The translations under genes and the position numbers were made by a program. This document shows, piece after piece, positions 1-32,961 of a stretch of DNA of 32,961 nucleotides. The DNA is taken from the sequence record SRR31156797_9239; one strand, given 5' to 3'. The first letter of the stretch is position 1. Each line of letters begins with the position of its first letter. The notes beneath the pieces were generated by a model. That model searched no databases, was not told where the DNA came from, and saw only the letters and a program-made list of their open reading frames with translations.

Positions 1-258
1 GGCCACTTCCTGGTCACAACCCCAGTCAGACCCCTTGACGGTGTCTGCAAAATGAACGTCAGGGCAATCACCCTCACCCATAACCGAGTTGCCCAAGGAA
101 GCCTGCATGCCTCCCTGTGCGGCAGAAGAATGGGAACGACGAGCCGGGACCAGGCTCAAACAGATGGCGGAGAAACCAGCGTCAGCCGCTTCTACAGCAG
201 CACGCTCGCCCGCCAGACCTGCGCCGACAACAAGAAAATCGGTGTAGATAGTCTGCAT
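1..258 (-). CDS. frdA: Fumarate reductase flavoprotein subunit, 5' part (runs off the left edge)
   Basis: Not in the ORF track. Translated by hand from ATG at 258: [56 protein letters not shown]...[15 protein letters not shown]. Has the GxGxxG FAD motif and SHSxxAQGG (covalent FAD His). GGAG SD upstream; directly follows frdC. Confidence 0.96.
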
Positions 259-269
259 GGCTATTTCTC

Positions 270-920
270 CTAGTTAACGCTCAGGAACAGGAAGCGGACC
301 AAGGTGATCAATCCGATACCAACGAAGAGCAGAGTAAGCATATTTTCACTACGCTTGAACTTGGGACGATCCTTGTCCTTCACAAATCCCCACTTCACGC
401 CGATACGGTAGAGACCAATGCCGACATGCAACTCTGCCAAAGGCAGAAGGATAAGATAGAACACGGCCCAGAAGCCACCCTGAATACGGGCAGCGGACTT
501 CGCAGCGGTGATAGGCAGATCAGTGAGAATCACCCACATGTGGATGGACCCCATAACCAAAATAATCATGGCGGAGACAACTTGGACTACCCACAACCAA
601 GTGTCACCATGACGCATCATCCGGGCATGTTGCCAGATGGTTTTCTGACCATCAGCACGAAACGGAATCTTCCGTGCGGCCAGTACAAAGTGTGTCAGAA
701 AAACAAGAAAAATAAGCGGACCGCCAACCTGAGCCATACCTGTCGCCTCAAAGAAATGAGCGATAGCATTCATGACATTCGGGCTGATAACAACACTGGA
801 AACCAGTAGCATGTGACACCACATGAACAAAATCAGACTGACGCCGGACAGCATCTGGAGCCAGTCCAATGCGCCATCCCACTTGCCGGATTTGCCAGCT
901 GGTGCGTAACTGATGGACAT
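270..920 (-). CDS. frdC: Fumarate reductase/succinate dehydrogenase di-heme cytochrome b membrane anchor (Wolinella-type)
   Basis: About five hydrophobic helices. His residues in WCHM, LTHF, SIHM and ELHV, plus the ELHxxxGLYR motif. GAGG SD; upstream of frdA. Confidence 0.93.
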
Positions 921-972
921 TCAATCCCTCCGTTAGGTTAAACACAGAAGTTCCCTCGACAATCAATCACTA

Positions 973-1002
973 AACCTATGCTTGCCAAAGGTTTTTTGTC
1001 AA
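973..1002 (-). promoter_or_regulatory. Putative sigma70 promoter of the frdCA operon
   Basis: Minus strand TTGACA-N18-TAGGTT, about 50 nt upstream of the frdC ATG. Confidence 0.55.
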
Positions 1003-1347
1003 TATCTCCAAACATCTCTCGCAGGGTCTCCCCTCTGAATGCAGGATAAGGAAAAGCAAAAAAAGCTATTGATTGCACGGTCAAACAATGCTCTTTGAGT
1101 GCAATATTTTTTTCTCACTTTTTCTTTTTTTTCTTGGAGAAAAGAGAAGATTCAAACAAAACACGCTGCAATCAATGACGGATAATGGTTTTCATTTGAG
1201 TCGTGCTCGGTTACGGTGCCCCTCTGCTCAGATAGCTGTAAGTCTACTTAAACTTGCCAGCACGATTTTCCGACTTATCTTGTTGGAACCCAATTAACCT
1301 TTGAAACAAACTCTTCACGAACATGATGAACCATACGGAGACTGCCC

Positions 1348-4035
1348 ATGTTCCGAACATTATTATTGCTGGCCGGTCTAACCATGATCGTAACCGGCTG
1401 CCAAATTACACACATGAATAAAACACAGACTACCGACCTCTCGCCAAGCCATAAGCCCACCCTGTCCGCAACCACTCAGGGTGATACAAACATCGTCAAG
1501 CTCAAAAACGGAATGACTGTGCTCATCAAGGAAGATGACCGCTTCCCGCTGGTCAACGTCCGTCTGTATGTCCACGCTGGCAGTGCTTACGAGACTCCTG
1601 AAATTGCAGGAATCAGCCACCAACTGGAACACATGGTTTTTAAAGGGACGGAAAAACGCGGTCCCGGCGAAACAGCCCTTCAAATCGAATCTGCAGGCGG
1701 CATGCTCAATGCAGCTACAAGCTTCGACTACACTGTCTATTATGTAGAAGTGCCAGACGATAAATGGGCACTCGGTATGGACGTCGTCACAGACATGGCA
1801 TTCCATCCCGCAATTGATCCCATTGAGCTTGAGAGTGAAAAAAAAGTAGTTCTTGAAGAGTTGGAACGCGGCGAAGACACCCCCAGCAGTAAGCTCTTTA
1901 AAACCCTACAGTCCATGATCTGGAAAGGTTCCTCATACGAATGGCCCATTATCGGCTATCGAGAGACCGTTCAATCCTTCACACAAAAAGACATCAAAAA
2001 ATATATTGCCGATCATTATCAGCCGCAGTCCATGCTTCTGGTCGTGACAGGCAAAGTGGACCCGGATCTGATTCTGGCTGAAGCCGACAAATTGCTCGGC
2101 TCTCTGGAAAACACCCGTTCTTTCAACCCGCCTGCGGCTATCGCTATCCCGGAAACAGGTTCCGGACCGCAGGTCGTCAAGATGAGCGGCAACTGGAACA
2201 AGGTTTACCTTGGAGCCGCCTTCCCCATTCCGCACGGTTCATCCGGAAAAATCGCCGGACTGGAATTGCTGTCGCAGCTTATGGGTGGAGACGACACTTC
2301 TCGTCTATACAGGAAATTCAAATACGAAGAGCAGTTGGTTGACAGCATTTCGGTGTCACCTCTCTCTCTTGAACGCGGCGGCATGATGTATATTCACGCC
2401 ACTCTCGACGCAGACAAAGTCGATCAATTCTGGTCCGAACTTATGACCGAACTGGCAACTTTCGACCCCGCAGAATTCACGGATCGCGAAATCGAACGTG
2501 CCAAGCTGAATCTTGAAGACTCTTTATTTCTGACCAAGGAAACACTGTCCGGTCTTGCCAGTAAAATCGGATATTTCCAATTCTTTGAAAATGGAGAACA
2601 AGCTGAAAAAAATTACCTCTTCGCGCTCAGTCAGGTCACTCGCGACGAAATGAAAAATGTCTATGACGAATTTATCCGTCCCGACCAGTTATCTGTGGCT
2701 GTACTCGTGCCCGAAGGCAACGGCGTATCTGCAGAAAACCTGACGACCATTACCAATAAAGAATGGCCCGTAAAAGATGCGCTCAAGAAAAAGGCGGCTG
2801 TCAAACTGGCAGATGCCCCCACTGAAATCGCTCTGCCCGGCGGCAGCAAGCTTGTGCTCCTGCCCGACGAGACCCTTCCGTACACAGCCATGAGCATGTA
2901 CTGGAGCGGTGGTGACGGCGAATTGACGCCTGATCAACAGGGACTTGCCTCCCTGACCTCCACGAGCCTGACGCGAGGCACCATGAAAATGACTGCCACT
3001 GAAATTCAGGATTTCCTATCCGACCACGCGGCCAACCTCGGTTCCACAGCAGGCCGTAACGTTTTTGCTGTTGAATCCAAATTCCCTACTCGGTTCACCG
3101 ACAAGATCTTGCCGCTCATCAGCGATACACTGACATCACCGGCTTTTGACGAAACCGAAGTGAACAGGGCCAAACAGGATCAAATAGCAGGCATCAAACG
3201 CAGTGAAGATCAACCGATGGGTCTTGCTTTCCGGCACCTCTTCCCCTTCTTGTACAAAACTGGTCCTTATGCTTTGTTGCATCACGGAACACCTGAAGAA
3301 GTGGAAGGATTCACCAATTCGGATATCATTCGTTTCTGGAACAGGCAGTCCATGCAGCCTTTTACACTTGCTGTTTGCGGACAATACGATCAAGCGGCCA
3401 TTGAAGCGTTCGCCACCAAGATAGCCAAAACTTTGACCGCACAGGACAAACCGTACGAATTCACAACACCTGAATGGGGCAAGGACCGAGAAGTCACCAT
3501 GCAACTGCCGGATCGCAATCAGTCACACATCCTGATGCTCTTCCCCACTCCCGGCAAAACTGACATGAAAACCTCTGCCGATTTCGAAATGCTCAAAACA
3601 GCTCTGTCCGGTCAGTCCGGTTTGCTGTTCCGGGATCTGCGAGACAAACAAGGACTCGCCTACACTGTCACATCCATGTTCTGGCAAAGCACAAACACCG
3701 GCTTCATCGCCCTGTACATCGGCACCAGCCCTGACAAGGTCGATCAATCAATGGCCGGATTTAGAACGGTGCTTGCAGACCTGGCAGCCACTCCGCTCCC
3801 GGAAGTAGAATTGGAACGCGCCAGGAACATCATTGTCGGCAACTACTATCAGGATCATCAATCCCTGATTTCACGAAGCCGTCAAGCGGCCAGTCTCATG
3901 GCTCGCGGGTTTGATCGAAACTATGAAGAAAAACTCATTGAACACGCCAAGAACGTCACCCCTCAAGACATTCAGGAAGCGGTCAAAAAATTCATGACTG
4001 TGGACAAGGCATACATCATGAAGGTCACGCCATAG
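1348..4035 (+). CDS. M16 (pitrilysin/insulinase) family zinc metallopeptidase, fused two-half type, predicted lipoprotein
   Basis: HQLEH (inverted HxxEH zinc motif), LNAATSFDYT, a distal Glu region (VVLEE) and a C-terminal LRDKQGLAY R/Y motif. N-terminal hydrophobic signal ending in VTGC (lipobox-like). GGAG SD. Confidence 0.93.
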   Translation: MFRTLLLLAGLTMIVTGCQITHMNKTQTTDLSPSHKPTLSATTQGDTNIVKLKNGMTVLIKEDDRFPLVNVRLYVHAGSAYETPEIAGISHQLEHMVFKGTEKRGPGETALQIESAGGMLNAATSFDYTVYYVEVPDDKWALGMDVVTDMAFHPAIDPIELESEKKVVLEELERGEDTPSSKLFKTLQSMIWKGSSYEWPIIGYRETVQSFTQKDIKKYIADHYQPQSMLLVVTGKVDPDLILAEADKLLGSLENTRSFNPPAAIAIPETGSGPQVVKMSGNWNKVYLGAAFPIPHGSSGKIAGLELLSQLMGGDDTSRLYRKFKYEEQLVDSISVSPLSLERGGMMYIHATLDADKVDQFWSELMTELATFDPAEFTDREIERAKLNLEDSLFLTKETLSGLASKIGYFQFFENGEQAEKNYLFALSQVTRDEMKNVYDEFIRPDQLSVAVLVPEGNGVSAENLTTITNKEWPVKDALKKKAAVKLADAPTEIALPGGSKLVLLPDETLPYTAMSMYWSGGDGELTPDQQGLASLTSTSLTRGTMKMTATEIQDFLSDHAANLGSTAGRNVFAVESKFPTRFTDKILPLISDTLTSPAFDETEVNRAKQDQIAGIKRSEDQPMGLAFRHLFPFLYKTGPYALLHHGTPEEVEGFTNSDIIRFWNRQSMQPFTLAVCGQYDQAAIEAFATKIAKTLTAQDKPYEFTTPEWGKDREVTMQLPDRNQSHILMLFPTPGKTDMKTSADFEMLKTALSGQSGLLFRDLRDKQGLAYTVTSMFWQSTNTGFIALYIGTSPDKVDQSMAGFRTVLADLAATPLPEVELERARNIIVGNYYQDHQSLISRSRQAASLMARGFDRNYEEKLIEHAKNVTPQDIQEAVKKFMTVDKAYIMKVTP

Positions 4036-4061
4036 CGTCATAGACCTCAAATTGAAACAAC

Positions 4062-4087
4062 AAGGCCGGGAGGAGACTCCCGGCCTT
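4062..4087 (+). terminator. Intrinsic terminator-like hairpin after the M16 peptidase
   Basis: Perfect 11-bp stem AAGGCCGGGAG-GAGA-CTCCCGGCCTT with a GNRA loop, followed by TACATTT. Confidence 0.8.
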
Positions 4088-4174
4088 TACATTTCTGAAC
4101 ACTTGCCCATATCCCCTTTTCCGCGCTACATATCCTCAAGCAATACAACGACCAAATTCAAGGGGACTCTATAT

Positions 4175-4513
4175 ATGTCACTCATTTTCGGCTCACAAAA
4201 AAGACAAAATATCGCCAGAGAAGACGTCAAAGTCGACCAACGCATAAAGCTCGCCAAAGACATGTACATGGCGGGAAAAATAAAAATCATGACCACCGAA
4301 GCCATTCCGGGACGAGAAATCCTGTCCGCCTTCGGCCTGATCGTCTGCCGCAGCTACGTATTCGACAATGCCTTTTACGGCCTCATGGCCCAAGCCATTG
4401 ATGTCAATGCCGACGCCATTGTCGGCTATCGTGAAACAGTCTCATTCCATCCTGAAGGCGATAAGTACTACTCTTGTTACGGCACAGCTGTACGTATGAA
4501 AAAAGTCAAATAG
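4175..4513 (+). CDS. YbjQ/UPF0145-like (putative heavy-metal-binding) small protein
   Basis: Start reassigned to ATG 4175 (AGGGGA SD). Motifs TTEAIPGREI, ADAIVG and YGTAV are typical of YbjQ-like proteins. Confidence 0.7.
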   Translation: MSLIFGSQKRQNIAREDVKVDQRIKLAKDMYMAGKIKIMTTEAIPGREILSAFGLIVCRSYVFDNAFYGLMAQAIDVNADAIVGYRETVSFHPEGDKYYSCYGTAVRMKKVK

Positions 4514-4516
4514 TCC

Positions 4517-5125
4517 ATGGACAACGAAAGCCCCTTTTCTCGATATTTCCCGCACGGACTCGCCGCGGCCTTCACTTTGCTCTGGGGAATTCTCGCGATC
4601 AATCCGGTAATGCGTGATGTCTGGTGGGCAGAAAATCTGCCGATCATTATTGTTTTTCTACTCTTGATCGTGACCTTCAAAATCTTCCGATTCTCCAATC
4701 TTGCATACGGACTGATGGCCTGCTGGCTCATCCTGCACACTATTGGTGGCCATTACACCTTTGCCAATGTACCTTTTGATTTCATCACGGATTTTTTCGA
4801 ATTCGAACGTAATCATTTCGACAGATTGGCACATTACTCCATCGGTTTTTACGCATTTCCCATAGCAGAATTTCTGACCCGCAAACGACTGGCGAAACCT
4901 GTCGTAGTCTATTTGTTCAGCCTGTTCGCCATCATGGCTCTGGCCGCAGGATATGAAATCATCGAATGGTGGTACGCCGTCATTGCTGGCGGAGACGCCG
5001 GAATCGAATTCCTTGGGTCGCAGGGTGACATATGGGATGCCCAGACAGACATGCTCGCGGACACCCTCGGTGCCGTAACCACACTCATTCTGTTCAAATT
5101 CTCAGGAATCCGGGCCGACGACTAA
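4517..5125 (+). CDS. DUF2238 / YjdF-family inner membrane protein
   Basis: Hydrophobic; motifs WWAEN, LHTIGGHYTFANVP, RNHFDRLAH, YEIIEW and FLGSQGDIWDAQTDM. Confidence 0.85.
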   Translation: MDNESPFSRYFPHGLAAAFTLLWGILAINPVMRDVWWAENLPIIIVFLLLIVTFKIFRFSNLAYGLMACWLILHTIGGHYTFANVPFDFITDFFEFERNHFDRLAHYSIGFYAFPIAEFLTRKRLAKPVVVYLFSLFAIMALAAGYEIIEWWYAVIAGGDAGIEFLGSQGDIWDAQTDMLADTLGAVTTLILFKFSGIRADD

Positions 5126-6186
5126 TCGCGCACACCTAACCTTCTATCCAACAGCAACATATCCGCAATGGTCATAGCCATCATGGCCTTGAGTACAGGA
5201 TTAATGCGTGGAATAGCCGCTATATCATGCCTGCCGCCAATGGTGATAGACGTTGCTGTTCCATCAGTGGTGACAGTACTCTGCTCCTGTGAAATGGACG
5301 GAATCGGCTTGATGAATGCCCGCGCCACAATATCCTGACCGGATGAAATACCACCAAGAATACCACCTGCATTATTGGACAAAAAACCATCAGGCCCTAT
5401 GGGGTCATTGTTGAGACTCCCCAGTGAGCAGGACGCATTCATACCGGAACCAATTTCCACACCTTTGACCGCCCCCACAGACATAAGGGCATAGGCAAGT
5501 CGTGCATCCAGTTTGTCGAACACTGGCTCCCCGAGTCCGGCAGGAACTGATGTAGCCCGAACTTCCACCACGCCACCCAAGGTATCACCCTGAGACTTTA
5601 CGTCTTTCACCCGATCATTCCAGACATCAACAATATCAGGGTCAGGACTAAAGTAGGGACGATCCTGTGCACCTTCAAAATCATACGCATTCACAGGGAT
5701 ACCGCCCAACTCCACGGTATAGGCATAAATGGCAATACCTTCGCTTCGCAGAAGCTCTTGGGCAATGGCTCCTCCGGCAACACGAGAGACTGTCTCACGC
5801 CCCGACGAACGACCGCCTCCGCGATAATCACGAAAACCATACTTGGCAGTGAATGAATAATCAGCATGACCGGGCCGAAAAACATCCTTGATTTTTGAGT
5901 AGTCATGCGAACGCTGGTCTGTATTGGGAATAGTAAACCCGATGGATGTCCCCGTTGTTCTGCCTTCAAATACACCGGACAGAATCTTGACTTTATCGGC
6001 TTCCTTGCGTGCGGTGGAAGCCAGTCCACCCTGCCCCGGCCTGCGTTTATCAAGCTCCTGTTGAATCATGGACTCATCAAGGGGAATTCCTGCAGGGCAA
6101 CCGTCAACCACGCCCCCAAGCCCGGGACCATGGGATTCTCCAAAGGTGGTCAATTGAAAAAGATTGCCAAATGTATTGCCGCTCAT
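5122..6186 (-). CDS. aroC: Chorismate synthase
   Basis: MSGNTFG...TTFGESHG, RPGHAD, GGGRSSGRET, NNAGGILGGIS and GRHD signatures. ATG 6186 with GGAG SD preferred over 6192. Confidence 0.98.
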   Translation of the reverse strand: MSGNTFGNLFQLTTFGESHGPGLGGVVDGCPAGIPLDESMIQQELDKRRPGQGGLASTARKEADKVKILSGVFEGRTTGTSIGFTIPNTDQRSHDYSKIKDVFRPGHADYSFTAKYGFRDYRGGGRSSGRETVSRVAGGAIAQELLRSEGIAIYAYTVELGGIPVNAYDFEGAQDRPYFSPDPDIVDVWNDRVKDVKSQGDTLGGVVEVRATSVPAGLGEPVFDKLDARLAYALMSVGAVKGVEIGSGMNASCSLGSLNNDPIGPDGFLSNNAGGILGGISSGQDIVARAFIKPIPSISQEQSTVTTDGTATSITIGGRHDIAAIPRINPVLKAMMAMTIADMLLLDRRLGVRD

Positions 6187-6195
6187 ACTCACTCC

Positions 6196-6855
6196 CTAAA
6201 ATTTATCGACTTGAATGATGTCTTCGGTCTTTCCAAGCAGGACCAGCACATCCCCTTTTTCCAGCACCCGATTTGCCTGCGGGACAAAACGGAACTCTGA
6301 TTCACCGGAATGACGAAAAGCAATAACCTGCACCTGATAAGCATTAGTTAAGTCTAATTCTCTCAAGGTCTTTCCAGTCCAGTCATCCACTACGACCTCA
6401 CGAGTCGCTACATCATTGCCAAGTCCAAAATATTCATGCAATCCCGGCACTGCCAACCGATGCGCCAATTGAAATGCCACAAAAGCCTCAGGAAAAACCA
6501 CGAATGGCACGCCGAGTTTGTACAACACCCGTTCGTGTTCCTGGCTAAAAGCCTTGACCCATATGTTTTTCACACCAATGGTTTGCAGATTCAACACCAC
6601 CAAAATACTCGCTTCCATGGAGTCGCCAGTGGACACGATGACCTTTTCAAGATCTTGAAATCCAATCTGGCTGAGCGTCTTCTCATCTGTGGCGTCGGCT
6701 TCATAAACCTGAGCTAGTGTATCCTGCGCCCGACGGACATTTTCTGCATCATTGTCAACACCGACCACGTTTTGTCCAAGGTCGGTCAAAGCCTTTGCTA
6801 ATGCGAATCCGAACTTGCCAAGTCCTATGACGCCGACTTCATTATTACCTGCCAT
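6196..6855 (-). CDS. ktrA: Ktr/Trk potassium uptake NAD/ATP-binding regulatory subunit (RCK_N + RCK_C)
   Basis: VIGLGKFG Rossmann motif, ADATDE, VVFPE and a C-terminal TrkA_C-like LEKGDVLVLLG. Confidence 0.9.
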   Translation of the reverse strand: MAGNNEVGVIGLGKFGFALAKALTDLGQNVVGVDNDAENVRRAQDTLAQVYEADATDEKTLSQIGFQDLEKVIVSTGDSMEASILVVLNLQTIGVKNIWVKAFSQEHERVLYKLGVPFVVFPEAFVAFQLAHRLAVPGLHEYFGLGNDVATREVVVDDWTGKTLRELDLTNAYQVQVIAFRHSGESEFRFVPQANRVLEKGDVLVLLGKTEDIIQVDKF

Positions 6856-6872
6856 GATCTTCTCCTTAAATT

Positions 6873-8237
6873 CTATCCAAACGGCAAATTTGAAGTAGGC
6901 ACCTTGTACCGCCGTTCAGTCTGCCAGCTCTGAAGAGCCGACAACAGCCAAACTGGTCCCAGTCGCCCGACAAACATAAGTATGATAACCGTCACTTTTT
7001 CCACATCATCAAGCAAGGGAGTCAGGCCGGTTGAAAGTCCTACCGTACCAAAAGCGGAAACGGTCTCAAACATATTGAGAATAAATTCTTCACGCGCCAT
7101 CAGATACGAGCTGTCTCCACTCTCCAAAGCCGTTAACACCATGGTCCCGACAGCAACCAGAATAAATGTCATAGTGGTCAATGAGACAACTTTGTTCAGC
7201 GCGCCCTGCGTCAAGGCAAAACGCCCCAACTGAACTTGTTCTCGCCCACGAAACTGTGCCCAGACAAATCCGCACAAAGCTCGGAATGTTGTTGTCTTGA
7301 TTCCACCAGCACACGAACCAGGGGAACCGCCAATGAGCATAAGCAGCATCATGAAAACCAATGAAACATTGGCCATGCTCCCGATATCAACAGTGTTGAA
7401 ACCGGCAGTTCGACAGGTTACAGACTGAAAAAGTGCGGTCCACAGATGTTCCGACAAATCTGCTGGGGCATTCCCGGCAGCTCCTTCGGCAAAATAAATA
7501 ACCACTGCGCCAACCACCACCAAAAACAGGGACGTACTCAGTACAACGGATGAATGCCAACTCAACTTCGGCATGGCCTGACGTTTTCGCACTAGCCGAA
7601 CAGCCAGCTTCCGCAAATACGACGCACAATCAATCAGCACGTAGAACCCCAAACCACCGGCGGTAATGAGTATCATGAAGACCGAATTCACCCCGCCATG
7701 CCCTGCCCATTGAGTCAGACTGTCTGAATACAAAGAAAAACCGGCATTACAAAAAGCCGAAATAGAATGAAAAATCGCTGAATAAGGAGCAAACCCCACC
7801 GGGTCCATAAGCCAGAGTGCCACAGCACCGGCTCCTTCAAAAAAGAATGTCCACAACACAACTCGTGCCAAAAATTTCGGTAGGCTGAAGGAAGGATCAC
7901 GCAACAAACTCTGTCCCACGGCGATACGATCATTCAGCGATACATGCTTGCCAAGCAAATGGATAATGAGCGTGGTAAAAGTCATGATCCCCAGACCGCC
8001 GAGTTGGATAAGCACCAACAACACATCCAACCCAAAGGTAGAGAAATACGAACCAGTATCGACCACGGCCAAACCAGTGACGCACATGGCGGACGTTGCA
8101 GTAAAAAGCGCATCCACAAAAGAAAGCGGACCGCCGGGATGACTTGCGTCAAGATGCAGGATGAATGCGCCGATCAGAATGGTTCCGCCAAAGAACCAGA
8201 CAGGCAGCCAGTATGGAGAAAATAATTTAGCGCGCAT
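6873..8237 (-). CDS. ktrB: Ktr/TrkH potassium uptake membrane subunit
   Basis: Four pore-loop motifs: TSAMCVTGL, SAFCNAGF, TCRTAGF and SAFGTVGL. Also GSCAGGIK and MFVGRLGP. Start ATG 8237 (alternative TTG 8243). Confidence 0.93.
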   Translation of the reverse strand: MRAKLFSPYWLPVWFFGGTILIGAFILHLDASHPGGPLSFVDALFTATSAMCVTGLAVVDTGSYFSTFGLDVLLVLIQLGGLGIMTFTTLIIHLLGKHVSLNDRIAVGQSLLRDPSFSLPKFLARVVLWTFFFEGAGAVALWLMDPVGFAPYSAIFHSISAFCNAGFSLYSDSLTQWAGHGGVNSVFMILITAGGLGFYVLIDCASYLRKLAVRLVRKRQAMPKLSWHSSVVLSTSLFLVVVGAVVIYFAEGAAGNAPADLSEHLWTALFQSVTCRTAGFNTVDIGSMANVSLVFMMLLMLIGGSPGSCAGGIKTTTFRALCGFVWAQFRGREQVQLGRFALTQGALNKVVSLTTMTFILVAVGTMVLTALESGDSSYLMAREEFILNMFETVSAFGTVGLSTGLTPLLDDVEKVTVIILMFVGRLGPVWLLSALQSWQTERRYKVPTSNLPFG

Positions 8238-8248
8238 GAGCAATCACA

Positions 8249-8277
8249 TTTATATGCCTGTCAGCATATCCTGTCAA
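8249..8277 (-). promoter_or_regulatory. Putative internal sigma70 promoter for ktrBA-aroC
   Basis: TTGACA-N17-TATAAA on the minus strand in the short gap between aroL and ktrB. Confidence 0.65.
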
Positions 8278-8282
8278 AACAG

Positions 8283-8804
8283 TCAGGAAAGTCGTTCAAG
8301 CTCACGAAGGATCTGGTCGACCACATCATCAAGGCTCTCACCACTGACCACAATATCAGCACATCCCTCATACAACGGAGCGCGTTCAAGCAGAACTTCA
8401 CGAATTTCATCTACCACAGATTTCCCCGTCAAGGATGGACGCTGTTTTTCATTGGGATCATTCATCAACCGACGAGCCAATTCTTCCACGTCAGCCTTAA
8501 GATAGACTGTAATGCCCCCATGCAAGACAGCACGATTTTCCTTTCGTAGAACAATCCCTCCGCCACACCCTATGACACGCCCACCGGGCAAGGCTTCACG
8601 AAGGAGAGTCTCACTCTCCCGCTCCCGAAAAGCATCCCATCCGTGACGCTCTACATATTCCGCGATTTCTACGCCTACGGTTTGCACCAAAACATGATCC
8701 GTATCCACAAAATCAATGCCGAGACGATCTGAGAGCAGCCGTCCGACACTCGTCTTGCCACACGCTCGCGGGCCAATAAGAAATATATTCTGCTGTAGTT
8801 CCAT
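8283..8804 (-). CDS. aroL: Shikimate kinase (AroL/AroK family)
   Basis: Walker A GPRACGKT, FVDTD, GWDAFRERE, GCGGGIV, QRPSLTG and RAPLY. Start placed at ATG 8804; the ORF-track TTG at 8840 coincides with a -35 hexamer. Confidence 0.92.
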   Translation of the reverse strand: MELQQNIFLIGPRACGKTSVGRLLSDRLGIDFVDTDHVLVQTVGVEIAEYVERHGWDAFRERESETLLREALPGGRVIGCGGGIVLRKENRAVLHGGITVYLKADVEELARRLMNDPNEKQRPSLTGKSVVDEIREVLLERAPLYEGCADIVVSGESLDDVVDQILRELERLS

Positions 8805-8927
8805 GCTTGGGACCGTAGAGGAAAACGACGCAGGCTTCAATCTTTCAAGCGCATTACATATTTTCCAATTCTGCCAATTACTGATAGGCTTCGACCACTC
8901 ACACGATATCCATGAAGAGAGGCGTAT

Positions 8928-9941
8928 ATGAAAACTGCTATTTTTGGATTTTCCGGCTCAGGCAAAACAGATCTTTTCGCTGCTCTGGCAGGCCCGGACG
9001 CTGCCGCCGCAGGCAACAGGGCCATGATCAAAGTTCCGGACGCCCGCCTTGCCCCGTTGATTCAGCTCTTCAATCCTAAAAAAATCACCTACAGTGAAAT
9101 TGAATACCTCGATATCCCCGGCGGGGGAGGCAAAGGAGCCGGGCTCGGTGACCGCGTGCTTAACGAAGTACGGCCTTACGATTGCCTTATTGGCGTTCTG
9201 GATGCCTTCTCCGGCATGAACGACCCGAAACAACAGTGGCAGGCCATCGAAGCAGATATGATGGTCACCGATATGGCTGTCATCGAAAAAAGACTGGAAA
9301 AGCTTGAAGCCGACAGCAAAAAAAACAAGGCATTGGTTGACCCCAAGGAACAGGAAGCACTTCAACGAGCACTGGCCCTGCTGGAAGAAGAAAAACCACT
9401 CAGAACCGACGAGGAAGTCTCCACCCTGCCAGAACTCAAGGGGTACAAATTCCTGTCTGCCCGCCCAATACTTTATGCGTGGAACTGTCCTGAAGGCGAA
9501 GAAGCTCGTATCGAGTTGCCCGAAGATACCACTGGCATGACCCATATTGCAGTGGCAGCCAAACTCGAACGTGAACTTGCTGAAATCGATGATCCCGAAG
9601 AAAAGGCCATGTTCCTGCAAGACCTCGGCATCTCAGAATCGGCATTGGATAAAGTCATCAGCAAAACATATCAGCTGCTCGGACTCATTTCCTTTCTGAC
9701 TGCTGGCGAAGATGAGTGCCGCGCATGGCCTCTCCGCGTCGGTTCCACTGCACCTCAAGCAGCCGGTGTCATCCATACTGACTTCGAAAAAGGATTCATC
9801 CGTGCCGAAGTTATTGGTTATGATGACTTCCTGGAGTTTGGTGATTTCAAAAAAGTCAAAGATGCAGGCAAAGCTCGGTTGGAAGGTAAAGAATACATCG
9901 TTAAAGATGCAGATATCATTGAGTTTCGATTCAATGTGTAG
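8928..9941 (+). CDS. YchF/OLA1-like P-loop NTPase (DUF933/TGS C-terminus), divergent N-terminus
   Basis: GFSGSGKT P-loop and VPDARL. The C-terminal FLTAGEDECRAW...APQAAGVIHTDFEKGFIRAEV...RLEGKEYIVKDADIIEFRFNV is YchF-typical. GAGAGG SD. Confidence 0.9.
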   Translation: MKTAIFGFSGSGKTDLFAALAGPDAAAAGNRAMIKVPDARLAPLIQLFNPKKITYSEIEYLDIPGGGGKGAGLGDRVLNEVRPYDCLIGVLDAFSGMNDPKQQWQAIEADMMVTDMAVIEKRLEKLEADSKKNKALVDPKEQEALQRALALLEEEKPLRTDEEVSTLPELKGYKFLSARPILYAWNCPEGEEARIELPEDTTGMTHIAVAAKLERELAEIDDPEEKAMFLQDLGISESALDKVISKTYQLLGLISFLTAGEDECRAWPLRVGSTAPQAAGVIHTDFEKGFIRAEVIGYDDFLEFGDFKKVKDAGKARLEGKEYIVKDADIIEFRFNV

Positions 9942-10007
9942 AAGAGGTGTCGTCTTTTGGTAGAATCTTCCGATAAATTCATCCCCAGCGACTCAAAGGG
10001 TATACCT

Positions 10008-10042
10008 TTGAAAATCATTCTGTCGCCTTCAATGATTTTCAA
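10008..10042. repeat. Perfect 12-bp AT-rich inverted repeat, possible operator
   Basis: TTGAAAATCATT-N11-AATGATTTTCAA. Confidence 0.6.
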
Positions 10043-10077
10043 TGAGATAAAAAGACACTGCAATTCAACTTTTTTTG

Positions 10078-10106
10078 TTGCCAAATCAATAAGTAGTAAT
10101 TATTAT
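10078..10106 (+). promoter_or_regulatory. Putative sigma70 promoter of the ferredoxin (leaderless geometry)
   Basis: TTGCCA-N17-TATTAT, then 6 nt to ATG 10113; no SD. Confidence 0.65.
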
Positions 10107-10112
10107 TGATTC

Positions 10113-10331
10113 ATGACAAACGAAAACACTTGCACAAAGCACCGCGAAATTGGAATCGAGTTAGGCGATTGCCGCCTGTGTCAGGGGTGTATCGAAATGA
10201 ACCCGGATGTCTTTGAATGGGACGAGAATCTTGACATGCCGTATGTCTGTCGCTCCAAGGTGACAGAAGAAGAGGTTCGGGACATCATGAATTCATGCCC
10301 TGAAGGCTGTATCGTCTTTGTGGATTGCTAA
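10113..10331 (+). CDS. Small mono-cluster [4Fe-4S]/[3Fe-4S] ferredoxin
   Basis: CRLCQGC...PDVF...CPEGCI pattern; acidic 72 aa. Confidence 0.88.
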   Translation: MTNENTCTKHREIGIELGDCRLCQGCIEMNPDVFEWDENLDMPYVCRSKVTEEEVRDIMNSCPEGCIVFVDC

Positions 10332-10354
10332 TCAAAAAACATAATTCCTAAAAA

Positions 10355-10384
10355 AGGATAGCCGGGAATTTTCCCGGCTATCCT
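10355..10384. terminator. Terminator hairpin between convergent genes, probably bidirectional
   Basis: AGGATAGCCGGGAA-TT-TTCCCGGCTATCCT perfect inverted repeat, with an A-run on the left. Confidence 0.85.
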
Positions 10385-10423
10385 ACGTTTATAGCAACCA
10401 TCATTTTCATATATTAACGACAA

Positions 10424-10969
10424 CTAACACGACTCGCTGCAACACGTTCCGTAAACAAAACCACAATACGTATGGAACACTCGGGTCTGTTTTTCTCGTT
10501 GCTCATCGGTCAGCGGCTTCATTTCAACTTTGGACACCATCTCCACCAAATCTGTAAAATCAGGAACCGCGTCCATGCTTTGAGCGATTCTCTCACCGCT
10601 TTTCACATCCATTAACGACGCATCCATAGTATCGGTAACCAAAGCATACGGTACAGGGCCGCCGTCGATGAGTCGGGCCGCACACACGGTCTCACGTTCA
10701 AATGTCCCGACATTTCCTGCACAGAAAATGATAATGAAGATAGGCTTGTCTTGCTCGTCATACAGCACATAATCAACAGGCCGCTCAAACTCTTCACCGT
10801 CCACAGTATAAGACAGCAAAACCTTGGCTTTGATTCGTTCCTTGGGATATCCCTTTTCTTCCACCAATAACTTCACAAGCAATTGCCGAAATTCTTCAAA
10901 AGTTGTCTCGTCAATTTCTTCGCCACTCAAATAATCACGGAGCGTTCCGCCCAAACTCGTTTCATGCAT
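10424..10969 (-). CDS. Stand-alone protein resembling the type I restriction enzyme HsdR N-terminal domain, with a Cys-rich tail
   Basis: EEFRQ...LVEEKGYPKERI...RPVDYVLY...PYALVTD resembles HSDR_N_2-type proteins. Ends YCGFVYGTCCSESC. AAGGA SD. Confidence 0.7.
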   Translation of the reverse strand: MHETSLGGTLRDYLSGEEIDETTFEEFRQLLVKLLVEEKGYPKERIKAKVLLSYTVDGEEFERPVDYVLYDEQDKPIFIIIFCAGNVGTFERETVCAARLIDGGPVPYALVTDTMDASLMDVKSGERIAQSMDAVPDFTDLVEMVSKVEMKPLTDEQREKQTRVFHTYCGFVYGTCCSESC

Positions 10970-11105
10970 AGAATCACATCCTTATACTCAATAAATAACT
11001 CTCCCCCAGGCCAGAAGCAAGAGGGAGAGGATCATTTCCGTAAAGGCTACAAACAATAATCGAAAAGAATTAAAGAAATTGAAAAGACAAAGACAGCCCG
11101 GTTAC

Positions 11106-11264
11106 TCAAAGTTTATACTTCGGCGGTGGAATCTCTGCGTCACAATTACAGCACCGTACAGTTTTCCCCTTACAGCAAAGCTTCACTTTTTGAACCTTGC
11201 CGCAGGCTGGGCATTTACGCCACAAATCCAGAGCTGCCTGAAAAGCAGAATAAAATGCCCACAT
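11106..11264 (-). CDS. Small (52 aa) Cys-rich zinc-ribbon-like protein
   Basis: GAGAGGTG SD before ATG 11264. Sequence MWAFYSAFQAALDLWRKCPACGKVQKVKLCCKGKTVRCCNCDAEIPPPKYKL contains two CxxC knuckles. Confidence 0.65.
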   Translation of the reverse strand: MWAFYSAFQAALDLWRKCPACGKVQKVKLCCKGKTVRCCNCDAEIPPPKYKL

Positions 11265-11336
11265 TGTGTCACCTCTCTGGTATCGTCTGTTTGCCAAAAA
11301 GCTTATACAGCTCGCCTCTCACCAACAGACTCACCG

Positions 11337-11732
11337 TTACACTACGTTACTGTCAAGAATTAGTGATGAAAGCGTTACCATTCCAACAATCTCGCCCATG
11401 TGTTCTACCGGCGCACGGTGCACTCCCGTGCGATAAATCAACCGAATAGCATACCGAATATCCATAGTCGCTGGGACAGTAATCACAGGCTTTGTCATCA
11501 CTTCATATACACTGACATCCTCGCCTTCACGGCCAGGTACAATAACATCTTTAACCAGATCCATTATTGTGACGATAGCCCACGCGTCGTCTTCATTACG
11601 TTTATTCACAAGCAGTTCAGAAGTCTTGTACTTACGCATCATAGCTGCAGCGTCTTTCACAGAGGCCATGCCATCAATACTCAAAATTTCAGGGTGCATG
11701 ACATCTCGAACTCGCACTATTGATAGTGACAT
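11337..11732 (-). CDS. Stand-alone tandem CBS-domain protein
   Basis: VRDVMHP..., VYEVMTKPVITV and IVGMVTLS form a CBS pair. GGAGG SD. Confidence 0.92.
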   Translation of the reverse strand: MSLSIVRVRDVMHPEILSIDGMASVKDAAAMMRKYKTSELLVNKRNEDDAWAIVTIMDLVKDVIVPGREGEDVSVYEVMTKPVITVPATMDIRYAIRLIYRTGVHRAPVEHMGEIVGMVTLSSLILDSNVV

Positions 11733-11771
11733 TCATCCTCCTTATTCTTTCCCGTAAGTATTTATTTCATA

Positions 11772-12119
11772 TTAAAAGTATGAGTCACGAACCTTTTCCT
11801 TGAACCGCTCAATCTGACTTTCCATGCCGATGACATCTTCAACAGGCAAAACAAACGCTATACCTGTCCCCGGCTCATGAAACTGTCCCGTAGTTTCAAT
11901 GGCTTTCAGCACAGGTTTAACCGTGTGCTCCTCCAACAGAAATAGAACGATGTCAGTCTGATCCTCAAGCGTTAGGCCAAAAAAGGTGTGCGCTTCTCGC
12001 ATACCTGTACCGCGAGCGGTGATAATGGTCGCACCAGTGGCTCCAACTTCCTTTGCCGCATCAACAATGGAATCCGTTATATGCGTCTTGACCGATGCGA
12101 GGATGAGTTTGAATCTCAT
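11772..12119 (-). CDS. PII-like signal transduction protein (non-GlnB/GlnK)
   Basis: GATGATIITARGTG and EPGTGIAFVLPVE loop motifs; 115 aa. Overlaps the upstream stop codon (ATGA). Confidence 0.9.
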   Translation of the reverse strand: MRFKLILASVKTHITDSIVDAAKEVGATGATIITARGTGMREAHTFFGLTLEDQTDIVLFLLEEHTVKPVLKAIETTGQFHEPGTGIAFVLPVEDVIGMESQIERFKEKVRDSYF

Positions 12120-12904
12120 AGGTTTCTCCTATCTTTCTTCGACTTTCGACGAGCCGCCCAATCAGTGTACTGGGCATACCCCATGACGGTTATTATCGGG
12201 AACAGACTGGCAAACGCAATAAGACCGAATCCATCCAAAGCCGGATTTCTCCCAGGAACAGACTCCGCCAAACCAAGTCCCAAAGCAGCAACTAACGGTA
12301 CTGTGACAGTAGAAGTTGTTACCCCGCCAGAGTCGTACGCCAAGGCTATCATCTTTTTCGGCGTCACAAATGTTTGCAAAATCACTATGACATACCCTGC
12401 TAAAATATACACATATAGAGGCGTGCCGGTCACTATACGAAAGGTCCCCAAAGCTATTCCTACCGCAACCCCTATAGCAACAGTGATACGCAAGCCCCAC
12501 TGGCTTATTACGCCACCCGAAACTTCACTTGCCTTAATGGCTACAGCCAACAAAGAAGGTTCGGCAATAGTGGTTGAAAATCCGATCATTGCTGCAAATA
12601 CATACACCCAACCATATGAAGACCAACAAGTCATGGATGTGATGTCGCCATCAACGGCCGTGAATGAGGGACATGAGAGTTGAAAAGCCATAATCTTTCC
12701 CACAGGGAAAAGAGCCTTATCGAGTCCGATGAGAAACAACGTGAGACCAAGTAAGACATACACTCCTCCGACGACAAGACGACGGAGATGAGGGATGGGT
12801 TGCCGCAAAACAAAAAGCTGAAAGAACACGATCAAAATCACTATCGGAAGAATATCCCGAAAAGTTGCAAGAAAAGTTGCTGAAAATTCGATCAAAATAT
12901 TCAT
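12116..12904 (-). CDS. DUF1538-family membrane protein (second copy)
   Basis: [27 protein letters not shown] and [13 protein letters not shown]; multiple TM helices. Confidence 0.88.
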   Translation of the reverse strand: MNILIEFSATFLATFRDILPIVILIVFFQLFVLRQPIPHLRRLVVGGVYVLLGLTLFLIGLDKALFPVGKIMAFQLSCPSFTAVDGDITSMTCWSSYGWVYVFAAMIGFSTTIAEPSLLAVAIKASEVSGGVISQWGLRITVAIGVAVGIALGTFRIVTGTPLYVYILAGYVIVILQTFVTPKKMIALAYDSGGVTTSTVTVPLVAALGLGLAESVPGRNPALDGFGLIAFASLFPIITVMGYAQYTDWAARRKSKKDRRNL

Positions 12905-12914
12905 GTTTTCTCAC

Positions 12915-13682
12915 TCAGCCAAAAACAAATAAACCGTAACCCATAACAAAAATCATGGGGAGCAATGATGCAAAGGCAATAAGGCCAAAACCATCAAGTA
13001 ACGGGCTACGTCCTTTGATTATCGAGGCAAGCCCAACTCCAAGGGCTGCGACCAATGGAACAGTCACGGTTGAAGTGGTAACACCACCTGCGTCATACGC
13101 GATACCAACTATTTCTTTAGGAGCAACAAGAGTCATTAACATAACAATAACATAGCCCCCAATGATCAAATAATGAACAGGCCAGCCCCGAAGAATGCGT
13201 AACACACCAACAAGAATGGCCACGCCCACGGAAAAAGCGACGGAAAGCCTCAGACCCATGGCGTACCGGTTCATGGACGATTCATTTGCTGCTATGAGAT
13301 CACCCTGCGCCGCAATACTTGCTGCTTCTGCAGAAACCGCTATAAGAGCCGGTTCAGCAACAGTTGTCGAAAACCCAAGAGCAAAAGCAAAAGTCAAAAG
13401 CCAAAACAAACTCCCTTTTCGAGCCAAGGCATGGGCCATGTTTTCACCGACAGGGAACAGCCCCATCTCCAGTCCCTGAATGAAAAGCGTCAAACCAATA
13501 ACGACAAGCAATCCACCGAAAATCACACTCCCTAGATCCGGCAATGACTGCTTAAGAACCACGATTTGGAAAAAAGCGATAACCAAAATGATCGGCAACA
13601 AGTCTTTGAAAGAACTCCATAGCTTTTTCCGCACGCTACGAAAGACAATGCCCAGCCGCGATGACATATGCTGTACTTTCAT
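12915..13682 (-). CDS. DUF1538-family membrane protein (first copy)
   Basis: [27 protein letters not shown] and [13 protein letters not shown]; paralog of the next gene. Alternative start at 13667. Confidence 0.88.
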
Positions 13683-14027
13683 AATCTGATTTGCTTTCCT
13701 TTTACTGCGGACGAAAACTGTAAATAAAGATTTTTGTCAAAATGTTATTATTACAAAGTCTGTTCCACAATTGCCTTTGCGGACACATCAATTCTTCACG
13801 CTCACAACAAATCACATAACAATCTAAAATCATTGAAAACATAAATAGAAACCCAAAAACTTTTAATCTCGATGTTCTTGTTAAATTAGACGCCTTTCTC
13901 ATTCAGACGGGTCATTATCTCCCGACAAGACACTCTCAATTATCAAATGAAACCATTCTGTCTCTATAAAAAACAACAAAGGGAGATTTTACCCCGGCGG
14001 AACAAAATGTATCAACGAAAAATAAAA

Positions 14028-14064
14028 AACCGCCCGGTTCAGCATAAAGCCAAACCGGGCGGTT
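14028..14064 (-). terminator. Intrinsic terminator of the nuo-like operon
   Basis: 12-bp perfect stem AACCGCCCGGTT/AACCGGGCGGTT, followed on the minus strand by a T-rich tract; about 20 nt after the nuoN stop. Confidence 0.85.
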
Positions 14065-14086
14065 GTTATTCATTTTCTACCAGAGG

Positions 14087-15535
14087 CTAGTGACCGCCAC
14101 CGGAAACAATCCCGTACAAGCTTTCACCTGCAGCGATGGCAAAATTGAACATCGGTGCCGGAATGATACCAATGATCAAAACGGCTGCTGCCAACATGCC
14201 TGCACCAGCTGAAGCAAACCAGCTATTATCTGGTGCCGGGACATCACCGGGCACCGTCTCTTCTGTAAAGGCGTGACGGAACAGACTCAGATAATAGTAG
14301 ATAGCAATGGCTGAATTCAACACCAAAGTGATGACCAACCAGTTATATCCATGATCCCATGCTGAAGTGATAAGGAAGAACTTGCCCATAAAGCCCATGG
14401 TCGGCGGCAAGCCAACAAGAGCAAAAGCGCCGACCGCAAGTGAGAATGCGAGTACCGGTGCTTTCTTATACAGACCGTTCAAATCACTCAACTTCAAATT
14501 ACGTCCATCAACGGCTACACGACTAACGATCCAGAAGACCAACAGGTTCATGACCAGATAGGCCAAGCCATAGAATGCGGCTGCACCAACACCCTCAGGA
14601 GTGCCACTGACCAAACCGACCATTATGTACCCAGCGTGTGCCACAGACGAGAATCCAAGCAAACGCTTGAGGTCTGTCTGAGCCAGTGCGGACAGGTTAC
14701 CCCACGTCATGGATAAAGCACCAAGAATCGCAATAATCGTGGTAATCTCCAGACCGGGCTTGAGCAGCACGGCAAGACGACACAAAACGACAATGGCGCC
14801 CATCTTGGGCATGGTAGCCACAAATGCAGCAGTCTCGTTACTCGCTCCCTGATAAACATCTGGGCACCAGAAGTGGAACGGGAACAAAGCCAATTTAAAG
14901 AACATACCGGTCAGGAACAATGTCAGACCAACAACGGCCATGGGCTGATCGGCAAACGACCAGGATTTGTTCATGAGTTCAGCGATGTACGTAGTATGCT
15001 GAGAAGCCATGATGTAAGACAAGCCATACAGAGCCAATGCCGTGGCTACGGCACCAAACATGATGTACTTGATACCCGCTTCAGCCGCACCCTTTGATTT
15101 GGCGCGTAACGGGATGATTGCATACATGGAATAAGAAGCCAGCTCCAAAGCCAGATAGATGGTAATCAACTCCACGGAGGAAGCGAGCATCATCAGTCCG
15201 AGGGTGGAGAAACCAAGCAACATATAGTAATCAGCCCGTTTCCCTTCAACAAGCGTCGGCTGACGTGATGCGTTAAGTACAGTCACGTAAAAGCCAAACG
15301 CAATAGCGATCTTGAAGAACTGGGACATCAAATCAACTTTGTATACATCCCAGAACATGGTTCCGTGAAGGCCAAAGCCAGTAATGGCTACAAAGAAGGC
15401 AAGTCCCGCACCAAAGGGGATCCATTTTTCAACCGGAGGTTTCCACTCCCTGTTGCCGAGAGACTGGACCAAAAGGACCAGAACAAGACAAAAGAAGAAC
15501 AGTTCCGGGACAAGCGCAGTGAGATGGAAGTTCAC
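14087..15535 (-). CDS. nuoN: Complex I antiporter-like subunit N
   Basis: GTG start with GGGGA SD. LALELAS, EAGIKY, FKLALFPFHFWCPDVYQGA, KRLLGFSSVAHAGY and GLPPTMGFMGK. Confidence 0.93.
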   Translation of the reverse strand: MNFHLTALVPELFFFCLVLVLLVQSLGNREWKPPVEKWIPFGAGLAFFVAITGFGLHGTMFWDVYKVDLMSQFFKIAIAFGFYVTVLNASRQPTLVEGKRADYYMLLGFSTLGLMMLASSVELITIYLALELASYSMYAIIPLRAKSKGAAEAGIKYIMFGAVATALALYGLSYIMASQHTTYIAELMNKSWSFADQPMAVVGLTLFLTGMFFKLALFPFHFWCPDVYQGASNETAAFVATMPKMGAIVVLCRLAVLLKPGLEITTIIAILGALSMTWGNLSALAQTDLKRLLGFSSVAHAGYIMVGLVSGTPEGVGAAAFYGLAYLVMNLLVFWIVSRVAVDGRNLKLSDLNGLYKKAPVLAFSLAVGAFALVGLPPTMGFMGKFFLITSAWDHGYNWLVITLVLNSAIAIYYYLSLFRHAFTEETVPGDVPAPDNSWFASAGAGMLAAAVLIIGIIPAPMFNFAIAAGESLYGIVSGGGH

Positions 15536-15547
15536 GTCTCAATCCCC

Positions 15548-17080
15548 CTATTTCTTGCCCGCAAGGACGTTCAAAACGTCAGCGGCAGCAGTTTGCAACG
15601 GTTGTTCAGTTTCGATGGAAGCGACCTTTCGCTTATCGAAATCACCCAACAACTTATCAATTGAAGGATTGATAATCTTGTAAAACGGAGCAGGAGCCAA
15701 GCCGATCCAGAGTACGAATACGGCAGGAATGGTCAACATGATCCATTCGCGAGCATTAAGATCACGCCATGTTTTGGCGGAACTAGGTCTGCCCCAAGCC
15801 ATCTTCAAACTCACACGGAACATGTAAGCTGCGGCCAATAATGCACCAGGAATACACAAGAAACCGATTATTACGGACGACTTGAATGCGCCAGTCAACA
15901 CCAACATTTCACCGACAAACCCGTTGGTTCCCGGGAAGCCGAATGATGCCAGAGCCATAAAGCCCCAGAAGAACATGAAGGCTGGCAAATATTTGCCAAG
16001 GCCCAAGTTGTCCTTGATGTCACGACTATGACTGCGTTCATAAACGGTACCAATCAACATAAAGAGTGCGCCTGTAACGATACCATGGTTCAGCATCTGG
16101 AAGAGCGCACCTTGGACACCCTGTTGATTAAACAGGAATATGCCCAAAGTAACAAAGCCCATATGGCCTACCGAAGAGTAGGCAACAAGCTTTTTAATGT
16201 CAGTTTGTCCCAGCGCGATAGCCCCGCCATACAAAATGGACACGATGGAAATCGCGATCATCATGGGAGCGAAGTACTCACTGGCGGCTGGAGTCAGCGG
16301 CAGGCAGAAACGCAGGAAACCATAAGTTCCCATCTTCAGCAGGACAGCCGCCAGTATGACGGAACCAGCAGAAGGCGCCTGAACATGCGCTGCGGGCAGC
16401 CATGTATGGAACGGGAACATGGGGACCTTGATGGCGAAGGCCAAAGCCATTGCCAAGAAAGCCCAGAACTGAAAGCGGAAGCTAAAGTTCATATTCATGA
16501 GTTCCGGGATAGAAAAGGTACCACCCGTAATCCTGAATGCAACGATAGCTGCCAGGAGCAAAGTGGAACCTGCCAACGTATACAGGAAGAACTTGAGCGA
16601 TGCATATTTGCGATCATCGCCACCCCAAACTGCAATAAGCAGATACATGGGGATAAGCATGGCTTCCCAGAACACGTAGAAGAGGACCAGATCCAGGGCG
16701 CAGAAAACGCCGAGGACCGCAGAGGTCATGAACAGCAAACAGAAGTGGAATTCCTTCTCCCGTTTGCCGATGTAGGTCCAAGAACACATGACACATAGCG
16801 GCAAGACCGCGATAGTCAACAGGACCATGAGTATGCTGATTCCATCTATGCCGAGGTAGTACTGAAGTCCCCATTTGTGGACCCAGTCGATTTTCTCGAC
16901 GAACTGGAATTCAGCGTTCATTGTAAAGCCGGTCAAAGGTATGGCCAGCAGACACTCTATAATGGACGCTACCATAGTATAGTAGCGTACCACCTGCGGC
17001 GACCGCAGGAAGAAGAGTCCGCACGCCGCGACCAGCGGGAATGCTATCAGTATCGTAAGAACCGGATATCCGAAGTCCAA
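15548..17080 (-). CDS. nuoM: Complex I antiporter-like subunit M
   Basis: GIDGIS, FYVFWEAMLIPMY, KFFLYT, KVPMFPFHTWLP, LLKMGTYG and FPGTNGFVGE. TTG start with GGAG SD. Confidence 0.95.
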   Translation of the reverse strand: MDFGYPVLTILIAFPLVAACGLFFLRSPQVVRYYTMVASIIECLLAIPLTGFTMNAEFQFVEKIDWVHKWGLQYYLGIDGISILMVLLTIAVLPLCVMCSWTYIGKREKEFHFCLLFMTSAVLGVFCALDLVLFYVFWEAMLIPMYLLIAVWGGDDRKYASLKFFLYTLAGSTLLLAAIVAFRITGGTFSIPELMNMNFSFRFQFWAFLAMALAFAIKVPMFPFHTWLPAAHVQAPSAGSVILAAVLLKMGTYGFLRFCLPLTPAASEYFAPMMIAISIVSILYGGAIALGQTDIKKLVAYSSVGHMGFVTLGIFLFNQQGVQGALFQMLNHGIVTGALFMLIGTVYERSHSRDIKDNLGLGKYLPAFMFFWGFMALASFGFPGTNGFVGEMLVLTGAFKSSVIIGFLCIPGALLAAAYMFRVSLKMAWGRPSSAKTWRDLNAREWIMLTIPAVFVLWIGLAPAPFYKIINPSIDKLLGDFDKRKVASIETEQPLQTAAADVLNVLAGKK

Positions 17081-17106
17081 AACTAGCTCTCCTTAGATTG
17101 TCCGGC

Positions 17107-18903
17107 TTAGCCGAAGTACCAAACCAGGGCGAAGATGCCCAAGCCGAGGACGGCGGCCAATGCCAGGTAATCCTGCAGATTGGCAGTCTGGACTTTCGCC
17201 CCTGCCCTGCCGATGTTCCTCACAGTGTAAGCACCACCGTCCACCACTGTATCGATGCCCTTCTTGTCAAACCAAGAAGTACCATCCCCCATACCGATGA
17301 GCGAACGCAAACCAATGGTATTATAAACCTCGGTCCAAACGTCATCCACCTTCGAAATCGGCCAACAAACAACACGCATGAGCGTAGTGCCGATGAAACG
17401 ATAGAAGATATCGAAGTCCAGATTGAGCTTCGCATGCGGAGTAATGATCTCGCGGGTCAAGTAGAAGGCCAAGCCGGAGAAACCGAGCAACAGACCAGAG
17501 TTGATGACCTTGTCGAGATGCCAGGGCTCAAATGCATGTTCTACCGGGAAAGGCAGATATTGATACAACATATGAGGGTAGACACCTTGGGCGATGCAAA
17601 GCAGGCCGCAAATTGCCATACCGACGTACATGTTGACTGGCAGTGGCTTGACTTCGCCGACATATTCTTTTTTACCGCCCCAGAACGCAAAGTACGGGAG
17701 CTTGATACCGACAGAGATAAACGTACCCACTGCGGCAATCTCCATTCCGAGAGCCAAAATCGTGCGATGGGCTTCAGCCGCACCGGCGATAGTCATGGTT
17801 TTCGAAATAAAGCCGTTGAAAAGGGGCATACCGGAGATGGACAGGGCTGCGATCATATACAAAACCATAACCCAGGGCAGTTTGTAAGCAAGCCCACCCA
17901 GTTTATCCAGCTTGGCAGTACCGACCGAATAAAGAATCGCGCCGGTTCCCATGAACAGAAGGCCCTTATAAAGAATATGGGCATAAGCATGAGCCACTGC
18001 GCCGTTGAGCGTCATGGCCGTACCGATGCCGATACCCGCCACCATGTAACCCACCTGGGATACAATGTGGTAGGACAGAATCCGTCGAGCATTATTTTCA
18101 ATACACGCGTACAAAACACCAAAAACAGCCATACAGGTACCGGCGATAGCAAGGACTTCCCATCCTGCATAGCCGCGTGCCAGCACATAGACTGCCGTCT
18201 TGGTGGTAAAGGCGCACATGTACACAGCACCCGCAACGGATGCGCGAGGGTATGCGTCAGGCAACCAAGCATGCAAAGGCACGACTGCAGCGTTGACACA
18301 AAAGCCGATCAGGATCAGCCAATCATACAGTTGGGCCCCGGAGGGATCCACTGCATTGAAAGCAAAGCTCCCTGTGGCCTTGTACTTGAGCAGTAATCCG
18401 CCGAGCAGGAACAGGCCGCCAACGGTATGGTACAAGAAGTACCTGAAACCGGCACCAACAGACTCTTCAGTCCGGGCCTGCCAGATCAGGAACGTGGAAC
18501 CGATGGACATAAGTTCCCAAAACAGGAAGACCGTCAGCAAGTCGCCTGCAAACACGCAGCCGAAGCCACCTGCCACATAAAGCGAACCGCAAACGTAATG
18601 CCCCCTGTCCTCGACGTGCATGCCGTAGATGGCACCGATGAACGCGATAACCGAAAAAACCTGGCCGAAAACGATGGACAATTTGTCCACACGCCCCAGT
18701 ACCAGAGCTTGATCAAGATATTCCAACGCACCATACGTACCCGGTTCCACCGTGAAGATGGAATAGAGCGCGATAAGCGGTGCAAGTAATGCCAATGTGC
18801 CGCGAAACGCCTTGTTCATCCAAAGCGCTTTGGGGACAAAGGGCACAACAATAACCAATGCAAGGAAGGCCATGGAGGGATGGATGAACATACTAGTCTC
18901 CAT
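17107..18903 (-). CDS. Antiporter-like subunit with an MrpD-type core and a NuoL-like C-terminal extension
   Basis: FLFWELM, LHAWLPDAYP, ILSYHIVSQVGYM and ILYKGLLF. The C-terminus FDKKGIDTVVDG...VQTANLQDY plus a TM resembles the NuoL lateral helix and anchor. Confidence 0.85.
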   Translation of the reverse strand: METSMFIHPSMAFLALVIVVPFVPKALWMNKAFRGTLALLAPLIALYSIFTVEPGTYGALEYLDQALVLGRVDKLSIVFGQVFSVIAFIGAIYGMHVEDRGHYVCGSLYVAGGFGCVFAGDLLTVFLFWELMSIGSTFLIWQARTEESVGAGFRYFLYHTVGGLFLLGGLLLKYKATGSFAFNAVDPSGAQLYDWLILIGFCVNAAVVPLHAWLPDAYPRASVAGAVYMCAFTTKTAVYVLARGYAGWEVLAIAGTCMAVFGVLYACIENNARRILSYHIVSQVGYMVAGIGIGTAMTLNGAVAHAYAHILYKGLLFMGTGAILYSVGTAKLDKLGGLAYKLPWVMVLYMIAALSISGMPLFNGFISKTMTIAGAAEAHRTILALGMEIAAVGTFISVGIKLPYFAFWGGKKEYVGEVKPLPVNMYVGMAICGLLCIAQGVYPHMLYQYLPFPVEHAFEPWHLDKVINSGLLLGFSGLAFYLTREIITPHAKLNLDFDIFYRFIGTTLMRVVCWPISKVDDVWTEVYNTIGLRSLIGMGDGTSWFDKKGIDTVVDGGAYTVRNIGRAGAKVQTANLQDYLALAAVLGLGIFALVWYFG

Positions 18904-19153
18904 AATAGTCCTCCTTCCTGGCTATAAACGGCTGAACCACTTTCTTCATAATGATAACCATGGCCAGCCCCACGATAAGACCGAATCCGGCAAAGAACCC
19001 GGGGTACTTATCGAGACCAAAGTGCGGGTGATGTGTGACAAACGGAACATTGAGCACCAAAAGCACTCCCAGCGTCACGAAGAATATAATTCTCCACGCT
19101 TTCCAGTTGTCTCTCCATTTGGCGAGTAATCCGCCCAAACCTTTTTGACTCAT
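18893..19153 (-). CDS. Small two-TM membrane protein within the nuo-like operon
   Basis: 86 aa; two hydrophobic helices flanking HHPHFG; ends RKEDYYGD. GGGGA SD; overlaps the next gene. Confidence 0.8.
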   Translation of the reverse strand: MSQKGLGGLLAKWRDNWKAWRIIFFVTLGVLLVLNVPFVTHHPHFGLDKYPGFFAGFGLIVGLAMVIIMKKVVQPFIARKEDYYGD

Positions 19154-19163
19154 ATCATTCCCC

Positions 19164-20711
19164 CTAGAACTTGCCGAGAACGTTGACGAAGTTCAGGAAT
19201 GTCTGCGGATACAGACCCAAGAACACCGAGATGAATGCCGTGATCATTAACGGCACGACCATGGTCATGGACGGCTCGTTGTATTGCCCGATATTGGCCT
19301 CCGGTTTGGGAGCCTTGAAAAAGGCACGATACAAAATGGGCACGAAGTAACCGGCGTTCAATGCCGTACTGAGAAGCAGTGCGACGAGCAGCGGCCACTG
19401 GTGCGCATCAAGCGTACCGTTGATCAAGTACCATTTGGAGACAAAACCGCAAGCGGGCGGCATACCGATCATTGACAGGGAGGCTATACCAAAAGCACCA
19501 AAGGTGAGCGGCATTCTGCGTCCCAAACCATCCATGAGGCTGATCTTCTTCAGGTGGCAGGCGACATAAATGGCACCCGCAGCCATAAAGAGTGTGATCT
19601 TGGAAAAGGCGTGGTGGGCGATGTGCATGACACCACCTTGTACCGCCGTATCCACCAGCATGGTTACACCAACAACGACATAAGAGAGCTGGGCTACCGT
19701 TGAGTAAGCCAGTCGCGCTTTAATATCATCCTTGGTCAAGGCGATGAACGAAGCCACCGTCAAAGTAAAGGCCGCAATATAGGCCGTTCCCAATCCGATG
19801 CTCAGATCACCAAGCCAGGTACCGGGTGCGCCAACATAAATCTGACTCATTGTCAGCATGGCAGCGGTCTTGGTCCCGAAGGCCGAGAGCACGATACGGC
19901 AGACACAGAAGACACCGGCTTTAACAACGGCCACAGCATGCAGCAAAGCCGAAACCGGAGTCGGCGCGACCATTGCTGAAGGGAGCCAGTTGTGGAACGG
20001 CATGAGAGCCGCCTTACCGATACCAAAGATGAACAACCAGTACGTGAGGGCCACCAGTCTGGGATGTTCGGCAATAACTTCAGCGGAGAACATACCGTTC
20101 TGGATGTCACCCAAATTGAAGTCCAAATTGCCGACCAATACGTAGGTAAGCACCATTGCGGGCAGGAGGAAGAGCTTGGAAGTACCCATCAAGTAGACAA
20201 TGTACTTGCGAGCGCCAATCTTGGCAGCTTGATCCTCATGATGATAAACAAGCGGATACGTGAATACGGTGATCACTTCATAAAAGAGATACAATGTAAA
20301 CACGTTGGCAGAAAGAGCCACACCGACGGCGCCAAAAATAGCCACCGCAAAACAGATGTAATATCTGGTCTGTGCGTGCTCGTTCAATCCCCGCATGTAA
20401 CCGATGTTATAACTGGTTACAAAGAACCAGAGAAACGGCGCGATCAGAGCAAAGACCATGCTCAGCCCGTCGGCCGCAAATGCTATTGATATTCCGGGCA
20501 TGATGGTGGTGACTTTGTAGTACAGCACCTCACCGCCCAGTACCCTCGGAGCCATACAAAGCACCGAACCGAACGTCAAAAACGCGCCGATAAAGCTCAT
20601 GGCCTCGCGTCTGTTTTCATCCCCTCGTCCGAGGTAGATAAAAAGCGGCACAAGGAGAGTGATCACCACCGGCAGAAGAATTTGACTATATGTAGTTACG
20701 CCTTCCATCAT
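19164..20711 (-). CDS. Antiporter-like subunit (monovalent cation/H+ antiporter family, NuoL/MrpA-type core without the C-terminal tail)
   Basis: LYLFYEV, GKAALMPFHNWLPSAMVAPTPVSALLHAVAVVKAG, RLAYSTVAQL and HHAFSKITLF. Confidence 0.88.
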   Translation of the reverse strand: MMEGVTTYSQILLPVVITLLVPLFIYLGRGDENRREAMSFIGAFLTFGSVLCMAPRVLGGEVLYYKVTTIMPGISIAFAADGLSMVFALIAPFLWFFVTSYNIGYMRGLNEHAQTRYYICFAVAIFGAVGVALSANVFTLYLFYEVITVFTYPLVYHHEDQAAKIGARKYIVYLMGTSKLFLLPAMVLTYVLVGNLDFNLGDIQNGMFSAEVIAEHPRLVALTYWLFIFGIGKAALMPFHNWLPSAMVAPTPVSALLHAVAVVKAGVFCVCRIVLSAFGTKTAAMLTMSQIYVGAPGTWLGDLSIGLGTAYIAAFTLTVASFIALTKDDIKARLAYSTVAQLSYVVVGVTMLVDTAVQGGVMHIAHHAFSKITLFMAAGAIYVACHLKKISLMDGLGRRMPLTFGAFGIASLSMIGMPPACGFVSKWYLINGTLDAHQWPLLVALLLSTALNAGYFVPILYRAFFKAPKPEANIGQYNEPSMTMVVPLMITAFISVFLGLYPQTFLNFVNVLGKF

Positions 20712-20713
20712 AG

Positions 20714-21022
20714 TTATTCCTTCAATGTAGTGATGTCACTGATTCTGGCGGATTTGAATCGCCGTGCAACGACCACGATGATTGCAAGGACCAATGTAGC
20801 CTCAGCTGCGGCAAGTCCCATGACAAACAAGGTGCCGAGTTGACCAAGAACCGCACTGAATTCAGTCAACTGAGCCGCTGCCACCATGGACAGTCCTGCA
20901 CCGTTGAGCATGAGTTCCACCGAGATCAACATACCGACGAGACTCCTGCGTTGCGTCAAACCAAACAGGCCCGCACACAGAAGCATCAACGCGACAATTT
21001 GATAAAGGGTCAGAGCACTCAT
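20714..21022 (-). CDS. nuoK: Complex I subunit K
   Basis: MLISVELMLNG and LAAAEA; three TM. Confidence 0.95.
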   Translation of the reverse strand: MSALTLYQIVALMLLCAGLFGLTQRRSLVGMLISVELMLNGAGLSMVAAAQLTEFSAVLGQLGTLFVMGLAAAEATLVLAIIVVVARRFKSARISDITTLKE

Positions 21023-21532
21023 TTATTTCTTCCCCCTTTTTTCCCATGTCAGAAGCACTGCTCCGGACATTGCCACCATGAGGATGACCGAGATCAACTC
21101 AAAGGGCAGGAAGTAGGAACCGAGCAATCCCTGACCGAGTTCCTTGATGGTTACTTCAACAGGAACCGCCACAGAATCGACTGGCTTGGTCATAACCAGC
21201 CAGCCTAAAATGGCAGCAGGTGACAAGGTTGCCGCCAGTCCGTAGACATACGTCTTCATGGAGGCATATCCGCTTTCGTCACCGCCCTTTTCCGCTCGAG
21301 TCAACATGACTGCGAAGAAAATCAGGACACTGACTGCACCGACATAGATAAGAAGTTGCATAAAAGCCATAAAAGGCGTCGCCAAGAGTAGATACATCCC
21401 AGCCACACCGATCAAGGTGGTGATAAGTCCCACCAAGGCGCGAACAAGACTACTACTCGTGACGGCGACAATGGCCCCGCCCAAAATGATGAGCGTGTAC
21501 ACGCAAAATGCTACTTTTGCCATGACTTCCAT
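21023..21532 (-). CDS. nuoJ: Complex I subunit J
   Basis: QLLIYVGAVSVLIFF and YFLPFELIS. Start reassigned to ATG 21532 (GGAGG SD). Confidence 0.93.
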   Translation of the reverse strand: MEVMAKVAFCVYTLIILGGAIVAVTSSSLVRALVGLITTLIGVAGMYLLLATPFMAFMQLLIYVGAVSVLIFFAVMLTRAEKGGDESGYASMKTYVYGLAATLSPAAILGWLVMTKPVDSVAVPVEVTIKELGQGLLGSYFLPFELISVILMVAMSGAVLLTWEKRGKK

Positions 21533-21533
21533 A

Positions 21534-22121
21534 TTACGCCTCCTTCTCTGCCGCGGCCGGTTTGGCCTCGGTTTTGGGAGCCGGTGCGGACAATTCCGTG
21601 GCCTGCTCCTTGAGCCTGGCGAGAAGATCAATGTTCATCTCTTTCCGTGAAGTCGCCACCCAATACATATTATTAGAGAACTTCAACGACTTGGCCGGAC
21701 AATTATCGATACATGTGCCGCACAGCGAACACAGCGTATAGTCGTAGGTGAATTTCAACGGATTCTTGGGAGCTTTAGGCTTGACAACCTTCTCTCCAGC
21801 TTCCTTGGCAGCAGCCATGGCCGCTTCCTGCTCAGGCGTAGGCTTGGGAGCCTTCTGCTTGACGACTTTCAAGCACTTACTCGGGCAGTTGGTCACACAC
21901 ATCATGCAGGAAATGCACTTGGGCATGGCCGGATCCTTGGGCTTACCGATCAATTCGATATGCCCGCCGTATGTATTCAGATTCTCGTCGTCAATGACCT
22001 GCCGGGGATAGTGGACAGTGATCAAAGGCTTGCAAAAATACTTACCCGTAATCTTGAGTCCAACGATCAAACTCCAGCAGTCGAGAATCGGCTGTATTAC
22101 TTTTTCTCTGAATTTACCCAT
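21534..22121 (-). CDS. nuoI: Complex I subunit I (2x[4Fe-4S])
   Basis: ITVHYP; CISCMMCVTNCP and CSLCGTCIDNCP. Confidence 0.92.
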   Translation of the reverse strand: MGKFREKVIQPILDCWSLIVGLKITGKYFCKPLITVHYPRQVIDDENLNTYGGHIELIGKPKDPAMPKCISCMMCVTNCPSKCLKVVKQKAPKPTPEQEAAMAAAKEAGEKVVKPKAPKNPLKFTYDYTLCSLCGTCIDNCPAKSLKFSNNMYWVATSRKEMNIDLLARLKEQATELSAPAPKTEAKPAAAEKEA

Positions 22122-22131
22122 ATCTACACCC

Positions 22132-23106
22132 CTACAACTTGATGATCAGCGCGGTGGCCAACAGGTTGAATGTGGCCAACGGCAGCAACCATTTCCAGTT
22201 GATGTTCAGCAGTTGGTCAAACCGAACGCGGGGGAAGGTCCAACGAGCCCAGATCATGACGAACAGCAAAGCGTACGTCTTGAGAAGCATCCACCACCAT
22301 CCTTCGATGCCGGGGATAGGGCCATGGAATCCGCCCAGGAAAAGGACGGAACAAACGGAGCACATGACAACCATGTATCCATACTCAGCCATGAAGAAGA
22401 GACCAAATCCCATGGAGGAATACTCCGTATGGAAACCGGCAGTCAGTTCGGACTCGGCCTCGGCCAAATCAAACGGAGCGCGGTTGGTCTCACCAAACAT
22501 TGCGATAATAAAGATAATGAATGCCAGCGGCTGCTTCCAGACAAACCAGTTGCCAATGTGACCAGCCTGCAACGAGGTAATCTCGGTCAGGCTCAAGGTA
22601 CCAGTCATAAAGGAAATGGCCAGTACGGTCAGAAGCAATGGAATTTCATATGCAACAGTCTGCGACACGGCACGAGCGGCACCGAGAACGCCCCATTTAT
22701 TGTTGGATGCCCAACCAGCCAAAATCACCGCCAGTCCGTTAAAACTGGAGAAGGCCAGAATCAGCAACAAACCAAGGTTCACTTCCATCCCTGTCAGCAC
22801 TGGGCCATACGGAATGGGCATAAAGAGCAACAACACCGGAATCATAGACAAAATTGGAGCGAGCCAATAAAGGACCGGGTCCGAATTGTCCGGAGTCAAG
22901 AGTTGTTTACCCATGAGTTTCAAACCATCTATAAGTGGCTGGAGAGCGCCGTGAGGACCAACTTCAAACGGACCGGGCCTGCGCTGAATGTGGCCCGCGA
23001 ACTTACGTTCGCAGTAGACCAACACCAGGGCATTGAGACCCAGCCAGACCATGGCCCCGATCATGGCGATGACCAGAGGTATCAGGTTCTGTAAGAATTC
23101 GTTCAT
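22132..23106 (-). CDS. nuoH: Complex I subunit H
   Basis: ERKFAGHIQRRPGP, QPLIDGLKL, ETNRAPFDLAEAESELTAGFHTEYS and PRVRFDQL. Confidence 0.97.
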   Translation of the reverse strand: MNEFLQNLIPLVIAMIGAMVWLGLNALVLVYCERKFAGHIQRRPGPFEVGPHGALQPLIDGLKLMGKQLLTPDNSDPVLYWLAPILSMIPVLLLFMPIPYGPVLTGMEVNLGLLLILAFSSFNGLAVILAGWASNNKWGVLGAARAVSQTVAYEIPLLLTVLAISFMTGTLSLTEITSLQAGHIGNWFVWKQPLAFIIFIIAMFGETNRAPFDLAEAESELTAGFHTEYSSMGFGLFFMAEYGYMVVMCSVCSVLFLGGFHGPIPGIEGWWWMLLKTYALLFVMIWARWTFPRVRFDQLLNINWKWLLPLATFNLLATALIIKL

Positions 23107-23114
23107 TATTCCCC

Positions 23115-24287
23115 CTACCTATCGATTTCCGGAATAATCAGGTCCAGACTACCCAAAATGGCGACAGCGTCGGCCAGGATAGTTCCCGTTGCGGCCTCAG
23201 CAAATGCGCTCAAGTTGGAGAAACCCGGTGCGCGCAGCTTGATGCGGTACGGGACCTTAGTTCCATCGGAAACGGCGTAAACGCCAATCTTTCCGCGTCC
23301 GCCCTCAACATTGAAGTAAGCTTCGCCTGCCGGCGGCTTCATGGACGGTTTGGGGGCCTTCTTAATAATATGGGCACCTTCTGCGGAGTCCAATTGCTCA
23401 AGAGCTTGCTCAATAATACGCATTGACTGTTCCATCTCGGCCACGCGGACATGATACCGTCCAGCCGAACATGCAGTGTCCTGCGTCGGGATATCGAAAT
23501 CGAAACGATCGTACACGGAGTACGGCTCGTCCTTACGCAGATCATAAGGGACACCCGCACCACGAACGACAGGACCGGTGCAGCCATAACGGCGGCACAT
23601 ATCCTGATCCATGATACCTACTCCCTCAATACGTCTACGCAGAATAAGGTTTTCAGTGACGAGATCATGGTACATGGGCAGTCTTTCCCTGAAATGCGGA
23701 ATAAACGCCTTAATCAACTCGAGACACTTGTCGTCCAAATCCATCTGCACGCCACCGACACGGAAATTGGAATAGGTCAATCTGGAAGCCGACGGCCTCT
23801 GCAGGATGTCCAAAATCATTTCACGATCGTCAAATGCGTACATGATGGGGGTAAACGCGCCAAGGTCAAGGATGTAGGCTCCCCACCACAACAAGTGGGA
23901 GGTCAGACGGTTGAACTCGGTCATAATGACCCGCAGATATTCCGCCCTTTCCGGCACCTCAATGCCCATCAGTTTTTCGACTGCGCCCACGTAGGCCCAA
24001 TTCCAGGCCATGGCGTGTCCGTAGTCGACGCGGCCCATATTGGGGATATAACCACCCCAAGTCTGGGTCTCGCCCATTTTCTCATGCATGCGGTGCAGGT
24101 AACCCAGTACGGGTTCGGCTCGGACGATGTACTCACCGTCCACCTCGATCACGATCCTCAGCACGCCATGCGTTGACGGATGCTGCGGACCCATATTGAT
24201 GATCAGGGTTCCGTCCTGCTTCCCGGCCTCGAACTTCTGGGTGTAGAAATCACCCTTCATTTGTTCTAAATTTTGGTAAGCCGACAT
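23115..24287 (-). CDS. nuoD: Complex I subunit D
   Basis: NMGPQHPSTHGVLR, GYLHR, RVDY and C-terminal GSLDLIIPEIDR; no NiFe CxxC motifs. Confidence 0.96.
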   Translation of the reverse strand: MSAYQNLEQMKGDFYTQKFEAGKQDGTLIINMGPQHPSTHGVLRIVIEVDGEYIVRAEPVLGYLHRMHEKMGETQTWGGYIPNMGRVDYGHAMAWNWAYVGAVEKLMGIEVPERAEYLRVIMTEFNRLTSHLLWWGAYILDLGAFTPIMYAFDDREMILDILQRPSASRLTYSNFRVGGVQMDLDDKCLELIKAFIPHFRERLPMYHDLVTENLILRRRIEGVGIMDQDMCRRYGCTGPVVRGAGVPYDLRKDEPYSVYDRFDFDIPTQDTACSAGRYHVRVAEMEQSMRIIEQALEQLDSAEGAHIIKKAPKPSMKPPAGEAYFNVEGGRGKIGVYAVSDGTKVPYRIKLRAPGFSNLSAFAEAATGTILADAVAILGSLDLIIPEIDR

Positions 24288-24328
24288 ACACTCTCAGTCC
24301 GGTTTATATACCGACCGGTTGCCCCGGC

Positions 24329-24856
24329 CTACGCATCGGCGGCCTCCTCGGCCACCGCTTCCGCAAACAATTCTTCCACTTCCTTGGAACAAGACACGAT
24401 TTCACCAAGTGTCAAAATGTCCTTAATGGACTTACGAACCTTGGCCGTCTTGATCAGGGGGTGAACATCAACATCCTCTACTGCCATCAAAAGTGGCACT
24501 AGGTTAGGATTGCCCTCGAAGATGACACCATGGAAATCACGGGTTTCCCGCTCATGCCATTCGGCACCCTGAAAAACAGAAGCAATGGACGGCACTACCG
24601 CGTTGTCCTTGGGGAGCAATACACGCAAAGTGACACGCTCTTCGATGTTCCATCTATTAAAATGATAGATCACCAAAAAACCCTCTTCGATATCCAATGC
24701 AAAGATATCTTCAAGAGAGTATTCTGCTTCATACAATTTCTGGGCTGCTTTGACGATCTGGTTCGGAGCCAGAAAAATCGACCAGACATGTCCGGTCGCG
24801 CCTTTGTCCTGCTTGGCAACACACTGAGTCGCCACGCTTTCCAAGACTTGCAACAT
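24329..24856 (-). CDS. nuoC: Complex I subunit C
   Basis: PSIASVFQGAEWHERETRDFHGVIFEGNPNL...HPL. Start reassigned to ATG 24856 (GGAGG SD). Confidence 0.9.
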   Translation of the reverse strand: MLQVLESVATQCVAKQDKGATGHVWSIFLAPNQIVKAAQKLYEAEYSLEDIFALDIEEGFLVIYHFNRWNIEERVTLRVLLPKDNAVVPSIASVFQGAEWHERETRDFHGVIFEGNPNLVPLLMAVEDVDVHPLIKTAKVRKSIKDILTLGEIVSCSKEVEELFAEAVAEEAADA

Positions 24857-24858
24857 GA

Positions 24859-25404
24859 TTAACCCTCCACCTCGGCGGCGACGGGCCACCAGCGTTTACC
24901 GGTGATCAGACGCTGCAACTCGAAGAACCCCTCAAGCAGACCTTCCGGTCTCGGAGGACAACCCGGAACATAGACATCAACGGGGATCAACGTATCCACG
25001 CCTTCGACTACATTATAGTTATCCTTAATCTTAAAGGGACCGCCGGAAATGGCACAGTTACCCATGGCAATAACCCACTTGGGTCCGGGCATCTGTTCGT
25101 ACAGCCTGACTACGGCTGGCGCCATCTTCTTGGTCACGGTGCCTGCGACGATCATGACATCAGCCTGACGCGGGGAGGGCCTGAAAACCTCCGCCCCGAA
25201 CCGGGCCATGTCGAATCGAGCCATACCGGCAGCCATCATTTCGATAGCACAGCACGCAAGTCCGAATGTCATGGGCCACAAAGACATAGATCGACAGACG
25301 TCGAAAAGGTCCTGCGCCAATTGAAGGTTGACGATGGGCGGCTCCATATAATGGTTGCCCGTCGTCAAAAAGTCCTTGGGAACTACTGAATCCTGCGCGG
25401 CCAT
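24859..25404 (-). CDS. nuoB: Complex I subunit B (N2 cluster)
   Basis: [25 protein letters not shown] and VPGCPPRPE. Start reassigned to ATG 25404. Confidence 0.96.
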
Positions 25405-25760
25405 GTAAACACCCCTTTCGCCCAAAAATAGATGACGGAAAGAATAAGGAAGAACAGGAAGATGAACAACTTTACGAAAGGAACCCATCCTTCGGCGTCA
25501 GCGTACGCCGTAGAAACCGGAAACAAGTAAAGGACATCTACGTCGAAAGCGAGGAAGATCAAGGCGTATACATAATAAGATACACCCCACCTCGCCCACG
25601 AACTGCCGTAAGGGACCATGCCACATTCATATGGCATACCAACGTCCCCGCCCCGCGCTTTGGGAGCGAACAGCACTGCGAGAATCAAAGGCCCGACGGC
25701 AAAGAGTAGTCCGCCGAGCAAAAACAATATGATTGCAAAATGCAGCCAGTCGAAAACCAT
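25383..25760 (-). CDS. nuoA: Complex I subunit A
   Basis: [19 protein letters not shown] and WAKGVFTW; three TM. Confidence 0.95.
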
Positions 25761-25984
25761 ACCCCATCCTTTGGCTTTAAATTTGCGAAAACCCTAAAAC
25801 AAAACATTTTTCAAGGGTTACCGAGTTCCATGCCCCGAAAAAAGGCCTAAGTCAAGCACATTGCTCTTTTTTTCGCGAAAGACTTGCACTCTAAGTATAT
25901 AGTTTCCTTGACTCTGATTCTGATATAAAAAAAAGGAGAATACAGGCTCGTGACACAGTTCCAGCAGTCTAAAAAAACAAAAAA

Positions 25985-26008
25985 AACGCCTTGCATATGC
26001 AAGACGTC
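25985..26008 (-). terminator. Intrinsic terminator after the diguanylate cyclase
   Basis: Minus strand GACGTCTTGC-ATAT-GCAAGGCGTT stem (with G-U pairs), followed by a long T run. Confidence 0.75.
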
Positions 26009-26040
26009 TTACAAAATAAAAATAATCAGAGAGAAAAAGT

Positions 26041-27378
26041 CTATTTTAATTCTATCGAATCAACAAAGGTACCAAATTTATCACGCCCCTTCTTTTTGGC
26101 ACCGTACATGGCAGCATCTGCCCGACTGATAAGAGAAACACTATCCTTGCCATCCGTGGGATAAAAACTGATCCCGATAGTCGCTCCCACATGAATCTCC
26201 TGCCCTTGAAGAGACAAAGGCTTGTCCATCTCTTCCAGAAGACTGCGGGTCACAGCAATTGCACTCTCTTCGTCAACAATACCTGCGAGCAGCACGCCAA
26301 ACTCATCTCCACCCAACCGGGCTAAAGTGTCCGACTCCCGGATTCTCCTTTCAAGTCGCTGTGCAACCATGCGCAACAACTCGTCTCCCATTTGATGCCC
26401 AAACGTATCGTTAACCTTTTTGAACTCATTCAAATCGATAAATAATACAGCTACAATCTGCTCATACCGTTTAGCTATAGCTAACGCGTGTTCCAACCTA
26501 TCAAAAAATTTATGTCGATTGGCGATACCGGTCAAACTGTCCACAGTTGCTAAATGTTTTAACTCAAGTTCAGTCGTCTTCTTGTCTGTGATATCCTCAA
26601 GAACACCTTCAACAAAATCATCCCAGTCATCCGAAGAAACAATACGAGAACTCTCGGAGCACCAGATAATCTCACCATTCTTTTTACGAACCTGATACTC
26701 AAAGCCGGACACAACGCCCTTTTTTTTAAGAGAGGCTGTATACGCTTCCCGCTCATCAGGATCAGCCATCATATCCATATGTAAACGAGGTGTGCCTATA
26801 ACTTCCTGAGCGTCTTCGTATCCAAGAATGCGGACCATGGCGGGGTTGACTTCCAAATACTCACCATCCGGTGTGCATTGAAAAATCCCTTCCACCACAC
26901 GTTCAAAAATCAAGCGATATTTTTCCTCTGCCTGACGCAAAGCCACTTCGGTTTTTCGGTGAAGTTCAACCGTTTCTTCAAGCTGAACTTTCTGCTCATG
27001 CATTTTCAGAAAAGCCTGCACCTTACTCGTAAGAATCTGAACATCAACGGGTCGAAACAGGTAATCTACCGCCCCGGTTTCATATCCTTGACGCACGTTC
27101 TCCTCATCTTGGAATATGGCCGTAATGAAAATGATGGGAACATGGCGCCCTCGTTCATAATCCTTAATTCTGGCAGCAGCCTCGTACCCATTCATGCCGG
27201 GCATTTGGATATCAAGCAAAATCAAAGCAAAATCATAAGACTTAACCAGTGACACTGCTTCCATGCCACTTTCAGCCTTGACCACTTCACATCCGATATC
27301 CCGCAGCATATGCTCCAACAAAGCAAGGTTGGTCGGAGAATCATCGACGATAAGGACTTTCTGCAAAATATCACTCAT
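26041..27378 (-). CDS. REC-PAS-GGDEF response-regulator diguanylate cyclase
   Basis: IVDD, LLDIQMP receiver, central PAS/PAC, DSLTGIANR, RESD I-site and intact GGDEF. Confidence 0.95.
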   Translation of the reverse strand: MSDILQKVLIVDDSPTNLALLEHMLRDIGCEVVKAESGMEAVSLVKSYDFALILLDIQMPGMNGYEAAARIKDYERGRHVPIIFITAIFQDEENVRQGYETGAVDYLFRPVDVQILTSKVQAFLKMHEQKVQLEETVELHRKTEVALRQAEEKYRLIFERVVEGIFQCTPDGEYLEVNPAMVRILGYEDAQEVIGTPRLHMDMMADPDEREAYTASLKKKGVVSGFEYQVRKKNGEIIWCSESSRIVSSDDWDDFVEGVLEDITDKKTTELELKHLATVDSLTGIANRHKFFDRLEHALAIAKRYEQIVAVLFIDLNEFKKVNDTFGHQMGDELLRMVAQRLERRIRESDTLARLGGDEFGVLLAGIVDEESAIAVTRSLLEEMDKPLSLQGQEIHVGATIGISFYPTDGKDSVSLISRADAAMYGAKKKGRDKFGTFVDSIELK

Positions 27379-27386
27379 ACGACATC

Positions 27387-28097
27387 CTATGCCTTTTCTC
27401 CGTAATCAACATTAATTCTCTGCAACCGAGCGCATCCCTCACGGACAACTTCGGCCTTGAGCACAAAACTAAATCTGTTCAAATCCATGCACAAATCAAA
27501 GTCCGACTCCGGTGCATCAGGCCGGTCATCGTCAAAAAATTTCTGTGCGCTGTCGACTCCAGCCAAAAAAGATTTAAGTGTCTTGAAGCTATTGGGATAA
27601 TCTTCCAACTCATTTTTAATGTACATTGCGCACATCATGTCTTCCTGAGCCCTCATGGTGCCGCCAGTACCCATGGCAACGAGCGTAACAATCTCCGGTT
27701 CGCAACGACGAATATATCCCACGACTGCGGCGGCATTGACAAAAGAGCCGATAATGACCTCGTCTCCTTTTTCGCAGGCAGCAACAACACCCCGCGTTCC
27801 TGCATTGGTCGAATGAACAAATGTTTCTGATGAAAGATCCATGTTTTCAAAAAGGGTTGGAGAGTTCCCGTAGTCAAAATCCGTGACAGGCACTCCTCGC
27901 TGCTCACCGACGATCTTAGCTCCTTGAGTTGCAGCGATTTCACGAGCCAACTCAAGACCGTCGGCCATAAAATATTCCTGAACACCGTTGTTCACCACAA
28001 AACACCCAACCGTACTTGATCGAAAAACATCGATAACGACGATCAGACCTTTGGCTCTCCGCATTCCACCTAGACATTCGACAACATTCACTATCAT
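27387..28097 (-). CDS. comB: 2-phosphosulfolactate phosphatase (ComB) family protein
   Basis: VVIDVFRSST, GEQRG, FDYGNSP, STNAGT and EDMMCA. Confidence 0.85.
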   Translation of the reverse strand: MIVNVVECLGGMRRAKGLIVVIDVFRSSTVGCFVVNNGVQEYFMADGLELAREIAATQGAKIVGEQRGVPVTDFDYGNSPTLFENMDLSSETFVHSTNAGTRGVVAACEKGDEVIIGSFVNAAAVVGYIRRCEPEIVTLVAMGTGGTMRAQEDMMCAMYIKNELEDYPNSFKTLKSFLAGVDSAQKFFDDDRPDAPESDFDLCMDLNRFSFVLKAEVVREGCARLQRINVDYGEKA

Positions 28098-28238
28098 TCT
28101 TTATACCTGCCGTAATTCTATAATCAGGGACGCTTTTTTTCACACGCCCATCGATGTCACGTCAACTGTTTGCACAATTTAATTTATTTACGCACAAAAT
28201 CGATACCAAGTATACTCCTCACGAAAAACGTGGTCCCA

Positions 28239-28267
28239 TTGACGAAATAAGCTTGTCATTGTAACCC
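28239..28267 (+). promoter_or_regulatory. Putative sigma70 promoter of uxs (leaderless geometry)
   Basis: TTGACG-N17-TAACCC, then 7 nt to ATG 28275; no SD. Confidence 0.5.
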
Positions 28268-28274
28268 ACTGATC

Positions 28275-29225
28275 ATGAAGAAAAAACGTGTACTTGTCAC
28301 TGGCGGCTCTGGATTTCTCGGTTCACATATCTGTGAACGCCTGCTCGAAATGGGCCATGAAGTCCTTTGTCTGGACAACTTTTTTACAGGGGATAAAGCT
28401 AATATCCTGCACCTGATCAACAATCCTTATTTTGAGATCATTCGGCATGATGTCACCTTCCCTTTGTATGTAGAAGTCGACGAAATATTCAATCTCGCCT
28501 GCCCGGCATCACCTATCCACTATCAATTCGACCCAGTACAAACCACCAAGACAAGTGTACATGGTGCCATCAATATGCTTGGACTGGCAAAAAGGATCAA
28601 AGCCAAAATTTTTCAAGCATCTACAAGTGAAGTATATGGCGACCCTCAAATCCATCCACAACCGGAAAGCTACTGGGGCAATGTTAATCCTCACGGTATC
28701 CGCTCCTGCTATGATGAAGGTAAGCGCTGTGCCGAAACACTCTTCTTCGACTACAACCGTCAACACGGCCTTCGGATCAAGGTTGGACGTATATTCAACA
28801 CCTATGGTCCCCGCATGGCAATGAACGATGGACGAGTTGTTTCCAACTTTGTTGTCCAAGCCCTACGCGGTGAAGATATCACAGTGTATGGCGATGGAGG
28901 ACAAACTCGTAGCTTCTGCTATGTTGATGATCTGGTAAGCGGTATAATTCGTTTCATGGAGGAAACCCCGGACGAATTCACCGGCCCCATGAACTTGGGC
29001 AACCCCGATGAATTCACCATTCTGGAGCTCGCAGAAACAGTCATTGAAATGGCTGGTTCTAAATCCAAAATCGTATTCAAGCCTCTCCCCGCAGACGACC
29101 CCATGCAGCGACGTCCTGACATCAGCCTTGCCAAAAAAGCCATTGATTGGGAACCAAAAATCAAGCTCAGAACCGGCTTGGTAAAGACCATAGAATATTT
29201 CGACAACCATCTGAAGTCGTTATAA
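28275..29225 (+). CDS. uxs: UDP-glucuronic acid decarboxylase (UDP-xylose synthase), extended SDR
   Basis: [43 protein letters not shown] and QTRSFCYV. Confidence 0.93.
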
Positions 29226-29228
29226 GAA

Positions 29229-29270
29229 GAACAAAAAAGGCCAGGGCATATGCCCCGGCCTTTTTTGTTC
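29229..29270. terminator. Bidirectional intrinsic terminator
   Basis: GAACAAAAAAGGCCAGGGCATATGCCCCGGCCTTTTTTGTTC: near-perfect palindrome with A and T tails between convergent genes. Confidence 0.9.
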
Positions 29271-29283
29271 TCTCAATCTGCTT

Positions 29284-30417
29284 TTATTTCCCAACAAGAC
29301 GATTCTCAATCATCTCTATAAATGGCTCCAACCCGGACACAACCTTTTCAGGCCATTCCAACGGACCGGGACGTTCTTCATCAGACGCCCGTAAAACAAG
29401 CTCTGCCATAGCCGAGACATCCGCAGGATCAGAAAATATCCACCTCTCCGGCAAAAAGTACGCACTCCCGTTCAAACGACTGGACAACGACTTGCACCCA
29501 CAAGCCATGGCTTCAAGCACGGCGTTCGAGCAGGCATCATAAAATGTTGCCAAAATAAAAATGTCAGCAGCTCGATAAAAAGCAGGCATGTCGTCCACAC
29601 GCCCTAAAAAATGCACCCTATGTTCAACACCAAGCTCTCTGGCCTGACGTATGTATTTGTCGGGGTTTCTGCCCCCGGCGACGTGCAATACAAAATTATC
29701 AGGAAGCTTTGTAAGCATAGAAACAAGATGACGAACGCCCTTGAGAGCAAAGTTGGTGGCTGCCGTAGCAATAACCACCTGATCATCATTGATTCCACAA
29801 GCTGACCGCAGTCGCAAACGCTCCTGCTCTCCCAACGGTGAAAACCGGGAAAGATCCGGCCGATTATAAACAACATCAATATCTGCTGCGTTCAAATGAG
29901 GGTGCGCTTCGACAATCCAATCCCGCACCAAGTGAGAGACGGCAACAATACACGGTGTCCGCCGCATACGCACCTTATCAAGAAAATGGATAGCCCAGTT
30001 CGCAGGAGAACATCTTCGGCGCAACATTTTGAAAGATCGGGCAAAACCTTTGGGCCACGCTTGTTTGGACAGTTCCCAAAACTTGGATTGCGGCCCTCCG
30101 CCGATACGCAGTATGTCCTGACGGACAGTCTTCCCCATACCGAACACAAGATCGTAATCGCCCCTTTTCAGGGCTTTATCGGAAGCATAAGCAAACCACA
30201 GCACCTTAACGAATCGAAACACGCCGAATCGTCCCAAGACAACAGGAGTCACTCCTTCAGGCGGTTCTCCATCACATCGTGCACAAATAAAATCCACGTT
30301 ATGCCCACGTTGAGCCAAGGCCTCACTCAAACGCCAGGCAAAGGCCTCTGCCCCACCATAACGACTCAATTTAGGCATGGTCATAGCCAATCGTGCTTTT
30401 TTTGAAATATCTGTCAT
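29284..30417 (-). CDS. GT4 glycosyltransferase (WaaG/RfaG-like, LPS core)
   Basis: YGGAE, NFALKG and YRAADIFILATFYDACSNAVLEAMACG. Start reassigned to ATG 30417. Confidence 0.88.
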   Translation of the reverse strand: MTDISKKARLAMTMPKLSRYGGAEAFAWRLSEALAQRGHNVDFICARCDGEPPEGVTPVVLGRFGVFRFVKVLWFAYASDKALKRGDYDLVFGMGKTVRQDILRIGGGPQSKFWELSKQAWPKGFARSFKMLRRRCSPANWAIHFLDKVRMRRTPCIVAVSHLVRDWIVEAHPHLNAADIDVVYNRPDLSRFSPLGEQERLRLRSACGINDDQVVIATAATNFALKGVRHLVSMLTKLPDNFVLHVAGGRNPDKYIRQARELGVEHRVHFLGRVDDMPAFYRAADIFILATFYDACSNAVLEAMACGCKSLSSRLNGSAYFLPERWIFSDPADVSAMAELVLRASDEERPGPLEWPEKVVSGLEPFIEMIENRLVGK

Positions 30418-30513
30418 TATTTTTTTTGTCCGATTTTCGCTGGTTTGACAACCGGCACGATTGCCCCGTGGGACAAAGCAGGCTATGAATTCAAAAAACA
30501 CAACGGGAGCATC

Positions 30514-31110
30514 ATGTTTTTTTCCACTTTACCCATTGACCTTAATCTTTTTCTTCTCATCAACCAGCAGTGGCGACTGGATATTCTTGACATAATCATG
30601 CCTGTTCTTTCTTCCATGCCGGTACTGCTGATAGCTTTGGGACTCTCGCTTGCCTGGGCCATTTTCAAAGGCGGCAGGAAACAGATCATATACTTTCTCA
30701 TTCTATTCGCAGGAATGGGACTCGCTGACTTCTCAACAAAAATTATCAAAGATGAAGTCGGCAGAGTCCGTCCTCTCAATGCCGTAGCAGAAACCTTTTT
30801 TGTCGAAGATGGGAGATGGCAGACCCGGCCATCCGGCTTTGTCCAAACCAAGGAACGCGGGACCTCATACGCATCAGCTCATTGTGCCAACACCATGAGT
30901 CTCGCACTGCTCTCCATGCTTCTGTGGCCCGCACTCAAAAAATGGCCGTTGTTTCTCCCGTTCGCCGTAGGATATTCCCGCGTCTATCTCGGTAAACATT
31001 ACCCCACAGATGTTCTGGCCGGATGGCTTACAGGCATCGTCGTTGCAGGGATTGTCTGGCTTCTTTGGAAGGAACTGGAGCGACGATACATGCCGCCCGA
31101 TCAGATCTAA
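30514..31110 (+). CDS. PAP2-family membrane phosphatase (undecaprenyl-PP or lipid A phosphatase-like)
   Basis: KDEVGRVRP, SYASAH (variant of PSGH) and SRVYLGKHYPTDV. Start ATG 30514 with GGGAG SD. Confidence 0.9.
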   Translation: MFFSTLPIDLNLFLLINQQWRLDILDIIMPVLSSMPVLLIALGLSLAWAIFKGGRKQIIYFLILFAGMGLADFSTKIIKDEVGRVRPLNAVAETFFVEDGRWQTRPSGFVQTKERGTSYASAHCANTMSLALLSMLLWPALKKWPLFLPFAVGYSRVYLGKHYPTDVLAGWLTGIVVAGIVWLLWKELERRYMPPDQI

Positions 31111-31823
31111 TCTTCCGACTCAACCAAAGACTTCGCTTCTTTTCTGTATCGGCTGTAGACACGGATTCCCAACCACCCGGACACGGCAAAAAGCACAACA
31201 CTCATCCCCACGGACAAAGCCACGCCCATAGTGGACTCTCTGTTCATGCCCGATCCAAACAAGGCAAAGATAAAATTCTGTGGAATATATCCCAATGTAG
31301 AACCAAGAATAAACGACATCAAGGGAATAGAACTAACCCCGGCTGCAAGATTGGTAATCAAATTACTACCCAATGGAAACAATCGAATTGCCAGCGCAGT
31401 ATTAAACGGCTCATGTTGTAAAAAACTATTCACCTTGCCTATCCGATGCCCCAGTTTGCGTTGCACCAAATCCCGACCACCCATACGTGCATAAATAGCC
31501 GCTATAGCACAGCCCAACCCGGACCCGACTGTGGCAAGCAATGTGCCACTGAAAACTCCAAAGGCAAATCCTCCAAGAAAGCCGACAAGCTGACGAGGAA
31601 GCCCCACCGCCGTAAAAGCTGCGCCAACTCCTAGAAAAATAACGATGGAAAGAGGTCCCTTACCGAGCACGTGATCATTGAACCATTGCGTATTGGAAAG
31701 CATATCTCCCAAACCTACTGCTCGAGAAAGATATACGGCCAGTCCAAGTCCGGCCAACATCACAAGTCCCTTTGCCAGAGACTTAATGCTTTTCATGGTG
31801 GAATTATTCTTTTCTTTGGTCAT
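31107..31823 (-). CDS. DedA superfamily (VTT / TVP38-TMEM64) membrane protein
   Basis: GGFAFG...G, IRLFPLGSNLITNLAAG and FILGSTLGYIP. Start 31823 (an alternative ATG lies slightly downstream). Confidence 0.88.
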   Translation of the reverse strand: MTKEKNNSTMKSIKSLAKGLVMLAGLGLAVYLSRAVGLGDMLSNTQWFNDHVLGKGPLSIVIFLGVGAAFTAVGLPRQLVGFLGGFAFGVFSGTLLATVGSGLGCAIAAIYARMGGRDLVQRKLGHRIGKVNSFLQHEPFNTALAIRLFPLGSNLITNLAAGVSSIPLMSFILGSTLGYIPQNFIFALFGSGMNRESTMGVALSVGMSVVLFAVSGWLGIRVYSRYRKEAKSLVESED

Positions 31824-32070
31824 CGCCTTGCCGTTGTAGCAAATGATAAATAGCCAGCAAACAAAGCTGACCGAGACAGAACAACGGATCACGCTGCACT
31901 ATTCCATAAACGATTCCAGCCATGCAGGATGCCACAAGCATTCCCGCGACTGAACGCGCCAAGGGTTGTACTCCTTTCCGCCACATCCGTAAAATAATGA
32001 TTCGAACAAAAAAAGCCCCCTGCACAAAAACGACAAGGGCCAAGAGCCACCAATAGGCGGGGAGTTGCAT
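31804..32070 (-). CDS. Small three-TM protein resembling the lipid-A-disaccharide synthase N-terminal (LAB_N) domain
   Basis: FFVR and YGIVQRDPLFCLGQ resemble LAB_N motifs; starts 3 nt after the GT2 stop. Confidence 0.65.
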   Translation of the reverse strand: MQLPAYWWLLALVVFVQGAFFVRIIILRMWRKGVQPLARSVAGMLVASCMAGIVYGIVQRDPLFCLGQLCLLAIYHLLQRQGDDQRKE

Positions 32071-32073
32071 AGG

Positions 32074-32796
32074 CTACTTCTTCTCTTTCACCGTAAATTC
32101 GATATGCCGATTGATAAGCCACTTAACGCCTATCAAATCATAAATACCAGCCATGGCACGATCCAGAGTGCCATACTTGGATACTCCGGTAGCTCGTTCC
32201 CGATGATTCACTTTCACTTCCCGAATGCGAACACCCTGCATTTTCATAAGAATGGGGAAATACCGATGCATATTCTTGAATCGAGGCAATTTACGAAGAA
32301 AATCCGCACGCATTACTTTGAGGGAACACCCGGTGTCATGCACACCATCGTCCATAATTCCATCACGAATGGCATTAGCGATCTTCGAAGATATACGCTT
32401 GATAAATGTATCTTTACGCTTGGCACGCCAACCGATGACCATCTCACACTCATCTCCGAACACAGCCAGCATATCGGGAATATCCGCAGGATCATTTTGC
32501 AGATCGGCATCCATGGTGACAACGATATCAGACTGCACAGCGTCGAATCCGGCACAAAAGGCCGCCGACTGCCCTCGGTTCCCAGCAAAGGCCACATACC
32601 TGACTTCATCAAAGTCATCGGCCAATTTCTTTATAATAGAAAGGCTGTTGTCGGTGCTGCAATCATCCACGAATACAGCCTCCCAAGGCCGTCCGGTAGC
32701 ATCAGCCGCCGCCCGAATTTCCGCAAACAAGGATTGCAAGTTGTCCTGTTCATTAAAAACCGGCAGGACTACCGAAAATTTTTCTGTATTGTTCAT
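32074..32796 (-). CDS. GT2 polyprenyl-phosphate glycosyltransferase (DPM1/ArnC-like, no C-terminal TM)
   Basis: SVVLPVFNE, VDDCSTD, NRGQSAA, MDADLQNDP, HDTGCSLK, MHRYFP and HRERATGVSKY. Start reassigned to ATG 32796. Confidence 0.92.
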   Translation of the reverse strand: MNNTEKFSVVLPVFNEQDNLQSLFAEIRAAADATGRPWEAVFVDDCSTDNSLSIIKKLADDFDEVRYVAFAGNRGQSAAFCAGFDAVQSDIVVTMDADLQNDPADIPDMLAVFGDECEMVIGWRAKRKDTFIKRISSKIANAIRDGIMDDGVHDTGCSLKVMRADFLRKLPRFKNMHRYFPILMKMQGVRIREVKVNHRERATGVSKYGTLDRAMAGIYDLIGVKWLINRHIEFTVKEKK

Positions 32797-32913
32797 AGGG
32801 TGATGATGTACGGAATTCGAAGCCGGTTGTAAACTTTTTGCTGGCCATTTCACCACCAACCACCAGCTTTTCTCTTCTTTCCGGTTTTTTTTCGAGGAAT
32901 GAAGAAATAGATG

Positions 32914-32942
32914 TTGACAAAAAGACACCATCCACCTAGAAC
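32914..32942 (+). promoter_or_regulatory. Putative sigma70 promoter pointing out of the window
   Basis: TTGACA-N17-TAGAAC. Confidence 0.6.
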
Positions 32943-32961
32943 CTCTTTCTCACGTGTCGCG

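Follow-up and report, generated by a model that had tools for sequence, protein, structure and literature searches.

The four-gene operon analysed here encodes two paralogous DUF1538 membrane proteins, a PII-like signalling protein and a stand-alone CBS pair, and we give about even weight to the reading that these proteins make up a UmpAB-type cation/proton antiporter whose gating falls to two sensors, a dedicated PII-like protein and a CBS protein. Antiport by a DUF1538 pair (UmpAB) was known already. A literature search for the DUF1538-PII pairing found no paper on it, and the sensor partnership, which extends across many bacterial phyla, is apparently undescribed in print as far as we could find.

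The operon lies on the minus strand of the window (the whole stretch of 32,961 nucleotides that was analysed) and consists of the following genes:

12915-13682, minus strand: subunit A gene, 255 aa, DUF1538, UmpA-like
12116-12904, minus strand: subunit B gene, 262 aa, DUF1538, UmpB-like
11772-12119, minus strand: PII-like gene, 115 aa, divergent PII-like signalling protein
11337-11732, minus strand: CBS gene, 131 aa, stand-alone CBS pair (Bateman module)

A sequence-only reading of this DNA had claimed four tightly linked genes, and the open reading frames and junctions are all present as it described them. The A stop and the B start are spaced by 10 nt, the start of the PII-like gene overlaps the B stop through ATGA and has AGGAG upstream, and the CBS start is preceded by a 39-nt gap with AAGGAGG. 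The Pfam check that the reading had proposed also bore out its family assignments, with E values of 2.3e-67 (DUF1538, A), 3.6e-66 (DUF1538, B), 1.3e-11 (P-II) and 3.8e-19 (CBS).

Subunits A and B are paralogues with 48% identity, and both exceed the gathering score of DUF1538 (PF07556, cut-off 22.6) over its full length, A with 226.8 bits (model positions 1-211) and B with 222.9 bits (model positions 1-209). Against the NCBIfam models, A scores 368.3 bits with UmpA (NF041627) vs 198 with the UmpB model, and B scores 314.6 bits with UmpB (NF041628) vs 212 with the UmpA model. The subunit assignment is thus reciprocal, with the A-type gene first and the B-type gene adjacent to it. Neither subunit reaches the equivalog cut-off (368 vs 490 for A with NF041627, 315 vs 500 for B with NF041628), and the cut-offs were passed by none of 400 sampled Gammaproteobacteria genomes, where the best score was 408; these cut-offs appear to be tuned to close Halomonas relatives. 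UmpAB of Halomonas zhaodongensis, reported in 2017, is a DUF1538 pair with Na+(Li+, K+)/H+ antiport. The antiport was measured in everted vesicles, UmpA and UmpB co-immunoprecipitated, and the rescue of E. coli KNabc needed both genes to be expressed (PMC5484666). The homologues in cable bacteria are reported as 56% identical to UmpAB (PMC10030654), and L006, which belongs to them, shares 81% identity with A of this operon. The statement that DUF1538 is without an assigned function is therefore outdated, as the UmpAB antiporter is published (PMC5484666) and the UmpA and UmpB models match A and B. For the same reason the "unknown substrate" of the sequence-only reading was too strong. The functional data on DUF1538 come from one laboratory, one heterologous host and a protein ~55% identical, and the role in the cell need not be the antiport that KNabc vesicles show.

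The operon resembles UmpAB in having two adjacent, tightly coupled DUF1538 paralogues in the same gene order, with about seven helices per subunit and with A best matched by UmpA and B by UmpB. It differs in that the scores of A and B lie under the equivalog cut-offs and in that the host, judged by names, is a Desulfovibrionaceae-type anaerobe and not Halomonas. A and B would together be a secondary transporter of the UmpAB type that most likely exchanges monovalent cations (Na+, Li+, K+) for H+.

The two subunits have opposite charge biases. In the proteins of this operon the K+R bias is 12 vs 2 for A and 4 vs 13 for B, and across the orthologues the sign is the same as in this A in 72/72 and opposite to that of A in 72/72 B sequences. 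The N-terminal-side loop set carries K+R of 9.2 vs 2.2 in A (72/72 sequences) and 4.4 vs 10.6 in B (72/72 sequences, opposite sign). From these charges A is predicted to have its N-terminus inside and its C-terminus outside, and B is predicted to have its N-terminus outside and its C-terminus, with a basic tail, inside. It is because of this opposite orientation that A and B should form an antiparallel heterodimer, in which the oppositely inserted paralogues would correspond to an inverted-repeat transporter split in two. Antiparallel pairs of paralogues, and fusions of such pairs, are known from the paired SMR proteins and DUF606. As in those families, the homologous genes here are adjacent, have opposite positive-inside biases and occur as single-chain fusions in other lineages; the DUF1538 subunits are, in contrast, much larger: each has about seven helices, and two helices in each are broken. 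A literature search found no discussion of the DUF1538 family alongside antiparallel paralogue pairs.

The sequence-only reading had also drawn attention to polar, helix-breaking motifs, and both are shared by A and B. The first reads STTVAEPAL and STTIAEPSL in the pair, and the second is a stretch of 14 residues in each subunit (letters not shown). In a family alignment of 12 sequences, the most distant of them at 39% identity, every row has the T, E and P of the first motif, and at least 90% of the rows keep the D of the second. The AlphaFold2 models (pLDDT 92.3 for A and 88.8 for a fused homologue) are confident and place both motifs at breaks between paired short helices, which fits the suggestion of ion-site loops. 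The carboxylates at or near the two helix breaks of each subunit (E in STTxAEP, D in YDxGG), together with a third in each (D in DGFG, at the start of the last helix), are conserved and would be the likely ion and proton sites.

The predicted A/B fold is without a convincing solved relative. With the fused homologue, Foldseek gave no convincing fold relative (best E 6.2e-3, TM 0.16-0.21), and the best VIA-align hit (Z 7.8) covered 64 residues of a coiled coil. Only one match covered the model broadly, the NCX_Mj exchanger (3v5s; Z 5.9, rmsd 6.9, 187 residues aligned), and it was rejected as a fold relative because the tool states a noise level for helical proteins that is higher than this Z. 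With A alone the best values were a Foldseek E of 0.21 and a VIA-align Z of 6.3; a sequence search of solved structures with A returned 0 matches at E <= 1, and the ESM Atlas gave no usable match after DUF1538 clusters were removed.

A neighbourhood survey agrees with the earlier suggestion that the gene association is probably widespread. A PII gene lies directly 3' of B in all 74 related loci with room for it, and a CBS gene lies 3' of the PII gene in 56 of the 67 loci with room. The PII gene is also found 3' of DUF1538 in 27/30 further gammaproteobacterial loci, and an annotated P-II gene holds this position in 5/5 distant loci from Clostridia and Alphaproteobacteria (29-34% identity). Since the same order recurs in 74/74 related loci, the association is far beyond chance. 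The CBS gene is absent from 11/67 loci and from all 5 distant ones, and it is therefore not essential to the system; a substitute was sought in the 11 loci without CBS and none was found. The flanking genes are otherwise unconserved, so that the four-gene unit is self-contained. Linkage to the nuo operon was rejected because the neighbours NuoN, an HSDR_N_2 protein, ferredoxin and YchF recur in 0/80 loci.

The same architecture might serve a physiological substrate other than Na+/H+ exchange, such as K+ or NH4+, a divalent cation or Na+-coupled solute uptake, in which case the published antiport would be a side activity of overexpression. We regard this as fairly unlikely. In its favour, ammonium and bicarbonate are what the PII-transporter pairs known so far carry, DUF1538 has a single functional study, no solved fold relative hints at the substrate, and many of the gammaproteobacterial carriers are autotrophs or methylotrophs by their record names. 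Against it, each subunit has three conserved carboxylates, as would suit cations, and the neighbourhoods argue in the same direction: ion-transport genes flank 11/80 loci and cation transporters recur among 140 flanking ORFs, whereas carbon-fixation and nitrogen-assimilation genes (RuBisCO, carboxysome, carbonic anhydrase, amtB and glnA included) are absent from these 140. The reported K0.5 of UmpAB is sub-millimolar for Na+, K+ and Li+ (PMC5484666). For this organism we infer that the substrate is most likely a monovalent cation.

Natural single chains of the DUF1538x2-PII type link the transporter and the PII-like protein covalently. The PII part stands at the transporter C-terminus in P0121/P0271 and P0273, that is, at the end predicted to be cytoplasmic, and the fusions fall into two separate clusters with contigs up to 22.9 kb and 14.3 kb. 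The fused forms P0227 and P0268 have a C-terminal extension of ~135 aa, which was not recognised as PII (hhalign probability 0.5%) and matched no Pfam family at E <= 0.1 except for a sub-threshold match to DACZ_N in P0227 (E 0.052, 13.7 bits vs a cut-off of 24). The PII-like protein, presumably a trimer, would use its strongly conserved T-loop to dock at the cytoplasmic face, and would gate transport according to a bound small ligand. Prediction of an A + B + PII complex (1:1:1, with alignments, two runs without controls) gave an ipSAE of 0.00 in both runs, a result that bears on binding in neither direction.

The direction of control could also be the reverse, with the PII-like and CBS proteins as outputs and the transporter as a sensor or anchor that sequesters the PII-like protein until it is released to control other cytoplasmic targets. 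Canonical PII proteins have many targets and are sequestered at the membrane by AmtB, and the T-loop is conserved here while the sequence does not indicate its contact partner. That some lineages have PII covalently joined to the transporter argues against a released, diffusible regulator, and there is no other conserved neighbour that could be a target, which makes this arrangement improbable.

In a control by the sensors, the PII-like and CBS proteins would probably switch the transporter on and off; we infer this control from the gene arrangement and the fusions. Neither protein would be needed for activity as such, because UmpAB worked in E. coli without either. The sole functional paper on the transporter examined UmpAB without its sensor partners: umpB is the last ORF described on the cloned fragment, and a search of the paper for PII, P-II, CBS, topology, antiparallel and inverted found none of these terms (PMC5484666). 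The sensor partners and the opposite subunit orientation are thus outside its account. When a gammaproteobacterial PII-like protein was used as query in a protein search, Halomonas was missing from the names of the best 120 matches, out of at least 7985.

The PII-like protein matches Pfam P-II (PF00543) over residues 4-98 with 45.1 bits, well over the gathering score of 25, which confirms the identity given in the sequence-only reading (E 1.3e-11), and its best solved relative is a GlnB (E 1.6e-7). It does not reach the level of canonical GlnB/GlnK, with 20.6 bits vs a cut-off of 202 for the P-II equivalog NF008111. In the nearest genome (G001), which has four PII-family genes, the transporter-linked one is the weakest (44.6 vs 67.6-78.9 bits). 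The databases name this sensor "P-II family nitrogen regulator". The relevant positions of canonical PII are K90, R101 and R103 as basic ATP-phosphate ligands, the K58 region, and R47 and Y51 of the T-loop. In the alignment to the solved GlnB 2eg1, K90 is replaced by I87, R101 by G98, R103 by E100, R47 by L49 and Y51 by D53, and the K58 region is a 5-residue deletion. Among 105 PII-like sequences from several phyla, I87 is kept in at least 90%, G98 is invariant, and conservation reaches at least 90% at 12 of the 23 T-loop positions. The protein retains the glycine-rich nucleotide scaffold (G26, G29, T31, G37, G39). As the equivalents of K90, R101, R103 and the K58 region are absent, nucleotide binding is not assured, and 2-oxoglutarate, which had been put forward for a ligand screen, is an unlikely ligand, since the positions that bind it in canonical PII have been substituted or deleted. 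The ligand would probably be an adenine nucleotide other than Mg-ATP/2-oxoglutarate.

The loss of the canonical phosphate-binding residues would also suit constitutive structural or assembly subunits, in which the PII-like and CBS proteins work without a ligand, for example by trimerising or stabilising the transporter, and Clostridia loci contain PII genes whose annotated length is about double the norm. The retained glycine scaffold and the invariant Asp of the first CBS motif speak against such a role, as does the activity of UmpAB in E. coli without PII and CBS, and we think a purely structural role has little likelihood.

The CBS protein reaches 69.2 bits with PF00571 in two stretches that form one Bateman module, in keeping with the claim of a stand-alone CBS pair (E 3.8e-19). 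Its best solved relative is CBS-CP12 (5nmu), whose CBS part aligns with residues 5-129 (E 1.3e-18), and the Asp of the first CBS motif is invariant. Cytosolic CBS pairs are found on the transporters MgtE, CNNM/CorC, ClC and OpuA. As in these systems, the CBS pair here may sense an adenosyl ligand or ionic strength at an ion or osmolyte transporter and would provide a second input in this clade; it differs in being a separate protein of 131 aa that is found in only part of the family (56/67 loci, 0/5 distant ones). The earlier proposal of c-di-AMP among the ligands fared poorly as a general answer. The DAC (cyclase) domain was found in 0/401 sampled Gammaproteobacteria, with the positive control found in 11/14 control genomes, yet 122/400 sampled Gammaproteobacteria carry the transporter, and c-di-AMP is therefore unlikely to be the general ligand across the family. 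DAC genes are present in the nearest genome (G001), so this argument does not extend to the present organism alone.

Few signal processors are as widespread as the PII proteins, of whose membrane targets only a small number are, to our knowledge, understood. In GlnK-AmtB a PII protein gates an ammonium channel, and in SbtB-SbtA a PII-like protein regulates a Na+/bicarbonate symporter. The present system resembles GlnK-AmtB in that a PII-family gene adjoins the transporter gene, the T-loop is conserved and the two are sometimes fused, and it differs in the unrelated transporter family, the changed equivalents of R47, Y51, K90, R101 and R103 and the lack of a nitrogen-gene context. It is like SbtB-SbtA in having a dedicated PII-like protein, a neighbouring, probably Na+-linked secondary transporter and probably a ligand set unlike that of canonical PII, and unlike it in the transporter family. 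In the profile search of solved structures the 30 matches at E <= 0.01 were GlnB/GlnK-type chains only, with no SbtB chain. The pairing of DUF1538 with PII is as strict as that of GlnK with AmtB (74/74 close and 5/5 distant loci, plus fusions). It is possible, at somewhat less than even likelihood, that DUF1538/UmpAB with its dedicated PII-like proteins adds a third class of PII-gated transport, and a very widespread one, to AmtB-GlnK and SbtA-SbtB. In it an antiparallel A/B heterodimer without a solved fold relative would be joined to a PII variant that no longer has the ATP/2-oxoglutarate ligands and hence reads a different signal. If so, cation and pH homeostasis would be tied to the metabolic state, with the free CBS sensor as a second layer in this clade, and a metabolite signal would control salt and pH homeostasis post-translationally in many marine and sediment bacteria. 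The system would also be a clean one for studying how split antiparallel subunits turn into inverted-repeat transporters.

Three further features lie beside the four genes:

14028..14064, minus strand: terminator-like hairpin of the intrinsic type, 3' of nuoN, with a 16-bp stem (10 G-C pairs) and then a T run
13986..14015, minus strand: promoter-like site of the sigma-70 type, TTGATA-18-TAAAAT, 10/12 consensus matches
11106..11264, minus strand: small zinc-ribbon-like ORF, 52 aa from ATG, CxxC...CxxC

The hairpin sets the transporter operon apart from the nuo operon. The promoter-like site is a candidate transcript start for the operon by its consensus match only, which is no proof of function, and a start there would leave a leader of ~300 nt. 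No known riboswitch lies in this leader, since 10900-14200 has 0 Rfam matches at E <= 1. A sigma-54-like motif at 13752-13767 (minus strand) is weak, with 3 matches in the window vs 0.64 expected and 2 of 100 shuffles reaching 3. The zinc-ribbon-like ORF has no Pfam match at E <= 1e-8, the sole threshold applied, and is a putative ORF that is possibly a fifth gene restricted to some lineages; small same-strand ORFs resembling it come directly 3' of the cluster in L002, L003, L005, L009, L043 and L044.

The four genes form a real, conserved operon on the minus strand of the window. Pfam matched every gene identity proposed in the sequence-only reading (two DUF1538 proteins, a P-II protein and two CBS stretches), and when the DNA was re-read the junctions were found as described there: a 10-nt gap between the stop of A and the start of B, an ATGA overlap common to the stop of B and the start of the PII-like gene with AGGAG upstream, and a 39-nt spacer carrying AAGGAGG before the CBS start. 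The features of the locus are as follows.

14087, minus strand: end of nuoN, the last gene of the nuo operon, upstream of A
14064-14028, minus strand: strong terminator-like hairpin with a 16-bp stem, between nuoN and the promoter-like site
14015-13986, minus strand: promoter-like site, 3' of the hairpin and before A
12915-13682, minus strand: A, ORF of 255 aa, DUF1538 (Pfam E 2.3e-67)
12116-12904, minus strand: B, ORF of 262 aa, DUF1538 (Pfam E 3.6e-66)
11772-12119, minus strand: PII-like gene, ORF of 115 aa, P-II (Pfam E 1.3e-11, 45.1 bits)
11337-11732, minus strand: CBS gene, ORF of 131 aa, two CBS stretches (Pfam E 3.8e-19)

The hairpin and promoter-like site after nuoN suggest that the four genes are their own transcription unit. 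The nuo (NADH:quinone oxidoreductase) gene string at 14087-25760 (minus strand) looks complete and ends just upstream of the cluster; its last gene, the one checked with Pfam, matched Proton_antipo_M, and adjacency to nuo genes recurs in 0 of 80 related loci. A weak sigma-54-like motif lies at 13752-13767 (minus strand). On the 3' side of the cluster and on the same strand, 10424-10969 encodes a 181-aa protein with an HSDR_N_2 domain (like the N-terminus of type I restriction R-proteins); a strong terminator is absent between this gene and the cluster, and the gene is not kept beside the cluster in other loci.

The two membrane proteins are members of a family already described in print. DUF1538 had been taken to have no assigned function, which proved mistaken, as A and B match the NCBIfam models named Na,Li,K/H(+) antiporter subunits UmpA and UmpB, for which antiport was published in 2017 (PMC5484666). 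A scores 368 bits with UmpA versus 198 with UmpB, and B scores 315 bits with UmpB versus 212 with UmpA; the two proteins are 48% identical. The equivalog cut-offs (UmpA 490, UmpB 500) lie above these scores, but the UmpA cut-off was reached by 0 of 400 sampled Gammaproteobacteria (best 408), and the cut-offs therefore appear to be set for close Halomonas kin rather than for the functional family. The 2017 study of Halomonas zhaodongensis reports that E. coli KNabc was rescued by both genes co-expressed and by neither alone, that the two proteins co-immunoprecipitated, and that everted vesicles exchanged Na+, Li+ and K+ for H+ in a pH-dependent manner, at K0.5 values of 0.26-0.46 mM (PMC5484666). 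Cable-bacteria papers cite UmpAB homologues as a salinity adaptation, and one of them reports 56% identity to UmpAB (PMC10030654); L006, a homologue from a cable bacterium, shares 81% identity with window A. A 2026 paper lists DUF1538 among the features that predict growth pH.

A pattern scan with one genome per species was used to examine the linkage of these genes, and the best 80 A-type loci (62-87% identity) came from Thermodesulfobacteriota, Bacteroidota, Gammaproteobacteria, Magnetococcales, Longimicrobiales and Nitrospirota, judged by record titles. The association of the genes was borne out by this survey: the PII-like gene directly follows B on the same strand in all 74 loci with at least 450 nt after B, and a CBS gene follows PII in 56 of the 67 loci with at least 700 nt after PII, while the surrounding genes vary. 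Three other loci stop before B is complete, and the 11 that lack CBS show no replacement gene in common. When another 30 gammaproteobacterial loci were read, the A-B-PII order was present in 27 and cut by a contig end in one; PII was not in view in the remaining two (L088 and L109, the latter with A alone). More distant relatives of A (29-34% identity) were inspected in five annotated records of plasmids or chromids, from Paraclostridium, Vescimonas, Peptoclostridium, Methylocystis and Chelativorans. Each of these carries a gene named P-II family nitrogen regulator directly after DUF1538, and a CBS gene stands at that place in 0 of the 5. In the three Clostridia records a single fused gene (~500 aa) encodes the transporter, next to a PII gene of ~2x its usual length. 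In Gammaproteobacteria the PII stop and the CBS start overlap by 4 nt (e.g. L083), which suggests that their synthesis is coupled.

Single chains with two DUF1538 domains and a C-terminal PII domain were found in two separate clusters, one with P0121, P0271 and P0272 (659 aa) on contigs of up to 22.9 kb and the other with P0273 (639 aa) on a 14.3-kb contig. The shorter DUF1538-PII matches P0134, P0139 and P0157, on contigs of 1.2-2.2 kb, are probably fragments of such fusions. A different fusion, P0123 (724 aa), joins two DUF1538 domains to a cytidylate-kinase-like P-loop domain (PF13189) with PII absent; this lineage comprises 6 contigs, the longest of 688 kb. A protein with receiver and PF13189 domains is encoded just upstream of the cluster at L015:1257-2504 (minus strand), and the PF13189 domain may be an alternative nucleotide-binding regulator. 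Long single-chain forms of 630-800 aa (P0165, P0176, P0187, P0218 and others; genomes G445, G486, G522, G586 and G709) have a stretch of ~130 additional residues separating their two domains, and the second domain carries insertions; no Pfam family was assigned to these parts.

The two polar motifs proposed as helix breakers (STTxAEPxL and a second motif, [14 protein letters not shown]) are present in both A and B, and both coincide with helix breaks in AlphaFold2 models of window A (pLDDT 92.3, pTM 0.83) and of the natural fused homologue P0122 (pLDDT 88.8, pTM 0.87). Each modeled domain consists of long helices 1 and 2, a broken pair, two long helices, a second broken pair and a final long helix. 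In the model of A the first pair (92-108 and 111-126) breaks at A-E-P of the first motif and the second (189-201 and 207-221) at TTSTV. The broken pairs would be either re-entrant hairpins or discontinuous membrane-spanning helices, and the number of crossings is predicted to be odd either way. By the positive-inside rule, loops rich in Lys and Arg face the cytoplasm. In A-type proteins the K+R count of the N-terminus and loops 2-3, 4-5 and 6-7 exceeds that of the other set in 72 of 72 (mean 9.2 versus 2.2; window A, 12 versus 2), counted over the window and the 71 locus-derived rows of alignment A5 with its 10 database representatives excluded. The bias is reversed in all 72 rows of the B alignment, A6 (mean 4.4 versus 10.6; window B, 4 versus 13, 7 of these in the C-terminal tail). 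Taken with the odd number of crossings, this points to an N-in/C-out orientation for A and N-out/C-in for B, and thus to a predicted antiparallel heterodimer. The fused forms agree with such a build: the linker is short and of low confidence in the model (242-259 in P0122), the first half is by score the A-like one in 29 of 29, and PII is fused at the transporter end predicted to be cytoplasmic. Conserved carboxylates (E110, D197 and D230 in A; E115, D191 and D224 in B) would suit cation and proton binding. No convincing resemblance of the fold was found among solved structures by sequence search, Foldseek or VIA-align. A term search of the 2017 UmpAB paper for topology, antiparallel and inverted gave no match (PMC5484666), and the parts seen of the open full-text literature, outside which most subscription journals lie, held no link of DUF1538 to PII or CBS. 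Neither the obligatory PII-like partner, nor the CBS partner specific to this clade, nor the predicted antiparallel build appears to have been described in print.

The PII-like protein is a distant outlier of GlnB/GlnK. Its best solved relative has an E of 1.6e-7, a profile of 105 orthologues reached only GlnB/GlnK-type chains among solved structures (best E 4e-7), with SbtB chains absent from its 30 matches at E <= 0.01, and the NCBIfam P-II model gives 20.6 bits versus a cut-off of 202. The nearest genome, G001, carries a single A/B pair and four PII-family genes, of which this one scores lowest; it is therefore an extra paralogue beside the canonical ones. The names attached to its close homologues, Maridesulfovibrio and Pseudodesulfovibrio, suggest that the window comes from a marine member of the Desulfovibrionaceae. 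Alignment to 2eg1, a solved GlnB, indicates that the glycine/threonine scaffold is kept (G26, G29, T31, G37 and G39, invariant or at least 90% conserved). In contrast, the places of K90, R101 and R103 hold I87, G98 and E100, Y51 and R47 are replaced by D53 and L49, and the K58 region is gone through a 5-residue deletion, all positions that we take to have ligand or T-loop roles in canonical PII. These changes make sensing of Mg-ATP/2-oxoglutarate and uridylylation unlikely, and with them the earlier candidate ligand 2-oxoglutarate, while some kind of nucleotide pocket may be retained. Within the T-loop (35-57), 12 of 23 positions are at least 90% conserved across phyla, as would be expected of a surface that touches a conserved partner.

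The CBS protein is a simple Bateman module, and among solved structures the CBS portion of CBS-CP12 matches it best (5nmu, E 1.3e-18). Invariant in 59 orthologues are R45, D49, D58, E77, M79, K81, P82, Y94 and G117. D58, presumably the ribose-binding position, is the final residue of a T-x-x-D sequence within CBS motif 1; motif 2 is without such an Asp. As to the signal, c-di-AMP had been put forward and is unlikely as a general one: none of 401 sampled Gammaproteobacteria had a match to the diadenylate cyclase (DAC) domain (the control matched 11 of 14 reference genomes), but the UmpA model matches 122 of 400 in the same class. G001 itself has two DAC matches, and c-di-AMP may still act in the organism of the window. 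Otherwise the signal may be the adenylate energy charge, cAMP, an ion or the ionic strength.

None of the window's other neighbors recurs beside the cluster in the 80 related loci, and the flanking ORFs (74 upstream and 66 downstream) are heterogeneous. In counts made without statistical control, cation-transport genes flank 11 of 80 loci and no carbon-fixation or nitrogen-assimilation genes occur among these ORFs. DUF1538 is patchily distributed (19 of 301 sampled genomes of the window's phylum, 2 of 9 of its family), and G+C is 43-46% at 10001-14000 versus 49-53% in the adjacent nuo genes, which together hint that the cluster is a self-contained module acquired horizontally. Signaling and channel genes adjoin some clusters, including, in a Desulfobulbus MAG, a diadenylate cyclase with DACND/DACNH sensor domains, and a receiver-domain-like reading frame, read by eye, that ends ~30 nt before A in L003.

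L056:4181-5629 and L056:7995-10631, minus strand: diadenylate cyclase and MscS-type channel flanking the cluster in the Desulfobulbus MAG, a single case
L003, L013, L019, L020, L034; L014, L042, upstream of the cluster: dCache histidine kinase or sigma-54-type response regulator, Desulfobacterota
L003:5560-5924: receiver-domain-like reading frame

Additionally, a small zinc-ribbon-like ORF (~50 aa) with two CxxC pairs, without a Pfam match at E <= 1e-8 (the sole threshold applied), lies directly 3' of the last cluster gene on the same strand in the window, G001 and five related loci, and may be an unannotated fifth operon gene in some lineages. Each of the following has both CxxC pairs.

Window 11106-11264, minus strand: zinc-ribbon-like ORF
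L003:8448-8630, cluster strand: zinc-ribbon-like ORF
L005:4230-4421, cluster strand: zinc-ribbon-like ORF
L009:8303-8470, cluster strand: zinc-ribbon-like ORF
L043:7401-7568, cluster strand: zinc-ribbon-like ORF
L044:3714-3881, cluster strand: zinc-ribbon-like ORF

Follow-up and report, generated by a model that had tools for sequence, protein, structure and literature searches.

Gene organization of the operon

The window, by which we mean the whole stretch of 32,961 nucleotides analysed here (sequence record SRR31156797_9239), carries an operon of 13 open reading frames, all on the minus strand, in the order nuoABCDHIJK-D1-small-D2-nuoMN (Table 1). Profile scoring identified NuoA, B, C, D, H, I, J, K, M and N among the products. 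Where NuoL is normally encoded, there are instead two antiporter-like genes, referred to here as D1 (515 aa) and D2 (598 aa), and a gene for a tiny membrane protein of 86 aa. The initial annotation had described a closed operon of these genes with four antiporter-like subunits, and this description stands: the coordinates and sizes of the reading frames were recovered, and the Pfam domain PF00361 is present in four operon proteins. Shine-Dalgarno sites point to small corrections of the probable starts of nuoJ, nuoB and nuoC (Table 1).

The operon is bracketed by two terminator-like hairpins, the longest among the 21 terminator-like sites found in the whole scan (15.9 +/- 3.5 in shuffled sequences), and the one following nuoN is the terminator previously proposed for the operon end. 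The window contains no Rfam match, hence no riboswitch, and no redox gene adjoining the operon. In one small metatranscriptome, short contigs fell on 21 of 30 bins of the region; these contigs show neither strand, level nor co-transcription.

Table 1. Genes and other features of the nuo operon, with positions in the window.
Feature	Position	Strand	Description
nuoA	25383..25760	-	125 aa; profile match
nuoB	24859..25404	-	about 181 aa from probable start 25404 (Shine-Dalgarno); N2 cysteines present
nuoC	24329..24856	-	about 175 aa from probable start 24856 (Shine-Dalgarno)
nuoD	23115..24287	-	390 aa; quinone-site His and Tyr motifs, no NiFe CxxC
nuoH	22132..23106	-	324 aa; profile match
nuoI	21534..22121	-	195 aa; two 4Fe-4S motifs, Lys-rich insert
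nuoJ	21023..21532	-	about 169 aa from probable start 21532 (Shine-Dalgarno)
nuoK	20714..21022	-	102 aa; profile match
D1	19164..20711	-	515-aa antiporter-like subunit
Small membrane protein	18893..19153	-	86 aa; no named family
D2	17107..18903	-	598-aa antiporter-like subunit, MrpD-like core
D2 predicted lateral helix	17191..17412	-	residues 498-571
nuoM	15548..17080	-	510 aa; groups with canonical NuoM
nuoN	14087..15535	-	482 aa; profile match
Intrinsic-terminator-like hairpin 3' of nuoN	14028..14064	-	16 pairs and T-run
Terminator-like hairpin ending the upstream diguanylate-cyclase gene	25983..26010	-	separates that gene from nuoA

Quinone-site subunits and the absence of an NADH-input module

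NuoD carries the quinone-site motifs HPSTHG (36) and RVDY (86), while its cysteines, at 188, 231, 236 and 273, form no N- or C-terminal CxxC; the N2 ligand motifs LACC (77), GNC (143) and GCP (176) are all present in NuoB. Both observations had been made in the initial annotation and are seen in the sequence. Counts here and below were made after the removal of duplicates, X-containing sequences, partial genes and the distant loci L111-L112, which are of another type, and are dominated by one family (52 of the 72 D2 sequences), hence not independent. Among related NuoD sequences, the His and Tyr motifs occur in 45/45. A group 4 NiFe hydrogenase is excluded, as the Ni CxxC pair of the large subunit is found in none of these 45, whereas the true Ech of the reference genome has it. 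Judged by its motifs, the enzyme is of the quinone type and not a hydrogenase, and menaquinone (futalosine) genes were present in all five genomes tested. In NuoI, a Lys-rich insert (about 21732-21884) widens the spacing of the two 4Fe-4S motifs from the usual 39-41 to 62 residues, and this insert may possibly serve as a docking surface for ferredoxin.

No nuoE, nuoF or nuoG is found within the operon. The nearest complete genome, G001 (100% complete in one contig; its operon proteins share 99.7-100% identity with those of the window), was used as a reference, and in it neither the NuoF domains PF01512 and PF10589, nor a NuoE match, nor a NuoG-type cluster domain was found; this genome-wide check upholds the earlier description of the complex as headless. 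The flanks retrieved for 38 nuo-type loci likewise contain no nuoE/F/G. In the sampled genomes of the Desulfovibrionaceae, about half (81/151) have a D2 match; 53 of these 81 have no PF10589 match, and 28 encode some NuoF-like domain elsewhere. The only PF00361 proteins of G001 are those of this operon and EchA, and that genome contains neither another NuoL nor MrpE. G001 also encodes Ech and two Rnf operons, able to oxidise or reduce ferredoxin; ferredoxin oxidation, the role proposed below for the operon, is already handled by these enzymes, which counts against that role.

Origin of the D1-small-D2 cassette

D1 passes the NCBIfam model NF006236 ("antiporter subunit D"; 724.8 bits, cut-off 663) and D2 the model NF009310, of the same name (707.5 bits, cut-off 564), while against the NuoL model they score 204.6 and 127.8 bits, respectively, far under the cut-off of 407.5. 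In a quick tree of 67 out of 320 rows, all trimmed to their first 520 residues, which does not tell whether transfer went from Mrp to Nuo or the reverse, D1 and D2 group with the last genes of the three-MrpD Mrp operon, outside the NuoM clade (support 100) and not within NuoL, and D1 is placed near NuoL/MrpA (support 87). A split NuoL is excluded, as D1 and D2 each have a full antiporter domain, and so is a duplicated NuoM, since there is one NuoM and neither protein falls in its clade.

The D1-small-D2 block is common to the window and to three-MrpD Mrp/Mnh operons (mrpE-F-G-B-C-D0-D1-small-D2; example loci L042-L047, L084, L100, L102-L105 and L107-L109), whose D1 is 42-48% and D2 about 40-46% identical to those described here. 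Their D2 also has Asn204 and His159. Unlike the window, these operons encode a cation module and no redox subunits, and they have no Lys179 in D1 and a different end of the D2 helix; none of the cation-module genes mrpB/C/E/F/G is present in the window. In complex I-type and Mrp-type operons alike, the gene for the 86-aa protein separates D1 from D2. Its product consists of two hydrophobic stretches flanking a His-rich loop and has no NCBIfam or Pfam match; its relatives (61 matches) include none with a Pfam family, and the Atlas returned only clusters of hypothetical proteins. Sequence comparison shows that D1, the small protein and D2 share ancestry with the three-MrpD Mrp operon.

Pumping residues of the antiporter-like subunits

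Every key pumping residue is kept in NuoN (E131, K214, K244, K385), NuoM (E139, K218, K249, E391) and D1 (E145, K233, H258, K264, K426). D1 has an MrpA/NuoL-like core motif, without the lateral-helix extension, and a further lysine, Lys179 (20175-20177), which is restricted to the complex I form (47/47 nuo-type vs 0/12 Mrp-type sequences). The acidic residue that follows the TMH12 Lys of NuoL and MrpA is absent in both D1 (W427) and D2 (T369), which leaves the proton exit unexplained.

D2 departs from the other three subunits. The GluTMH5-LysTMH7 pair has been termed invariant and essential in antiporter-like subunits (PMC7419157, in the part available), and D2 retains the glutamate (Glu130) and has Asn204 (18292-18294) in place of the lysine. 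This asparagine, which aligns with K219 of MrpD in 7qru, occurs in 84/84 sequences (72/72 nuo-type and 12/12 Mrp-type), and the N-terminal half is identical in the two types at E130, at the D2-specific His159 (18427-18429) and at N204. The initial annotation had proposed an increased proton stoichiometry; without the TMH7 Lys in D2 a fifth pumped proton is uncertain, and D2 would add it only if His159 substitutes for the lost lysine, for and against which the chances seem about equal.

Lateral helix of D2 and order of the membrane arm

The C-terminal part of D2 is predicted to form a lateral helix and, after it, the last TM helix (576-597). Counted from the anchor residue to the Gln before the last TM helix, the corresponding length is 22 in 5/5 MrpA sequences (extracted from eight loci, three of which yielded none, and counted by hand), 49 in 19/20 NuoL sequences (50 in one) and 74 in 66 of 72 D2 proteins from nuo operons (range 69-75). 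The lateral helix of D2 is hence 25 residues longer than that of canonical NuoL when measured from the anchor, and only about 14 residues longer when counted by hand from the end of TM15. From the anchor to the end of the protein, nuo-type D2 spans 99-102 residues, whereas six short Mrp-type D2 proteins (76-78) resemble NuoL (75-80); six others have long C-termini (94-105), which may reflect an inserted hairpin. Two aspartates at the helix end also separate the types: D546 (72/72 nuo-type vs 0/12 Mrp-type) and D551 (72/72 vs 1/12). In an AF2 model, residues 498-571 form a single helix, with moderate to low pLDDT (52-78 over residues 491-580), and residues 4-516 superpose on E. coli NuoL 1-557 at 2.6 A, and therefore share its register. 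A single-sequence search of the last 149 residues against the PDB gave no match.

The long lateral helix points to the order NuoN-NuoM-D1-D2, which we consider likely. Loss of the TMH7 Lys from NuoM, an inner subunit, is reported to abolish catalysis (PMC9802314, in the part available), so a tip position is favoured for the Lys-less D2. The core motif usual in tip subunits (MrpA/NuoL) is borne by D1, an observation at odds with this placement. In the opposite order, N-M-D2-D1, D2 would take the place of NuoL and D1 would be a fully active fourth pump at the tip, as its tip-type motif with His258 and its position near NuoL/MrpA in the tree could suggest; the D2 helix would then be one subunit longer than required, the inner face altered in the complex I form is that of D1 and not of D2, and the relay should be interrupted at an inner subunit that has no such Lys. 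In a variant of this reading the D1/D2 cassette, common to cation/proton antiporters, moves Na+. The available text of PMC7419157 assigns the Na+ path of Mrp to MrpC/E/F/G and the C-terminal part of MrpA, which the cassette lacks; as mrpB/C/E/F/G (NuoJ/K homologues aside) did not accompany it, the mixed H+/Na+ pumping suggested in the initial annotation is unsupported. We regard this alternative, in either form, as improbable.

Comparison with known complexes

The arrangement is that of the membrane arm of "green complex I", in which two MrpD-like subunits instead of NuoL likewise give four pump-like subunits; the layout is already known and is not a discovery. The pSymA operon of Sinorhizobium (S. 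meliloti), which matches the published description of green complex I, has the K-D1-small-D2-M-N block together with nuoEFG. It shares with the window the order J-K-D1-small(84 aa)-D2-M-N (identity 49% for D1, 44% for D2 and 51% for M), the Asn for the TMH7 Lys in D2 and the same Lys in D1. It differs in including nuoEFG, in its gene order (J-K...N-A-B-C-D-E-F-G, with H-I on the opposite strand) and in a NuoI without the Lys-rich insert. We file the operon as a headless form with a green-type membrane arm, in which the nuoEFG of the rhizobial example are absent.

Headless nuo operons, also without nuoEFG, have been reported in Desulfovibrio gigas and D. magneticus, with ferredoxin proposed as the donor (PMC4287179, as far as available). 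The window shares the absence of nuoEFG (as in G001), the quinone-type NuoD and the NuoB N2 ligands with this NUO11 type; in place of one NuoL, NuoM and NuoN each, it has no NuoL and two Mrp-related subunits. The "NUO11+M" of D. africanus has an extra antiporter-like gene labelled a second NuoM (PMC4758237), whereas neither D1 nor D2 clusters with NuoM, a comparison made with the description in the part of that source available. The 2M complex I of Nitrospira (Chadwick et al. 2018), according to the accessible parts of PMC9040806 and PMC7419157, combines a true NuoL with a duplicated NuoM. It has in common with the window a fourth antiporter-like subunit and a lateral helix some 25-26 residues longer, seen in D2 as 74 vs 49 residues; the window, in contrast, has one NuoM and no NuoL. 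From what is available on it, the five-pump Complex_I_3 of Ca. Manganitrophaceae has the same two MrpD-like subunits and a further 26-residue insert. The Desulfitobacterium complex is headless and menaquinone-linked and belongs to an anaerobe, as would be the case here, and ferredoxin is proposed as its donor or shuttle; it is described with 11 subunits, in contrast to the 13 genes of this operon (PMC11238625, in the part available). In the literature searched, as far as accessible, we found no report of the long lateral helix and TMH7 Asn change of D2, and no biochemical, genetic or structural study of the four-pump headless type.

Proposed function and alternatives

On balance, we favour the operon encoding a headless complex I with four antiporter-like subunits that passes electrons from ferredoxin to menaquinone and pumps protons. 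The best reading of the enzyme is likely a ferredoxin:menaquinone oxidoreductase pumping 4-5 H+; we infer both donor and electron direction, and ferredoxin is a plausible donor. Reduced ferredoxin would dock on the Lys-rich NuoI, and electrons would pass through the two NuoI clusters to N2 and on to menaquinone at the NuoD/B/H site, the menaquinol then feeding fumarate reductase or Qmo. D2 would sit at the tip; its lateral helix would extend back across D1, M and N, and its last helix would, like that of NuoL, dock at N/J/K. D1 would face NuoM, with the new Lys179 pairing with the terminal Glu391 of NuoM. More tentatively, and with rather more doubt than confidence, the green-type arm may be capped by D2, lacking the TMH7 Lys, behind a helix three subunits long. 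D2 might then act through a Glu130-His159 relay or merely as a proton exit, and the exit acid, missing from D1 and D2, might come from the His/acid loop of the 86-aa protein.

The same complex might instead work mainly in reverse: in cells growing on H2, formate or lactate, the pmf would drive electrons from menaquinol to ferredoxin, with extra driving force from the fourth subunit. With ferredoxin at about -450 mV and menaquinone at -74 mV, the reaction would be balanced by five protons moving across about 150 mV, so the complex could run either way, and for 2M and five-pump complexes a reverse function has been proposed (PMC9040806, in the part available). Against this, Ech and the two Rnf of G001 can already reduce ferredoxin, the fifth proton may not exist in view of the Lys-less D2, and the Desulfitobacterium complex proved necessary with lactate or pyruvate but not with H2 (PMC11238625). 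We consider predominantly reverse use unlikely.

Less probable still is a non-NuoEFG head encoded elsewhere (formate dehydrogenase, NfnAB or a flavoprotein) that docks on NuoI in place of free ferredoxin. That the arm accepts a head is seen from the rhizobial operon, which uses nuoEFG, and 28 of the family genomes with D2 have some NuoF-like domain elsewhere; yet no redox gene lies beside the operon, the flanks of nuo-type loci lack nuoE/F/G, and the Lys-rich loop of NuoI suits a small acidic partner. A separate Mrp-type antiporter, made of D1, the small protein and D2 and merely sharing the operon, is very improbable and is rejected, although the closest relatives of D1 and D2 are Mrp operon genes: G001 has no MrpE, mrpB/C/E/F/G are missing from the window, the complex would have no tip subunit as G001 holds no other NuoL, and the NuoL-type helix end of D2 is absent in Mrp-type D2 (D546 and D551 counts), all of which agrees with the earlier assignment of the extra subunits to the complex.

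Significance

The layout itself is published and common, and the useful part that remains is the residue loss. Four-pump complexes have been assumed to move five protons, yet a residue called invariant and essential is missing from the fourth subunit of this one. If D2 is indeed a Lys-less cap, the enzyme would provide a naturally occurring test of two ideas: that every antiporter subunit contributes one proton, and that the tip is where all protons exit. A culturable sulfate reducer carrying the operon would offer a direct route to the stoichiometry and to tests of complex I coupling models, and the enzyme bears on how energy is conserved in roughly half of the sampled Desulfovibrionaceae genomes.

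Operon Composition and the Missing NADH Head

The operon comprises 13 closely packed ORFs, named by profile search, in order, nuoA, B, C, D, H, I, J, K, D1 (515 aa), an 86-aa protein that had no match in these searches, D2 (598 aa), nuoM and nuoN. D1 and D2 each score above the cut-off of a different "antiporter subunit D" model, and both fall far under the NuoL cut-off. The initial annotation described this operon accurately. Terminator-like hairpins lie on both sides of it, NuoD has the HPSTHG and RVDY motifs, and NuoB retains its cluster cysteines. Motif inspection revealed no nickel-binding CxxC in NuoD, and NuoI carries two 4Fe-4S motifs.

Features of the window
Feature	Coordinates	Strand	Remark
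Fumarate reductase membrane subunit	270-920	-	window's first ORF; ~13 kb downstream of nuoN
trkH and trkA (potassium uptake)	5122-8840	-	insertion separating shikimate kinase from chorismate synthase
Stand-alone type I restriction R-subunit N-terminal domain protein (HSDR_N_2)	10424-10969	-	
Two DUF1538 membrane genes, P-II-like gene and CBS-domain gene (four-gene unit)	11337-13682	-	directly downstream of operon terminator
Headless complex I operon	25760 to 14087	-	

The headless character claimed for the complex held in G001, the nearest complete genome (one contig, 100% complete), whose 13 operon proteins are 99.7-100% identical to those of the window. Domain searches for NuoF, NuoE and the NuoG cluster domain gave no match in G001, while the same domains were matched in 8-10 of 14 control genomes. 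Antiporter-like domains occur in G001 only in the headless operon and an Ech hydrogenase operon, and MrpE was not found there. This genome also carries menaquinone genes of the futalosine pathway and two Rnf operons (L143 and L144), each with a multiheme-cytochrome-like gene upstream and a 700-aa RnfB-like protein last; their RnfC was not picked up by PF01512. Across the family sample, D2 was matched in 81 of 151 genomes, one of which has an Mrp-type copy only, and 53 of the 81 gave no match to the NuoF C-terminal domain.

Relationships and Distribution of the D1-small-D2 Cassette

The order K-D1-small-D2-M-N was present at all 14 strong D2 loci fetched (nuo-type). All six weaker second matches are D0-D1-small-D2 clusters (Mrp-type), D0 being a further MrpD, and in at least five of them the cluster follows Mrp genes drawn from E, F, G, B and C. 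Scanning species genomes yielded 50 loci, of which 38 are nuo-type, nine are Mrp-type, one is a fragment and two are distant. The nuo-type hosts are Desulfovibrionaceae, other Desulfobacterota, Verrucomicrobiota, one Telmatospirillum and unclassified bacteria, and nuoE, nuoF or nuoG was found in the fetched flanks of none of the 38.

In a quick tree of 67 rows, nuo-type and Mrp-type D1 fall together in one group, and the two types of D2 in another (support 100 each); the window NuoM joins canonical NuoM (support 100), and NuoL and MrpA are set apart. Therefore, NuoL was not split to give D1 and D2, which group with their Mrp-type counterparts, and NuoM was not duplicated. Judging from sequence, a cassette common to three-MrpD Mrp operons occupies the place of NuoL.

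Such Mrp operons, with D2 likewise lacking the TMH7 lysine, were seen at L042-L047, L084, L100, L102-L105 and L107-L109. Several Desulfovibrionaceae loci of this kind end in a small gene for a candidate cyclic-nucleotide-binding protein (by eye), and their D2 has a longer C-terminal hydrophobic insert. Some genomes of one genus have two full-length D2 matches (G131, at L048 and L050; G074; G107; G147); in G131, each lies in a complete green-type nuo operon, and the two operons belong to divergent subtypes. L060 shows a permuted, rhizobial-like order, J-K-D1-small-D2-M-N-A-B-C-D-H-I, and L053 has J to N within the fetched stretch. The Desulfovibrionaceae-type headless operon of L099, an alphaproteobacterial Telmatospirillum MAG (~48-75% identity), suggests transfer or mis-binning.

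Proposed Order of the Membrane Arm

A lateral helix links the tip subunit with the remainder of the arm and is longer when more subunits are crossed. Measured between its anchor, the Asp of D-x-x-Y, and the Gln that precedes the final TM helix, it spans 22 residues in MrpA (5/5 extracted; hand count), 49 in canonical NuoL (19/20) and 74 in nuo-type D2 (66/72; range 69-75). For MrpD2 of a five-pump complex, an excerpted account gives another 26 residues (PMC9040806). Among Mrp-type D2 proteins, six short ends match NuoL length, and six others are longer and built differently. The AlphaFold2 model of D2 (mean pLDDT 88.2) has a single helix at 498-571 and the last TM helix at 576-597. D2 4-516 was superposed on NuoL 1-557 of E. 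coli over 487 aligned residues (rmsd 2.6 A, Z 43.8), which fixes the register and makes D2 ~25 residues longer.

The simplest reading of sequence and model is that D2 would form the tip, its lateral helix passing over D1, M and N. D1 has Lys179 (TMH6) in 47/47 nuo-type versus 0/12 Mrp-type sequences, and the inner face of D2 is the same in both types. At Lys179, the neighbour of D1 would switch from the terminal Lys of D0 to the terminal Glu of NuoM; the gained lysine and unchanged face appear in line with D2 at the tip. Against this placement, the model is of moderate confidence only along the helix, the helix excess shrinks when TM15 is taken as the starting point, and the core of D1 bears the His that is usual in tip subunits.

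Pumping Capacity of the Fourth Subunit

In the alignment, NuoN, NuoM and D1 keep GluTMH5, LysTMH7, LysTMH8 and the TMH12 Lys or Glu. D2 keeps Glu130, Lys235 and Lys368, and has Asn204 at the LysTMH7 position in 72/72 nuo-type sequences (52 from one family, the rest including rhizobial, verrucomicrobial and other lineages) and in 12/12 Mrp-type ones. This position, which aligns with MrpD K219, is Lys in all 236 other rows. Excerpts of PMC7419157 describe LysTMH7 as absolutely conserved and essential, and the Paracoccus NuoM K232Q exchange abolished catalysis, as far as PMC9802314 is excerpted. His159 (TMH6) is invariant in D2, and in D2 alone, and might substitute for the lost lysine.

An acid after LysTMH12, which connects NuoL and MrpA to the periplasm (PMC7419157, same excerpts), is found in neither D1 nor D2. 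In the 86-aa protein, two hydrophobic stretches flank a conserved His/acid loop, and one may speculate that this protein supplies the exit acid. The increased stoichiometry first proposed for the complex is thus uncertain: N, M and D1 retain their pumping residues, but D2 has Asn204 for LysTMH7. The accompanying proposal of Na+ pumping finds no support here, since the cassette came without the Mrp cation module.

Proposed Electron Donor, Acceptor and Direction

The cluster motifs of the window NuoI are separated by a Lys-rich insert (spacing 62; 11 K/R versus 5 D/E), which is absent from rhizobial NuoI of an operon with nuoEFG (spacing 39; 5 K/R versus 7 D/E) and from NuoI adjoining canonical NuoL (spacing 39-41). 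Such an insert would suit an acidic ferredoxin as partner. With the usual potentials, the energy released when ferredoxin reduces menaquinone covers four protons and is borderline for five.

The fumarate reductase membrane subunit occurs in 75/80 genomes with the operon versus 40/71 without it. It lies within 30 kb of the operon in 10 of 30 genomes having both on one contig; these 10 genomes represent five genera. Both figures are confounded by kinship and genome size. The window's first ORF is the first gene of a G001 operon of frdCAB and two fumarase subunits (L142:4857-9764). In Desulfitobacterium, the 11-subunit enzyme was needed on lactate and pyruvate and not on H2 (PMC11238625, excerpt). 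Taken whole, the model in which the product works as a forward ferredoxin:menaquinone oxidoreductase is slightly favoured; that the same complex runs in reverse, the main rival, is rather unlikely.

Relation to Published Systems

The S. meliloti plasmid pSymA, matched by description to "green complex I" (two MrpD-like subunits in place of NuoL), has the order J-K-D1-small-D2-M-N, then A-B-C-D-E-F-G; it shares the K-D1-small-D2-M-N block with the window but carries nuoE-F-G, which the window operon lacks. The original study behind this layout is summarised in PMC7415380 (excerpt). A D2 relative was found on 101 plasmids; going by genus name, 99 are rhizobial. In excerpted form, PMC4287179 reports headless nuo operons in D. 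gigas and D. magneticus and suggests ferredoxin as their donor, and PMC4758237 labels a D. africanus operon, possibly of the window type, NUO11+M. Neither the proposed subunit order nor a fourth subunit lacking the lysine was found in print, in a search that did not extend to two key primary papers. The operon is a real, conserved, headless form of an already described kind, and its remaining interest lies in the subunit order of the arm and in a fourth subunit without the lysine.
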